Assembly (NCBI GenBank): GCA_030681135.1
Contig: JAUXXF010000010.1
Coordinates: forward strand, 31,539-95,538
DNA length: 64,000 bases
Source of the DNA: Chlamydiales bacterium
GTDB lineage: Bacteria; Chlamydiota; Chlamydiia; Chlamydiales; SM23-39
Reading direction: 5' to 3'
The position numbers were made by a program, and so were the translations under genes. The notes below the pieces were generated by a model. The model had not been told where the DNA came from. It searched no databases and saw nothing but the letters and a program-made list of their open reading frames with translations. Positions within the stretch are counted from its first letter, which is position 1, and each line of letters starts with the position of its first letter. Shown here piece after piece: positions 1 through 64,000 of this stretch.

Positions 1-1
1 T

Positions 2-1546
2 CTCAATTATTTGAATCTTGAATTAAAAAGTTTGACGGAGCTCAACCAATTTTTACAACTCAGTGACTCCAAGACAGTTTTTTCAAAGCAGTCTTTGGCG
101 CTGCTAAAAGATATCGTCAATCGAATTGGTATAAATGACCCAACTCTCGTCATAACCATCTTAAAAAAGATGGAAAGCATCGATAAAACAAAAGTAGAGA
201 CTGTGATTTTGCAAGCAACAAGCCTTGTCGCGCTCTGGCCCTCCTCTCCTTCAAACCTTTCTGCTCAAAAAAATTGGCTCAAGAGATTTGATGGTCTTTT
301 GACCACCTTAAATGATTTTTGTGAGAACCTTATCAAAGAACGAATGGACCGCATCTTGTTATATGGAGATGCACTCAAAGGATGCACTTCAGTCAATTCA
401 TCAATAGAACAGTTTTTTATTGATCTGCTAAGAATTCCCACTGATAGCCCCCCTCCTTCATTCAATTGGCGAATCCATTCGGCAACCATTCCATCAAATG
501 CTAGACAGCACCTCTTAACATTTAAAAAACTGGCCGATTTTCAAAAAAAAATCCCCAAAATCATTTATACGGATTCTCCTGCAATCAATGCAGGAGGGAT
601 AACAAGAGATTTGATCACCAAAATATTTCATGCACTCTGCTCTCAAAAAAATCTAAAGTTCCCAGGAGAGCTTACAGATGGATTTGTATTCCCAAAATTC
701 AGCGACGATTCTTCACTCCACAAAGAGGAAATTGCCTGCTTCGAAGCCCTTGGAACGATGTTTAACTACGCTCTAACTCGCACTCAAGATATTCTAATAG
801 GTCAATATTTTCATCCTCTCCTCTTTGAACTGATCTATGATCTTTCTCAAACAGACATCAACCACATGATATCATCCCCTCTCCCCTTTGACACTCCTTC
901 CCCCGCTCTTCAACCTATTTATGACAAGCTATTAAAAAAACTTTTGCCCCAGAAATATCCTGCCATTTTCGAAACGATTGCTATAGTCGACCGATTTGTC
1001 GACAACGGAAAAGTCCCCCCAGATATACAAGACACTGGGATTCACACCAAAAAAGAATTTATCAAGGCATCTGCCATTGACCTAAGTCTCGCAGCTGTGT
1101 GTTGCATTGCAAGATCTTTCCCTCCTATGAGCCCTCAAGATTGGAGTGAATTCAAAGGGAAGTCCTTTTTAGAATTCTCAGAAAAAATTCAAGGATCCTT
1201 ATCTAAAGAACTCCTCCTACAAAATATGAAATGGGAGCTAGGAGAAGGCGTCAACGATGACGACAAGAACCGAATAGAAGGATTTTTTATCCAATGGATC
1301 ATGGATGCAGAAGAAAAGCTTTTGAAAGACTTTATCCAAGCCATTTCGTCCAATACAAGTCTCTCTCCTCATCAAAAATTTTCCATTCGTTTATATCCAA
1401 ACGGAGAAGACATCCCCAGTTTTCATACCTGTTCAATGACTGTAGACATCCCTTCACAGTATCCCACATATGAATGGTTCAAAGAAAAGCTAGAATCCTC
1501 TCTTCTCTATCTAAAAAAAATGAAATGGGATTTTCATTTCTCTTGA
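2..1546 (+). CDS. HECT-domain E3 ubiquitin ligase-like protein (eukaryote-like effector candidate); 5' end may lie outside the window
   Basis: The frame is open to the window edge, with no in-frame stop in nt 2-10. The C-terminal IPSFHTCSMTVDIPSQYPTYEWFKEKLESSL matches the HECT catalytic-Cys signature (LPxaHTCfnxLxLPxYxSxExLxxkLxxAi). AINAGGITRDLITKIF matches the N-lobe GxDxGGvxREff motif. LLKDFIQAISSNTSL matches the C-lobe ll.Fv.F.TGs segment. Confidence 0.75.
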   Translation, partial: LNYLNLELKSLTELNQFLQLSDSKTVFSKQSLALLKDIVNRIGINDPTLVITILKKMESIDKTKVETVILQATSLVALWPSSPSNLSAQKNWLKRFDGLLTTLNDFCENLIKERMDRILLYGDALKGCTSVNSSIEQFFIDLLRIPTDSPPPSFNWRIHSATIPSNARQHLLTFKKLADFQKKIPKIIYTDSPAINAGGITRDLITKIFHALCSQKNLKFPGELTDGFVFPKFSDDSSLHKEEIACFEALGTMFNYALTRTQDILIGQYFHPLLFELIYDLSQTDINHMISSPLPFDTPSPALQPIYDKLLKKLLPQKYPAIFETIAIVDRFVDNGKVPPDIQDTGIHTKKEFIKASAIDLSLAAVCCIARSFPPMSPQDWSEFKGKSFLEFSEKIQGSLSKELLLQNMKWELGEGVNDDDKNRIEGFFIQWIMDAEEKLLKDFIQAISSNTSLSPHQKFSIRLYPNGEDIPSFHTCSMTVDIPSQYPTYEWFKEKLESSLLYLKKMKWDFHFS

Positions 1547-1616
1547 ACTTTACGCCCAAACTCGTTACGCCTTCTTCCTTGAAATAAAAATTTATGAATT
1601 CAAGGAGCTAAACACC

Positions 1617-2714
1617 ATGTCTGTCTCATTTACATCGACTCAGAAAGGAGCTATCACCTCTTCTCGCACGTTAACCGATGATCAAATACAAGAGCTTGCA
1701 AACAAAGCTACACCCCTATTCGTAGAATATTTCCAACAACCATCCTATGAATCATTGGGAAGAGAAACATATAAAAATCGATTGAAAGAAATTGTTGCGC
1801 CTCACACTTCCCCTCAAAGAATTTCTAGCGTTGTTGACGTGATTTTCAAGTTTATGGAAAAGAGCAAAGAGCCTAACCCAATAATCATTAACCATAGGCT
1901 TAACTTTGTATTCAAGAACCCTTCACTGCCCTCATTCATCCTCATCATCGACAACTCTTTTAGGCTAGTAGAGGAACAGACATTTAAGATGCTCGAACCA
2001 AATATTGACAAAACAGAACAAGCAAAATTGGCCAAAGTCATAGAAAACCACTTAGCGGGAATAAAATGTTCAGTCGAAAACCCAGCGATCCATACGGAAA
2101 ACCTGAACGAAGAGGACAAACAGAAACTACCTTCAGCCTGCTCAGCCTTAATCAGCCTATCTTCGGCATTAGATTTTCAACATCACTATCGAAGTTTACT
2201 AGACACCAAACTTGAGATTTCTTTTGAAGGCATCAAGTCTCATTCAAGCAAACAGCCCATGGAAGTGATCAAACCTCCTCTTCATTTTCTTGACCCCCAG
2301 ATCCCGGAATTCGTTATGAAAAAGATCGAAAGATTTGGCATTCTTCCCATTCTACAACCTTTTTTTTCTAAGATAAGCAGCGCCTATGAAGGTTCTATCA
2401 AGAGAGAAATGACAAAGTTGTATCCGGCGATAGAGGGCATGGACCCTGATTTACTATCAGCCATTCGGTGCTTTTCACCTACTCGAAACGTTCCCAACTT
2501 CAAAGAATATCTCCTGCCTTCTTTGCCTCTCTCATATAGTCCTCCAGAATCTTTTTCGCCAATGATTGTCTGGGAGGAAGCCAGTATGCCTGTCAATTTT
2601 AGCAACGAAAGACGCTACTGGCAGTGTAGAATCAAGATAGATTCGACGAACGATTCAGAGGGGCCTCCTAGAAAAGAAGCCAAAATATCTTATTCTGAAA
2701 AGGACGAAGACTAA
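1617..2714 (+). CDS. hypothetical protein (365 aa), no recognisable domain
   Basis: Long ORF with AAGGAG 9 nt upstream of the ATG, followed by a 14-bp-stem hairpin. I recognise no motif in it. It lies directly downstream of the HECT gene. Confidence 0.6.
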   Translation: MSVSFTSTQKGAITSSRTLTDDQIQELANKATPLFVEYFQQPSYESLGRETYKNRLKEIVAPHTSPQRISSVVDVIFKFMEKSKEPNPIIINHRLNFVFKNPSLPSFILIIDNSFRLVEEQTFKMLEPNIDKTEQAKLAKVIENHLAGIKCSVENPAIHTENLNEEDKQKLPSACSALISLSSALDFQHHYRSLLDTKLEISFEGIKSHSSKQPMEVIKPPLHFLDPQIPEFVMKKIERFGILPILQPFFSKISSAYEGSIKREMTKLYPAIEGMDPDLLSAIRCFSPTRNVPNFKEYLLPSLPLSYSPPESFSPMIVWEEASMPVNFSNERRYWQCRIKIDSTNDSEGPPRKEAKISYSEKDED

Positions 2715-2752
2715 CAGACTGCCCAGCAGAAAAAAGCAGAGATAGACTCTCT

Positions 2753-2788
2753 CTAAGGGCTATAAATTGATTATTTTATAGCCCTTAG
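2753..2788 (+). terminator. stem-loop downstream of the 365-aa ORF
   Basis: CTAAGGGCTATAAA-ttgatt-(a)TTTATAGCCCTTAG forms a roughly 14-bp perfect stem. There is no clear T-run after it. Confidence 0.4.
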
Positions 2789-2954
2789 GAAAGGGTCCAA
2801 GGGCGACATTTAACAATCCTCACTTGTTTTAAAGCGCCCATTATTGTATCCTGTAGTGCTGAAAGTTCTTAGAGGTTGAAACCAAATTCGAAGCCAGCCT
2901 CTTAAGAAAGATGTATCCAATTTTCTGTCAAAACGTGTTTGAATAAAGGAATTT

Positions 2955-3044
2955 ATGGCCTCAGTCAAAAAGAAACGCAGAGCGAAAATCGCAAAACACA
3001 AACGAAAAAAACGCCGCCGCCGCGACCGTCATAAGAAAAAATAG
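2955..3044 (+). CDS. 29-aa highly basic peptide, bS22-type (AURKAIP1/COX24-like) small ribosomal protein candidate
   Basis: ATG at 2955 is preceded by AAAGGA 5 nt upstream. My translation is MASVKKKRRAKIAKHKRKKRRRRDRHKKK followed by a stop. As far as I recall, it resembles actinobacterial bS22 ([21 protein letters not shown]...) and the Bacteroidetes version ending in ...RHKKK. It is too short for the supplied ORF track. Confidence 0.6.
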   Translation: MASVKKKRRAKIAKHKRKKRRRRDRHKKK

Positions 3045-3049
3045 TCTTT

Positions 3050-3109
3050 AGACCTCTTTCGAATGTAAGGATTCGTCGATTTTAAGAACCTTCATTTCAA
3101 AAGAGGTCT
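3050..3109. repeat. mini copy of the family-1 palindromic element
   Basis: AGACCTCTTTcgaatgtAAGGATTCGTCGATTTTAAGAACC...AAAGAGGTCT. It has the same terminal inverted repeat and the same AAGGnTTCGTCGATTTT core as the full copies. Confidence 0.7.
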
Positions 3110-3131
3110 TTGATAGAGGACCTCTTGTTTT

Positions 3132-4958
3132 ATGTGGAAGTATCCAAAAATCTATGATGTCCTCGTTATAGGGGCAGGTCACGCCGGCTGCGAGGCAGCG
3201 CATGCTGCTGCCCGGATGGGCGCCAACACCCTCCTACTTACCATGAATCTCGATACGATCGGCAAAATGAGCTGCAATCCTTCAGTCGGAGGGACTGCAA
3301 AAGGCCATATTGTTAGGGAAATCGACGCTCTAGGTGGGCTCATGGGGAAAGTGGCCGATCGCAATAGCATTCAATTTCGAATGTTAAACGCCTCAAGAGG
3401 ACCTGCTGTCCGTTCTCCCCGCTCTCAGGCAGACAAGGCCGCCTACGCCCTCGACATGAAACGGAGGCTAGAACAGACCCCCAACCTCGAAATCCAACAA
3501 GGCACTTCTGAATCACTTCTCGTAGAAAATGGCCGAATCACTGGAGTCTCTACGCAAGAAGGGATCATCTATCAAGCAAAAACTGTCATCCTCTCATCTG
3601 GCACTTTTATGAGAGGCCTTTTACATATCGGTCAGACCAATTTCTCTGGAGGGCGTAGCGGCGATAAAGCAGCCAGCGGGCTATCTCCCAGCCTCGAGTC
3701 GCTTGGATTTGTGTTAGGCAGACTGAAAACAGGCACCCCGCCGCGAATCAATTCCAGAAGCATCGATTTTAGCCGTTGCGAAGAGCAGCCAGGAGATGAA
3801 GGCGTCGTCTTTTCTTACGATGATCCTGAAGAGCGAATGGCTCAAGTGTCTTGCTATATCACCTACACAACTCCCAAGACTCATGAGATCATTCGTAATA
3901 ACTTAGATCGCTCCCCCCTCTACGCAGGAACAATTACAGGCATCGGACCTCGCTATTGCCCCTCCATCGAAGATAAAGTCGTTCGATTTGCCGACAAAGA
4001 GCGTCATCAAATTTTTCTAGAACCAGAAGGGCTCACCACTCAAGAAGTCTATGTCAATGGGATCTCTTCCTCTCTTCCTTTTGATGTCCAATTAGAAATG
4101 ATCCACAGCGTCATCGGGCTCGAACAAGCAGAAGTCATGAGACCGGCTTACGCCATTGAATATGATTATGTAAAGAGCGACCAGATCTATCCAACTCTTG
4201 AAACCAAGCGCGTGGAAGGACTATTTTTGGCAGGACAAATCAATGGAACAACCGGTTATGAAGAGGCGGCTGCACAAGGACTGATAGCAGGAATTAATGC
4301 TGCTTGCAAAACGCTCGGCAAACCGCCTTTTTCTTTGAAGCGCAGCGACGGCTATATTGGCGTCATGATCGACGATCTCATCCGCTTTGAGCTATCGGAG
4401 CCTTACCGCATGTTCACAAGTCGAGCAGAACATCGCCTTTTACTCAGACAAGACAATGCTGATCTCCGTCTTCGGCCCATGGCCTATTCGCTAGGACTCA
4501 TTTCTGAAGAGCAATATCAAAGAACTTTATACAAACAGCAGATCCTCGACCAAGAAAGAGAGAGGCTATCCCGCGCGTTTAAAACCATCGAAGGGAGAGG
4601 CTCTTCTCTAGCGCAGCTCATCTGCAGGCCCGATTGGACCTACCAAAAAGCCCTCGAACAATTCCCTGATGTTGTCGCCGATTTTGGCTTAGATCTCAAC
4701 CAACAGATCGAACTACACCTTAAGTACGCAGGCTATATTCAAAGACAAACGAAAGAGGTAGAAAAGCTCTCTCACCTCGACCAGATCCGTATTCCTCCAG
4801 ATCTTTGCTATGCAACCGTCGTTGGGCTAAGGACAGAGGCTAAACAAAAATTACTTCGTTTTACCCCAGAAAACCTCGGCGCCGCTTCTCGCATTTCAGG
4901 AGTTTCCCCCGCTGACATCTCCATCTTAAGGATTGCTCTACAAAAGCGGCGCTCATGA
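3132..4958 (+). CDS. mnmG: tRNA uridine 5-carboxymethylaminomethyl modification enzyme MnmG (GidA)
   Basis: N-terminal FAD motif [14 protein letters not shown], the [11 protein letters not shown] motif, and full-length family resemblance (608 aa). Confidence 0.97.
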
Positions 4959-5665
4959 AACCAGTTCTTCATTGGTTGGAGCTCGATCATCTTTCCATCT
5001 TTGAGCAACTTCAGCTGGAAGAGGCTCTCGTTCGAACAGACGCGCGCAATGTATGTATCGTCAATCCTGGATCTGCCAGGGCCATTGTTATGGGCATCTC
5101 AGGAGAGCCTAAGCTGCTACTGAATACCGAATCTGTCTTTCGCGATGAAATCCCCGTGATCAAACGTTTTAGCGGAGGGGGCACCGTGATTGTCGACGAA
5201 AACACCCTATTTGTCTCTTTTATCTGCAATCATGACGCACTACCAATCACCCCTTATCCAGAGCCTCTGCTTCGCTGGACGTCAGAGCTCTACCAACAAA
5301 GCTGGCAAATCCCCTCTTTTGCCCTTCAAGAGCAAGATTATGCTATTGGGTCTCGCAAATGCGGCGGGAATGCCCAGTATATCCGCAAAGGTAAATGGGT
5401 CCATCACACCTCTTTCCTGTGGGATTACAAAGAGACGAATATGGACTATTTGCAGCTTCCTGCTAAACGGCCTAAATACCGCGCAGACCGGCCTCATTCA
5501 GAGTTCCTTTGTCGCCTAAAAGACGTTTCTCCCTCAAAAAAATTCTTAATTGATCAACTAAAAAATGAACTTGTAAAGCGGTTTTACATTGAAGATTTTT
5601 GTCTAAAAAATCTTTCCTTTCCACCCCACAGGCAAGCTACGCAGCAGATATCCATGAAAAGCTAG
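4955..5665 (+). CDS. lplA: lipoate-protein ligase / biotin-lipoate A/B ligase family protein
   Basis: [21 protein letters not shown] and [22 protein letters not shown] match the LplA/LipB catalytic core. It overlaps mnmG by 4 nt. I recall the same gidA-lplA adjacency in Chlamydia. Confidence 0.8.
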
Positions 5666-5741
5666 CAAAAAACAGAGAATCTGTTAAAATGTTGGGCATA
5701 CTAAGACCACAGAATTTACTCAGTAAAATTTTTAAGGTGAA

Positions 5742-7034
5742 ATGATGATCAGAGCGCTTCGCGGCAACTACCGTTGGTTTATAGCAAGTTTAATTTTTTT
5801 CATTACTCTAGTCAACTTCATCGACCGCTCGGCTATCTCTTTTGTGATCGGGCCTCTCAAAGAAGAGTATCACCTGACAGACACAGACTTTGGCTTGATT
5901 TTATCTGCCTTTGGAGCAGGATACATGCTGCTGACCGCGGTAGGCGGATGGCTAGTAGATAAGTGGGGAGTGCGCCTCATGTGGCCAGTTGCTGCAGTAG
6001 CCTGGTCTCTTTGCGTCGGCTGTCTTGGCTTTGCTTCAGGTTTTTGGGGATTTATGATGCTCCGCTTTTTGCTCGGAGTCTCCGAGGGACCTCATTTTCC
6101 TGCGATGACCAGCTCGATCAGTCATTGGCTGTCTCCTAAAGAACGGGCCAGAGCTCTCTCTTTGGGGCTCATTGCTATCCCCCTCTCTTCTGTGGTTGGA
6201 GCCCCTCTTACCTCGTACCTTGTCGCAGACTTTGGCTGGCGCACCATGTTTTTTATGATGAGCATTACAGGAATTTTATGGGCAGTCATTTGGTACATCT
6301 TTTTCACCGATTTCCCTAAAAACTCCCCTTATGTGACCGAAGAGGAGAAAAAAATCATTGCCACCCCTTCTGTTTTATCCTCGGAAAAGAAAAGCGCTCC
6401 TATCGATTGGCGCTTCCTCCTCACCCACCCCACTCTGATTGCCAATAACCTTGCCTATTTTGCCTTTGGCTACATGCTCTTTTTCTCCACTCTTTGGTTG
6501 CCTGGATATTTTCTAAGCCAGCACGGGCTAAATCTCAAAAGCGTAGGATGGTATTTGACGATTCCTTGGCTGGTAGGGGCCGCTTTCTTAAAACTTGGCG
6601 GGATCATTTCCGACTATCTCTATGTAAAAACAGGCAAGAGTCGCATCGCTAGATCCCACGTCATTTGGATCTCTCAATCATTAGCTGCTATTTTTTTCCT
6701 CTTGCTAAGCTTTACCGACACCTTAGGCCTATCTATTCTTTTCCTAAGCTTGGGGTTAGGATTCGGCCTTATGCCGCAACCTGCCTTTTTCAGCATCAAC
6801 ATCGACGTGGCCAAAGAAAGAGCAGGATCTGCCCAAGGGATCACTTCGAGCTGTCTTTCTCTTGCAGGAGTAATAGCTCCTGTGGTGACAGGATGGATTG
6901 TAGATGTGACCGGTAACTACCAGTGGGCGTTCTTGCTTCTTGCTGGAATGACCGCCCTTGCTGTAGTGACAGTGATCTTCTTCCATCATCCAGAACGGCA
7001 ATGGGAAAGAGCTCCTAAACCAGAAATTGCCTAA
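5742..7034 (+). CDS. MFS transporter (anion:cation symporter-like)
   Basis: About 12 hydrophobic segments. The motif WLVDKWGVR and the loop 2-3 region are typical of MFS/ACS-type permeases. Confidence 0.85.
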   Translation: MMIRALRGNYRWFIASLIFFITLVNFIDRSAISFVIGPLKEEYHLTDTDFGLILSAFGAGYMLLTAVGGWLVDKWGVRLMWPVAAVAWSLCVGCLGFASGFWGFMMLRFLLGVSEGPHFPAMTSSISHWLSPKERARALSLGLIAIPLSSVVGAPLTSYLVADFGWRTMFFMMSITGILWAVIWYIFFTDFPKNSPYVTEEEKKIIATPSVLSSEKKSAPIDWRFLLTHPTLIANNLAYFAFGYMLFFSTLWLPGYFLSQHGLNLKSVGWYLTIPWLVGAAFLKLGGIISDYLYVKTGKSRIARSHVIWISQSLAAIFFLLLSFTDTLGLSILFLSLGLGFGLMPQPAFFSINIDVAKERAGSAQGITSSCLSLAGVIAPVVTGWIVDVTGNYQWAFLLLAGMTALAVVTVIFFHHPERQWERAPKPEIA

Positions 7035-7037
7035 ATA

Positions 7038-7120
7038 GACCTCTTGCGTAGCTAAGGGGTCGTCGATTTTTGGGTTCTTTTGAGTCGAACTTCGTTAGCT
7101 TTTAGGGGGGGGGTAATAAT
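7038..7120. repeat. half copy (one arm) of the family-1 palindromic element
   Basis: AGACCTCTTgcgtagctAAGGGGTCGTCGATTTTTGGGTTCTTTTGAGTCGAACTTCGTTAGCTTTTAGGGGGGGGG. There is no matching second arm. It starts 3 nt after the MFS stop codon. Confidence 0.7.
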
Positions 7121-7461
7121 CTCCGCCAGAAGGGGTTGCAGCCATGCGCCCAGTCAACCTATAGGATAGGTGGGATCTTTTCCCAAGGAGGGCACGAGGG
7201 CCGTAGCTTGGCGTTAAAATCCCTTAAAAATAAACATTGTTGAAGAACAATCTATAGCCACAGTATCCCTAACGGCAGAGAAGAAGCCATTTTCTCCTTT
7301 AACTCCTATTTCTTGCAAGGAGATCTTGAGACTGCCGTTGAAAAGTGGTACAGCAAACAACTCTTTTAAAACGACTTTTAAGGAGCCGAGCTTCCTCCCA
7401 TGTCTACAGGCCTGGGCTTGCCGCCGTCAAAAAGAAGAAAATCAAATTGAGACAGCAGTTG

Positions 7462-8892
7462 TTAGCCCCGTTTTTTTCTGTATCTCTCTATCTGATCTAA
7501 CAAGGTTTCTTTTACCTCTTTCTCGTCATCCGGCGCTAAGGGCTGATTTAATAACCATAGATGTACAAGTCTGAAATTTCTAGAAAAACCAAGGCGCTCA
7601 ATTTCCTCTACCGTCTGAGGGGTCTTTTTTCTCTTTCTCAAGATGGCTTTTGCCTGCTCTTCTTCTGGAGAGGTTGTGCTAGAAGTGAGCGCCCGCTCAA
7701 TAAGATCATTATCTTTTAGCATCCTCTTAACATAGACGTTCTTTCCATCAGGAGCATTTTGCCAACGTAATCGTTGATAATCGCGCGATCTTTTTCTGCC
7801 CTTTTCTAATTTTTCTAGATCAGCTTCTGTAGGATTCGTAGCTAGGCGCTCTTTAAATTCGGCGCGGCAGCGACGTTCGTACAATCGCTGTTTTTCTAAA
7901 ATTCTTGCTTTCTTTCTTGCATTTGCCTCCGAGAGGCTCGCTTCTGTTTCATTTTCTATCAACACCGATGTTTCTACAGTTGCTATGCGGGGTTCATCTT
8001 GTGAGAGTGCGAGGCTCTGTGATTTATTTAAAGGCTCAAGAGTTTCTATTTTCCCATCATCAATTCTGAGAGGATTCATTTGGTATAGCCGTGCATCAAA
8101 TCCCATTTGCTCTATACTCTTTTCTGCTCCATTTAATGCTTGGTCACAAAAAAAACTATTCGGGTTAACCGTTCGAACAGAACGATGTTCATCCCATACG
8201 TCTTGATGTTTAGGGGAAAAACTGAAATTCAAATCCATGTTTTCGTTGGGATGAAGACTCAGATAGCTACTTTCTTCGCTTTTTAAGGGGACGGCTTCTG
8301 TTTGTTCGCCATCAAATATCAGAGGGGCTATATCACATAACCATCTATCAAATCCAATTTGCTCTACGCTTTTTTCTGAATGATCAAAAAAAACGTCCGG
8401 ATTAACATCTTGTTCATCCAATACATAGCGCTCTATAGAGCAAGGAGAAGTGGTTTGATAAGACTGTTGCTCAGTATTAAGACGGTGATGGCTGCTTTTT
8501 TTGAACTGCTCTTCTTCTAATTCAAGAGAACGTTTTCGTTTATAGCTTTGCTTTTCTTCAAAAACTGACGCAACGGCTATTTCGGTTTTTTGTGTTGATC
8601 TGTCAAAGTCATCTCTATCATCGTCTTCAAATGCAAACCCTTTTAACGGAAGTTCGCTATACCCTTCATTATTTAGGCGCTGCAGGCTCTCTACACCATC
8701 AGCATTTAATGAATCCCACTCATCGAATTCATTTGGGCTATTTATTAAAACAGATCTAGCTGCAGCTTCTGTTTTTTGTTCTAAAGCACTAACATCTAAT
8801 GTGTTATCTTCAAAAAATAAAGTGTTTTCAATAAAAAAACCGCTTAACTCTAAAAAATCTTCTGTAATATGTGACATTATCACCTTCTGCAT
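7462..8892 (-). CDS. hypothetical acidic/basic two-part protein with an internal duplication and NLS-like clusters
   Basis: 476-aa ORF. AAGGTG precedes the second ATG at 8877, so MSHITEDF is the likelier start. The N-terminal two thirds are acidic and the C-terminal third is Lys/Arg-rich. Confidence 0.7.
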   Translation of the reverse strand: MQKVIMSHITEDFLELSGFFIENTLFFEDNTLDVSALEQKTEAAARSVLINSPNEFDEWDSLNADGVESLQRLNNEGYSELPLKGFAFEDDDRDDFDRSTQKTEIAVASVFEEKQSYKRKRSLELEEEQFKKSSHHRLNTEQQSYQTTSPCSIERYVLDEQDVNPDVFFDHSEKSVEQIGFDRWLCDIAPLIFDGEQTEAVPLKSEESSYLSLHPNENMDLNFSFSPKHQDVWDEHRSVRTVNPNSFFCDQALNGAEKSIEQMGFDARLYQMNPLRIDDGKIETLEPLNKSQSLALSQDEPRIATVETSVLIENETEASLSEANARKKARILEKQRLYERRCRAEFKERLATNPTEADLEKLEKGRKRSRDYQRLRWQNAPDGKNVYVKRMLKDNDLIERALTSSTTSPEEEQAKAILRKRKKTPQTVEEIERLGFSRNFRLVHLWLLNQPLAPDDEKEVKETLLDQIERYRKKRG

Positions 8893-8971
8893 ATTATTTT
8901 AATAATTAATTTTAACTAAACATGGCGTTTTAATTAAACTAAATTAAGAAGTTTTTTTGACCGCGTCAGTA

Positions 8972-9016
8972 AGAGGGTGTCTAAGAAGCTGTACTAAAAC
9001 CTAGCTTCTTAGAGAG
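8972..9016. repeat. mini-derivative of the family-1 element
   Basis: AGAGGGTGTCTAAGAAGCTgtactaaaacctAGCTTCTTAGAGAG. It abuts the sdhB stop codon and shares its AGAGGGTGTCTAAGAA terminus with copy 20780-20951. Confidence 0.7.
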
Positions 9017-18034: not shown

Positions 18035-19358
18035 CATCCTGATGATCCTGCTCCCTTTTTGCCTCTTCTCTGAAGAGCTAGAGGTCCATTTAAAGCCCTC
18101 CGTAGAGCTCCCTTCGCTCTACATAAGCTTAGTCCAAACGGATGTGACCTCTTATGATTGGCGCTATTTAGATGAACTTCGCTCTATTTTAGAATTTGAT
18201 CTATCCGTGAGTGGCAAATGCTCGCTTTTGCCCCCAAAACCTGAGTGGGACGAAAAACTTCCTATCCACGACCACCGCAAACATTTTAACCTCACATTTT
18301 GGAAAAACCAAAGCATCCCCTTTATCTTAGTCCTCGAAGCTACCAAACAACGCCTAAGAGTGACCGCATTTCACATAACAAAAGATGGTTCGAAAAGTTA
18401 TCCCGATCTTCTTTTAACCAATGATCTTTCTAAAGATCGATTAGCCATTCACCATTTGGCAAATTGCCTTCAAAAAGATCTCTTCCAGGCTCGAGGGATT
18501 AGCTCTTCAAAGCTCATTTACACACAAAGAACAAAAAATGACGCCTCTGCGTGGCAATCAGAAATTTGGGTCTGCGATGCTGATGGAGCCAATGCAAAGC
18601 AACTGACCAAAGGACAAAACTATTGCTTAACTCCCTTCTTTTTTCCCACTCCAGTGGAAGATGGAGATTTTTTCTTTGTGGCCCACCAAGAAGGGCAATC
18701 GAAGATCTACAAAGCACGTTTTAATGACCCGACTCCCATTCCCATGATCTCTTTACGAGGGAATCAATTGCTCCCTTCCCTTTCTGCCAAAGCCACCCAT
18801 CTTGCGTTTATTTCAGACGTCGCTGGAAGACCCGATCTATTTGTTCAATCGTTCAATCAAAAAGGAGAAGCGATAGGCAAAGCAAGACAACTATTTTCCG
18901 CTCCAAGAGCCACTCAAGCATCCCCCACATTTAGCCCCAATGGGCGAGAAGTGGCGTTCGTATCCGATAAAGATGGACCACCAAGGATCTATGTTCTTCC
19001 TCTTGTCTCTTCAAGCAATACACAAAAAATTAACCCTCGCCTCATCACAAGAAAAAATCGGGAAAACACCTCGCCTAGCTGGTCTCCTGACGGAAAAAAA
19101 ATTGCCTATAGCGCAAAAGTAGATGGAGTGCGTCAAATCTGGCTCTACGATATCGAAAAAGAAGAAGAGATCCAATTGACGACAGGACCGGCTCATAAAG
19201 AAAACCCCTCCTGGGCTCCCAACAGTTTTCATTTAGTCTACAACACGGAAACAGAAGACAGCTGCGAGCTGTATCTCATTAATGTGACAAACCAAACTCC
19301 TGTTTTACTAACAAAAGGTCCCGGACAAAAAAGATTTGCTTCGTGGGATAGGTTCTAA
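18018..19358 (+). CDS. tolB: Tol-Pal system beta-propeller protein TolB
   Basis: Signal peptide and repeated SP(S/T)(F/W)SP(N/D)G(R/K)(E/K)(V/I)A(F/Y) propeller blades. Confidence 0.92.
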   Translation: MRKLYNILMILLPFCLFSEELEVHLKPSVELPSLYISLVQTDVTSYDWRYLDELRSILEFDLSVSGKCSLLPPKPEWDEKLPIHDHRKHFNLTFWKNQSIPFILVLEATKQRLRVTAFHITKDGSKSYPDLLLTNDLSKDRLAIHHLANCLQKDLFQARGISSSKLIYTQRTKNDASAWQSEIWVCDADGANAKQLTKGQNYCLTPFFFPTPVEDGDFFFVAHQEGQSKIYKARFNDPTPIPMISLRGNQLLPSLSAKATHLAFISDVAGRPDLFVQSFNQKGEAIGKARQLFSAPRATQASPTFSPNGREVAFVSDKDGPPRIYVLPLVSSSNTQKINPRLITRKNRENTSPSWSPDGKKIAYSAKVDGVRQIWLYDIEKEEEIQLTTGPAHKENPSWAPNSFHLVYNTETEDSCELYLINVTNQTPVLLTKGPGQKRFASWDRF

Positions 19359-19470
19359 GCAAAAAATTTGTGCTCAAATGGAGTTTTGTGAACAGGCTCG
19401 CTAAACTCTCGTCAAGAAATAGACTTTTGATATAGATTAAAACCAGTATATCAGTAAGAGGTCAAATACA

Positions 19471-20136
19471 ATGAACCGCTTCGTCATTTTTTGCGCTTTC
19501 ATTTGCACAGTTTCCAGTTGCTCAAATAACAGCAACCAGGCTTGGGAAGATATGAAGACAGCAGGACGCTACATGCAGCGCAGCGTAGATACACTCTGGG
19601 GAAAAAATTATGAATCGCGCATGCTCACTTCAGATGAAGAATTTATCGGCCCGGAACAAGAAGATTTCATCCCCTTAAAAGACGCAGATCTCAAAAACAC
19701 GGTAGCAGACACTGCTTTGCCTCAGCCAAAAGGCAATCCCGGAGAAAAAGGAGTTCCTTCTCTAGACCGTTTTTATTCTCCTCCCAATTCTTTACGCTCT
19801 ATTTTTCAAACGGTCCATTTTGAAACAGATGAACATATTGTAAGAGAAAAAGCGGACCTTGCAGCCGTAGCTGAAATAGCTGCCTATTTGAAAAAAAACC
19901 CCAATGTATATCTGGTCATCAAAGGACATACAGATGAAAGGGCCTCTGCTAGCTATAACATCGCTTTGGGAACAAGAAGAGCCAATTATATCCGCTCTCT
20001 TCTTGTAAAAGCAGGCGTTGATCTAAATCGCCTTTACGCTATTTCTAGGGGTAAAGAAGAACCCTTGGCATTCGGACACTCTTCCGAAGACTGGAAACGG
20101 AATCGACGGGTAGAATTTAAAATTTTTGAACAATAG
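19471..20136 (+). CDS. pal: peptidoglycan-associated lipoprotein (OmpA family)
   Basis: Lipobox VSSC and an OmpA-like C-terminus (GHTDERASASYNIALGTRRANYIRSLLV). Confidence 0.92.
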   Translation: MNRFVIFCAFICTVSSCSNNSNQAWEDMKTAGRYMQRSVDTLWGKNYESRMLTSDEEFIGPEQEDFIPLKDADLKNTVADTALPQPKGNPGEKGVPSLDRFYSPPNSLRSIFQTVHFETDEHIVREKADLAAVAEIAAYLKKNPNVYLVIKGHTDERASASYNIALGTRRANYIRSLLVKAGVDLNRLYAISRGKEEPLAFGHSSEDWKRNRRVEFKIFEQ

Positions 20137-20140
20137 ATTT

Positions 20141-20779
20141 ATGAAAAAGCGCAACTGCCTCTTATTAGCAATTGGGTTTCTTTTAGGATGCTCTCCTCTC
20201 AAGACATCGCCTCACGATGAAAAACATCAGCTTGAACTGACGTTGCATGAAGTACAAACAAATCTTGATGATCTGCGCCACGATGTCAATTGCTTTCAAA
20301 CCGAAATGCAAATCTTAGATGGGCGGATTAAATATTATGAAAACACTCTAAGCTCTCTCAAAAATCAGGATCTGCAAAACACGCAAGGCAAAGTAGATCA
20401 GTTAGTCCATCAAATTCACTCCCTCGAAAAAAAACTCAATGCCTTTGAAAAGTCGCACCAGACAGAAGAAAAGAATCTTGAGCAGCTTGCAACGCATGCT
20501 AATGAGACGACAGTTGCTTTTACTCAATTTAAGTATCGACTTGTTGAAATAGAGCAAAGTCTGGCTAGTCTGAGCAAACTGAAAACAAACCTTGAGTCTT
20601 TAGCAAACAACTTACGTCCTTCTTCAGAATCATTCAAAATTTACAAGGTCTCTCCAGGAGATTCGTTAAAAAAAATCGCAACGCTTCATAAAACAAGCGT
20701 AGAGAAACTCAAAACCTACAACCATTTACATGAAGATTTGATTGTCGTAGGACAAGAGCTAAAAATCCCACTCGGCTAA
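20141..20779 (+). CDS. coiled-coil lipoprotein with a C-terminal LysM domain
   Basis: MKKRNCLLLAIGFLLGC lipobox at the ATG at 20141 (the track ORF starts at a TTG at 20126). A long heptad-rich middle region. LysM: YKVSPGDSLKKIATLHKTSVEKLKTYNHL...GQELKIP. Confidence 0.8.
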   Translation: MKKRNCLLLAIGFLLGCSPLKTSPHDEKHQLELTLHEVQTNLDDLRHDVNCFQTEMQILDGRIKYYENTLSSLKNQDLQNTQGKVDQLVHQIHSLEKKLNAFEKSHQTEEKNLEQLATHANETTVAFTQFKYRLVEIEQSLASLSKLKTNLESLANNLRPSSESFKIYKVSPGDSLKKIATLHKTSVEKLKTYNHLHEDLIVVGQELKIPLG

Positions 20780-20951
20780 GAGGGTGTCTAAGAATTAAGG
20801 CTTCGTCGATTTTCGGGATGATTTTGGCCTATTTTCGATTCTTTTTACAGGGGTAGTATACGAAGTTGATACAACCCCCCCTGTAAAAAGAATCGAAAAT
20901 AGGCTCAAAAGCACCCGAAAATCGACAGAAGCTTAATTTTTAGACACCCTC
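20780..20951. repeat. full-length family-1 palindromic element
   Basis: GAGGGTGTCTAAGAATTAAGGCTTCGTCGATTTTCGGG...CAGGGG-loop-CCCCCCTG...CCCGAAAATCGACAGAAGCTTAATTTTTAGACACCCTC. It starts at the base after the LysM gene stop. Confidence 0.9.
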
Positions 20952-21085
20952 TAAAACATGTCCATAACCCTAGATTATGGACAGATTCTAAACAATAGTA
21001 CGCCTCCCTTTAAAAATTGATTGAAAAAAACATCAAAACGTGAAATCATTCGCGGCGTTTAGAGATATTGTTAAAAGGACGACAC

Positions 21086-21793
21086 ATGAGTCAAAAGAAA
21101 CGAATTTTGTTAATAGAAGATGAAGAAGATATTGCAGCCCTTATCAAGCTGCAAGCAGAAATTTCTGGATATAAACTACATGTAGAAGTAGATGGGATCA
21201 ATGGGTATCGAGCGATCGAACGAGAAAAACCCGATCTCGTCATTTTAGATGTAATGCTCCCCGGAGAAAATGGTCTGGATGTATGCCGGAAAATGAAAGG
21301 CAATCCTGAATTAAAAAACATTCCCGTAGTGATTCTTTCTGCAAAGGGAGAAGAGCTCGACGTAGTCCTTGGGCTGGAACTCGGCGCTGATGACTATGTG
21401 GCCAAGCCTTTTTCGCCAAAAGTATTATTTTCTCGCATTAAAGCCATTTTACGCAGAGGGAAAGAACCCGAAAAAGTTTCCAAAGTGGCAAAATACGGAG
21501 AATTTACCTTGGATATTGATCGCTACATCCTCCGAAAAGGGGATAAGGTCATCCCTCTGACCTTATCGGAGTTTGGGATTTTGCGTCGAATGGTCACAAA
21601 CCGAGGAAAAGTACTCACTCGCAATCAATTACTCGATGATATCAATAATGACGATGCATTCATCGTCGATCGCAATATTGACGTCCACATAGCTTCTCTA
21701 CGAAAAAAGCTTGGACCTACCTTTGATTGGATCGAAACAGTGCGCGGCGTTGGATATCGCTTTAGAGAAGATCCGATCGCTCTCGAAAAATAA
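21086..21793 (+). CDS. OmpR/PhoB-family response regulator (receiver plus winged-helix), no adjacent kinase
   Basis: ILLIEDEEDI...DLVILDVMLPGENG receiver with the phospho-acceptor Asp present. C-terminal winged helix ...ETVRGVGYRF. The ATG at 21086 is preceded by AAGGA (the track start at 21068 is a TTG). Confidence 0.9.
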   Translation: MSQKKRILLIEDEEDIAALIKLQAEISGYKLHVEVDGINGYRAIEREKPDLVILDVMLPGENGLDVCRKMKGNPELKNIPVVILSAKGEELDVVLGLELGADDYVAKPFSPKVLFSRIKAILRRGKEPEKVSKVAKYGEFTLDIDRYILRKGDKVIPLTLSEFGILRRMVTNRGKVLTRNQLLDDINNDDAFIVDRNIDVHIASLRKKLGPTFDWIETVRGVGYRFREDPIALEK

Positions 21794-21797
21794 TTCA

Positions 21798-21964
21798 TAG
21801 AGGGGATTGTAACCCCCTTCGAGCATCAATTCGCTGATCGCTTTGCCAATTCCGATTTTTCGCAAATTTCCTAAGAACCAAAAGGTTATGTCAATTTGCG
21901 AAAAACCGAATCAGCTTTGCAATCAGCGAATTTGTGCCCCGAATCCAAGTTTGCCATCCCCTCT
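21798..21964. repeat. family-2 palindromic element (about 167 bp)
   Basis: AGAGGGGAT...ATTCGCTGATCGCTTTGCCAATTCCGATTTTTCGCAAAT-loop-ATTTGCGAAAAACCGAATCAGCTTTGCAATCAGCGAAT...ATCCCCTCT. Confidence 0.85.
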
Positions 21965-22014
21965 TATAGTTTGACCATATATGCCTCTCGCGATATATAC
22001 CAAGAGAGGTTTAT

Positions 22015-22359
22015 ATGGACATGAAACGCTGGTATTTACTGGGATATTTAACTCTAGGGTGTGTTTCCACAACCTTTGGCTTGATCAATCCCCTGATTGC
22101 AGATATCTTAGATCCGCAAGATCGAAAAATATTACAAAGAAATAGCCCTCGAACAGTAGACCGAATCGATCGAAACGAGCCGCTGACCATCAATGACATC
22201 ATAAAACTAAGCCAAAATGGTATCCACGATGAAAGCATGATCGAATATATGCGAAATACCAATAGTTTTTACCATTTAAGCCAAACTCAAATCCGCAGAC
22301 TCCAAGATGCAGGTGTCAGTCAACGAGTTATTGATTTTATGGTCCGTTCTGGGCAATAA
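22015..22359 (+). CDS. small putative lipoprotein (114 aa) with two short internal repeats
   Basis: Lipobox LTLGC. LTINDIIKLSQNGIHDESMIEYM and LSQTQIRRLQDAGVSQRVIDFMV are two copies of one motif. Confidence 0.6.
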   Translation: MDMKRWYLLGYLTLGCVSTTFGLINPLIADILDPQDRKILQRNSPRTVDRIDRNEPLTINDIIKLSQNGIHDESMIEYMRNTNSFYHLSQTQIRRLQDAGVSQRVIDFMVRSGQ

Positions 22360-22361
22360 TT

Positions 22362-22534
22362 AGAGTCTGTCGTTGTATTGAGGCTTCGTCGATTTTGGGG
22401 ATTTTTTTGGCCGATTTTCGTTTCTTTTTTGGGGGATAGTATGCAGCCGTTGATACAATCCCCCAAAAAAGAAACGAAAATCGGTTCAAAAAAATCCCCA
22501 AAATCGACAGAAGCTCAATACAGCAACAGACTCT
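22362..22534. repeat. full-length family-1 palindromic element
   Basis: AGAGTCTGTCGTTGTATTGAGGCTTCGTCGATTTTGGGGA...GGGGG-loop-CCCCC...TCCCCAAAATCGACAGAAGCTCAATACAGCAACAGACTCT. Confidence 0.9.
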
Positions 22535-22598
22535 TATTGCTCAAAAAACCAAAAACCGGTACATCGTATATCGGCACACTTAAGCGTGTTTTACTTTT

Positions 22599-23648
22599 AT
22601 GTCTTTACACCTCAGTCCAGAAACTTCTGCAACGAAATCGTTTGATGCTCAGTTAGAGCACAACCTGCCACAGTATTATCGAAAAATCCTTCAAGAGTTC
22701 AAACGAACTATCAAAAATTTTGCTGTTTTCAACGTTGCATTTATCTTATTGCTCGCCGCAGAATTAGTTGCCTTCGGAGCTTTTCTTCCCGTTTTCAGCC
22801 GCTCTTATTTGCTAGCCTTTGGACTAGGGGCCATTTTTTTGACTGGCTTTTCGTATTTTGTCCTCCTTTTTTATTTTCAGGCAAAAAAACCAGAACAAAT
22901 CACTCTGATTCGAGATCGTTTTATCGCTTCTTGCAAACAGCTCATGGGTCTTCCTTACGGCGTAGCCCAACACCACCTCACAGTAGCCACTTCTTTGCTT
23001 AAATTGTCTGCTTACTTGACTGACTTCGAATGGCATCTCTATCAGGTGCCTAAATGGCTAAATCCCCCTCTCCTTCGACGTTTTATCGCTTATTGTCATT
23101 GGAAAGACGTGTTTACGATGAAACAATGCTTATTGCATGCTGCGATTGAAGAGCACCTTCAACAAATCCGATCCACTCCTACAGATCTAGAGCTCCATGC
23201 ATCGTTGGCTTCCACCTACGTCGCCCTTTCTCAAATTTACTTGGAACCAACACCCCATAAAGGGCCTCATCCGAGAAGTTCCTATTACCAAAAAAGGCGA
23301 TCTCTTTTTGAAGAAAAATTTCGGAGAGCCGCAGAATTTGCCATCGAAGAATTTCAGATTCTGAGCCACTACGCCCCAAATGATCCATGGGTCCATGAAC
23401 AATTGGCCTCTGGCTACCGGGACTTGGATCTCCCTCTAGAAGAAATCCGCGAAGTGGAAATCCTCTTAACGCTCAAACCCCAAGACAATCTTATTTTATT
23501 TCGCTTGGGGAAGTTGTACTTTGAACAAAAACACAACGCTAAGGGGCTTCAAATCTACGAACAACTAAAAAAAGCCCACTACCCACAAGCCGATGAGCTC
23601 ATTTCCTCTTATGGAATCATTGCTTCTTTTGAATCTATAAGCCAATAG
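22599..23648 (+). CDS. membrane protein with a TPR-like C-terminal region
   Basis: Two or three N-terminal TM helices, then helical repeats (..LASGYRDLDLPLEEI.., ..LGKLYFEQKHNAKGLQIYEQL..). Confidence 0.6.
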   Translation: MSLHLSPETSATKSFDAQLEHNLPQYYRKILQEFKRTIKNFAVFNVAFILLLAAELVAFGAFLPVFSRSYLLAFGLGAIFLTGFSYFVLLFYFQAKKPEQITLIRDRFIASCKQLMGLPYGVAQHHLTVATSLLKLSAYLTDFEWHLYQVPKWLNPPLLRRFIAYCHWKDVFTMKQCLLHAAIEEHLQQIRSTPTDLELHASLASTYVALSQIYLEPTPHKGPHPRSSYYQKRRSLFEEKFRRAAEFAIEEFQILSHYAPNDPWVHEQLASGYRDLDLPLEEIREVEILLTLKPQDNLILFRLGKLYFEQKHNAKGLQIYEQLKKAHYPQADELISSYGIIASFESISQ

Positions 23649-23652
23649 ACCT

Positions 23653-24870
23653 TTATTTTTGCCAGTATGCACGGCTAAACGGGGTAAAGATAAAGTTTTG
23701 ACCATCAGTCAATTGTCGAAATGTTTCTTTATCTTTTTCATCTGCATTCTTATAAATCACATAAGGGGGCGGTATTGCCAATGAAATATCAGTCGTTGGA
23801 GCGTATTCTGCTCCAAGCATGATCATTTTTGCGTTTTCTTTGGTCTCAGGATATTTAAGAAACACGGTATCTGCCGTTCTCATGGTTGTGTGATCTGAAG
23901 TCATTCCCATCATAAAAAATCCATTTAAGGTTGTATCTCCATGGATACAATCTTCTTCGATTACTAACGTATATCCATAAGGAATTTGCACCCCAATTAA
24001 TTCAAGTTCATCAGGGCTTTGATTGGTTCGAGCAAGAACGACATAACCTTTAGCATCTACAGTAAGAGGAGTAATCGTTTGAGAAAAGCGGTGCCGTTCT
24101 AAAAAAAGACCGCTTCCATTTTGGATCTGCCAATCTGCATATAAAGGCTCATACAAATAAGTAACCAGCCGATAGTCATCTTTTGAGGGAAGCTCTTTTT
24201 TGGTAATTTGAAAAGGGATTTGATTGTTCACAAGCCGCGCCTTAAATGAACTGAGATCGATGCCTCTAGGATCGAAATATTTCAATTCAATCAATTGTCT
24301 ATCCATCTCCAATAGGCCTGGATCGAGAAAAAGGGACTGTCGAAGATGTTTTTTAGTGACCTGATAGTCCAGTTTTTTTTCTTGGATGACATCACTATCT
24401 TTTCCGCTCACCCAATTAGCTTTCACGATAGTAAGAAAATTGGAGTCAAATTTTTTAAGTGCAACCTCCTGTTCGCAATCTTCAACTGAAATAAGTTTTC
24501 TATGAAATAAAGGAGGAAATTGGTTTGTGATTGTATATAAATATTTATGAGGCTCTTCTAAATTACCTAAGTAATCAACAGGACCTATCATGCTGGCTCC
24601 CGGGGCTCCCCGAACAGCAGTTAAATTTTGCATCCTTAACAAGGATCGAGTAGCTGATTCTAACGTCCCATTATCAGAAAACCTCGGAATAGTTGCCGAC
24701 ATCAATCGGCCATATACTCTACAGGCAATAGTGCCGTCATCTCCATCCAGCAATAAAAGTCGTTTAGATTCTTCAAAAGTCGCTAGAGAATCATTTTGTG
24801 TGCAACAAGAATAACAGCCGCTCAAGCAAAGTGCCAAGAAAGAGAAATATAAATATTTTAGGTATTTCAT
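23653..24870 (-). CDS. hypothetical lipoprotein (405 aa)
   Basis: Signal peptide with LSGC lipobox. I recognise no domain. Confidence 0.6.
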   Translation of the reverse strand: MKYLKYLYFSFLALCLSGCYSCCTQNDSLATFEESKRLLLLDGDDGTIACRVYGRLMSATIPRFSDNGTLESATRSLLRMQNLTAVRGAPGASMIGPVDYLGNLEEPHKYLYTITNQFPPLFHRKLISVEDCEQEVALKKFDSNFLTIVKANWVSGKDSDVIQEKKLDYQVTKKHLRQSLFLDPGLLEMDRQLIELKYFDPRGIDLSSFKARLVNNQIPFQITKKELPSKDDYRLVTYLYEPLYADWQIQNGSGLFLERHRFSQTITPLTVDAKGYVVLARTNQSPDELELIGVQIPYGYTLVIEEDCIHGDTTLNGFFMMGMTSDHTTMRTADTVFLKYPETKENAKMIMLGAEYAPTTDISLAIPPPYVIYKNADEKDKETFRQLTDGQNFIFTPFSRAYWQK

Positions 24871-24962
24871 AATCTATCTCTTTACAATAAATTCATAAAA
24901 AAGCATACCTTTTTGGCAATTTAAAGACAGCTCAGAAGAAACGGTTAGCAGGACAGAGGAAA

Positions 24963-25724
24963 TTATAAATTTTTAACCAATCGAGGTATAAGTTGCCAGC
25001 AGTCATCCTTCCTAGAAAGAAAACTAATTTTGTCTGAAAAATTATACTCTGCTGCCAACTCTACATCTTGTCTGAAGCCATGAGCGATTAATTCCTGACC
25101 AGACTCACATGCCATTAAATTGTTTTTAAGATCACTGGAAGCTGTATTAAAAGACTGGATAGCGAACTCAGCTTCGATTGTTTTCTCTCCCTCAAGACAG
25201 GCTAAAATACTTCCTACTCCCCAATAATCCTCAATGGAAGGCCTCAACATTTTATTTGGATAACGTTCACCAGCTGCTACAAATAGAGTAGGGAAAAATT
25301 TCTTAAAATTTAATACATCGCTCAAAACTTGAGAGTTCCTGAAACATCCTGCAAAAACTGGTTTTTCAAAATGAGAAGCTAAATCTATTAAAGTAGACCC
25401 ATTAAGAGAAGGTAAGAGAATTGTTTGATTTGAATCCACAAATTGCATGCTTGCCGGAGACAAAGTAATCCCAGGCTCATTTCTCTTTTTTGCTAAAATA
25501 GCTTTCCGTTCCTTGGAAATAGATCTGAGAAGATTTTCATCTTCAATGTTGGTAGGGATAATCGAACATCCCTTAGAAAGAGCCATGTCCACAGTAGTAC
25601 AAAAAGATAGAACATCCACTATAACAATAGCGCTAAAGAAAGTCCCGTAATAAGCAAGGCCGTCTTGTCCCCAGCAAATATGATGTTTATTTGCTGGGAT
25701 AGTTCCTTCAAACAGCTCCGCCAT
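24963..25724 (-). CDS. 2-phosphosulfolactate phosphatase (ComB) family protein
   Basis: AIVIVDVLSFCTTVDMALSKGCSIIPT resembles the ComB N-terminal VvDVLRAttt motif. LFVAAGERY...IEDYWGVGSIL resembles the C-terminal cAG...EDxxcAG motif. Confidence 0.55.
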   Translation of the reverse strand: MAELFEGTIPANKHHICWGQDGLAYYGTFFSAIVIVDVLSFCTTVDMALSKGCSIIPTNIEDENLLRSISKERKAILAKKRNEPGITLSPASMQFVDSNQTILLPSLNGSTLIDLASHFEKPVFAGCFRNSQVLSDVLNFKKFFPTLFVAAGERYPNKMLRPSIEDYWGVGSILACLEGEKTIEAEFAIQSFNTASSDLKNNLMACESGQELIAHGFRQDVELAAEYNFSDKISFLSRKDDCWQLIPRLVKNL

Positions 25725-25730
25725 AGTTTG

Positions 25731-25847
25731 TTAGGTCATTCCAAAGGTTTCTTTTTCAAAAAACACATCGGCCGTCACTTTTCCGTCAGCCGCTGTGTAA
25801 AGAATGATCCGACTTTGCGTGTCGGGTGAGCAAATTTGTTCTTTCAT
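25731..25847 (-). pseudogene. N-terminal remnant (38 codons) of a RhuM-like gene
   Basis: MKEQICSPDTQSRIILYTAADGKVTADVFFEKETFGMT then a stop. IILYTAADGKVTADVFFEKET resembles, as far as I recall, the conserved RhuM-family N-terminus (iiiYqtedGktkieVrledETvWLtq). The ATG overlaps the upstream stop as ATGA. Confidence 0.45.
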
Positions 25848-26803
25848 AACCCAACAGCTGCCAAAACCGCTTTCCAATCTACTGTTGCAACAAGTAAGCC
25901 CAGAGCGCAGACGCGACAAGCTTTCCAATTCACAGTCTCTTGATAAATCTTTTGACTCCAAAGATTAGATAAAAGAATCACTAACACAGAAAAAGCAGGA
26001 TAAATCACCGCATGCTCTAAGCTAGAGGCCGCCTCTGTAGCCCAAACTAAGAAAAATGTCCCTAAGCTATTGGCAAAACCTCCAGCCATCCCATTAAAGA
26101 CTTCCGGTTTTTGCAAAGCGCGTTTTTCCTTTTTTAAAAATCCGTAAAGCTGCATCAACATAGCCACACCAAACATGATTGGCAAAAACCACTGACTTTT
26201 GGCATGAGTCTCCTCAAAAGAAAGCCATCCCCCTTCGAAATAAGGAAAATTCATAAGAAGCGCGCGCCACTGAAAAATCACTAAGAGACCAATATGTAGA
26301 CAAAACATCGTCGAGGCAAAAAACACCCAGGCTCTGAAATGCTCCATCCCTTGGAAGCCTCTGCTAGCCCAAAAAAGCCCCGCAAGAACAATCAAAGATC
26401 CTACAGCATGCCAAAATGTATATACAAATCCAAAGGCCGTCCCAAAATAAAGGCTCATCACAACGCCCGGAAACACCGTAGATCCACTGAGAATGGAAAA
26501 AGTCAGGCCAGATGGACCTTTTTCCAAGGCCTTTCCCAGCGCCTCAAACATAAAACTATAGACGAGCCCCGCAGATATCCCAAGGATAAGAATAAAAGGG
26601 TTGATCGCAAAATCTTGCGTCCTTAACGGGCCTAATAAGATATTGACTGCGCACCCGATCCCCATCCCCAAGACTAAAAATGCTCGAGTGGTTCCCCCTT
26701 GGTCGATACTTCGACGCATGCAAAAATTGGAAGCGCTGCAAAAACAGGCAGCAATAAAAACTAAAAAAATACTCATAAACTTTGATTGGTTAACATTCTT
26801 CAA
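25844..26803 (-). CDS. polytopic membrane transporter, DMT/EamA-like
   Basis: About 10 TM segments in two halves. No soluble domain. Confidence 0.6.
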   Translation of the reverse strand: MKNVNQSKFMSIFLVFIAACFCSASNFCMRRSIDQGGTTRAFLVLGMGIGCAVNILLGPLRTQDFAINPFILILGISAGLVYSFMFEALGKALEKGPSGLTFSILSGSTVFPGVVMSLYFGTAFGFVYTFWHAVGSLIVLAGLFWASRGFQGMEHFRAWVFFASTMFCLHIGLLVIFQWRALLMNFPYFEGGWLSFEETHAKSQWFLPIMFGVAMLMQLYGFLKKEKRALQKPEVFNGMAGGFANSLGTFFLVWATEAASSLEHAVIYPAFSVLVILLSNLWSQKIYQETVNWKACRVCALGLLVATVDWKAVLAAVGL

Positions 26804-26890
26804 GAAAAGATATCACAAAATTCTTAAAAAAGAAAAGATTTTCGATATTATCCCCCTCTAAGTATAATCCGGTATTGGGAGAGGTGTCAC

Positions 26891-29461
26891 ATGCGCGCTT
26901 GGCTAGCTGTTATTATTCCATTTACTTGCATAGCTCAAATAGAACCTGAAGAAGAGGCTCTTTCTTTGCGTAGGATCGCAGATTTTTGGCAGGAAGGAGA
27001 ATACCTACTTGTCAAAAACCAGATCGAAGGCTATTTGACCAAATATCCGGATAGCGCCTATTACGATACGCTATGCGCCGCCCTGGGAGATCTTTGCCTA
27101 AGGGAGAAAAACTACTCCACAGCTCTCGATTATTACTCCAGGATCCTTGATCCAGAGTGGCAAAATACAGTTTTTCTTAACAGGATGCAGTGTCTTTATT
27201 ACCTAGAATGGTATACGACTTTAGCTGATGAATGCGAAGAATTTTTAGCCAAAAATGAACATACCACCGCTGCTCCTCAAGCCACATACTATTTAGCCAT
27301 CGCCCTTTATCAGCAGTGTTTGAATGCCGAAAATGATCCAGAGCTCCTCGAAACGATCGCGTTGAGAGCTAAACCCCACTTTGCAACGCTTTTAGAAAAT
27401 GGCAGATCTACTGAAGTTTCTCAAGCGCTTGCCTACTTATGCTGCACCTTAAAAGAATTCCCTCAAGCCTCTGATATTTATCTTCAACTCGCTGAACAAG
27501 ATGAAGAGCGAAAAGAACAGCTCTTGTTTCAAGCAGCCGTACTTCAATCAAGCTTTGATAAAGAAAAAGCCACCTCTACCTTTAAAAAAGTAGCTGATTT
27601 AGGCCAAAATAAGGCGCAAGATGCTGCTTTTAACTATCTTGTTCTCCATTTTGAGATGAAACACTATGATCTCATCCTTCAAGAAAAACAGGATCTTTTA
27701 ACAAAAATTGTCTCTTCTCAGCAGCCGAATGCTCATCTTTTATTTGGACAAAGCCATTTCCATCTCAAAGAATATTCTGAGGCGATGAAAGAACTAACTT
27801 TTTTTGTCGACTCGGCCCTCTCTTACGAGACTCGCCGCCCAGGAATGATCTATCTCTTAGCGGCAGCCTTCAAAGAAAATGACCTAGCCGCCTTCGAAAG
27901 AACCATTGCTCAACTAGATCCGCAAGACTCTGAACAGCCACAAGCTCTATTTGCCTTTAGCTCTTTATTAAAACAGCAAGGACATAAGGAAAAAGCTACA
28001 GATCGCTTGGCTTATCTGCTTGACACATACCCCGAATTCCCCGAAAAACCCAAAGCTCTTTTTGAACTCACAGATCTGGAATATCAAAACCGCCATTGGA
28101 AATCTTGCAGATCTCATGCACAATGGTTTGTTGCAGAATATCCTTCCCACGAACTGACTCCCAAAGCTTGGCACTACCTGATTTCTTCTTCGACTCAGCT
28201 CAGCGAACAAGAAATGCTTGGTCAACACACCCTGAAAAAGCAACTCACTTCAGATCTGGAAATTTTGCTTACCTATGCAGATTTATTTACTAAAGAAGAA
28301 ATTTGTGATTGGCAGTTTCTTCTAGCCAAAACCTATTATGAATTGCACGAGCATCAAAAAGCCTTTGAACTTGTAGAAGCGCTCATGCAGCACCCCTCCT
28401 TTCCCGAGATAGCCAATACCTATTTGCTTATGGCCCTGCTGCAAAAAGACGAATCAGCCGAGCTATTTTGCTACTACGCCGAAGAAGCTCTCTCTTTGGG
28501 AGCAAATCTAGTCGATACCACCCAACTGCACATCGCTCTTTTTAATGGCTATTTAGAATCCTCTGAGAAGCAACCTGAACTGATCGAAAAAGCCGCTCAC
28601 CATTTATTCATCGCCTTCTCTGCCAAAGGAACTCTTCAGCCAGAAAATCTTGATTGGCTGGCTAATTACTATTACACCCGAGCAGAAAAAGAAGATATAG
28701 CGACTCTTCGAGCCATACAGCTTTTCGAAAAGTGCAGCAAAACTGCTTCCAATACCTACAAATTAGCCAAATTATACTCTTTAACCTTGCAGATAGATAA
28801 ACAAGTAGCTTTATTAGAGGAAACCAAAGAGAGTCTGGGCCCAGAAGCAAAATATTTGCTTGCAGAAGGCTACAAGCACCTGGGAAAAAAAGAGGAAGCG
28901 ATTGCCTTATTTGATGCCATTGTCACAGAATCTTCCACCCTCAGAAATCCTACAGGCGCAGCAGCCTCCTTGGAAAGCGTCCGTCTCAAGCAAGAAAAAG
29001 GAACGATCTCTTGTCAAGATGCGGCCACCTGTTTAAAAAATCTCATGATTCAGCGCCGCCTTACGAATGAACCTGTTCATTTAGAAGCTGCCATTGAATA
29101 TATTGTTCTCCAATCAGAAGGAAACCCTGCTAAAAGACTAGCTTTATTGCAAAAAACGAAAGCAGATTTTGAAACCACCGATGACCTATTATCGAAAGAT
29201 TATCATGAAGCCAGACAAAAAATTCCGGAGAAAGATCACATCTATAAGATGTATATGTATTTTTTTGAAGCTGACATCTCCCTTTGTGAATATTTACTCA
29301 CAAAAGAACCCTCTTTGCGCGAGCAGCTAAAAAACACAACTGAAACTCTCTTTCTACGCATCAAGAAAGACCCAATTGGCGACGCTCTTTTAGGAGACAG
29401 AGTCAATGAAAAACTCCAGCTTGTGCAAGCCCATTTAAGGGAACATGAATCTGACGTTTAA
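26891..29461 (+). CDS. large TPR-repeat protein with signal peptide (856 aa)
   Basis: All-helical sequence with recurring TPR-like A/Y/L spacing (e.g. YYLAIALYQQCLN, LLAEGYKHLGKKEEAIALFD). Confidence 0.75.
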   Translation: MRAWLAVIIPFTCIAQIEPEEEALSLRRIADFWQEGEYLLVKNQIEGYLTKYPDSAYYDTLCAALGDLCLREKNYSTALDYYSRILDPEWQNTVFLNRMQCLYYLEWYTTLADECEEFLAKNEHTTAAPQATYYLAIALYQQCLNAENDPELLETIALRAKPHFATLLENGRSTEVSQALAYLCCTLKEFPQASDIYLQLAEQDEERKEQLLFQAAVLQSSFDKEKATSTFKKVADLGQNKAQDAAFNYLVLHFEMKHYDLILQEKQDLLTKIVSSQQPNAHLLFGQSHFHLKEYSEAMKELTFFVDSALSYETRRPGMIYLLAAAFKENDLAAFERTIAQLDPQDSEQPQALFAFSSLLKQQGHKEKATDRLAYLLDTYPEFPEKPKALFELTDLEYQNRHWKSCRSHAQWFVAEYPSHELTPKAWHYLISSSTQLSEQEMLGQHTLKKQLTSDLEILLTYADLFTKEEICDWQFLLAKTYYELHEHQKAFELVEALMQHPSFPEIANTYLLMALLQKDESAELFCYYAEEALSLGANLVDTTQLHIALFNGYLESSEKQPELIEKAAHHLFIAFSAKGTLQPENLDWLANYYYTRAEKEDIATLRAIQLFEKCSKTASNTYKLAKLYSLTLQIDKQVALLEETKESLGPEAKYLLAEGYKHLGKKEEAIALFDAIVTESSTLRNPTGAAASLESVRLKQEKGTISCQDAATCLKNLMIQRRLTNEPVHLEAAIEYIVLQSEGNPAKRLALLQKTKADFETTDDLLSKDYHEARQKIPEKDHIYKMYMYFFEADISLCEYLLTKEPSLREQLKNTTETLFLRIKKDPIGDALLGDRVNEKLQLVQAHLREHESDV

Positions 29462-31172
29462 ACGAAGAAAAATCCTTCTCAGGTGTATTGCTCTCTCTTT
29501 ATCTATTCACCTTAGCGTAGCTATTTTATTGCAGCGCCACACGATTTGGCTCTACTCTTCGAACTGCGTGCAAAGCCCGCCAACAACTGTCTGGCTGAGC
29601 TCCATGAATAAAGAAACGCAAGACGAGATTCTAAAAACTGCACTTACTCCCTCTGAATATACCCCCAGCGATCAACAATCTGTGAACGTTAAACCAGAAG
29701 AGGCGCACCTTGTGTGCCGGTCTATGATTTCTGATCCTTCCTATCTCTCTTCGAGCCCCTCATTCAATCAACCTCCTCCTTTTGACGCAAACTCTCTTCT
29801 CGTTGCAAACTCGGAAATTCTCGCTACACCTGAGCTACCGAGTGAAAAATTATTCAATCTTGCCTCCTATATTCCCAAAGATATTCTGATCCCTCGAGAA
29901 GAAATTGCCTCTTCGGCGCCGCCGCCCCCATCTCCCAGCTTTTATCCTGAAGATCTAATCACTTTTAGGCCAATTATGCCTCACATTGAGTTTACGCAGA
30001 CGCTGCCTGAAGATCTCTATGCAAAGCCAATAGGACCCGCCTTTATTTTGCCCAAGCAATCCCCTTCTCCTCCGACGCTTCAACCCTCATGGTTTAGCCT
30101 TCTTCCTCAGCTGCCCTCCTTGGAAGAACTAAATACCTCTTCTTATTCCGAAGAATTCGATATAGACTTGGTTTTTACCCCTCGCGAAGCTGAGCCAGGA
30201 TATTTATTTGCTCTGACTTTGATCCCGAAAGTAGATTTACAAATCCCCTCTTTAAAACAGCACTATATATTTCTGATTGACCGATCTAACTCGATTCAAA
30301 AAGAACGATTGGTCCACACAAAAAGCGCTCTCTACAAAGCCATTGAGCAGTTAAATCCAGAAGACACGTTTAATATCATTGTGTTTGATAGCAAAATGGA
30401 AAAACTCTTCCCGGCCCAAAGAGCGGCAACAAAATCGTCGATTTCTGCAGCGAAGGAATTTGTTCACAACATTGAATTAGGCAGTTTTTTCTCTCCTGCA
30501 GATCTCTATAAACCTCTTCTTCTTACAGTTCCCTCTCAATCGACAGAAAATGAGATGTATACAGCCATCCTTTTTACTGATGGAGATTCCCTTGCTAAAA
30601 AACAGGCGCAATTCTCCTTACTTCAACAGTGGAGTCAGTATAATCAAGGGAGAGTCACTCTTCATGTGGTAGCCATGGCTGGAGATAAACAGCTCTCTTC
30701 CTTGGAAGCCATTTGTGCATTAAATCGAGGCCAGTGCACTCAAAGTAATACAAGAAGAGGGATCAAAAGAAAGCTGCTAAGACTCATGAAAACGGTTGGG
30801 TCTCCCCTAGTAAAAAACATCTCTTGTCACGCCTTTAGTAGATCTCCGAATGCAATCATCGAACTTCACCCAGAAAATACCCGCACGAATCACTTATATT
30901 TAGGCCAGCCCTATACAATCTTTGGCTCCGCTGAAACGTTAGATGACTTTGTCCTTTTTGTCCAAGGACGGATCAAAGACAGGTGGTTAAATATTAGAAA
31001 AACCATCTCTTTTATTTCCGCGCGCAAAGGAGACGAGTCTTTAGGGCGCCAGTGGGCTTGGCAAAAAACTTACGATCTTTATCAACAATATCTCATAGAT
31101 AAAAACCCAGAACATCTGACTGAATTAAAAACTCTCGTCGATCCTCTGCATTTACCAATGGCCTTCCAGTGA
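29445..31172 (+). CDS. membrane-anchored von Willebrand factor type A (vWA) domain protein
   Basis: N-terminal TM helix, a Pro/Ser-rich linker, and a MIDAS motif DRSNS in YIFLIDRSNSIQKE...FNIIVFDS...ILFTDGD. It overlaps the TPR gene by 17 nt. Confidence 0.85.
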   Translation: MNLTFKRRKILLRCIALSLSIHLSVAILLQRHTIWLYSSNCVQSPPTTVWLSSMNKETQDEILKTALTPSEYTPSDQQSVNVKPEEAHLVCRSMISDPSYLSSSPSFNQPPPFDANSLLVANSEILATPELPSEKLFNLASYIPKDILIPREEIASSAPPPPSPSFYPEDLITFRPIMPHIEFTQTLPEDLYAKPIGPAFILPKQSPSPPTLQPSWFSLLPQLPSLEELNTSSYSEEFDIDLVFTPREAEPGYLFALTLIPKVDLQIPSLKQHYIFLIDRSNSIQKERLVHTKSALYKAIEQLNPEDTFNIIVFDSKMEKLFPAQRAATKSSISAAKEFVHNIELGSFFSPADLYKPLLLTVPSQSTENEMYTAILFTDGDSLAKKQAQFSLLQQWSQYNQGRVTLHVVAMAGDKQLSSLEAICALNRGQCTQSNTRRGIKRKLLRLMKTVGSPLVKNISCHAFSRSPNAIIELHPENTRTNHLYLGQPYTIFGSAETLDDFVLFVQGRIKDRWLNIRKTISFISARKGDESLGRQWAWQKTYDLYQQYLIDKNPEHLTELKTLVDPLHLPMAFQ

Positions 31173-31711
31173 CCTTAAAAATTTTTGGCGGAGAATATAA
31201 AGGCCGCCTATTAAAATCGCCAAAAGGACAAAATACCCGGCCAACTCAGGGCATTATAAGACAAGCAGTCTTCAACATATGCCAGACGGAAATTGAAGGA
31301 GCTACCTTTCTCGATCTCTTTGCTGGAAGTGGAGGCATGGGACTCGAAGCGCTAAGCCGAGGGGCTGCATGTGCTACCTTTGTCGAAAAAGATCGACATG
31401 CCTTAGCTTGCATCCATGAAAACATCCATATTCTCAACGTCTCTACCAGAGCGAAAATCCTACCAATGGATGCTAGGAGCGCTATAGAAAAACTTCAAGA
31501 GCCTTTTGATATGATCTATATAGATCCGCCTTATGACTTTTCGGTCCAAGAAATTGTAGACAAGATCTTGGCAAAGGGGCTCCTCTCATCTCTTCTTTTT
31601 ATTGAAGAGAGAGAAAAAACGCATGAATCAATGATCCATCCTTCTTTGGAGTTATACGATAAAAGGCGCTACGGCATTGCTCTACTTTCCATTTTTCGCA
31701 AGAAAAGTTAG
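31169..31711 (+). CDS. rsmD: 16S rRNA (guanine966-N2)-methyltransferase RsmD
   Basis: FLDLFAGSGGMGLEALSRGA SAM motif and IYIDPPY. It overlaps the vWA gene by 4 nt. Confidence 0.9.
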   Translation: MTLKIFGGEYKGRLLKSPKGQNTRPTQGIIRQAVFNICQTEIEGATFLDLFAGSGGMGLEALSRGAACATFVEKDRHALACIHENIHILNVSTRAKILPMDARSAIEKLQEPFDMIYIDPPYDFSVQEIVDKILAKGLLSSLLFIEEREKTHESMIHPSLELYDKRRYGIALLSIFRKKS

Positions 31712-31714
31712 AAG

Positions 31715-31779
31715 AACATCAACGATAGAACGATAAAAATTTATCGTTACATCGTTCTATCGTTTTTATCGTTGATGTT
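31715..31779. terminator. nested palindrome between the convergent rsmD and MORN genes
   Basis: AACATCAACGATA...TATCGTTGATGTT form the outer stem. Inner hairpins include GAACGATAAAAATTTATCGTT. Confidence 0.45.
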
Positions 31780-31793
31780 TCTTTCAAAGACTG

Positions 31794-34406
31794 TTAACGA
31801 ACGAGCCGGCCCTCTTCGTATTCGCTAATCGTTACTTCTCCTGAAGCGTCATATTTATACTTTGTCCCATCTAACTGATCATAGACAAAGGTTTGCTGGA
31901 TATAAGGAGAGCCGTCTTCATAATACTTATTAAAGACTCCGTGACGCATTCCATCAACGTACTCTGCTTCAAAAAGAAGAATTTGATCCTGACTCCATGT
32001 TTGACTCAGCCCGTGGAGCTTATCAGCCTCATATTGGCAAGTAGCTGCTAATGTTCCATCTTCAAAAAAGGTTCTCTCTTCTCCTTGCCGTTTTCCATGG
32101 GCATAAGGAGTTTGCCGAAATATCTCGCCACTAGGAAAGTACTGTGTGAGTAGACCCTGCTCCTCTCCATTGACAAATTCCATAGAGGCAAGCAAAGAGC
32201 CTTCTGGCGAATACATTTTTTCTAAACCTTCTTTGATGCCTGAAACATAAGAAGTCTCCAACATTTTCACGCCGTGTTGATTATATTCAACAGCGAGCCC
32301 ATGCATCCGATCCTTTTCAAAATAAGCCCGCAATGCCTTCACTTTCTCGCCCTTTTCATTGGGAGGATAATACACTTCATGAAGACCCTGTTTTAGATTA
32401 TTATGATAATGGAAGACGATTTCGCGTAAATCAGGCAAGCGCTGGAAAAAACGTCCCTCCATTTTCCCTTCGCTATAAGAAGCCTCTTCTAATAAAACAC
32501 CTTGTTCATCGAAAAGTTGTTTGAGACCGTGCAATACACCATGGCTATAGCAAACAAGAGATTGCAGAGTTCCACTTTGATAATAACTCTTCTCTTCTCC
32601 ATGAAACTGCCCTTGTTCGTCATAATGGAGCAATTTGCTCATCCGATCGCCCTCTTGCTGAGAGCTCTCAGTCCGAGGATAGTACTCTATATGTTTACCT
32701 ATAGGCTTATCCATAGAGTAGTTTTGGACAAAATGAACCGCTCCGTCAGGATACCAGGCCTTAGATTCCCCATCTAATTGATCGTTTGTAAAATGCATGA
32801 CTCGAAGGAGCTGCCCTGTTTCATCATACCATTTATGTTCCCCAACCTTCTTCCCTTCGCTAAAGGCGAACTCCGTTTTGATTTGTTCCTTATTCCACCA
32901 AGTAGCGACTACCCCTTCAAAAAGACCTTTTTTATAAAATGCTTCTGCAATTAAGTCTCCTTGCTCATTCCATTCTCTATGCCAACCTTCTCTAAGGCCC
33001 CCCATAAACTCTGCACGAAATTTTATATGCCCATTTTCATACCATTCAGAATGGATTCCTTCTGGCTGATCCATTTCAAAGTAAGAGTCTATCTTGGCAG
33101 CTCCGTCAGCATACCATTCAGCGAACTGGCCATTTTTTACTCCATCAACAAAAAAACCTCTGCAAGCAAGAACCCCATTTTCATGCCACTGCTCATGAAT
33201 GCCATCTCGCTTGTTTTGTTTGTAATGGGTCAAAGTCTTGATTTGTCCACCTGGATAATACTCTTTTTGCTCTCCCTCATACTGGCCAGCTGCATACTGA
33301 TACTCAGCTTTTACAACTAGGTTCGGATACCACTCTCGAAAATTGCCTTCAAGCTGATCATCCTGAACGAAATACTCACGAATATACCGTCCTTCCTCAT
33401 CGAATTCCACAATAGGAGAAAGCAAAGAGCCGGTCTCGTCATATTCAGCAAGAAACGCAAGACCTCCTTCAGGATGATTACGCCAGTGTTTGCCTACAGC
33501 TTTTCCATGAACAAATTGTCCTTCTCCAAGAAGAGTTCCATCTTCTGCAAAAAACTGCTCCTTGCCCTCTTTTTTCCCTTCCCTGAAGAAGATCTTATGA
33601 GACTCTTTCCCATTTTTATAGTAAGCGATATGGGATCCTATCGGCTCTCCTAATCTAAAATCCATCATCTGAGAAACATTAAGATCTTCATCGTAAACAA
33701 TGACAGCAGGCGTTTTCCCATTTCCATGAAGATTTCCGTCTAAAAATTGTTTTTGCATTTTTAGGCGACCATTTGGATGCCACTCTGTCATAAGGCCGTG
33801 AATTTTTCCTTGTTTATAAGGAATAGAAAATACTTTTAATCCACTTTCAAGATATTGGACGACTTCTCCTTCTAATTTTCCCTTAACGTAAAAGCCTTCT
33901 TCAGAAATTTGACCATTTTCATAAAAGCTTTGAGCCGCCCCTTCTAATAAGCCATGATCAAAGGAAGCGAGAGCTCTCAGCTTGCCACTGGGAAACATGG
34001 TTCTCACTTCTCCATGCAATACCCCTTTGTCATACGTTGAGATCTGAATCATCTCCCCTTGCTGCGTCCAATCGACCCTAAATCCATGAGGAACTAATAA
34101 AGGCTCTTGCAGCTCAGCCTCAGCATCTGTTTTGGGGAGAGGTAAAAGATCGTATTCCGCCTGCAAAGCTCCATTTGGATAGAAATGGACCTGTTTAACA
34201 GGCTTTTCGCCTTCAACGCTCGGCTCATGATAAATCACCGTTTTTACAGATCCTTGGGGGTAAGATTCTAAGACCTCGATGCGCCAGTTAGGCTGCCTCG
34301 GCTTCAAATTCACCTGCAAAGGAGGTGGCTGGCCAATTCCATGGACTCCAATAGGAGATCCCAGAGCAAGAGTTCCCACGATGATCAAAAACAGAAATTT
34401 CCTCAC
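31794..34406 (-). CDS. secreted MORN-repeat-variant protein (870 aa)
   Basis: Signal peptide followed by about 30 copies of a 23-24-aa G-x-W/Y-x-x-Y/W-Y-x-N/D-G motif (e.g. GEQKEYYPGGQIKT, GIHSEWYENGHIKF). Confidence 0.85.
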   Translation of the reverse strand: MRKFLFLIIVGTLALGSPIGVHGIGQPPPLQVNLKPRQPNWRIEVLESYPQGSVKTVIYHEPSVEGEKPVKQVHFYPNGALQAEYDLLPLPKTDAEAELQEPLLVPHGFRVDWTQQGEMIQISTYDKGVLHGEVRTMFPSGKLRALASFDHGLLEGAAQSFYENGQISEEGFYVKGKLEGEVVQYLESGLKVFSIPYKQGKIHGLMTEWHPNGRLKMQKQFLDGNLHGNGKTPAVIVYDEDLNVSQMMDFRLGEPIGSHIAYYKNGKESHKIFFREGKKEGKEQFFAEDGTLLGEGQFVHGKAVGKHWRNHPEGGLAFLAEYDETGSLLSPIVEFDEEGRYIREYFVQDDQLEGNFREWYPNLVVKAEYQYAAGQYEGEQKEYYPGGQIKTLTHYKQNKRDGIHEQWHENGVLACRGFFVDGVKNGQFAEWYADGAAKIDSYFEMDQPEGIHSEWYENGHIKFRAEFMGGLREGWHREWNEQGDLIAEAFYKKGLFEGVVATWWNKEQIKTEFAFSEGKKVGEHKWYDETGQLLRVMHFTNDQLDGESKAWYPDGAVHFVQNYSMDKPIGKHIEYYPRTESSQQEGDRMSKLLHYDEQGQFHGEEKSYYQSGTLQSLVCYSHGVLHGLKQLFDEQGVLLEEASYSEGKMEGRFFQRLPDLREIVFHYHNNLKQGLHEVYYPPNEKGEKVKALRAYFEKDRMHGLAVEYNQHGVKMLETSYVSGIKEGLEKMYSPEGSLLASMEFVNGEEQGLLTQYFPSGEIFRQTPYAHGKRQGEERTFFEDGTLAATCQYEADKLHGLSQTWSQDQILLFEAEYVDGMRHGVFNKYYEDGSPYIQQTFVYDQLDGTKYKYDASGEVTISEYEEGRLVR

Positions 34407-34638
34407 AAAACACCCGTATATTAAGAATTTTAAACATCAGAGTAAGCGAAAAGAGAAATTCCTACAAGACTCATCATTGAGCTATTGAATAAAAAATATT
34501 TACAATACAAAAACCTTTCAAGCGCTAGCGACGTTGCTTTCACAGAATTTGGGGTAGAACGAGCATATGCCGCGGCAGCTCAAAATCAATATTTCAAACC
34601 GCCCGCGGAATAGAGGGAAAAAGAGACAGCTTTTTTGC

Positions 34639-34950
34639 TTATGGTGTTGGAGCCATGCCTACAGCCACACCAACAACCGGCGCTTGACCTACTATAACTG
34701 CCCCTGTTGCCACTAATCCAAGGCCAACGCCAGTAGGCGCCAATACTACTCCCGCGGCCATCACTGAAACGCCCACAACAGCTGTACCAAGACCTGCAAA
34801 AAATCCTGCAATCGGACCTGCACTGGCTTGTGGCAGATTGGCCAATACAGCTAAAGCAACTGCACCGATGGCTACATCTGTTGCATTTCTTAGCATTTGG
34901 GAGGGGCTAGCAAGAGTTGGAAGATTGTTTGTAATTGCTGATATATCCAT
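34639..34950 (-). CDS. small Gly/Ala/Val-rich (glycine-zipper) membrane protein, 103 aa
   Basis: AGGAG lies 8 nt upstream of the ATG. A hydrophilic 25-aa N-terminus is followed by about 75 aa of GxxxG/A-rich hydrophobic sequence. The segment has locally elevated GC. Confidence 0.55.
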   Translation of the reverse strand: MDISAITNNLPTLASPSQMLRNATDVAIGAVALAVLANLPQASAGPIAGFFAGLGTAVVGVSVMAAGVVLAPTGVGLGLVATGAVIVGQAPVVGVAVGMAPTP

Positions 34951-35096
34951 AAAATTTTCTCCTATTTAAATTTGGGGTAGAATAGAGCTCTTTCGAAACT
35001 TTCACCTGATCATAAAATGTTGTCTCCGACTTACACAATGACAAGACAAAAATTTCAAGAAAATTTATACCATGTAATCTTTATTAAAATCAAGGG

Positions 35097-35582
35097 TCAC
35101 TTCACATCGTCAGGATGGACAGGCCCCTCTTGATCTGAGAGCTGTTTTTTATAAAAACACTCAGGAAGAAGAATCTCTCGAGAAAATTCTAGATTGACAT
35201 CATGCAGCTCAAGAAGCCCCTTAGGCTCCACGCAGCCGGTAGGTGAAAAAGAAACCACTAATTGCTCCGCCTCTTTCCCATTAAACACGACTTTGATCGG
35301 ATCAATGAAATAAGGCTTAGAAAAAAAAGAAGGGAGATGCACAGAAAAACAACGAACAGCTATTCGTTTTTGATCAACCCCTAACTGAAATGTCCAATCA
35401 ACCGCTGTATTGATCGCCATCCTATGCGCTAACTGCAGCTGCATCTCGACCTTGGATGCATCCGCATAAAACCTGTGTTTTTTGATCGCCTGATGCACGT
35501 TCCAAAAAACAATCCCTGAGGCAAACAACATCAGCGCAAGCCCGAGCATCATCTCTAGAAGAGTAAAGCACCTTTTTTTCAT
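35097..35582 (-). CDS. type II secretion minor pseudopilin-like protein
   Basis: Prepilin-type N-terminus MKKRCFTLLEMMLGLALMLFASGIV. It overlaps gspG by 4 nt. Confidence 0.7.
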   Translation of the reverse strand: MKKRCFTLLEMMLGLALMLFASGIVFWNVHQAIKKHRFYADASKVEMQLQLAHRMAINTAVDWTFQLGVDQKRIAVRCFSVHLPSFFSKPYFIDPIKVVFNGKEAEQLVVSFSPTGCVEPKGLLELHDVNLEFSREILLPECFYKKQLSDQEGPVHPDDVK

Positions 35583-35947
35583 CCTTTGTCTTTCAGAAAT
35601 TTCTCGTAAGCTTCCGATTCGATCCGAAAATCCCCCTCTTCATCTAGATAGGTAATGACAAACTTGTTTCCCCATCCATCTTTAAGGAGCTCATCTACAT
35701 TTTTAGCAAGCCCTAGCTGCCTAATATAGTCAGCAGGTTTTTTCAACACCTTCTGTGGAGCATTTCCATCCGCAACAGAAAGTAACAACATATCGTGAAG
35801 CTGCTCTTTGGCCCGCTCAGTACGAAATGCTCTTCCGCGATTCAAAGTCCCTCTCATATTATAGCCAATCACACCGGTAATCAGGATAATCAGAGAAATC
35901 ACAATCATAATTTCTAATAGAGTCAATGCTCTTTTCTTCTTTTTCAT
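35579..35947 (-). CDS. gspG: type II secretion major pseudopilin GspG
   Basis: KKRALTLLEIMIVISLIILITGV prepilin motif, 122 aa, downstream of gspF. Confidence 0.85.
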   Translation of the reverse strand: MKKKKRALTLLEIMIVISLIILITGVIGYNMRGTLNRGRAFRTERAKEQLHDMLLLSVADGNAPQKVLKKPADYIRQLGLAKNVDELLKDGWGNKFVITYLDEEGDFRIESEAYEKFLKDKG

Positions 35948-35953
35948 AACCCC

Positions 35954-37156
35954 TCAATTTGCAAAAGAACTCACATCAGTTAAAGGTAGCAGGACCGATA
36001 ATAGCACAAAACCAACGACGGCTCCTAGAAATAATAACAGCACAGGCTGGGCGATCGCTGAGACATAAGCAAACGTTTTTTCCAGATCTTCTTCATAGAT
36101 TTCTGCAATCTGTTTCATCATAAAGGCAAGCCTGCCTCCCTCTTCTGCAATCCCCAACATCCTCGGGACAAGAGGAGGAATAAAAGGATGATGCTGAAAC
36201 GCCAAATACAGCTTTTCTCCCTGCTTCATATTTTCTTCAGCCTGCTTAATCACCTCTTCTAAGACTGGATGATGCATCACAGCCCTCGCTTGCGATAAAG
36301 CAGCTATTATAGGCACCCCTCCTTCTAATAAGGCTCCGCAAGAGCGGGAAAAGCGGACGAAGGCAATTTTGATAAATAACCCTTTCAAAAGAGGCAACCG
36401 AAGAACCAAAGCTGTTAGCTGAGAGCGCCAAGGACGATAAAAAATCGCTAAACAGACCGCTCCTATGAAAGCCAAGACCGCTGTTAATAAAAACAGCTTG
36501 GCTTGACAGGCCCATCTACTGACAGAAAAAACAATGACGGTTAAAGGATGAAGCTCTCTTCCTTCAAAGAGCTCTGCCATGGAAGGGACGACAAAAAATA
36601 AAAGAGCAGCTAACACAAAAAGACAAAAAGTCCCCAAAAGAGAGGGGTAAAGAAGGGCCGAAATCGTTTGCTTGCGCACTTGAAGCTCTTTCCCGATCCA
36701 AAGAGCGATCTGTTCTAAAGACTCTTTCAGGCGACCTGTTTTTTCTGCATTTGCAACCATGGATACATAAAGAAGATCAAACGTCCTCCCATGGCGGCTT
36801 AAACTTTCAGATAAAGGCTTTCCACTACGCACCTGATCACAAAGATCCAAAAGAAGAGGATGAGCTTTTTGTCCTTTATATTTTTCTTCTAAGGCAGTAA
36901 GCACCTCAAAAAGAGGCAGTCCCGCTTGGAGAAGCCGAGCCATCTCTCGCGTTAAATTCATCACCTCTTGCCTGGAAAGGACAAGGCCTAGCTGCTCACT
37001 GGCCAAAGGGGTGACTTGAATCACTAACACTTCACGGCGCTGTAATTTCACTTTGGCATCTTGTAAATTATCCGCATCAACGGTGCCCATAAATTTTTTT
37101 CCGGAAGGCTGCAGAGCGACATAACGAAACAAAGCCATGCTATCCTCTTTCCTCAT
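35954..37156 (-). CDS. gspF: type II secretion inner-membrane platform protein GspF
   Basis: Two T2SS-F repeats and three TM segments, about 400 aa. An alternative ATG at 37138 (MALFRYV) is possible. Confidence 0.93.
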   Translation of the reverse strand: MRKEDSMALFRYVALQPSGKKFMGTVDADNLQDAKVKLQRREVLVIQVTPLASEQLGLVLSRQEVMNLTREMARLLQAGLPLFEVLTALEEKYKGQKAHPLLLDLCDQVRSGKPLSESLSRHGRTFDLLYVSMVANAEKTGRLKESLEQIALWIGKELQVRKQTISALLYPSLLGTFCLFVLAALLFFVVPSMAELFEGRELHPLTVIVFSVSRWACQAKLFLLTAVLAFIGAVCLAIFYRPWRSQLTALVLRLPLLKGLFIKIAFVRFSRSCGALLEGGVPIIAALSQARAVMHHPVLEEVIKQAEENMKQGEKLYLAFQHHPFIPPLVPRMLGIAEEGGRLAFMMKQIAEIYEEDLEKTFAYVSAIAQPVLLLFLGAVVGFVLLSVLLPLTDVSSFAN

Positions 37157-38732
37157 TGAAGCAAGTCACTCGAAGCACCTCAGCGCTCGTCGTCAAACCA
37201 GAGGCCGCCAACGCCGCCCCCCGTTGAAATAAGGTCACCATCCCCTCTTTGATGGCAATATGGCGCAGTTCTTGAGCATCTTGGCTTTTGAGCGTTTGTG
37301 ATTTAATCTTTGAAGTTAAAACCATCAGCTCATAAATGCCATGCCGCCCTTTATATCCCGTGCCAAAACATACATCACAGCCAGCTCCTTTATACAGACG
37401 CCCGCCCGCAAGTTCGTCTTTTTTCAACCCGAGTTCTCCGAGCTCATCTTGAGAAGGGACGTAAGGAACTTTGCATCCAGGACAAATACGCCTGACAAGC
37501 CTTTGCGCCAAGACAGCCAAAATAGAAGAGGCGAGCAAATAAGATTCTATCCCCATATCTGCCAAACGGGTCAACGCAGAAGGGGCATCATTCGTATGCA
37601 GCGTACTTAATACAAGATGGCCAGTAAGCGAAGATTGAATGGCAATCTCGGCCGTTTCTTTATCTCGGATCTCTCCAATCATGATCACATCGGGATCTTG
37701 TCTGAGAATATGTCTCAGGCCTTTTGCAAAATCCAGCTCGATCCTGGCGTTGACATTCATTTGCGAAATGCCCGGCAATTTATATTCTACCGGATCTTCA
37801 ATCGTCATAATATTCATATCGAGCGCATTAATCTCTGAAAGAGCGCTATAAAGGGTCGTTGTTTTCCCACTGCCGGTAGGACCGGTCACCAAAATAATCC
37901 CCTCCGGAAGATGAATAGACTTTCGAAGTTTTTTGAGCAGCTGATCATCCATTCCAATTCGATCAAGACCTAAAAGGACATTGCCCTTATCCAAAATCCT
38001 CAGGACAATCCTTTCTCCATAAATAATCGGCAGAGTACTGACACGAAAATCGATCTCTCTTCCTCCGTGGCGAAGCTTCATGCGGCCATCTTGAGGCAAT
38101 CTATGCTCGGCAATATCCATCTTCGACATCACCTTGATACGCGTAAGCACTTGATTTTGATATTCTCGAGGAGGAGTATGCCGCTTTTGAAGAACCCCGT
38201 CGATCCGATAGCGCACGGATAGCCCCTCTTCTGTAGGCTCAAAATGAATATCAGACGCCCCTTGCTGAATGGCTTCAAGAATAATGGCATTGACCATTCG
38301 AATCACAGGATTATGACCCGACTGCTCTAAAAGATCATAGCCTTCTAATGCATCTTCTTTTTGCCCTTCACTTTCTCCTTTATCCAAATCGCTAAAAAGC
38401 TGACGCGTCTCTTCCTCTTTTTGATGATAGCAACGCTCGATGGCCAATTCGAGCACAGATTGAGGACAATAGACGGGATGAATGGTTTTTTTTAAAAAGA
38501 GACGCAGCTCATCTAAAGATTCTAAGTCTAAGGGATCGGAAATAGCTACGGTTACGCGATCCGCCGATTCTTCTACAGGAAGAACCTTTTTTTGTTTGGC
38601 AAACAGATAGGGAATTAAAGATATCTGGTCTCTGACTAGAGAAAAATGATCTAACTCTTCTTGAACAGGAATCCCAAAACGTTCTGCTTGCTCTCGTTTA
38701 TTATTGGAAGCTTCCATATCAATACATATCAA
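37140..38732 (-). CDS. gspE: type II secretion ATPase GspE
   Basis: Walker A motif GPTGSGKTT, MIGEIRD, and the tetracysteine CPGC...CDVC. Confidence 0.96.
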   Translation of the reverse strand: MICIDMEASNNKREQAERFGIPVQEELDHFSLVRDQISLIPYLFAKQKKVLPVEESADRVTVAISDPLDLESLDELRLFLKKTIHPVYCPQSVLELAIERCYHQKEEETRQLFSDLDKGESEGQKEDALEGYDLLEQSGHNPVIRMVNAIILEAIQQGASDIHFEPTEEGLSVRYRIDGVLQKRHTPPREYQNQVLTRIKVMSKMDIAEHRLPQDGRMKLRHGGREIDFRVSTLPIIYGERIVLRILDKGNVLLGLDRIGMDDQLLKKLRKSIHLPEGIILVTGPTGSGKTTTLYSALSEINALDMNIMTIEDPVEYKLPGISQMNVNARIELDFAKGLRHILRQDPDVIMIGEIRDKETAEIAIQSSLTGHLVLSTLHTNDAPSALTRLADMGIESYLLASSILAVLAQRLVRRICPGCKVPYVPSQDELGELGLKKDELAGGRLYKGAGCDVCFGTGYKGRHGIYELMVLTSKIKSQTLKSQDAQELRHIAIKEGMVTLFQRGAALAASGLTTSAEVLRVTCFNEERG

Positions 38733-41076
38733 AAAGCGTTTTCAAACTATTGCTAAAGAGCCTTTTCCTTTCCTTGGCTTTTGCAGCATCGAGTCTCTCT
38801 AAAAACTCTGGAATATCGCCTGCGCGCTTCATGTATTCACACTGGCGAATCCTTCGCAAATCTTCTACAGGATCTTGCACAATATGAGGCGTTAAGAAAA
38901 TAAACATCTCTGTATTAATTTCATTTTGCCTCGTCAATCCAAACAGTTTTCCAATCCCTGGCAAATCTCCCAAAAAGGGGATTTTTTCTCGAATATCCTC
39001 TTCTGTTTTTCTCCTTAATCCTCCTAAAATGACAGTCTCCCCATCGGCAATTCTCACCTCATTTTCTATATGTCGGCGAGTCACTGGAGGTCTGTCATTT
39101 GCTGTCATAAGAGTCGTATCAAAGGTGATATTAGACTTCAAAGACACAAACCCTGGATGGGCTACATCTTCCTGCTCTTCTAGGTCCGCGGATTGAACCG
39201 TCGGAGTTAGGGTAATGGTCGTTCCGTACTGCGCACGCGTATAGGCCTGCTCAACCGTCACGCCGCCGGCGGTATTTAATTGGATAGCTCCGTTATTAAT
39301 CGAAATTTCCTCAAGGATTGAGATCGTTGCCTCTGTCTGATTAATCGCCAAGATAGAGGGGTTGGCGTTAATCCGAATGTCCTCTTGAGCTAATAAAAAA
39401 TTAAACATCAAATCAACAGCAGGAAAAGCTCCGCTTTCGTTTCGGCTGAATAAATAGCTCAAAACGCCTCGATTGGAAGAAAAAAACCTATTGCCCTCCA
39501 CATTCCCCTCAAGGGCCTTCCCAATAGGAAGATTTACGGCCGACTCCGTATTAAAGTTGACAGAATTTTGGTTTTTGCCGCTCGCGTTGGCCCCTATTTG
39601 CAATAAATTAAAGCCAACCTGACGCCGATCTTGTAATTTTTTCTCCACTAACATCACATCGATCTGCACCATTTTCTTTGGCACATCGAGCTTTTTCAAC
39701 AAACTTTTGATCTTCGTGAGCTCTTCTCTTCGAACAACCATCAAAATCGAGGTCGTTTTTGAGTCGACAACAAAATTTCCAAAATTTGACTTAGGTTTCT
39801 TCTCAATAATTCCTGGTTGAACAAACGGAGGATTTACAGGAAGTACCGGATTGAAGGCTGTACTTTTATCTGGAAACACCTGTCCAATGCTCGGTTCAGG
39901 GGGAGGGGCAGGAGGAGGAGGAACTACAGCCGGGGGAGGAAATTCTTGCTTTCTTTCCAAACTGACGCCAATTAAAGAATCATAAACCCTCTCCAGCACA
40001 TCAGCGATGTCTTCGGGATCAGAATGTTTACAAGTATACCAATAGATCACCTTTTCAGCCGGATCTTCGAGTTGAGACTCTAATTCCTGTAAAATTCTTT
40101 GTCCCCGTTCTACAACATCCGTCTCTCCCACCAAAACTAGTCCCTGAGGCAGCGTCAACGTGACCAAATCATCTGAAGTCGAAGGATAAAAATTAGGCCT
40201 CGACTTATTTGCACTGTCGGCAAAGGTCGCCTTTAAGACTTTTTCTGCTTCCTGAGATTCTATTTTCGTTAAAGGGACAAGACGAACAATTTTCCCCTGT
40301 TTTTTTTCCCAGACAGCGGCATAAAGCCCTAGCAATTTATCAACCGTCTCCTTTGTAGAAACGATAGCCACTTTCGAGCCAACCGCTTGGATCAAGGTCT
40401 GCTTGGGATCTGAAAATCTCTCAAAAAAGGCCTGGACAGATTTAATCTGCTCTGGTGGAGGAGAAAATACATAAAAAATCCTCGCATGGTTTGCAAATAA
40501 ACTCAAATCATCCGACCGGCTCACAATCCCTTCGATAGCAGAAGGATCGAGCTTCAAAATGTAAAGCTGCTTTACAAAGGTATTTAATTTTTTTACGCCA
40601 ATGCCGTTTTGAGACAAAATCATCTCAATCATTTCATTCCAAGATTCTTTAGGCAAAGGGACATTAGAAAAGAGAGAGAGCTTCATAGCGCTCAGCTCTT
40701 GCGGTATGATGTAGAGGTAATCGCTGGCTCCATATTCCATAATCAGTTGGGCCAAAGTCGTTTCGCCCACATCCCAAAGAGCATAAGAATCTTCTAGCCC
40801 TGAAGACTGTTCGACTGAAGCTTTGTGCCATTTTTCTTCCAAAGAGCGCATCTCTTCTTTAATTTTCACAGCTTGTACAAGCAATGATCGATAAGCTGGC
40901 TCATCAACCTCTCCCTCGGAGGAAAGCTCCCTTGCGTATTCAAACGTCTCTTTGAGTTGAGTTTTTAGCTCATTGATCCGACCATTAAACAAAGAAGCCC
41001 CCTCAAGATCTGCCTGAAAAGAACCTTCTGAGAAAACAGCTGTAGCTATTAAAGAGGCCGCAAATATCCATTTCAT
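38719..41076 (-). CDS. gspD: type II secretion secretin GspD
   Basis: Signal peptide, N-domains, a Pro-rich insert, and the secretin C-domain (ETVILGGL...IPFLGDLPGIGKLF). Confidence 0.93.
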   Translation of the reverse strand: MKWIFAASLIATAVFSEGSFQADLEGASLFNGRINELKTQLKETFEYARELSSEGEVDEPAYRSLLVQAVKIKEEMRSLEEKWHKASVEQSSGLEDSYALWDVGETTLAQLIMEYGASDYLYIIPQELSAMKLSLFSNVPLPKESWNEMIEMILSQNGIGVKKLNTFVKQLYILKLDPSAIEGIVSRSDDLSLFANHARIFYVFSPPPEQIKSVQAFFERFSDPKQTLIQAVGSKVAIVSTKETVDKLLGLYAAVWEKKQGKIVRLVPLTKIESQEAEKVLKATFADSANKSRPNFYPSTSDDLVTLTLPQGLVLVGETDVVERGQRILQELESQLEDPAEKVIYWYTCKHSDPEDIADVLERVYDSLIGVSLERKQEFPPPAVVPPPPAPPPEPSIGQVFPDKSTAFNPVLPVNPPFVQPGIIEKKPKSNFGNFVVDSKTTSILMVVRREELTKIKSLLKKLDVPKKMVQIDVMLVEKKLQDRRQVGFNLLQIGANASGKNQNSVNFNTESAVNLPIGKALEGNVEGNRFFSSNRGVLSYLFSRNESGAFPAVDLMFNFLLAQEDIRINANPSILAINQTEATISILEEISINNGAIQLNTAGGVTVEQAYTRAQYGTTITLTPTVQSADLEEQEDVAHPGFVSLKSNITFDTTLMTANDRPPVTRRHIENEVRIADGETVILGGLRRKTEEDIREKIPFLGDLPGIGKLFGLTRQNEINTEMFIFLTPHIVQDPVEDLRRIRQCEYMKRAGDIPEFLERLDAAKAKERKRLFSNSLKTLFDMY

Positions 41077-42299
41077 GAGGACTTTCCTTTAGAGGGACCC
41101 TTAGCTTCTGCTATGCTTTGCAATTTTGAAGAAACAGATTTACGGCCACTTACAGGCAGATCGATCACCATCTCATCAGTTCTTGCAGAGTTATAAAAAT
41201 GGCCTAAAATAGACTTTTGCCCCTGCTTGTTAAAAATCTGATCCAAGACAAAGATTTCTCCTGTTAACTTGCCTTTAAAGACGGCCTCTTTTTCTTCAGC
41301 TTTTCGCAAGATCTTCCAACGGTTTCCTACTTTTAAGGCCCAGTCATTGACTTTTAAAATCAGGCATTGCTTATCCAATATACAACTGATCTGCTTGTCC
41401 GAACGAACACGGATCGATCCAAAGAGATCTTCCGCCTTTCCTTTAAAAGCGTTTGGAGCCGCAAGGGGCAAAGAGAGCCTTACGTGAAGGTCCCCTTCCC
41501 ATCCCTCAAGCTCAAGCCTTCCAGAGTTAATTCCTTTGATGCGCGCTATGCAAGGAGAGCTTGCCTTACTCAGATCATCTACTATCTGCCAATGACCTTC
41601 TTCAAAAACAAGCCACTGATTTTCTTGAGGCTCAATCAATGCTGTTTCTACTAAAGAACCTACATCTATCCGATGGAGAACCTTTCCAGATAAAGCCGCA
41701 CGAGCGAGCAAATCCTGACCCCACCATCTAGCTTCGGCAAGAATACGAAAAGGGGAACCTTCTTGAAATTCTTGTGCTGTCTGAACAGGGCTTTCTTGCA
41801 AAGCCACAGAAAACGGGGGGCCCTCTTGCTGATCAACAAAGACAGCGGCCTGCAACCCTCCTTGAACCTGATTCAGCTCCAGCCAAAAAGAAGAAGGCTC
41901 TCTCGAAAAGGTCAAGGCTCCATTTCGATAAGCAAGATCGATTCGACAAGGGACAATAAACCTTTGTGACCCACCTTGCTGCTTTAACCGAACGGATACT
42001 TGTACAAATTGATTCAACCCTTCGGGACGAGGGGGATCTAAAGAAAACGAAATCTCTTGTCTAATATCAGGAATAGGACACGTCCATTTCTCTAACGGCT
42101 TGCAAGACAGGGTAATATCTAACAAAGCAGGCTGCTTATTGATCCCCTTCATTCGTTTGATTTCAGTCAGTCCGACTACCTCATCTGCTTGAAACACAAC
42201 CATAAAAGTCATTAAACATCCCGATATAGCGCCCAATAGGGCCAAACCGTACCAGAGGATTTTCTCTGGACAATAAGCGAAAAATTTCCCAGTCAACAT
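41073..42299 (-). CDS. membrane-anchored protein upstream of gspD (GspC-like by position)
   Basis: A single N-terminal TM helix. It overlaps gspD by 4 nt. I recognise no motif, so the role is assigned by position only. Confidence 0.5.
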   Translation of the reverse strand: MLTGKFFAYCPEKILWYGLALLGAISGCLMTFMVVFQADEVVGLTEIKRMKGINKQPALLDITLSCKPLEKWTCPIPDIRQEISFSLDPPRPEGLNQFVQVSVRLKQQGGSQRFIVPCRIDLAYRNGALTFSREPSSFWLELNQVQGGLQAAVFVDQQEGPPFSVALQESPVQTAQEFQEGSPFRILAEARWWGQDLLARAALSGKVLHRIDVGSLVETALIEPQENQWLVFEEGHWQIVDDLSKASSPCIARIKGINSGRLELEGWEGDLHVRLSLPLAAPNAFKGKAEDLFGSIRVRSDKQISCILDKQCLILKVNDWALKVGNRWKILRKAEEKEAVFKGKLTGEIFVLDQIFNKQGQKSILGHFYNSARTDEMVIDLPVSGRKSVSSKLQSIAEAKGPSKGKSS

Positions 42300-42525
42300 C
42301 TCTAAAAACTATTATCACGTGAAACTCAGTAGCTTACGCGATGGGAAGAAAAAAAACAAAGAATAAATGCTAAATTCTGATCCTTATCAATATAGAAAGA
42401 TTGCTCCCAGAGCAGACTCAATTTGCAAATAAAATAAATAAAGTTTAAAAATAAAAAAGATGAATAACATTACAGTTTTTGAGCATATATCGATCTTTTG
42501 GTATATGTAATGTGGGAGTTTGCTT

Positions 42526-42975
42526 ATGAGAAAAAATAAATTTAGTGAAAAACTCAAAGAAGGAATATCTGTTCAAGAGCTGGAAGATTTTGCTCGCAAA
42601 TATTCTTCGGAGGTTTTTTCAGTTATCGCGCTCGTGATTGCAGCCATTTCTAGCATCTTCGATTTTTTTACAGGTCCCGGCTGGGCGATTCTTTTTATGA
42701 CAATAGGAGCTGTGTTGGGCATTTTCTTTCCCACGCCTGTAGATAAAGGGTTAAAGCAGCTCTATGAGTTTGTGTTTAAACAGGAAAAATCTACGCAGCT
42801 TATCCTCGGAGGCGTAAAAATTGTCATCGCCATATTTATCCCCTTTGTTCTTTTTGCGATCACAGGACTTTTAGCTGGAACCTCTTACCATTACTACACG
42901 AGAAGAGGCCAAACGGCCATGCACACAAAGCCTCACGAGCCCTTTCACGATAAAGGGGGAGAAGAGCACGATTAG
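42526..42975 (+). CDS. small membrane protein with paired hydrophobic lobes
   Basis: VFSVIALVIAAISSIFDFFTGPGWAILFMTIGAVLGIFF is a bilobed hydrophobic segment, and there is a second hydrophobic block. The ATG is at 42526 (the track start at 42520 is a TTG). Confidence 0.6.
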   Translation: MRKNKFSEKLKEGISVQELEDFARKYSSEVFSVIALVIAAISSIFDFFTGPGWAILFMTIGAVLGIFFPTPVDKGLKQLYEFVFKQEKSTQLILGGVKIVIAIFIPFVLFAITGLLAGTSYHYYTRRGQTAMHTKPHEPFHDKGGEEHD

Positions 42976-43022
42976 AGACTGTCCTAAAATCGATGAAGCC
43001 TAGGTTTTAGGGCAGCTTCTTA
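42974..43022. repeat. mini-derivative of the family-1 element between two convergent stop codons
   Basis: AGAGACTGTCCTAAAATCGATGAAGCCTAGGTTTTAGGGCAGCTTCTTAG. It contains the TCGATTTT core motif on the minus strand. Confidence 0.65.
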
Positions 43023-43697
43023 GAAAGTTACTAATTGGCTTTTAATGTATCCCATGAGGTCGATGTTTTTTTTCTTATAGAAGGCAAGAATGCTCTCTGA
43101 GCTATTTGCAAGTCCATCTTGCCACTCTAAGAAATCTTCACAGTCGTTCCATGCTGCCATTTCGCCAGGCCCATTTTTAAGCTGCTTTTGCAAGACAGCA
43201 ATCCTGAGCAAATTCTGAAAGTAGAGATGAGACTCTTCTTTCCCCATTTGCTCTTTTAGGCGGATCGATTTTTCCAAAGCTTCTTGATATAACCCTTTTT
43301 CAATGAGAAGAGTGATTTCAGCAAAACAGGCATGCTCGGGAGATTCTTTTCGCAAATAATGAATGGGTTTTTCCACGTATTTTTCCGCCTGAGCAAAAGA
43401 GAGCTCTCGAATGAGCGTCTGCGCAATATAAGGCTCATAATGGGAAAGAAATTTTGCTCCTTTATGCAAGCGCTCTGAGAGTTTTTCAAAACTTTGCACA
43501 TCTGCTGGACTCTCTTGCCATTTTGCCATGAGCGTCTTTACTTCTAGATAATCTCGGTAAGAAACTCTAGAACTTAGGACAGCGATTAACACAGCCCCAA
43601 GAAGACAGAAAAAACTAATCCCCCACAAGCACTCTCTACGGAAAATCAGCATTTTAGCTAACAACTTTTCAACAAACGATGGCTTATTTTCTTCCAT
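43020..43697 (-). CDS. membrane-anchored helical (TPR-like) protein
   Basis: One TM helix (WGISFFCLLGAVLIAVL) followed by a helical-repeat region. Confidence 0.6.
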   Translation of the reverse strand: MEENKPSFVEKLLAKMLIFRRECLWGISFFCLLGAVLIAVLSSRVSYRDYLEVKTLMAKWQESPADVQSFEKLSERLHKGAKFLSHYEPYIAQTLIRELSFAQAEKYVEKPIHYLRKESPEHACFAEITLLIEKGLYQEALEKSIRLKEQMGKEESHLYFQNLLRIAVLQKQLKNGPGEMAAWNDCEDFLEWQDGLANSSESILAFYKKKNIDLMGYIKSQLVTF

Positions 43698-43760
43698 TAC
43701 AATCCTCTTCCTGGGAAAGAGCGATTATAAGAAAAAGAATTATTTCAGTACACGAGATCC

Positions 43761-45617
43761 TTATTCCAATCGCCTTTTCTTAAGCGGAGGACTTCTTGAT
43801 CCATCGAAAATTGATGAAGATTCTGATTTCTTGAGCATGACAGAATCAATCACTTGAATAGCATTCACCTGTTTTTCATCCTCAATCAAAAATTCAGCAG
43901 CTTCATAAATCGCTTCTTTTTCGTTTTCGGGAAGTTTGCCAAGTTCCTCTCTTGCAATTTCAAGCAAAGCTCTTATCAAACGCTCCCGTTTGCCAAATAC
44001 AATCTCTTCAAAAGAATATGTCCAAGAATTAGAAATATGAGATAATTTATGAAAGACTCTACGTCTCATCTCTTCTGAAAGCGCTTGATATTTTCCTCGA
44101 AGAACATCTTTGCTCTCTCCTCGATAAATCGCTTGGCAAAGCTGAGCAAAAAGCGTTGTACAAATATAACTATTACAAGCTTCGTGCTTAGGGCCAGTCA
44201 TCCACGTTATGTCCTCTCCCTCTCCATTTAGAATAGGCTCAACGGGTTCTTCATCTAAATCTTTATTAAAGAGACACAATAGCGGGTTGCCCTCGAGAGT
44301 TTTTTTCTCTAACTCAAGAGAGTAGAGAGACGAAGGTAAACTTGTCAGCTGATTGTGATGAAGGGAAAGAACCCTAAGATTGTTAAGCTTGTCAATAGAG
44401 CTTGAAATGTTAACAAGCTGATTATTATTAGCCACAAGCGAGTTCAGTGGCAAGTTGAAGATTTCTTCGGGGAATTCTTTAAGGTCATTATCTTCAACAT
44501 ACAATCTTTTCAGCTCACCAAGCTGACCCATTTCTTCTGGCAGCTCTGTCAGGTGATTACTTCCAAGATCTAGTTCTTTTAGAGAAGTAAGATTCCCAAT
44601 AGAATCAAGATCAGCCATTTCATTTTCAGATAAATCAAGAATTTTCAATCCAGAAAGTCCCGTGATAGCTGTAATATCTGTCAGTTGATTTTTGGCAAGA
44701 TTCAGTTCTCTTAAAGAAGAGAGGTCACTAAAACATTCGGGAAGAGTTGCAATCTCATTATCTTTAAGCTTCAAAATTCGTAAATTTCTGAGCTCTACAA
44801 TAGAATCGGGAAGCTCTATAAGAGTATTTTCCTTAAAAATTAATACTTCCAACTGAGAAAGGCTTATGATTGGATGAGGAAACTCTGAAAAGCAATTCCG
44901 GTTGAGAGAAAGATGTTTTAGCCGAGTCAAGCTGGAGATCCACTCAGGAAGCATTTCTAACTGATTATCATTCAAACAAAGCTCTTCTAACCCTGTAAAT
45001 AGTTTTATTTCTGGAGGAAGAATTGTTAGTCCCAAATCGGAAAGATCTATTCTCGTAATAGATTGGATCCTTTCTTGCCCTTGTGACGAATAGAAAATCG
45101 CACGAATTTGTTCAGCTGGTAAAGGGTTGATTCTATTTATTCTACTCCACACCTCTTCAAGAGCTTCATCAAAGAGCCTTTGCTCTTTTAGATAATAATG
45201 AGGGCTTAAAACGCTCAACTCTTTAGGGATCTGAGCTCCTCGGCTTCTCAGTTCAGAGGTCAAGGCAAGGAACCTTGAGAAATAGTCAGGCTCCTCATTT
45301 TCAGAAAGCTGAAGCTCTGCATGAGCTCGGAGCTGAGCATCGACCATTAAATGACGAAAACCAATAAGAGGCATCTTTTCAAACTCCGGCCCATAGATCT
45401 TGGGCAAATAATCGTCTGCTATATCCTTCCAAAGCTTTGATACAAGACGTATGCTTCTTCCCGTTGCCACCGCTTCTTTGCTCTCATGAGGATCGTTCGA
45501 TAAAAAAGATCCGACAGAATACTGCATGATTCTAAATAATGCAGGTTCTAAGCTGCTAAGCGCACCAATAAGATCAAATTTCGAAGGCTCAGAGGATTCT
45601 CTAACTGGACTTGTCAT
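43761..45617 (-). CDS. leucine-rich repeat protein with an F-box-like N-terminus and a C-terminal NLS
   Basis: About 12 LRRs of the form LxxLxxLxLxxNxLxxLPxxI. The N-terminal LSSLEPALFRIMQY...IRLVSKLWKDIADDYL resembles an F-box (..LPxEiLxxIxxxL...rlVcKrWrxLxxD). The C-terminus is SRSPPLKKRRLE. Confidence 0.8.
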   Translation of the reverse strand: MTSPVRESSEPSKFDLIGALSSLEPALFRIMQYSVGSFLSNDPHESKEAVATGRSIRLVSKLWKDIADDYLPKIYGPEFEKMPLIGFRHLMVDAQLRAHAELQLSENEEPDYFSRFLALTSELRSRGAQIPKELSVLSPHYYLKEQRLFDEALEEVWSRINRINPLPAEQIRAIFYSSQGQERIQSITRIDLSDLGLTILPPEIKLFTGLEELCLNDNQLEMLPEWISSLTRLKHLSLNRNCFSEFPHPIISLSQLEVLIFKENTLIELPDSIVELRNLRILKLKDNEIATLPECFSDLSSLRELNLAKNQLTDITAITGLSGLKILDLSENEMADLDSIGNLTSLKELDLGSNHLTELPEEMGQLGELKRLYVEDNDLKEFPEEIFNLPLNSLVANNNQLVNISSSIDKLNNLRVLSLHHNQLTSLPSSLYSLELEKKTLEGNPLLCLFNKDLDEEPVEPILNGEGEDITWMTGPKHEACNSYICTTLFAQLCQAIYRGESKDVLRGKYQALSEEMRRRVFHKLSHISNSWTYSFEEIVFGKRERLIRALLEIAREELGKLPENEKEAIYEAAEFLIEDEKQVNAIQVIDSVMLKKSESSSIFDGSRSPPLKKRRLE

Positions 45618-45680
45618 AGTTTTATGCCTTTAAAAGGTTTAATTTTTAACAGGCTAACGCAAACAGAAGATTGATTTCAA

Positions 45681-46787
45681 TTACAACGATCTTTCAATAA
45701 ATTGATATGCTTTTTCCATTTGATCTAACATTTTATCAAACGTAAAGCGCTCTAGAACGAGTTGTTTGGCTCTTTGGCCTAAATGATGGCGGGTTGATGG
45801 GTCACTTTGTAAACGCAACACAGCTGAAACTACTTGATGGGGCGCATGTTTGTCGACCCGGATTCCCGTCTCTTCGGGAATGCACACTTCTTGAAGACCT
45901 CCTGTCGAAGTTGCAATCAGTGGTTTTTGCAAATAAGCAGCCTGCAAAATGGCTTGAGAAACCCCTTCATTAGCTGTGCTTAAAAGAGCAAATAAATCTA
46001 ATGCGCCAATGGCTGCATAAGGATTTTCTAAATGGCCTGTAAAATGAACAATCCCTTCCAAACGAAGCTCGTCTGCTTTTCGTTTGTAAGTATCAAAATG
46101 ACCTCCCCCTATAATCACCCACCGAATCCTTTCATCATCGCGGAGGAAATTCGCGGCGAGCAAAAAATCATCGATCCCTTTCCAAGATCTCATAAAACAG
46201 GCAGTCCCTACGAGAAGTTGTCCAGGAAGAAGGCCGAGCTGCTGTCGAAATGTTTCAGGCGCTCCAGTCTCATAAGCAATGGCTTTCGGATGAATTCCTG
46301 TTGCAATGGAAAGGCAACTTGTTTGAGACCTCCCAGCGCTTTGGCAAATAGCGGATGCGGTCTCTTGACAAGTAGTCACAACAAAATCAGCCAAATATCC
46401 ATATAAGATTTTGCTATTGAGCCCAGGTCGAATCGATGTGGATAAATGGCGAGTGCGAATAATTTTTTTCCGGGCAATCCTTGCTGCAACCCCTCCAATC
46501 CAACTATCGAGTGAAGAGTGAGTATTGATGACATCAATTGCGTGTTTTCGAAAAATACGCAGCAAACGAAATAGCGTGATGCCCCAGGCTTTTTTATAAA
46601 AATTCAGTTCATAGACCACAAACCCTGCAGCTTTCGCCTTTTCGATTAAAAGCCCCCCTTTCATCACAGCAAATATGATGACATGGCCTCTTTGTCTCAT
46701 CCCTTCAGCTTCACGCAAAATTCGCATTTCTTGTCCGCCCCATCCAGTGGAAGCTTCTACATGAAGAATATTCACTGAGCCCTCCAA
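45681..46787 (-). CDS. glycosyltransferase family 4 (GT-B, RfaG-like)
   Basis: N-terminal GGQEMRIL..., C-terminal ..STANEGVSQAILQAAYLQKPLIATSTGGLQEV (E-x7-E region). Confidence 0.85.
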   Translation of the reverse strand: MEGSVNILHVEASTGWGGQEMRILREAEGMRQRGHVIIFAVMKGGLLIEKAKAAGFVVYELNFYKKAWGITLFRLLRIFRKHAIDVINTHSSLDSWIGGVAARIARKKIIRTRHLSTSIRPGLNSKILYGYLADFVVTTCQETASAICQSAGRSQTSCLSIATGIHPKAIAYETGAPETFRQQLGLLPGQLLVGTACFMRSWKGIDDFLLAANFLRDDERIRWVIIGGGHFDTYKRKADELRLEGIVHFTGHLENPYAAIGALDLFALLSTANEGVSQAILQAAYLQKPLIATSTGGLQEVCIPEETGIRVDKHAPHQVVSAVLRLQSDPSTRHHLGQRAKQLVLERFTFDKMLDQMEKAYQFIERSL

Positions 46788-47809
46788 TAATGAAGAATTT
46801 TGCGATGTCCTGCTGAAAAAGGGAAGTTCAACAATTCACTAGAGCTGGCCCATACGTAGGAGAGCGGAGAGACAGCGCCGCAGGCTTGTAAAAAAGCGAG
46901 CGCCTCTTGTTTACAAGAAAACGAAACGCTGTAAGAAGTTAAATGTGCGACATATTTGGTAAAAGCATGTTTTACACTGAAGGGAAGCCTCTTCGTGGCG
47001 AAGGAAGGGGGAACCCAGTCTTTTGCCTTTTCCACAAAAGGAAACTCATATAAATCGCCCATAAGCTGACCCGGAGCTCCTTTTTTGAGCAAGACGTCTC
47101 CTTCAGCTTCTATGACAAATACAGAGCGAAATAAAAAGATTGTCGCAGTCGAGGCCGAAGTGATGGGCAAATACTGCGCCTTGTCTGTCTGACGCGCTAG
47201 ACAACCTTGCTGCAAAGGACAATCGCTACATTGGGGTTTTTTGCCACAAACCGATGCTCCTAACTCAATCCATGCCTCTGCAGTTACCCAAGGTTGCTGA
47301 GCATCTGCATATTGGCTAGCAAACTCTTCAAGCCGACGTTTAGCAGAAGATCTTTGTATGTTTTCTTCCATCAAAAAATATCTAGAAAAAACGCGTGCGA
47401 CATTCCCATCGACAGCAGGGGCTCTTTGATGAAATCCAAAATTCAAAATAGCTCCAACCGTATAAGGCCCCAATCCAGCAATCGTCATCAATTTCTCTTT
47501 TGTGCTTGGAATTTTTCCCTCAAATTCTCGAACAATCTGTTGCGCCGCCGCATGCAGCCGTCTGGCTCTTGAATAATAACCAAGCCCTTCCCAAAGCTTA
47601 ATGACCTCTTCTGTCGAGGCTTCTGCTAAGGTCTCAATATTCGGAAATCGCTCCATCCATTTTTCAAAATAAGGGACAACAACACTCGCTCTTGTTTGCT
47701 GAAGCATAATTTCAGAGACTAAAACGGCATAAGGATTCTTTTTTTCTCTCCAAGGGAAAGAACGTTTATTAGCTTCAAACCACTGATGCAACTGAGAAAT
47801 TTCCTTCAC
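46772..47809 (-). CDS. mutY: A/G-specific adenine DNA glycosylase MutY
   Basis: FPWREKKNPYAVLVSEIMLQQTRA, GLGYYSRARRLH, an Fe-S Cys cluster CGKKPQCSDCPLQQGC, and a C-terminal NUDIX-like domain. Confidence 0.93.
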   Translation of the reverse strand: MKEISQLHQWFEANKRSFPWREKKNPYAVLVSEIMLQQTRASVVVPYFEKWMERFPNIETLAEASTEEVIKLWEGLGYYSRARRLHAAAQQIVREFEGKIPSTKEKLMTIAGLGPYTVGAILNFGFHQRAPAVDGNVARVFSRYFLMEENIQRSSAKRRLEEFASQYADAQQPWVTAEAWIELGASVCGKKPQCSDCPLQQGCLARQTDKAQYLPITSASTATIFLFRSVFVIEAEGDVLLKKGAPGQLMGDLYEFPFVEKAKDWVPPSFATKRLPFSVKHAFTKYVAHLTSYSVSFSCKQEALAFLQACGAVSPLSYVWASSSELLNFPFSAGHRKILHYWRAQ

Positions 47810-47829
47810 GTGAAACCTTACATCATGCG

Positions 47830-48852
47830 ATGCTTTTACATATGGAAGCTGCTGGCCTCATTTTAAGCGACTCTCTTCACTATCTGGATCATCTCGGGCC
47901 TTTTTGCGCTCTCAAAGGCTACCCGCTGATTATCTGCGAGCCCATGTTAGCCGAGCTAGCATCTACCTATTATCCAGATTTGCAAATGATCCACAAAAAA
48001 TGGCCAAATATAGAGCTTCCTACAACGATTATTTCCTGTCATCCGCGCCCCATCCTTCAATCTAGCTTCCCGTTAGCCACACTAAATACTTGTCTCTTAC
48101 CCCATGGAAATTCCGATAAAGGTTGGAAAAGCGCTGTCTTTGAACATTTATGCCATGAACAAACCGTGTTTGTCTACGGAACAAAAATGTTTGACGCGAT
48201 TCAAGAAAAAATAAAAGATCTGTCTCATCTACATATCGAGCAAGTTGGCAACTTCCGCCAATCCTATTTTGAGAAACATCAAACATTCTACCGAGAGCTG
48301 ACAAAAAAAAATATCCCAAGAGGTCAAACAACTTTTTTGTACGCTCCTACCTGGCAAGATCTTGAAGGCAACTGCTCTTTTTGGGAAGCTTTTCCTATTT
48401 TAGCTGAAACCCTTCCAGATAACTATACGCTAATCGTCAAACCTCATCCCAATACACTCACAGCTTTCGCCCCCCAAATCGAACAGATGATCGGCCGCTG
48501 GAAAGAAAAAACGAATATCTTTTGGCTCACCGATTTTCCTCCCATTTACGCTCTTTTGGACATATGCGATGGCTATATTGGAGATATGTCTTCTATCGGC
48601 TATGACTTCCTCAATCAATCCTGCCCCATGTACTTTCTTAATCACCAAAAACGGAGTAGATCCTCTGATCAGGGACTTTATCTCTACCGATGTGGCGTTG
48701 AAATCTTTCCCAAAGACTATAAGAATCTTTTCCTTCTCGATCAACAGACGAGACACCTAGACAAGAGCAGGTTTCAACAAATCCGAAAAGAAGTCTATGA
48801 ATATACATTTGGCAAGAGCGACTTATCGGGGCTCCGCCCCGGACCCCGTTAA
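47830..48852 (+). CDS. CDP-glycerol glycerophosphotransferase (TagB/TagF)-like protein
   Basis: FLYAPTWQD, LIVKPHPN, and LLDICDGYIGDMSSIGYDFL resemble the Glyphos_transf motifs. Confidence 0.5.
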   Translation: MLLHMEAAGLILSDSLHYLDHLGPFCALKGYPLIICEPMLAELASTYYPDLQMIHKKWPNIELPTTIISCHPRPILQSSFPLATLNTCLLPHGNSDKGWKSAVFEHLCHEQTVFVYGTKMFDAIQEKIKDLSHLHIEQVGNFRQSYFEKHQTFYRELTKKNIPRGQTTFLYAPTWQDLEGNCSFWEAFPILAETLPDNYTLIVKPHPNTLTAFAPQIEQMIGRWKEKTNIFWLTDFPPIYALLDICDGYIGDMSSIGYDFLNQSCPMYFLNHQKRSRSSDQGLYLYRCGVEIFPKDYKNLFLLDQQTRHLDKSRFQQIRKEVYEYTFGKSDLSGLRPGPR

Positions 48853-48990
48853 AGGACTGCGTCCTTTAAAATCCTATTTTTCTTCTTTCTGAGGCAAGGC
48901 CCTATGGGCTTTGCCCCAGAAAATAAACACGCGGTTTCCAAAGGGCGCCAGCTCTTTGGCGGGGTTTGGGGCAGAGCCCCAAAGAAAGAA
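48851..48990. repeat. GC-rich cluster of short hairpins / imperfect palindrome
   Basis: AAAGGACtgcGTCCTTT, GGCAAGGCCCtatGGGCTTTGCC, CCAAAGggcgccagCTCTTTGG, TTGGGGCagaGCCCCAA. The outer TTCTTTCT...AGAAAGAA are inverted. Confidence 0.7.
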
Positions 48991-48992
48991 TT

Positions 48993-50129
48993 CTATTCCA
49001 AAGTGAGTGGAGGCAATACGAAAACAACCCCCAAATCATGAAAATGGGGAACTGTAGGACGCGCCTCTAAATCATAGGCATAAGAGCCTTCCAACAAAGG
49101 ATCGATCTTTGTGACGATTCCCACTTGGATCCCAGGGGGAAATACACCATCGAGTCCAGAAGTCACGAGGAGATCTCCCTCTTTTAAAAGAGGAAGCTCT
49201 GCTCCTTGAGTGCCCACCGGTCTTCCCGTTCGAAGCTCTCTTGCGGGACCTTCTTGATCCGGATAATCATAATTAAACCCCACTCCTTTGAGATAAAGAC
49301 CGCGAGAGCGCCAAAAAGGAGATGAGCTTCCTTGCAAATGCCCTTTGGCGCAGTAACCGTCTTCTGAGCCGACATGAGTTTGTAAGCGATGCAGGAGATT
49401 GGCAAGAAGAGCTTTCTGAGAGGCATCGAAAGGAAGATCGGAACGACAAGAAATCCTCGTTTGAAGCCTCTCTACCAATTGAGACAGTTCTATATCCTGG
49501 GTTTTCCCACGAACTGCTCTTACAGAGACAATAAGACCTGAGTCAGTAATGAGCCTCACTCTCGATTGCTCAGCTCCAACGAATTCGACAACCCCCACAA
49601 GAGAAGAACCTACGACAACAGGACTGTTTTTGGCCACGACTGTGCGGCCTAAAGATTCATTATCTTTCTGCCCGACCTGAATCCAGAGGCTGCTGCTCCA
49701 GGAACTGGGATCTCTATAGATCACCGGAGCCAAAAGAGCAAAAAATTGCCTTTGCACCAAGTCGTTCATCTCTTCCCATCTCCGCTCGGCAAACGGCTGG
49801 TAAGGACCTGCTTTCAACTGACCTAATACAGCTATTTGAGATTGAACATGTTCCACCCAGCCTTTCCAAGCAGACTGCACTTCTAACTGGGAACGTAAAT
49901 GCTGGATTTCAAGCTGAAGCTGGGCTGTTTCTTTAGAGCTCGAAACAGTAGAGGCAAAAATAGGACGCTCTTGCAGATACTTTCCAAATCGATGAGCCAA
50001 ATTCCAAGCCGGCGTGAAAGAAGCGACCGCGTAAAAACGGAGATTATCTGAAGCCCCTTTTGGTAAACTTAAAAGAAGCAGAACAACCAAGGCTAGGGTC
50101 GCTAAGGAAAAAATTCGCTGCATTCGCAT
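48993..50129 (-). CDS. mreC: rod shape-determining protein MreC
   Basis: N-terminal TM helix, a coiled coil (LQLEIQHLRSQLE), VVGSSLVGVVEFV, and TSGLDGVFPPGIQVGIV. Confidence 0.88.
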   Translation of the reverse strand: MRMQRIFSLATLALVVLLLLSLPKGASDNLRFYAVASFTPAWNLAHRFGKYLQERPIFASTVSSSKETAQLQLEIQHLRSQLEVQSAWKGWVEHVQSQIAVLGQLKAGPYQPFAERRWEEMNDLVQRQFFALLAPVIYRDPSSWSSSLWIQVGQKDNESLGRTVVAKNSPVVVGSSLVGVVEFVGAEQSRVRLITDSGLIVSVRAVRGKTQDIELSQLVERLQTRISCRSDLPFDASQKALLANLLHRLQTHVGSEDGYCAKGHLQGSSSPFWRSRGLYLKGVGFNYDYPDQEGPARELRTGRPVGTQGAELPLLKEGDLLVTSGLDGVFPPGIQVGIVTKIDPLLEGSYAYDLEARPTVPHFHDLGVVFVLPPLTLE

Positions 50130-50180
50130 CTTCCGATTGAAAAAATTGTCTGCGCTGTTCTATGATTACAGGCGATTCAA

Positions 50181-50253
50181 GGGGCGTTAGCTCAGTTGGT
50201 AGAGCGCAACAATGGCATTGTTGAGGCCATCGGTTCGACTCCGATACGCTCCA
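50181..50253 (+). tRNA. tRNA-Ala (anticodon GGC)
   Basis: Hand-folded cloverleaf: acceptor GGGGCGT/ACGCTCC with the G3:U70 Ala identity pair, D arm GCTC-AGTTGGTA-GAGC, anticodon arm CAACA-ATGGCAT-TGTTG, and T arm ATCGG-TTCGACT-CCGAT. CCA is not encoded. Confidence 0.92.
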
Positions 50254-50265
50254 TTCCCCCTTCTT

Positions 50266-50437
50266 AGAGCCTGTTCAAGATCTAAGACTTCGTCGATTTT
50301 CGGGATTATTTTGGCCAAATTTCGTTTCTTTTTCGGGGGGTCATATACTGGAATACGATATTACCCCCCGAAAAAGAAGCAAAATTTGGCTCAAAAGAAC
50401 CCGAAAATCGACAGAAGCTTAGATTTTAAACAGGCTC
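50266..50437. repeat. full-length family-1 palindromic element between tRNA-Ala and the rpoD stop codon
   Basis: AGAGCCTGTTCAAGATCTAAGACTTCGTCGATTTTCGGGA...CGGGGGG-loop-CCCCCCG...CCCGAAAATCGACAGAAGCTTAGATTTTAAACAGGCTC. It ends at the base before the rpoD stop. Confidence 0.9.
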
Positions 50438-52099
50438 CTATTCTCCTTCTAAAAGATCTAGAAATGCTTGAAGCTGTTTTGCCCGAGTTGGATGGCGCAT
50501 CTTACGGAGCGCTTTTGCTTCAATTTGACGCACTCGCTCGCGAGTCACTTTAAATCTGACTCCCACTTCTTCCAATGTTTTTGGTTTACCATCTAAAAGT
50601 CCAAAACGCTCAATTAAGACAGTTCTTTCCCGATCAGTCAATGTAGAAAGGACCTCGTTCATCTTATCTTTTAAAATCGCATAGCCGGTCGCTTCAGCAG
50701 GAGACTCTATCGCTGTGTCTTCTAAAAAGTCCCCAAATTGGCTCTCGCCACCGTCTCCCACTTCTGCTTGCAACGAGATCGGATGTTGGGCAATTTTATA
50801 AATCTCTCGAACACGCTCGGGAGTAAGACCTAATTCAGCAGCCAGCTCTTCAGGAGTTGGCTCTCTTCCTGTCTCCATCATTAATTTTTTAGCGCCGCGG
50901 AGCACTTTATTAATGGTTTCAATCATGTGAACAGGAATACGAATCGTCCGGGCCTGATCTGCAATAGCGCGGGTAACAGCCTGTCTAATCCACCAAGTGG
51001 CGTAGGTGGAAAATTTATATCCTCGGCGGTATTCAAATTTTTCAACCGCCTTCATGAGCCCCATATTTCCTTCCTGGATTAAATCCAAAAAGGAGAGGCC
51101 GCGGTTGGTATATTTCTTCGCAATCGAAATCACTAAGCGCAAATTCGATTCGACCATCTCTCTTTTTGCTTCTTGGCTTTTATCCATCCATCTTTGAAGC
51201 ATCCGGACGTCTTTTTTAAATTCGTCCAAAGATCTGCCAGCAGCCAATTCTCGCTTATAAAGCTTTCTTTTGGCGGCAGCTAATTTAGCAGCAGCAAACT
51301 TATTTTTTTCAGCCCGAGGGGTTAACTCCTGAATATCTTTTTCTAACAGTAAAAACCGATCATAGGCCGACAGGATGACTTCGCCAAAATCTTCAATAAT
51401 ATTATGTCTACAGCAAAATCTTCGTAAATACGCCTGAGCTCTGATCCGGCACTTTTCTGTCTCTTCTATTAAATGAGCTCTCTCTTCTCTTTTCAAATCA
51501 GGATTGCGTCCTCGGAAAAGCAAAGATTCTAACTGCTGATCCTCTTGTCTCATCAGCTCTGACAACCTAGGTAGCAAATTCATAAAATGAGCTTTGTCAG
51601 ACACTTCTTTTTCTGAAATGAGCTTGTCAAAACGGTCTTTACCAGAAATCAAATAGTAAGCAATCGAGATGGCTTCTCGGATGGAGTAGCGAAAGCGTAA
51701 AATAATTTTTTCAATCTGCATCTGAGCTTTTTCGATGCGCTTGGAGATCTCTACCTCTTCTTCCCTGGTCAGCAAGGGAACAGAGCCCATCTCTTTCAGA
51801 TACATGCGGACTGGGTCGTCTGAAGTCCCTTCGCTTCTTTTAGGGATTCCCTCCAGCTCTTTAGCTTCTTTTTTACGCTCTTTTTGCCGTTCAACCTCGG
51901 CTTGATTGAGCACCTGAATATCCATTCCGCTCAAATAGATCAGCACCTGATCGATTTGCTCAGGAGAATCAAAGGTCATCGGAAGGATTTCATTGATCTC
52001 TTCATAAGTAAGAAACCCCTGCTCTTTAGCAAGAGTCACAAGCTCTTCAATTTTTTGTTGATGCTGTGGATTGGTGGTAAAAGATGTTGTGCTGCTCAT
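50438..52099 (-). CDS. rpoD: primary RNA polymerase sigma factor (sigma-70 / chlamydial sigma-66)
   Basis: Regions 1.2-4.2 are present. [19 protein letters not shown] (region 2.4) and [28 protein letters not shown] (region 4.2). Confidence 0.97.
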
Positions 52100-52376
52100 G
52101 GTCTCCTAATTTCGAGAGGGAAAGGAATATACACAAATAATCTGAAGAATCGTCTTTAGTCTCCTAGGACTTACCCCAAAATCCGGGGAATATCCTTGCT
52201 AAAACCCCAATTCTTCAGGTTTTTTGTGTATAAAAAACAAAAAGTATTGTGAACTGAAGTCTCCTTTCTGTCAATATCATATAACCTTTATAATTAAATG
52301 CAACCTTCATGATTCAATTTTGAACAATTAACCTTTGCTGACAGCGCCTCACCAAGGAAAATATTTTTTTTATCGA

Positions 52377-52442
52377 CTTAGAAGCCAGGTTTTAGGACAG
52401 CTTCTTAGAGGGTGTTTACAAAGTAAGGGTTCGTTGATTTTC
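52377..52442. repeat. mini-derivative plus solo arm of the family-1 element next to the aroC stop
   Basis: CTTAGAAGCCAGGTTTTAGGACAGCTTCTTAGAGGGTGTTTACAAAGTAAGGGTTCGTTGATTTTC. Confidence 0.6.
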
Positions 52443-53537
52443 TCAAGCTCTACTTCCCCTATTCATTAATAAGGCGTCAGCAAGGACAAGCGCTGTCATC
52501 GCTTCAACAATAGGGACCGCTCGAATAGCTACACAAGGATCGTGCCGTCCGGAGTCCGGGAGTTGAAAAGAGGCTCTTTCTCCTTTAAGACTGACTGTTT
52601 GCTGAGCTTTTTTAATACTTGAGGTAGGTTTAAATGCCACGCGAAAAAAAAGAGGAGATCCGCTTGAAATTCCTCCAAGAGCCCCTCCAGCAAAGTTCGT
52701 GACTGTATGAACGCGTCCATTTTCATCGAGATCGAAAGCGTCATTATGCTCTGAGCCTTTCATTCGTGCGCCAGCAAAGCCAGAGCCTATTTCAAACCCT
52801 TTTGTTGCAGGAAGAGAGAGCATTGCAGAGGCGAGCATACTTTCCAGTTTGTAATAAATTGGTTCTCCTAGTCCCAAAGGGACATGGGCCACGCAGCCAA
52901 GAATGCCTCCGAGAGAATCTTTTTCCTCTTTTATCTGAAGAAGCTTCTCCATCATCTTTTGAGAAGCCTCTTCATCAGGACAAAAAATAGGATTGGCATA
53001 CGTCTTTGCGCGAAGTTTTTTCAGATCAGATACGTCAATAGACCCGCTCGCAATCGCTCCTATTTCAAAGACGAAAGCAACGCAATCTATCTCATAGAGA
53101 GCGAGTAATTTTTTAGCGACAGCGCCAGCTGCAACTCTCGCTACAGTCTCTCGCGCTGAAGCCCTTCCTCCACCTCGATCATCAAAAATCCCATATTTCC
53201 CAAGATAGGTGAAGTTTGCGTGTCCGGGGCGATAAAGATCTTTGATGGCGCTATATTGAGAGGAATCTGCATCTTTATTCGAAATGAGAATTGCGATCGG
53301 AGCTCCTGTTGTCTTTCCTTCAAAAAGCCCCGACAAAATCTCTGCTCGGTCCGGCTCTGACCTGGAAGAAGTATAGACGCTTTTACCAGGCTGTCTTAAT
53401 CGAAGTTCTGCATCTATGTCTTCTTGCGAAACAGAAAGTCCTGCAGGACACCCATCGATCACCACTCCCATTGCAGGGCCATGAGACTCACCAAAAGTCG
53501 TTATTCGAAAGGATTGTCCAAAAAAATTAGAGGCCAT
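52443..53537 (-). CDS. aroC: chorismate synthase
   Basis: FGESHGPAMGVVIDGCPAGL, GGGRASARET, and 364 aa in length. Confidence 0.96.
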   Translation of the reverse strand: MASNFFGQSFRITTFGESHGPAMGVVIDGCPAGLSVSQEDIDAELRLRQPGKSVYTSSRSEPDRAEILSGLFEGKTTGAPIAILISNKDADSSQYSAIKDLYRPGHANFTYLGKYGIFDDRGGGRASARETVARVAAGAVAKKLLALYEIDCVAFVFEIGAIASGSIDVSDLKKLRAKTYANPIFCPDEEASQKMMEKLLQIKEEKDSLGGILGCVAHVPLGLGEPIYYKLESMLASAMLSLPATKGFEIGSGFAGARMKGSEHNDAFDLDENGRVHTVTNFAGGALGGISSGSPLFFRVAFKPTSSIKKAQQTVSLKGERASFQLPDSGRHDPCVAIRAVPIVEAMTALVLADALLMNRGSRA

Positions 53538-53543
53538 AAACCA

Positions 53544-54002
53544 TCAATCAACATCCATCCACTGCGCAGGAATCTTCTCATAGATGAGGATCCTCTTTTC
53601 ATAGATTTCTTTCAATGATTCAAAAGGCCTCGTTGCATCGACAAAGGAGGGAATTTCTTCTTTTAATATCCGCTCTTTAATCGTCTCAAAACTGGCTTTT
53701 AAATAGACGAGCTGACCTATGTTTTGCAAATGACCCACATTTACAGGATTCAACACAGCGCCGCCCCCCAAAGCAATGACTGCATTTAAAGAAGCTTGAA
53801 GTTGATGAATCGCCTTTGCCTCTAAAGAGCGAAAAGCCTCTTCTCCTAACTTGGAATGAATCTCTCGAATGGGAAGTTGTTCTCCGTATAGCTTGACAAT
53901 AAGGTCATCTGTGTCAATGAAGGGGAGGTTTAATAATAAACTTAGACGCTTTCCATGATAAGTTTTCCCACACCCCTTAAACCCAAATAAAATAATGCTC
54001 AT
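53544..54002 (-). CDS. aroK: shikimate kinase
   Basis: P-loop GFKGCGKT, a FIDTDD shikimate-binding motif, ALGGGAV, and 152 aa in length. Confidence 0.88.
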   Translation of the reverse strand: MSIILFGFKGCGKTYHGKRLSLLLNLPFIDTDDLIVKLYGEQLPIREIHSKLGEEAFRSLEAKAIHQLQASLNAVIALGGGAVLNPVNVGHLQNIGQLVYLKASFETIKERILKEEIPSFVDATRPFESLKEIYEKRILIYEKIPAQWMDVD

Positions 54003-54016
54003 CTTATCAGGATAAA

Positions 54017-55396
54017 CTATGATCTCTTTTTTCTTCGATACAGATAGAAGAGGAAAAGTGGACTAATCGTCAAGATATTGCCTATCACAATCATCATCAA
54101 ATAACGAAAGGAACCTCCAGTATCAATCGTATCCGGAGGGAAAAAGCTGACTACAATCGTTGTTAAACACCCAACAAATCCAAGAAGACAAGTCGTCCAC
54201 ATCCCAAAAGCTTTCCCAGGAATTTTAAACGATGCAGGTCGGTCGAGATATTTGTAATGAAGACAAAGACCTGCGCCAAACATCAATAGATACATCATCA
54301 TGTAGAGCTCTGTGCTAAGAGCTGTCAAAAACCAATAAAAAGAATTGACAGTAGGCTCAAACAGAAAAAGAATACAAACGAGCGTGACTATGACGCCTTG
54401 CGCTATAAGAATATTGTAAGCAACGCCAGCTTTGTTTTGGCGCGAGAAAAAGGGAGGCAAAAAGCCAAACTCTGCAGCGTGCAAAAGCCCTTTTGCAGGA
54501 GAGATCAGCCAGTTAATCATGTTGCCAATCGAACCGATGACGATACAAAACGTGAGCACTGGCAGCCAAGGCTTCAATCCAAAAGATTCGAGAAAACTTG
54601 TAAAGACCTGCATGACTCCGGAGACTAAGTTGATCTCCTTTTCAGGAAGCACAAAAGCAATAGCCAAAGACCCTAAGGTCATAGAAAGGAAAATAAATAA
54701 AGCAGCCGTAAACACAGCCCTAGGAAAATTTTTCTGAGGGTCTCGGATGTGGTTCACATGAACCCCCGAAAGCTCCATCCCCAAAAAGGAGGCCATAATT
54801 GCTATTAAAGAAACCCAGTTTGTCGAGTCAGCAAGGGAAGGAATGAGCCCAGGGCCTGTTAAAGAAATTTGCCGCGGCTGGCCAGTAAAAAACCAAATTC
54901 CCCCAAGGATCATCAATAAGATCATGGGCAAAACTGTGCCAAGAAGAGCAAAAATGTTATTAATATAGGCTGAAATATGAATCCCTTTGAGATTCACCAA
55001 AGTAAGCCCCCAAAAAACCACTAAAATACAGGTAATTAAATAGGGTTTATGCTGGGCAAGTTGAGGGTCGATCAAATAAGCCAACGTTCCCGCTACAAAA
55101 GAGAGGATCGTCGGATACCAGACCATGGTATTGATCCACTGGAGCCAAATGGCCGCCATCGCCCACTTTTTCCCAAAGGCCTTATTGACCCACTGATAGA
55201 TCCCCCCTTTCTCAGGAAAGGCTGCAGAAAGCTCCGCAGACACTAGTGAAACAGGAATAAGGAAAACAAGAGCTGCAAAAATGAAGAAGAAAATAATGGA
55301 ATTGCCAAACAAAGCAGCCGCTGGCAAATTCCGCACATTATCAATCGCTGCAATGATCAAAATAACAAGAGAAAAAATGGAGATTTTTTTAGTCAT
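54017..55396 (-). CDS. APC-superfamily amino acid permease (glutamate/GABA antiporter-like)
   Basis: 12 TM segments. SAELSAAFPEKGGIYQWV is typical of GadC/YjeM-type transporters. Confidence 0.85.
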   Translation of the reverse strand: MTKKISIFSLVILIIAAIDNVRNLPAAALFGNSIIFFFIFAALVFLIPVSLVSAELSAAFPEKGGIYQWVNKAFGKKWAMAAIWLQWINTMVWYPTILSFVAGTLAYLIDPQLAQHKPYLITCILVVFWGLTLVNLKGIHISAYINNIFALLGTVLPMILLMILGGIWFFTGQPRQISLTGPGLIPSLADSTNWVSLIAIMASFLGMELSGVHVNHIRDPQKNFPRAVFTAALFIFLSMTLGSLAIAFVLPEKEINLVSGVMQVFTSFLESFGLKPWLPVLTFCIVIGSIGNMINWLISPAKGLLHAAEFGFLPPFFSRQNKAGVAYNILIAQGVIVTLVCILFLFEPTVNSFYWFLTALSTELYMMMYLLMFGAGLCLHYKYLDRPASFKIPGKAFGMWTTCLLGFVGCLTTIVVSFFPPDTIDTGGSFRYLMMIVIGNILTISPLFLFYLYRRKKRS

Positions 55397-55538
55397 AACA
55401 AAGCCCTAGATGTCGTAACATATTACGACAAGTCTTGCATATCCTTCAAATGATTACCGAAAACAGCTTGAAGATTCGGGATTTTAGCGAGAAGGCTCCT
55501 TAGATTTTTTTGATATAAAAGGGAAAAAACCGGCAAAA

Positions 55539-55676
55539 CTCCCCTCATACGCAAATTCGGTGATCGTAAAGCTGATTCGGCTTTTCGCTAATCGACATAA
55601 CCTCTTGGGCCTTAGTAGACTTGCAAAAAACCAGAACCCGGAAAGCAAGCGTGAATTTGCAGGGGTATAGAGGGGC
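55539..55676. repeat. family-2 palindromic element (degenerate copy)
   Basis: CTCCCCTCATACGCAAATTCGGTGATCGTAAAGCTGATTCGGCTTTTCGC... matches the reverse complement of the right arm of copy 21798-21964 (CAAATTCGCTGATTGCAAAGCTGATTCGGTTTTTCGC). Confidence 0.7.
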
Positions 55677-55785
55677 TCTCTGGCGGAGGTCTATATCTAC
55701 CATTATAGGCGCTTATATAGTAATATTTAATGTTGATTTATATAATTTAAATGTTAAAATATATTAAATTAACATTAAAGTTTTT

Positions 55786-64000: not shown

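Follow-up and report, generated by a model that had tools for sequence, protein, structure and literature searches.

The textbook view is that HECT ubiquitin ligases are eukaryotic enzymes which bacteria imitate in structure only, SopA and NleL being the examples. In SopA of Salmonella and NleL of EHEC, a bilobal ligase domain with a C-terminal catalytic cysteine works with host E2~Ub (PMC7943720); in sequence, these two effectors show no detectable similarity to HECT, and they possess an N-terminal beta-helix domain. MavJ of Legionella pneumophila has been described, on the basis of profile-profile comparison, as remotely homologous to HECT ligases and as active in transfected cells (PMC7542358). 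In chlamydiae living in protists, eukaryote-like ubiquitination families, namely F-box, BTB and RING/U-box, are expanded (PMC4209131), and SneRING of Simkania has been characterised as a RING ligase (bioRxiv 10.1101/2024.11.19.624306). These chlamydial families are adaptors or RING-type ligases and use no thioester intermediate. The word HECT occurs zero times in PMC4209131, and the SneRING preprint reports no chlamydial HECT, mentioning HECT only where it introduces the classes of ligase and the SopA and NleL effectors. No published description of the bacterial HECT family presented below was found.

The window, that is, the whole 64,000-nt stretch of DNA analysed here, belongs to an uncultured environmental chlamydia from a groundwater metagenome, and its MnmG was 80% identical to that of a MAG and 63-68% identical to those of Parachlamydiaceae and Chlamydiales MAGs. 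Positions 2..1546 (+) form a single reading frame, 514 codons long and followed by a stop, that is open at the 5' edge, and the initial annotation had suspected that an N-terminus was missing. This was indeed the case, as the full-length protein recovered from public assemblies (P0001) has 765 aa, and thus 251 N-terminal residues, encoded by the 5' 753 nt of the gene, lie upstream of the window, which holds the 3' 1545 nt (residues 252-765 and the stop). An identical full gene was located at 3043-5340 of locus L001, and the reading frame was intact in both orthologues (P0001 and a second protein of 750 aa).

In each of three independent assemblies, namely the window's own 215-kb contig and the Logan assemblies of two other runs, the gene is found in the interval from dnaB to mnmG, its neighbours being dnaB, a DUF900 hydrolase gene, an ORF of 365 aa and mnmG. 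It is situated in a low-GC, lineage-specific insert that is absent from related chlamydiae; weak tblastn C-lobe matches in two loci (L003 and L007) were due to chance, one lying inside lipB and the other on the wrong strand. The 365-aa ORF (1617..2714, +), located 71 nt downstream in the same insert (GC 0.41), matched no Pfam family and was absent from the orthologous locus L002, and it is therefore probably an accessory gene rather than an obligate partner. No terminator-like site was found between the two genes, and a promoter/terminator scan around the 3' end of the HECT gene gave counts not above those of shuffled sequence. Elsewhere in the window, a RING protein was confirmed at 15659-16162, and an LRR protein is also encoded. 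The initial annotation had counted three E3 classes in this window; HECT and RING were found, but not F-box, since neither Pfam scanning of all ORFs of at least 150 aa nor a strict F-box regular expression revealed any. Secretion genes in the window were of type II only, with none for a type III system.

Several lines of comparison support the view that the gene encodes a true, though highly diverged, HECT domain that is a sequence homologue of those of eukaryotes. The Pfam HECT profile (PF00632), a check proposed in the initial annotation, matched the window fragment significantly (28.6 bits, E=1.4e-6; curated cutoff, 23.9), with the match confined to the C-lobe (profile positions 212-299 of 306, corresponding to window residues 422-503). 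It was lost on scanning the full-length 765-aa protein or the 750-aa orthologue and was regained when pieces of either protein cut to domain size were used (29.7 and 27.5 bits); as judged from these scans, the Pfam signal of a single sequence is weak and fragile. NCBIfam scanning of the window fragment returned no family, and the protein has no recorded Pfam domain in standard annotation. With phmmer, the top matches among PDB sequences were all HECT ligases (SMURF1, 6e-4; NEDD4, 1e-3), and the H-T-C of the chlamydial protein coincided with the catalytic H-T-C of these two ligases, as it did with that of TOM1 in the family-profile search. When a family profile built from 60 members was searched against PDB sequences, the best 60 matches were HECT ligases only, with E=1.8e-18 for HUWE1 and 2.1e-17 for TOM1, and with SMURF1, ITCH, WWP1, NEDD4 and E6AP among the further ones. 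The profile matched the N-lobe and the C-lobe separately (37 bits for the TOM1 N-lobe), and the middle of the N-lobe, which is the E2 site in canonical HECTs, could not be aligned by sequence to eukaryotic HECTs in this search. Singly, 53 of the 60 members matched Pfam HECT (best, 5.7e-19), and one of them, L159, covered profile positions 19-300 of 306 with 69 bits.

The domain carries the features by which eukaryotic HECTs are known. Like HUWE1/TOM1, the NEDD4 family, SMURF, E6AP and UBR5, the protein has a C-terminal bilobal catalytic domain with D-x-G-G-x-x-R in the N-lobe, H-T-C about 35 residues from the C-terminus and a G-F motif with the -4 Phe, preceded by variable N-terminal substrate modules. 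It differs from them in residing in a chlamydial genome, in sharing only 13-16% identity, in its unalignable mid-N-lobe and in the positions that are invariant in its family. The three motifs quoted in the initial annotation were all present. The first, AINAGGITRDLITKIF (581..628, +), lies in the presumed E2-binding N-lobe (464..1213, +; P0001 residues about 406-655, boundaries approximate) and aligns to GVDAGGVTREW of yeast TOM1. The window protein reads I-N-A-G-G-I-T-R-D vs V-D-A-G-G-V-T-R-E in TOM1, and it was counted as carrying the N-lobe signature (L/V)-D-x-G-G-x-x-(R/K)-(E/D); the family consensus here is D-A-G-G-[LV]-[TS]-R-D-F, with the D conserved in 95%. The second motif, LLKDFIQAISSNTSL (1319..1363, +), at the start of the C-lobe (1214..1543, +; residues about 656-765), is the counterpart of the canonical LLxFxTGSxxxP; the family consensus is LxxFVxAITGSxTL, in which T-G-S has degenerated to S-S-N in the window protein. 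The third, the catalytic-Cys box IPSFHTCSMTVDIPSQYPTYEWFKEKLESSL (1412-1504, +), contains the H-T-C.

HECT ligases have their catalytic cysteine in the C-lobe, some 32-37 residues ahead of the C-terminus. The predicted ubiquitin-thioester cysteine, Cys728 (window residue 477; codon TGT at 1430..1432, +), is 37 residues from the C-terminus, close to the 35 or so estimated at first, and its conservation, another check suggested at that stage, was complete, as it was kept in 124/124 aligned family members. Across the same 124 members, conservation was 99% for G450, 94% for G449 and R453, 90% for H726 and 87% for T727. The role of the -4 Phe is known from established HECT biochemistry; here this residue is Phe762 (codon at 1532..1534, +), near the HECT C-terminus, which is conserved in 75%, with the preceding G of the C-terminal G-F motif in 76%. 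In all family members, the HECT domain ends 3-25 residues (typically 8-12) ahead of the C-terminus. Positions invariant specifically in this family include G649 (in I-x-G-x-L-S-K), W683 and W632, and the mid-N-lobe holds a family-specific module of ~50 residues, which is duplicated in one member. In P0001, a remodelled insert of the N-lobe spans residues about 540-610 and is a candidate for the E2 site.

An AlphaFold2 model of the HECT domain, computed from the family alignment with no templates, reached a pLDDT of 92.4 and a pTM of 0.88, with high confidence from about domain residue 41 on, and is predicted to have the bilobal HECT fold, in which a hinge joins a large N-lobe to a smaller C-lobe. 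The best 50 Foldseek matches in PDB were all HECT domains (probability 1.00, about 400 aligned columns), but the global TM-scores to them were only 0.33-0.56; given the known flexibility of HECT lobes, it is plausible that these low values reflect a different lobe orientation in the model. The initial proposal of a true HECT domain in a bacterial genome is thus upheld by the family-profile search, the Pfam matches of single members and this model. HECT domains of giant viruses (Mimivirus R349, Hokovirus, Tupanvirus and Fadolivirus) were likewise matched by Foldseek with probability 1.00 (E about 1e-8), and since giant viruses infect amoebae, they represent HECT domains in another resident of protist cells. 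The full-length model, based on a two-sequence alignment, had a pLDDT of 33, and therefore the N-terminal 400 residues have no usable model; this low-confidence model is the sole indication that the N-terminal region, whose tail occupies 2..463 (+; P0001 residues 252 to about 405), is helical.

Exhaustive HMMER searching exposed about 280 related clusters of proteins, a family sharing a C-terminal domain of ~350 residues, whereas word-indexed homologue searches had given merely 2, 4 and 4 matches. No match came from a scan of the GTDB species genomes in which the HECT alignment served as the query. The family was also sought with a hand-made degenerate motif. One candidate, P0085 (4382 aa, 22 stretches), was rejected as a false positive because it consists of low-complexity repeats rich in E, P and V. 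Where the genomic context of a family member could be read, the contig was bacterial, and in several cases chlamydial, with genes such as ribosomal genes, SecY, RpoA, CT_504-like and DUF562. The presence of RmuC and DUF2065 near member L155 suggests that some carriers may lie outside the chlamydiae. Organism names were found for two of the 30 family proteins looked up, and both were Chlamydiales bacterium. Tandem HECT paralogues occur in other genomes. The N-termini vary, carrying LPxxxR repeats, DUF4116 or LRR in the bacterial family, whereas WW, C2 or RLD are found in eukaryotic HECTs. In P0001, LPxxxR helical repeats were located at residues 87, 126 and 197, upstream of the window, and this repeat region is common to eight other members; it is presumed that the helical N-terminal region is a substrate or targeting module. 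It was also observed that P0001 residues 15-48 contain no acidic residue, which is compatible with a type III signal but not diagnostic of one.

Comparison of the two orthologues revealed the N-terminal region as the fastest-evolving part (62% aa identity vs 82% for the HECT domain). At the protein level, the HECT gene shared 73% identity vs 99% for the adjacent DnaB and evolved about 40x faster than dnaB; the HECT domain had a dN/dS of 0.35 and the N-terminal region one of 0.52, compared with 0.009 for dnaB at similar dS. The ratio was below 1 in every segment of the gene (0.34-0.52), and by this measure the HECT gene is under purifying selection.

Taken together, the protein is probably a genuine E3 ubiquitin ligase of HECT type from an environmental chlamydia, belonging to a large and diverged HECT family borne by bacteria, and its most likely role, as far as sequence can indicate, would be the attachment of ubiquitin to host-cell proteins. 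We infer its expression, secretion, E2 use, thioester formation, ligase activity and substrates. Chlamydiae, to our knowledge, have no ubiquitin, E1 or E2, so that a HECT domain would be without a partner inside the bacterium and the protein would therefore act in the host cell after export. Chlamydiae carry a type III secretion system, and export would most likely take place through it. In the host cell, the rapidly evolving N-terminal ~400 residues, presumably helical and bearing LPxxxR repeats, might choose the substrate or location, the N-lobe would dock a ubiquitin-charged host E2, and ubiquitin would pass to a thioester at Cys728 and then to a substrate lysine, aided by the C-terminal -4 Phe762. 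The lineage-specific low-GC insert, the tandem paralogues, the variable N-termini and the RING and LRR proteins encoded in the window are effector-like traits. This proposed way of working is the same as that of SopA and NleL. The protein also resembles MavJ in being HECT-type, MavJ being an effector of an amoeba-associated intracellular bacterium, a likeness drawn from description only; MavJ comes from a different phylum and depends on Dot/Icm secretion. With the F-box, BTB, RING and U-box effectors of chlamydiae it shares the logic of lifestyle, as reflected in the RING protein of the same window.

Other explanations were considered. A HECT fold with a reactive cysteine could serve something other than ordinary substrate ubiquitination, such as sequestering or discharging E2~Ub, handling another ubiquitin-like modifier or modifying only itself. 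The mid-N-lobe, too diverged to align with eukaryotic HECTs, its family-specific module of ~50 residues, duplicated in one member, and the loss of T-G-S in the window protein would fit such a function, but the -4 Phe and the G-F C-terminal motif, which are specific to ligation, have been kept, the long N-termini vary in a modular way, as one would expect of ligases that select substrates, and the HECT domain is under purifying selection; we consider this function unlikely. That the protein is a decaying relic or is not secreted, having no role in the host or functioning inside the bacterium, appears decidedly improbable. The fast protein evolution relative to DnaB, the lack of the gene in related chlamydiae and the finding that no RNA run contains its sequence are in line with this possibility. 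They are opposed by the intact ORF in both orthologues, by dN/dS values below 1 in all segments, by the retention of every catalytic residue and by the absence from chlamydiae of an internal partner for a HECT domain, and neither the protein nor its neighbours matched a defence-system model in PADLOC.

Horizontal acquisition from a host eukaryote had also been proposed in the initial annotation. HECT is considered to have been invented by eukaryotes (PMC4327156), and a low-GC insert missing from related chlamydiae could have arisen by recent transfer from the present host, or by mis-assembly of eukaryotic DNA onto a bacterial contig. We regard both as very improbable, because the dnaB-HECT-mnmG order recurs in all three assemblies, the reading frame is uninterrupted and the bacterial family is large and already diversified, with about 280 diverged clusters. 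Moreover, the identity of 13-16% holds for both eukaryotic and giant-virus HECTs, and pairwise BLASTP against a fungal HECT was not significant (E=0.46). The scores also fall into two separate groups, as bacterial members gave 135-400 bits with the family HMM vs 18-57 bits for giant-virus HECTs in scans of viral and metagenome sequences, and solved eukaryotic HECTs gave at most 70 bits with the related A3 family profile. The contigs of the giant-virus HECTs are of very low GC (0.21-0.26), and, on these scores, giant viruses would not be the source of the bacterial family at any recent date. With similarity this remote, any transfer must be ancient and not from the current host, so that acquisition from a eukaryote could stand in a deep sense only, and recent uptake is contradicted. 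Finally, although SopA and NleL are the sole structurally characterised bacterial HECT-like effectors (PMC7943720), a convergent or structure-only mimic of their type is hardly credible here, since, as first proposed from the HECT sequence signature, sequence profiles tie both lobes of the family to eukaryotic HECTs, SopA and NleL are absent from the best 60 profile and best 50 fold matches (the features of their type were not found in the window protein, as judged from these match lists), and the N-termini carry repeats or, in the low-confidence model, appear helical instead of forming a beta-helix.

With the HECT-type ligase as the preferred reading, the locus reveals a bacterial lineage possessing a true HECT homologue, in a family whose ~280 diverged clusters show N-termini of modular make-up and expansion in tandem. 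It might be asked whether HECT ligases have evolved independently for a long time within Chlamydiota, and perhaps within other host-associated bacteria, a reading that would draw on the hundreds of diverged lineages, their own invariant residues, the remodelled and sometimes duplicated N-lobe module and their own repeats, and one which we consider rather improbable. If the radiation were as old as the divergence suggests, a transfer would have occurred near the origin of eukaryotes, or from bacteria to eukaryotes, and either, if true, would bear on the origin of the HECT mechanism. If active, these proteins would extend the effectors of protist-associated chlamydiae to E3 ligases that form thioesters. 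They would also supply mechanistic work with compact HECT domains of diverged sequence, and would give a handle on the origin and spread of HECT ligases.

The interval at 2-1546 (+) of the window reads as one frame of 514 codons plus a stop, its 5′ end being open at the window edge. All three motifs quoted in the initial annotation were located in its translation, namely the N-lobe motif AINAGGITRDLITKIF (nt 581-628, +), the motif LLKDFIQAISSNTSL at the start of the C-lobe (nt 1319-1363, +) and the catalytic-Cys box IPSFHTCSMTVDIPSQYPTYEWFKEKLESSL (nt 1412-1504, +), in which the H-T-C cysteine codon (nt 1430-1432, +) lies 37 residues from the C-terminus, as against the claimed 35 or so. The suspicion that an N-terminus might be missing was borne out by an identical full-length gene in a public assembly (locus L001, 3043-5340), encoding a 765-aa protein, P0001, with 251 N-terminal residues beyond the window. 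In P0001, the T-G-S motif at the C-lobe start has degenerated to S-S-N. An orthologue of 750 aa from a different sample (P0002, locus L002) was 78% identical over the window fragment and 73% over the full length.

The Pfam HECT profile (PF00632; curated cutoff, 23.9 bits) matched the window fragment significantly, as the initial annotation had anticipated, with 28.6 bits and E=1.4e-6, within the C-lobe only (profile positions 212-299 of 306). A phmmer search against all PDB sequences ranked HECT ligases at the top (SMURF1, 6e-4; NEDD4, 1e-3), placing the window H-T-C opposite the catalytic H-T-C of these two enzymes and adding a second, weak alignment within the N-lobe. Pfam scans of full-length P0001 and P0002 gave no HECT match; domain-sized pieces of the two cleared the cutoff (29.7 and 27.5 bits), and their N-lobe pieces alone had no match. 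Since the precomputed Pfam field for both orthologues in the protein collection is empty, routine annotation overlooks the HECT domain. Judged one sequence at a time, the signal is above chance, if only just, and fragile.

When 1.84 billion cluster representatives were searched exhaustively by HMMER with a profile of the two orthologues, 282 proteins reached E<=1e-3, of which 157 reached E<=1e-10 and 31 reached E<=1e-30; P0085, a low-complexity repeat protein, was discarded as a false positive. Nearly all matches were confined to the C-terminal ~350 residues and the matched domain always ended 3-25 residues short of the protein's own C-terminus, while the N-terminal parts varied in length and content. 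Among 60 members, Pfam recognised N-terminal DUF4116 in nine and LRR in three, and a helical LPxxxR repeat was seen in this region of P0001 and eight other members. Conservation was counted over 124 aligned domains, numbered by P0001. The catalytic Cys, on whose conservation the initial annotation had made its claim depend, is invariant (C728, 100%), with H726 and T727 kept in 90% and 87%, respectively. In the N-lobe motif, G450 (99%), G449 (94%) and R453 (94%) are conserved, and the position of N447 in P0001 is D in 95%. At the C-terminus, the -4 Phe (F762) is present in 75%, and the position of D761 in P0001 is G in 76%. Two further positions, G649 (100%) and W683 (95%), are family-specific. 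It was also noticed that in one member, P0050, an N-lobe module of ~50 residues equivalent to P0001 ~543-592 (consensus IPxxIYxKLLKxYLxxxYPxxF...NGxV) is duplicated, which points to an inserted subdomain that may be the one for E2 binding.

Comparison of a 60-member profile with PDB sequences listed only eukaryotic HECT ligases as matches (HUWE1, 1.8e-18; TOM1, 2.1e-17; SMURF1, 2.7e-17; then ITCH, WWP1, RSP5, NEDD4 and E6AP). The matches were separate in the N-lobe and C-lobe, the N-lobe reaching 37 bits to TOM1 with the family GiDaGGvtRDf opposite TOM1 GVDAGGVTREW, and the E2-binding middle of the N-lobe could not be aligned in sequence with eukaryotic HECTs. Individually, 53 of the 60 members matched Pfam HECT (best, 5.7e-19), one metagenomic member spanning profile positions 19-300 of 306 with 69 bits. 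The AlphaFold2 model of the window HECT region, built from the family alignment with no templates, had a pLDDT of 92.4 and a pTM of 0.88, against a pLDDT of 33 with a two-sequence alignment only. With this model, the best 50 Foldseek matches in PDB were all HECT domains (UBR5, NEDD4, SMURF1, HUWE1, E6AP), aligned over about 400 columns with E about 1e-11 and a probability of 1.00. The HECT lobes are mobile relative to each other, and the global TM-scores of 0.33-0.56 would be compatible with such mobility of the modelled lobes. The two-lobe profile matches, the individual Pfam matches and the fold matches together establish the window protein as a true HECT homologue. SopA and NleL are structural mimics of HECT without sequence similarity to it (PMC7943720), whereas the window family is detectable by HECT sequence profiles. 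A mimic of the SopA/NleL type was therefore rejected, as both profiles and fold link the family to eukaryotic HECT and neither effector is among the matches listed; the sequence-level distinction drawn in the initial annotation stands.

The model also matched HECT proteins of amoeba-infecting giant viruses (E about 1e-8, identity 13-16%). Viral and metagenomic contigs were scanned with a degenerate motif; scored with the family HMM, the proteins recovered fell into two non-overlapping classes: true members with 239-267 bits on contigs of GC 0.38-0.43, and giant-virus-type HECTs with 18-57 bits on GVMAG contigs or metagenome contigs of GC 0.21-0.26. Two low-GC contigs of the latter type (L087, 2390-8604; L163, 1500-7714) each carry two adjacent HECT genes of ~1000 aa, to which the bacterial family HMM gives only 45-48 bits. 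With the A3 family profile, no solved eukaryotic HECT scores above 70 bits. The separate classes and the low similarity to eukaryotic and viral HECTs suggest that the bacterial family is a discrete, old clade. As HECT is considered to have originated at the eukaryotic root (PMC4327156), eukaryote-to-bacterium transfer is the most economical origin, and the sequences point to an ancient transfer followed by diversification in bacteria. Acquisition from a eukaryotic host, as proposed initially, is thus retained in its ancient form; recent capture by this genome from its present host was rejected in view of the 13-16% identity to giant-virus HECTs and the non-significant BLASTP of the window protein against a fungal HECT (E=0.46).

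Three members with readable genomic context (L083, L084 and L086) are on bacterial contigs, with neighbours including L33, FtsX, TGT and RND efflux genes (L083), SecY, RpoA and ribosomal proteins together with the CT_504-like and DUF562 families, which are specific to chlamydiae (L084), and RecJ and a fused SecDF (L086). Two family members are annotated to one Chlamydiales MAG. Local gene-family expansion is indicated by three tandem HECT paralogues in L086 (6258-11701) and by a pair in L084 (9992-16857) with about 4 kb between them; the window has one. A strong member with 267 bits (L155, 1625-3925, -) has RmuC, DUF2065, DUF455 and bacterial SH3 genes as neighbours; since these neighbours are bacterial without being peculiar to chlamydiae, the family may extend past Chlamydiota to other phyla.

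The window MnmG was 80% identical to that of MAG 'bacterium BP5.bin41', and 63-68% to those of MAGs that carry the label Parachlamydiaceae, Chlamydiales or Chlamydiota; identity to those of other phyla did not exceed 55%. The gene order dnaB ... mnmG-lipB ... sdhB is kept in chlamydial relatives; the dnaB-mnmG interval is 5.4 kb in the window lineage versus 0.5-1.5 kb in the relatives examined, where it holds no HECT gene. The 5.4-kb interval contains a DUF900 alpha/beta hydrolase (L001 1908-2807, -, outside the window), the HECT gene and a lineage-specific 365-aa ORF with no family match (window 1617-2714, +), these three genes having a GC of 0.39-0.41 versus 0.46 for dnaB and 0.49 for mnmG. 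Locus L002, whose DnaB is 99% identical, lacks both the hydrolase and the 365-aa ORF and has only the HECT gene in this interval. The dnaB-HECT-mnmG arrangement of the 215-kb contig that includes the window recurs in two independent run assemblies, which rules out a chimeric assembly. A terminator-like hairpin with an 11-bp stem (3101-3126, +) directly precedes the mnmG start codon (3132), and there is none from the HECT stop (1546) to the ORF that follows (1617); the number of such sites in the region did not exceed that expected from shuffled sequence. A groundwater metagenome is the source; weaker relatives turned up in metagenomes from lake, soil and peat.

Between the P0001 and P0002 loci, dN/dS was 0.45 for the whole HECT gene (dS 0.36, amino-acid identity 73%), 0.35 for the HECT domain (370-765; dS 0.29, 82%) and 0.52 for the N-terminal region (15-369; dS 0.45, 62%), compared with 0.009 for the flanking dnaB (dS 0.40, 99%). 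The intact HECT gene evolves under purifying selection, its product changing about 40 times faster than that of dnaB; such fast change under purifying selection is usual for host-interaction proteins.

Of the three E3 classes initially assigned to the window, HECT and RING were recovered and F-box was not. A 167-aa protein (15659-16162, +), whose ORF closely precedes a tolQ/exbB-like gene and the tolB-pal cluster, matched zf-RING_2 (30.4 bits, cutoff 27.3) and adds a second eukaryote-type E3 domain to the window. Pfam found no F-box in any window ORF of at least 150 aa, nor in the first 200 residues of a 618-aa leucine-rich-repeat protein (43761-45617, -; GC3 low at 0.33) with no recognisable N-terminal domain. 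The latter is a candidate effector; LRR also serves as an N-terminal module ahead of HECT elsewhere in the family. The window further encodes an 870-aa MORN_2-repeat protein (31794-34406, -; 167 bits), a type II secretion cluster of GspF, GspE and secretin GspD (35954-41076, -) and a DUF6602 ORF (12763-13425, -) with the succinate dehydrogenase genes on one side and tatD on the other. Inside the shikimate cluster (aroC 52443-53537, aroK 53544-54002, aroA 59087-60448, aroB 60357-61358), a 1091-aa ORF of unusual architecture (55786-59061, +) has several HTH_21, Tc3-transposase HTH and HTH_32 matches and is possibly a domesticated or fused transposase-derived protein.

No searchable literature linking HECT to chlamydiae was found; a study of expanded ubiquitination families in Chlamydiae leaves HECT unmentioned (PMC4209131), and the only characterised ligase of a Chlamydia-like organism is of RING type (10.1101/2024.11.19.624306). 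Bacterial precedents for HECT-like proteins are the mimics SopA and NleL and Legionella MavJ, the HECT relation of which was found by profile-profile comparison (PMC7542358). Some family members in public collections already carry an automatic Pfam HECT tag, so that the domain call in itself is not new; what appears undescribed is how large and coherent the family is and that it belongs to bacteria.

Defence-system models did not match the HECT protein, no RNA run searched contained a match to the gene sequence, and the 64-kb window has no T3SS genes. Chlamydiae deliver effectors by type III secretion and are not known to have ubiquitin, E1 or E2. In the most parsimonious reading, the HECT protein would be expressed and exported into the host cytosol, where its variable N-terminal repeat region would pick the target and its N-lobe would select and dock a host E2~Ub; ubiquitin would then pass to Cys728 as a thioester and on to a substrate lysine, with Phe762 at -4 assisting.

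Follow-up and report, generated by a model that had tools for sequence, protein, structure and literature searches.

The palindromic elements and their neighbours

Four full palindromes of 170-172 bp each, together with a half copy and a number of derivatives of the internal-deletion or mini type, are dispersed among the genes of the window, the term used here for the whole 64-kb stretch of DNA that was analysed. Copies and remnants together amount to nine per 64 kb and are listed in Table 1, with coordinates counted from the first GA to the last TC. An earlier note had proposed a family of 172-bp palindromes with four full and several truncated or mini copies, and every one of these was recovered. 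The core motif of the family, GTCGATTTTNGGGN{3,4}TTTTG, occurs 8 times in the window compared to 0 times in 100 shuffles. Coding capacity is absent from the element, and the ORFs that run across it are spurious read-throughs only. The window has a G+C content of 42.6%, and its whole sequence was found in one groundwater metagenome run.

Table 1. Full, partial and remnant copies of the palindromic element in the window
Feature	Position	Strand	Context and remarks
Internal-deletion derivative, 58 bp	3051..3108	+	Both GACCTCTT ends and the first TCGTCGATTTT motif retained
Half copy, single arm, from GACCTCTT end to G-run	7038..7118	+	Directly 3' of MFS transporter stop codon
Composite remnant	8973..9008	.	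12-nt end fragment (GAGGGTGTCTAA), then 24-bp mini copy (GAAGCTGT...CTAGCTTC)
Full-length copy, inverse orientation	9783..9952	-	Inside sdhCAB operon, in the sdhA/sdhB spacer
Full-length copy, the one originally flagged	20780..20951	+	Directly 3' of LysM-domain gene stop codon
Full-length copy	22363..22533	+	Flanked by TTA (22360-22362) and TTA (22534-22536)
Mini derivative, 45 bp, ends GAGACTGTCCTAAAA and GTTTTAGGGCAGCTTC	42975..43019	+	TTA on each side
Full-length copy	50267..50437	+	Between tRNA-Ala(GGC) and the convergent rpoD stop codon
Composite remnant	52381..52442	.	24-bp mini copy 52381-52404 (TTA both sides), then 35-nt truncated left end 52408-52442; adjoins chorismate synthase stop codon

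The full copies sit very close to the ends of their neighbours. The flagged copy is flanked by TAA at 20777-20779, which is itself the stop codon of the LysM-domain gene, and by TAA at 20952-20954. The copy at 9783 separates sdhA (9956-11842) from sdhB (9017-9778), lying 3 nt beyond the sdhA stop codon and 4 nt ahead of the sdhB ATG; of its TTA direct repeats, one occupies 9780-9782 and the other, at 9956-9958, is the minus-strand stop codon of sdhA. The copy at 50267, with TTA and CTA as flanks, takes up most of the gap between its tRNA gene and rpoD. In the mini derivative at 42975, the left duplication and the first G of the element provide the TAG with which one ORF (42520-42975) stops, and the right TTA serves as stop codon of another (43020-43697); the derivative fills exactly the gap between two convergent genes. 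Several copies had been thought to fill convergent gaps in this way. For protein-coding genes this holds for the mini copy alone and for no full copy, and the neighbours of the 9783 copy are co-directional, not convergent.

Anatomy of the element

The full copies fold into hairpins with arms of 74-80 nt, and the 20780 copy, folded as single-stranded DNA, reaches -71.4 kcal/mol compared to -15.7 +/- 3.1 kcal/mol for its shuffles (z = -17.9). The predicted hairpin is therefore real, but the loop of about 25 nt assigned to it holds a further apical stem of 4-7 bp and leaves a true loop of about 9-10 nt. Likewise, the picture of a near-perfect palindrome with a mirror arm needs to be qualified: the arms are 77-85% complementary, but they differ by conserved bulges (TTCGTCGA versus TTC[T/A]GTCGA and GGGATTATTTTGGCC versus GGGTTCTTTTGAGCC), which give the element an orientation. 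The ends read GA...TC, and in most copies 9-10 of the 10 terminal nucleotides are complementary between the two ends.

Alignment of the copies, which measure 170-178 bp, reveals three zones: the outer 18-22 nt, the core arms, and the inner stem with the apex. The outer zone is variable yet self-complementary and falls into the end subfamilies GAGnCTGT, GAGGGTGT, GAACCTAT/GT, GAGGnAGTTGCA and GACCTCTT. The core arms, TTCGTCGATTTTnGGGATTATTTTGGCCGATTTTCGA on the 5' side and TCGAAAATCGGCTCAAAAGAACCCnAAAATCGACAGAA on the 3' side, are almost invariant and carry fixed bulges, while the inner stem is variable and covarying and is closed by an apical hairpin of the form GGGG-TAATATAC...GATATTA-CCCC. 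Arms of the type TTCGTCGATTTT...GGCC and GGCTC...AAAATCGACAGAA, the fixed bulges and the apical hairpin characterize a core of about 125 nt that is asymmetric, strongly conserved and paired along almost its entire length. Compensatory changes were detected in 43 of the 71 predicted pairs in an alignment of 30 copies (A1). The invariance of the core is partly an ascertainment effect of the motif that was used in the genome scan described below; positions outside the search motif are conserved too.

The apex, and sometimes the arm asymmetries, are mutually flipped in the copies L016, L082, L097, L099 and L101, and the end subfamilies combine freely with the inner-stem types. Both observations point to recombination within and between copies, and segments between the arms can flip. 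Pairing of the arms would be kept at the DNA level, either by selection for hairpin formation, by templated correction of one arm by the other, or by both.

Target sites and insertion polymorphism

Of the 35 copies whose ends are GAG or GAA, 14 carry the same 3 nt on either side, compared to 4.9 expected by chance (p < 5e-5). The identical pairs are TAA/TAA in seven copies, TTA/TTA in six and TGA/TGA in one, and the cross pairs TAA/TTA and TTA/TAA do not occur in any of the 35, which identifies the flanks as direct repeats and not as an extension of the palindrome. In the subfamily with GACCTC ends, TA stands on either side of 7 of the 11 copies.

Empty sites were looked for, as the earlier note had suggested, in syntenic contigs about 90-95% identical to the window, which come from relatives in three other metagenomes (X4, X5 and X6), and three of the four full copies turned out to be absent there. 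The most precise case is the copy between sdhA and sdhB. In the relatives from X5 and X6, each represented by a 6.5-kb contig, sdhA directly adjoins sdhB with a single TTA; the joint runs from 9779 to 9956, skips 176 nt, contains no filler, and TTA fits both sides. At the 22363 copy the joint in X4 runs from 22364 to 22537 (172 nt skipped), and at the 50267 copy a 37-kb contig from X5 joins 50254 to 50439 (184 nt skipped). Of the three empty sites, the one at sdhA-sdhB is exact. Such insertion polymorphism among close relatives indicates recent transposition in an obligate intracellular group.

Ends shared with IS5-family insertion sequences

A search for inverted repeats spaced 0.6-2.6 kb apart uncovered an insertion sequence (IS) of 1260 bp with ends GAACCTGTTCAAAATCTC (L002:1115-2374), located in a chlamydial metagenome-assembled genome (MAG) that also carries the element. 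Its transposase, reconstructed by reading through two frame changes in L002:1161-1952, matches the NCBIfam model NF033580 with 248 bits over positions 1-258 of 258, and contains the domains PF01609 (DDE_Tnp_1, 1.1e-28) and PF13340 (DUF4096, 9.7e-21). NF033580 is annotated as IS5 family transposase. In metagenomes, at least 542 candidate relatives of this IS were confirmed and 80 were fetched. Most of them measure 850-880 bp (850-1260 bp for the IS set overall), they start with GAG or GAA, about 17 are flanked by TAA/TAA or TTA/TTA, and the inverted-repeat consensus of 58 of them is GAGCCTGTTCAAAATCTT.

The outer 18 nt of the element agree with these IS ends at 18 of 18 positions in one copy (L013), at 17 of 18 in another (L031) and at 17 of 18 at both ends of the 50267 copy. 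Ends of the other subfamilies agree at 14-15 of 18 positions, and random 18-mers starting with GA reach 13 of 18 at most. In addition, a loose-end consensus from X5 (agreement 0.72) corresponds to copies ending in GAACCTGTTTAAAATC, identical to the IS ends.

The element thus combines the size, terminal inverted repeats (TIRs), target-site duplications, dispersed copies, presence/absence polymorphism and ends in common with an autonomous IS by which a MITE is recognized. Very probably it is a MITE, that is, a non-coding, non-autonomous DNA transposon of about 172 bp with IS5-family ends that is mobilised in trans. The MITE half of the earlier "MITE/REP-like" designation is in this way supported by TIRs, duplications, empty sites, high copy number, frequent location at contig ends, IS5-type ends, deletion derivatives that retain both ends (those at 3051 and 42975) and a window devoid of transposase genes. 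The outer 17-20 bp on each side represent TIRs of IS5-family IS of the NCBIfam 'transpos_IS5_3' type, and in the proposed mechanism a transposase encoded elsewhere in the genome would bind these ends and excise or copy the element. Insertion would occur at T-N-A triplets, mostly TAA or TTA, with duplication of 3 bp, and an insertion exactly at a stop codon would keep both neighbouring genes intact. Which transposase acts we infer from sequence, the resemblance of the ends pointing to the IS5-type enzyme.

The assertion that the window contains no transposase was upheld: a Pfam screen of 51 window ORFs detected no transposase catalytic domain, and tblastn of an IS5-type transposase against the window gave no match, the cognate IS not being found within the 64 kb or on any contig available from the same genome. 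This absence implies movement in trans. A search for transposases beside half copies in other loci returned ordinary neighbours (LicD, M48 peptidase, hydrolase, methyltransferase, F-box/WD40). A parent IS with the whole 85-nt arm at each end was also sought, and two loci with arms 1.4-1.9 kb apart came into question; both proved to be secondary insertions into a copy, namely, in L044, a group II intron that sits at the apex of the element, is degenerate, starts with GTGCG and has RVT_1 and GIIM domains, and, in the 5' arm of L074, an unrelated IS that contains a 520-aa ORF and is accompanied by an 8-bp duplication (GATTTTCG). No element copy was found by nhmmer on the 80 metagenome IS contigs.

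Several observations count against the MITE interpretation, among them the failure to find the cognate IS and the lack of element copies on the IS contigs in the searches just described. Three extra bases, TGT (9953-9955), lie between the end of the 9783 copy and its duplication. Of the 58 IS relatives, about 22 show flanks that are inverted instead of direct (CTTAGAG...CTCTAAG), and the IS-bearing chlamydial MAG carries element copies of another end subfamily (GACCTCTT), not GAACCTGT. Finally, the conserved core bears no relation to the IS interior and exceeds the ends in conservation, whereas MITEs usually show the opposite pattern.

The possibility that the copies are immobile, either in-place remnants of IS or prophage ends with deleted interiors or products of local duplication, could draw on the IS nature of the ends and on the existence of truncated and mini copies. 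It is nevertheless hardly credible. All copies contain the same 125-nt core, unrelated to the IS interior, and independent deletions would not yield one and the same product; in addition, half copies adjoin ordinary genes with no transposase remnants, empty sites are exact to the duplication, and copies are dispersed over many genomes.

The REP-like half of the designation found no support. REPs are described as palindromes that are imperfect, measure 20-40 bp and carry a conserved head, GTAG or CGTC (PMC3733652). A REP/BIME-like element moved as single-stranded DNA by a RAYT or an IS200/IS605-type TnpA that recognises the hairpin would agree with the fact that the entire element is a hairpin with covarying arms, and the conserved core starts with a CGTC tetranucleotide like that of the CGTC-tagged REPs described there. 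The 172-bp length exceeds the 20-40 bp given there, CGTC lies only inside the core and not at the tip, the ends match those of a DDE-type IS, and no Y1/HUH transposase was detected in the screened window ORFs. The element is moreover flanked by 3-bp direct duplications, and HUH single-strand transposases are not known to make these. This origin is accordingly regarded as extremely improbable.

Distribution and copy number

The core motif was used to scan one genome per prokaryotic species, which gave more than 117 loci among the matches listed. Paired plus- and minus-strand matches about 99 bp apart are confined to Chlamydiota MAGs, again among the matches listed, and the search of other Chlamydiae proposed in the earlier note thereby placed the family in many metagenome-assembled genomes of this phylum. 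The carriers are labelled Rhabdochlamydiaceae, Simkania, Parachlamydiaceae, Parachlamydiales or Chlamydiia, and some are labelled "Verrucomicrobia" or simply "bacterium"; the "Verrucomicrobia" label, we suspect, goes back to where GTDB places Chlamydiia. Single hits of the 17-base pattern in unrelated phyla are about as numerous as chance would predict, an estimated 140 or so being expected in 596 Gb when both strands are read, and were dismissed. Partial copies do occur on a few short contigs (L003, L024 and L034) assigned to bins of other phyla, and these may be mis-binned.

A covariance model (R1) built from the 30 aligned copies gave 186 strand-hits in 662 kb of scanned loci, and an nhmmer profile of the same alignment, run over the 117 loci and the window, marked 111 distinct places, of which 46 are full-length. 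When genomes are compared as DNA, the alignment is limited to the element itself, with about 80-85% identity, and does not extend into the flanks. At least six element loci belong to a single MAG chromosome of 2.2 Mb, numerous copies are located at the ends of contigs, and a search of the PLSDB plasmid collection for the element gave no match.

An elevated copy number, which the earlier note had made a test of its claim, is evident from the depth over the element relative to its flank, taken over summed contigs: 12-18x in the source sample, about 15-40x in X5 and X6, which are peat runs, and several hundred to about 2000x in X4, a soil run for which the value sums the copies of all organisms in the sample. 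The contigs compared with the window are assemblies, not reads.

Gene context and possible effects on expression

The neighbourhoods of 56 copies with called neighbours, based in the other loci on simple longest-ORF calls, comprise 34 tandem, 11 convergent and 11 divergent arrangements. Within the tandem group the element points the same way as the genes 19 times and the other way 15 times. This placement agrees with insertion better than with a signal designed by the host. In the window every full copy starts, as claimed, within 0-12 nt of a stop codon or tRNA end, but only 13 of 42 copies from other genomes abut a stop codon; even so, the expectation of 6.0 is exceeded (P about 4e-5). The enrichment can be attributed to the TAA/TGA/TTA target together with the survival of insertions that spare coding and promoter sequence. 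As TAA and TGA are stop codons and insertion there would spare the genes, surviving copies would pile up at gene ends, also inside operons.

An alternative holds that the element is a host-selected structured RNA at gene 3' ends, serving as terminator, mRNA-stabilising hairpin or RNase III site, with the core as its functional part. The very stable hairpin, the compensatory changes, the enrichment at stop codons and the conservation of core and bulges across chlamydial families despite non-alignable flanks would all be in line with such a function, as would the short element contigs seen at a depth of 2-4 in RNA-labelled runs with a Rhabdochlamydia copy, which are, however, too weak to call transcription. 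No RNA run matching the window copy was among those listed. Several features of the copies speak against it. Their orientation is random with respect to gene direction, and 11 of the 56 lie between divergent genes. A terminator scan detected no terminator-like site arising from the element hairpin, which lacks a T-tract and is followed directly by TAAAAC or TTATTG. Since the 9783 copy is located inside the sdhCAB operon, transcription of sdhB must pass through it. G-U-type mismatches are no commoner than A-C-type ones (91 versus 70, p = 0.11; 39 versus 31 when oriented to the upstream gene), so there is no sign of strand-specific RNA selection. Orthologous sites in close relatives have no copy. 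In an Rfam scan of the window the only match at gathering level was the tRNA, and the sub-threshold matches to the element were generic long hairpins, mainly miRNA precursors, far under their cut-offs.

Random orientation, divergent spacers, an intra-operon copy and the missing T-tract show that the element is not a dedicated terminator, and the 3'-end or terminator role once considered as its primary function is not sustained. A host-selected RNA thus appears improbable next to a MITE. A secondary, exapted effect of the MITE on mRNA is possible. At sdhB, the 9783 copy supplies the upstream region of the gene, including a Shine-Dalgarno-like sequence.

The conservation of the core calls for a separate explanation, as transposase binding at the tips does not account for it. 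The core may include a binding site, either a subterminal one or one for a host factor, it may affect neighbouring genes at the RNA level, or a successful master copy may simply have spread horizontally among chlamydiae in recent times. A bolder proposal, to which we give a small though not negligible chance, regards the core not as passive cargo but as a functional module on interchangeable IS5-type ends, acting as a platform for a chlamydial protein or as a processing or stability hairpin in polycistronic mRNA.

Novelty and significance

Literature searches for chlamydial MITEs or palindromic repeats found no description of such an element, and the literature found on transposable elements of Chlamydiota concerns transposase genes (PMC9723776). 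The element is ordinary in kind and has one unusual trait, the combination of a conserved core with interchangeable ends; in a MITE, the core is not usually better conserved than the ends that bind the transposase.

Nearly all knowledge of environmental chlamydiae comes from metagenome-assembled genomes, and a high-copy hairpin repeat of 172 bp breaks their assemblies, yields spurious ORFs and changes gene ends, so that annotation would benefit from a model of the family. The TAA/TTA preference, which amounts to targeting of stop codons, offers a straightforward mechanism by which elements come to "exactly fill" the gaps between genes. The insertion between sdhA and sdhB constitutes a natural experiment, in which a long hairpin and a new ribosome-binding region have been placed inside an essential operon. 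If the core were functional, the 3' ends of genes and the junctions within operons would have been rewired throughout the phylum as it spread, as at sdhA-sdhB.

Comparison with known systems

Rickettsia palindromic elements (RPE) are palindromic repeats spread across the genomes of obligate intracellular bacteria, where they typically lie in frame inside genes; we know of no transposase identified for them. The chlamydial element is likewise a palindromic repeat family of obligate intracellular bacteria, but its copies are mostly intergenic, are accompanied by duplications and have IS-type ends. With REP and BIME sequences it has in common that they are intergenic palindromes often found at gene 3' ends and in operons. 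It departs from the REP/RAYT system in the length, duplications and DDE-IS ends discussed above, and no RAYT was detected in the screened window ORFs.

Correia elements (CREE/NEMIS) of Neisseria measure 100-155 bp and have inverted repeats and short T-A-rich duplications. They lie next to genes, are co-transcribed with them and form long hairpins in the mRNA, and promoter, IHF-site and RNase III effects are known. Size and hairpin shape are similar in the chlamydial element, one copy of which lies inside an operon upstream of the next gene and would likewise be co-transcribed with its neighbours. In contrast, the two families have no common sequence, their hosts belong to different phyla, the duplication is TNA here and TA in Neisseria, and an autonomous partner can be proposed for the chlamydial element.

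The IS1031 group of the ISfinder family table has GAG ends and a 3-bp direct repeat. Like the IS5-derived MITEs of the IS1031/IS427 type, the chlamydial element is small and non-coding, its TIRs start with GA(G), it makes a 3-bp T-N-A duplication (2-bp TA in one subfamily), and its ends are the same, or almost the same, as those of an IS encoding a DUF4096 and DDE_Tnp_1 transposase. Unlike these MITEs, its interior is not a deleted IS but a separate palindromic core, which is conserved throughout the phylum and joined to several end subfamilies.

The sdhB start region

At the 9783-9952 copy, which lies in inverse orientation between sdhA and sdhB, the element end is separated from the sdhB start codon by 4 nt (window 9776-9790, minus strand; sdhB 9017-9778). 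The sole Shine-Dalgarno-like sequence upstream, AAGAGG, is located 7 nt before the sdhB ATG and is supplied by the element's own end, as the reverse complement of GACCTCTT. In insertion-free relatives, a single nucleotide separates the sdhA stop codon from the sdhB ATG (TAATATG). A GACCTC-type end was also found 2-6 nt before the start of several downstream genes at loci from other genomes (L092, L012).

Other palindromic and transposase-related sequences

The window carries a second palindromic element that is unrelated in sequence to the ~172-bp element and probably represents another MITE family with ends of the same type. It is missing from the syntenic contig of a related organism in the soil metagenome run X4, where position 21793 is joined to 21958 with a 19-nt filler. 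Additional long intergenic palindromes at 48826, 62714, 52128 and 31710 have different sequences, and hairpin repeats of 100-175 nt are abundant in the source genome. Other chlamydial loci also contain diverged palindromes ~170 nt long, whose apex carries a similar motif, GGGnTTGTAT...ATAC (L071:6541-6707 and L044:1715-1883).

Features of the window
Feature	Position	Size	Strand	Remarks
Second palindromic element	21801-21962	~162 bp		Ends GAGGGGATTG...CCATCCCCTC; flanks TA and TTA
Partial copy of second element	55552-55646
Intergenic palindrome	48826-48982	157 nt		G+C-rich
Intergenic palindrome	62714-62879	166 nt
Intergenic palindrome	52128-52234	107 nt		Related copy at 63937-63992
Intergenic palindrome	31710-31784	75 nt
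Repeat ORF	55786-59061	1091 aa	+
RING-finger protein gene	15659-16162			Eukaryote-like domain
MORN-repeat protein gene	31794-34406			Eukaryote-like domain
Leucine-rich-repeat protein gene	43761-45617			Eukaryote-like domain

Among the metagenome relatives of the matching IS5-family IS (L118-L197), 58 copies have definable ends. About 22 of these are bordered by inverted flanks, CTTAGAG...CTCTAAG or CTAAGAG...CTCTTAG, instead of direct 3-bp repeats, and about 17 by TAA/TAA or TTA/TTA.

The 1091-aa ORF is a tandem array with a unit of ~850 bp (repeat search, families D1-D5). Its domains, three HTH_21, HTH_Tnp_Tc3_2 and HTH_32, are exclusively of the transposase-type DNA-binding class, and the domain search revealed no catalytic domain. 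The array may have arisen from transposase N-termini that were domesticated or have decayed.

Two F-box + WD40 proteins (3742-4974 and 5571-6845) flank a disrupted element copy at L085, a locus from a MAG labelled Verrucomicrobiae.

Insertions into element copies

Element copies in other genomes have themselves been invaded. An unrelated IS of ~1.74 kb (L074:2529-4268), whose inverted repeats start with GGCCTGGTTCAAA, resides within the 5' arm of one copy and is bordered by an 8-bp duplication, GATTTTCG; no Pfam family matches the 520-aa ORF of this IS. Another copy contains a degenerate group II intron (L044:2709-3966) that starts with GTGCG and has RVT_1 and GIIM domains broken across several frames. 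The intron insertion point directly follows the element's apical hairpin with no offset, a position that recalls stem-loop-targeting introns.

Follow-up and report, generated by a model that had tools for sequence, protein, structure and literature searches.

Three bases past the TAA stop of an open reading frame (22015-22359) in the window, as we call the whole 64-kb stretch of DNA that was analysed, begins a 171-bp near-perfect palindrome (22363-22533) with TTA at either flank. It registers as a long inverted repeat, with arms at 22358-22435 and 22461-22538, and its single strand folds as one long hairpin, of -78 kcal/mol as DNA and -121 kcal/mol as RNA; relative to shuffled sequences the stability of this fold has a z-score of about -20. 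Its parts are as follows.

22360..22362, + strand: left target-site duplication TTA, directly 3' of the TAA stop (22357-22359) of the open reading frame 22015-22359
22363..22384, + strand: left terminus, a terminal inverted repeat of the GAGTCTGTCG class, which is also represented at loci L100 and L110 of other genomes
22385..22435, + strand: core arm 1 (type 1), with TTCGTCGATTTT, ATT.TTTTGGCC, CGATTTTCG and a variable apical stem ending in a G-run
22436..22459, + strand: apical loop region (ATAGTATGCAGCCGTTGATACAAT), in forward orientation
22460..22512, + strand: core arm 2 (type 2), with GG.TCAAAA carrying an extra T and AAAATCGACAGAA carrying an extra A
22513..22533, + strand: right terminus, the reverse complement of the left terminus with 2 mismatches
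22534..22536, + strand: right target-site duplication TTA

This is one of four full copies of a hairpin element in the 64-kb window, which also holds five remnants. The other copies, the remnants and the duplications that double as stop codons are these.

20780..20951, + strand: second full copy, GAGGGTGTC-type termini, with the target-site duplication TAA at 20777-20779 and 20952-20954
9783..9952, - strand: third full copy, GACCTCTT-type termini, left flank TA, with the sdhA stop at 9956-9958 and the sdhB start codon at 9776-9778
50267..50437, + strand: fourth full copy, GAGCCTGTT-type termini, between tRNA-Ala (50181-50253, + strand) and a convergent sigma-70 gene (- strand); flanks TTA (50264-50266) and CTA (50438-50440)
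7038..7121, + strand: left half-copy with a GACCTCTT terminus and a flipped middle module, truncated at the loop, 3' of the stop of an MFS transporter gene
3051..3108, + strand: 58-bp internal-deletion derivative, upstream of mnmG, consisting of GACCTCTT termini and TTCGTCGATTTT, the remainder being deleted
42975..43019, + strand: 45-bp deletion derivative between two convergent open reading frames, to whose stops both TTA duplications contribute
52381..52441, + strand: remnants, beginning with a 24-bp GAAGC-type mini hairpin (52381-52404) and then TTA
52408-52441, + strand: within that cluster and 3' of its TTA, the left end of a GAGGGTGT-type copy through TTCGTTGATTTT
8973..9016, + strand: pile of terminal remnants just before the sdhB stop, namely GAGGGTGTC, TAA, a 24-bp GAAGCTGT mini hairpin, TTA and GAGAG
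20777-20779: duplication TAA, which is also the stop of a LysM-domain gene
42973-42975: duplication doubling as the stop TAG
43020-43022: duplication TTA doubling as a stop on the minus strand
50438-50440: duplication CTA, which is also the stop of the sigma-70 gene

A further match to TTCGTCGATTTT, at 11220, lies inside the sdhA open reading frame and was discarded as a chance match. A Shine-Dalgarno role for the termini was also considered, the GACCTCTT terminus ending in ...AAGAGGTC 4 nt before the sdhB ATG, but this arrangement is not general: among 42 ends of the GACCTCTT type just 4 lie within 14 nt of a called gene start, a share no higher than in the other classes.

The window DNA comes from a groundwater metagenome and is syntenic with loci labelled Rhabdochlamydiaceae and Chlamydiae. 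Scanning species-representative genomes with TCGTCGATTTT, a gap of 88-118 and then AAAATCGAC returned at least 118 loci, a sample which, being ascertained by an exact 20-nt pattern, is biased towards well-kept copies. Among the matches listed, about 90 loci carry the element and full copies are spread, at unrelated sites, over at least about 40 chlamydial metagenome-assembled genomes (MAGs); at least 13 loci are from a single chromosome, OY970369.1, and a second complete chromosome, OY970179.1, carries the element too. An HMM search of the loci and the window together yielded at least 129 instances, about 105-106 of them full length. The carrier MAGs among the matches listed are labelled Chlamydiae, Chlamydiales, Rhabdochlamydiaceae, Parachlamydiaceae, Simkaniaceae and similar, or "Verrucomicrobia". 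One Verrucomicrobia-labelled locus encodes a full TLC ATP/ADP transporter (707 bits), and older GTDB releases placed chlamydiae within Verrucomicrobiota; we therefore read the MAGs so labelled as chlamydial. Pattern matches in other phyla are unrelated sequence, as are all four matches from a scan of viral contigs, and a blastn search of plasmids gave no match to the element.

Copies are 165-183 bp long and are overlapped only by spurious open reading frames. Each consists of a core of ~125 bp conserved across genomes, termini of ~21 bp that occur in several alternative classes, and a loop of ~20 nt. The core helix is interrupted at four fixed points, by three single-base bulges and an A.G mismatch: arm 2 is longer by an A (CGAC-A-GAA) and by a T (GGC-T-CAAAA), arm 1 is longer by an A, and the mismatch places GGGATTATTTT opposite AAAAGAACCC. 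Blocks conserved in sequence (TTCGTCGATTTT, ATTATTTTGGCC, CGATTTTCGA, and the G-run with TAATATAC) alternate with stretches free to vary in sequence yet mirrored by the opposite arm, namely positions 9-16 of the termini, a tetranucleotide (CGGG, GGGG, CTGG and others) and the apical stem of 10-12 bp. Reading along the arms, we also noted A1T4 tracts every ~11 bp in each arm, and CGATTTTCG twice per arm, 22 bp apart; either could bend DNA or bind a protein.

In search of orthologous copies or empty sites, we compared intergenic regions shared by L016, L061 and L114 in one case and by the window, L045 and L112 in another; they contain different terminus classes or have diverged too far, and the insertions there are independent. 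Modules have moved between elements through recombination in the conserved blocks, with one apical haplotype joined to 3-4 terminus classes and one copy, at L066, a chimera with a GACC-type left end and a GAAC-type right end.

The original prediction described the outermost base pairs as completely different between copies and yet self-complementary within each. The complementarity is real, since in nearly every copy the left terminus is the reverse complement of the right, making the ends terminal inverted repeats; the complete difference is not, since the termini belong to recurrent classes common to several genomes (among them GACCTCTT, GAACCTATC, GAGACTGT, GAGTCTGTCG, GAGGGTGT, GAAGCTGTCC, GAGGTAGTTGC and GAGCCTGTT), all of which start GA. 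Outside the termini lie short direct repeats. GAGA-type ends have identical 3-bp flanks in 14 of 20 copies (TAA in seven, and TGA, TTA and TCA), a 3-bp TNA duplication being found only with GAG-, GAAG- and GAAA-type termini; GACC ends have identical 2-bp flanks (TA) in 11 of 21 copies; and GAAC ends have identical 2-bp flanks in 13 of 20, mostly TT...TT or AA...AA which, being direct rather than inverted, represent duplication and not an extension of the inverted repeat. Terminal inverted repeats and direct target-site duplications identify the element as a MITE, a non-coding, non-autonomous DNA transposon of less than about 500 bp with dispersed copies. Internal-deletion derivatives, down to mini hairpins of 19-35 bp that consist of termini only, retain their TNA flanks. 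The transposon nature of the element and its target-site duplications had been missed in the original prediction.

With genes called as longest open reading frames, a stop codon is found within 5 nt of one end in 44 of about 96 copies. Copies abut stop codons because TNA targets include TAA and TGA; in these gene-dense genomes, insertions that survive are often those in or beside such stops, so that copies come to lie against genes.

The transposase would act in trans. About 0.9 Mb of loci yielded neither an autonomous insertion sequence with matching termini nor a gene for a transposase; pairing termini 30-4000 bp apart in these loci, in search of a parent insertion sequence, gave only derivatives and chance pairs, and all-against-all clustering of their open reading frames revealed no multi-copy transposase cluster. 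None of the 20 open reading frames scanned against Pfam, out of the 69 in the window, is a transposase. Open reading frames adjoining solo termini at L048 were considered as candidates and judged by eye to be murD and mraY, and the one neighbouring a solo terminus at L034 had no Pfam match. From the length of the TNA duplication and the GA/GAG termini, our guess is that the partner enzyme would be IS5-family-like. That family is not known to require a full-length hairpin, and DDE transposases act on double-stranded ends, so a requirement for one would be unexplained by known IS5 biochemistry.

The claim that first drew attention to the element was that substitutions differing between copies are mirrored in the two arms of each, and the strings quoted in its support are indeed present in the copies at 20780, 22362, 9782 and 50266. 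In these four copies 29 of 63 base pairs vary, 24 of the 29 on both sides; 102 of 116 cells are Watson-Crick and 7 are G.T; and the same arm diverges between copies by 0.19-0.34, against a mismatch between arms within a copy of 0.016-0.095. We extended the comparison to an alignment of 102 full copies, for which RNAalifold predicts 64 pairs; these copies are related and their cells are thus not independent events. Cells are paired in 96.3% of cases, compared with 77.8% after shuffling and 37-56% when partners are slid by 1-3 columns. Two-sided change is seen at 53 of the 64 pairs (36.1 +/- 1.8 shuffled, 28-35 slid), and the covariation score is 0.491 (0.145 shuffled, at most 0.107 slid). None of 500 shuffles reached the observed value of pairing, of two-sided change or of covariation. 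At the 32 variable pairs the arms of a copy mismatch in 8.4% of cases while copies differ from one another in 50.8%, so that divergence between arms is clearly not on a par with that between copies, and the apical stem alone has 86 distinct haplotypes among the 102 copies. The arm-by-arm alignment thus bears out the mirroring first noticed in four copies.

The time over which mirrored change arises can be approached by comparing each copy with its nearest neighbour. One-sided changes and two-sided changes that preserve the pair number 25 to 2 between neighbours at or above 93% identity, 46 to 43 at 88-93%, and 69 to 82 at 80-88%; we estimate that independent mutation at such divergences would yield only a few per cent of two-sided changes. 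This comparison, which is between nearest neighbours and has no in-situ control, suggests that copies decay by one-sided changes after insertion, and mirrored change looks like something that builds up over the longer times separating source lineages. Copies with imperfect duplications have on average 1.3 arm mismatches and those with perfect duplications 2.0, a difference of the opposite sign to that expected from simple post-insertion decay.

We think it probable that the arms of this MITE, which is widespread in chlamydia-like bacteria, are coupled mainly by a hairpin constraint acting on proliferating lineages, with occasional copying and inversion of arms in addition. Only lineages with complementary arms would keep yielding new copies; the form that transposes or replicates would probably need the folded hairpin or cruciform, and the bulges would serve as recognition marks upon it. 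Exchange between elements at the conserved blocks also contributes, as does copying from one arm to the other now and then.

The arms could instead be alike purely through copying from one to the other at the DNA level, by template switching during replication of the quasi-palindrome or by gene conversion or recombination between the inverted arms, with drift being mirrored automatically and no selection for a hairpin. We regard this as unlikely. As originally proposed, the arms are unequal: type 1 has TTC-GTCGATTTT where type 2 has TTCTGTCGATTTT, and TTTTG-GCC where type 2 has TTTTGAGCC. At the outer site 95 of 105 copies show the canonical bulge, whereas 4 have lost it and 2 have it reversed. 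For the middle module 79 of 105 copies are canonical, 6 have type 1 in both arms, 2 have type 2 in both, and 1 has the module flipped; the loop is forward in 73 copies and inverted in at least 14. About 8-10% of copies have in this way become symmetrical. Two loci from one long-read chromosome, L011 and L059, differ by inversion of the apical segment, which also turns G.T into A.C. Symmetrised copies, the flipped module and inverted loops show that arm-to-arm copying and inversion at the DNA level do occur, and the alternatives originally offered, selection for the hairpin or templating of one arm by the other, were therefore a fair pair. In keeping with copying, two-sided changes between neighbouring copies comprise 64 transitions and 63 transversions, with no wobble route, which copying fits at least as well as stepwise compensation does; many fall in adjacent runs of 2-3 pairs; and the mismatch counts of copies with imperfect duplications point the same way. 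But copying without selection would erase the four irregularities, yet some 75-90% of copies, in ~40 genomes, have them in their canonical form; the ratio of 25 one-sided to 2 two-sided changes between the closest neighbours means that correction in situ is not fast; and mismatch types resemble those of plain decay (G.T 49, A.C 41). Copying and inversion are a minority outcome, the four irregularities being otherwise kept in about 40 genomes.

A function in RNA had been put forward in the original prediction, on the grounds that the type-1 arm comes first in the direction of transcription of the upstream gene in all four full copies of the window, the minus-strand sdh copy included. Such an RNA, located between genes or in the 3' UTR and stabilising the message, serving RNase III as a site or ending transcription, would let selection on the host preserve pairing and fix orientation. 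Three of the window copies are in tandem contexts and do have the type-1 arm first; the fourth (50267-50437) is ambiguous because the convergent sigma-70 gene, whose stop adjoins it, reads into its type-2 arm; and neither three out of three nor four out of four is significant. When orientation was tabulated family-wide, using simple longest open reading frames as crude gene calls, 25 copies in tandem contexts proved co-oriented and 16 anti-oriented (p=0.21), with 17 copies in convergent and 16 in divergent contexts; among copies within 5 nt of a stop, 26 have arm 1 first and 18 arm 2 first (p=0.29); and within 30 nt, with the window excluded, the numbers are 29 and 20. At most there is a weak and non-significant trend, near 60:40, in favour of an RNA function; 16-18 copies lie in the opposite sense, and the family as a whole does not support an orientation fixed with respect to transcription.

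Other observations also bear on a function in RNA. The core helices contain 49 G.T and 41 A.C mismatches in the sense of the element and 18 and 14 in that of the transcript (p=0.6), giving no excess of G.U; counting all helices enlarges the imbalance, which we attribute to unreliable alignment of the outer helix between terminus classes and to a column at the boundary of the G-run. The even numbers of transitions and transversions likewise do not favour the G.U route typical of RNA. Two copies scanned for a terminator-like stem followed by a T-run had none, the T-runs being in the 5' arm on either strand, contrary to the definition of an intrinsic terminator as a short G+C-rich stem with a T/U run after it, and any transcript shared by sdhA and sdhB has to run through the copy that lies between them. 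A search of the window against Rfam 15 at the gathering threshold matched only tRNA-Ala, and the element itself, at E up to 10, matched only generic miRNA-precursor hairpins far below threshold. Compensatory changes that keep the stem have been reported at the RNA level for the Bacillus repeat bcr1 (PMC3184786), and the chlamydial hairpin is extremely stable as RNA (-121 kcal/mol) and often placed directly 3' of a stop codon; this position, though, is explained by duplication of TNA targets. Metatranscriptome contigs contain the core with several terminus classes, which establishes presence only and not ends or strand; DNA carry-over is possible. Among the sequencing runs of the window's own organism, none proved to be of RNA. 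Transcripts may fold, but none of these results requires a function in RNA, which we hold to be improbable, and the inference drawn from orientation should not be carried forward.

A nested insertion, in which the core entered the loops of small palindromes already in place (REP-like or terminator hairpins) and the variable outer 20 bp would be those palindromes, as lone termini-only mini hairpins might suggest (L102:3455-3489, L107:953-970, L072:5762-5787 and 52381-52404 in the window), is very improbable, given that the duplicated target lies outside the outer modules and not at the core boundary, that in many genomes these outer classes recur with an identical junction base to the core, and that mini hairpins with TNA flanks together with partial-core intermediates (3051-3108 in the window, L020:3626, L112:4794) read as products of internal deletion.

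A bolder proposal, which we advance tentatively and think rather unlikely, is that the asymmetric core is a phylum-wide folded module, read by its shape and captured repeatedly by different transposase-specific termini, and that a protein would read the three bulges, the one mismatch and the twice-repeated CGATTTTCG on a single-stranded hairpin or a cruciform. If so, the mirrored stretches would reflect selection at the level of structure, as in integron attC sites, and this would be a DDE-type MITE that depends on a folded DNA (or RNA) intermediate.

The family is apparently undescribed. Searching Rfam, plasmids and the literature (for the core string) disclosed no sequence similarity to known families; a full-text search of a library of papers found no chlamydial MITE, and the core string in no relevant context. 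A 2024 review of prokaryotic MITEs makes no mention of chlamydia. That environmental chlamydiae carry repeats is known, and the genome paper on Waddlia speaks of repeats longer than 200 bp without specifying them. Naming the family would help in annotating chlamydial MAGs, as copies sit on stop codons, between genes of operons (sdhA/sdhB) and at palindromes prone to assembly problems. The family also offers a clean data set on the co-evolution of MITE arms, with about 100 copies, 53 covarying pairs, fixed bulges, and symmetrised and inverted variants.

Several known systems resemble the element in part. Homogenisation of arms is familiar from gene conversion in large palindromes, such as those of the Y chromosome, and from template-switch correction of quasi-palindromes, as at mutation hotspots of E. 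coli. The element resembles such systems in its mirrored changes, in the loss of asymmetry in some copies and in the inversion of its spacer, but differs from unselected homogenisation in that most copies keep the four asymmetries.

Integron attC sites, IS200/IS605 and REP hairpins, which are single-stranded DNA substrates read by their shape and extrahelical bases, share with it stems of variable sequence and conserved structure, often just 3' of a stop, and conserved extrahelical bases that make the strands non-equivalent, a likeness that lies in a possible mode of working. In attC the centre is variable; the chlamydial element reverses this, with a conserved internal and a variable terminal part. 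It has target-site duplications, whereas tyrosine-recombinase and HUH systems make none. Neither the GTTRRRY core nor the GTAG/CGTC tag is present in the element, and no integrase or RAYT gene was found nearby in the loci; it thus departs from attC as defined by conserved outer R''/R' boxes (GTTRRRY), a variable centre, a cassette context and a nearby integron integrase. The REP/BIME sequences mobilised by RAYT are defined in PMC3733652 as palindromes of 20-40 bp that bear a GTAG or CGTC tag and lack duplicated targets. The element falls outside that definition as well, at about 170 bp, with termini starting GA and duplications present.

The IS5 family (IS1031, IS427 and ISL2 groups) and its eukaryotic relatives PIF/Harbinger with their Tourist-like MITEs have a 3-bp TNA/TWA duplication and GA/GAG termini, according to the ISfinder and Everyman's Guide tables. 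The element is like them in its TNA duplication and GA/GAG termini; it is unlike the IS5 family in that its GACC and GAAC classes give 2-bp duplications and that neither a transposase gene nor a full-length insertion sequence with these termini was found in the loci.

The element behaves like the already known long-hairpin MITEs of other bacteria: Correia/NEMIS of Neisseria, ERIC of enterobacteria, RUP of pneumococcus, bcr1 of the Bacillus cereus group, Nezha of cyanobacteria and the QMITEs of Coxiella. In common with these, the chlamydial element is 100-200 bp long, non-coding and intergenic, palindromic over its whole length, bounded by terminal inverted repeats and short target duplications, and present in many dispersed copies. 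Long-hairpin MITEs are described in reviews as being transcribed with neighbouring genes (PMC2229807, PMC10969869), and for bcr1 the stem-keeping changes cited above are on record. The element differs from them in its hosts, which are chlamydia-like bacteria, and in being conserved across about 40 species-level genomes and not in a single genus. It is less ordinary in two respects, in having a single conserved asymmetric core joined to several terminus classes that give duplications of different length, 2 or 3 bp, and in its conservation across a phylum-level group.

At four sites in the window the short direct repeats that constitute the element's target-site duplications serve also as stop codons of the adjoining genes:

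20777-20779, stop codon within a target-site duplication
42973-42975, stop codon TAG, composed of the duplicated TA and the first G of the element
43020-43022, stop codon within a target-site duplication
50438-50440, stop codon within a target-site duplication

Two convergent ORFs of the window have the 45-bp remnant at 42975-43019 exactly between them. Read outwards, the GACCTCTT terminus in the stretch 9776-9790 gives AAGAGGTC, a Shine-Dalgarno-like sequence 4 nt upstream of the start of sdhB. A called gene start lies within 14 nt of only 4 of the 42 GACCTCTT-type ends in the whole family, and the likeness is therefore probably incidental.

In three different genomes, elements or remnants lie in the intergenic region upstream of one and the same OmpR-type response regulator, and in two of the three the terminus classes are related (L numbers denote loci from the genome scan):

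window 20780-21067, region upstream of the regulator
L045:342-540, region upstream of the regulator; middle module of the element flipped
L112:3860-5400, region upstream of the regulator

The copy at L066:4751-4929 is chimeric, its left end being of GACC type and its right end of GAAC type, and at L081 (6134 region, minus strand) a second, unrelated palindrome (ACCCAAGTGGACTCAAAAGTT...) is nested within an element. The window itself has an inverted repeat, 62716-62751 / 62842-62877 (36-nt arms, 89% complementary, spacing 90 nt), whose sequence is unrelated to the element family. Among the aligned full copies, those with imperfect target duplications have 1.3 arm mismatches per copy, fewer than the 2.0 per copy where the duplications are perfect.

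Element-carrying MAGs labelled Verrucomicrobia encode a full TLC ATP/ADP transporter (L061:1990-3546) and have chromosomes of ~2.1 Mb; these carriers are probably chlamydiae under an older taxonomy. Separately, a 1091-aa ORF at window 55786-59061 (plus strand) consists of recurring helix-turn-helix domains of transposase type (two HTH_21, HTH_32 and HTH_Tnp_Tc3_2); no catalytic domain was detected in it, and it may be a degenerate or domesticated array.

The smallest forms are mini hairpins of 19-35 bp that consist of termini only, most of them flanked by TNA, in the scanned loci and in the window:

L102:3455-3489, termini-only mini hairpin
L107:953-970, termini-only mini hairpin
L072:5762-5787, termini-only mini hairpin
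L059:5141-5175, termini-only mini hairpin
L006:5821-5840, termini-only mini hairpin
window 52381-52404, termini-only mini hairpin
window 8985-9008, termini-only mini hairpin

Internal deletion of the element has apparently ended in these forms, which could be misread as terminators or REP-like repeats.
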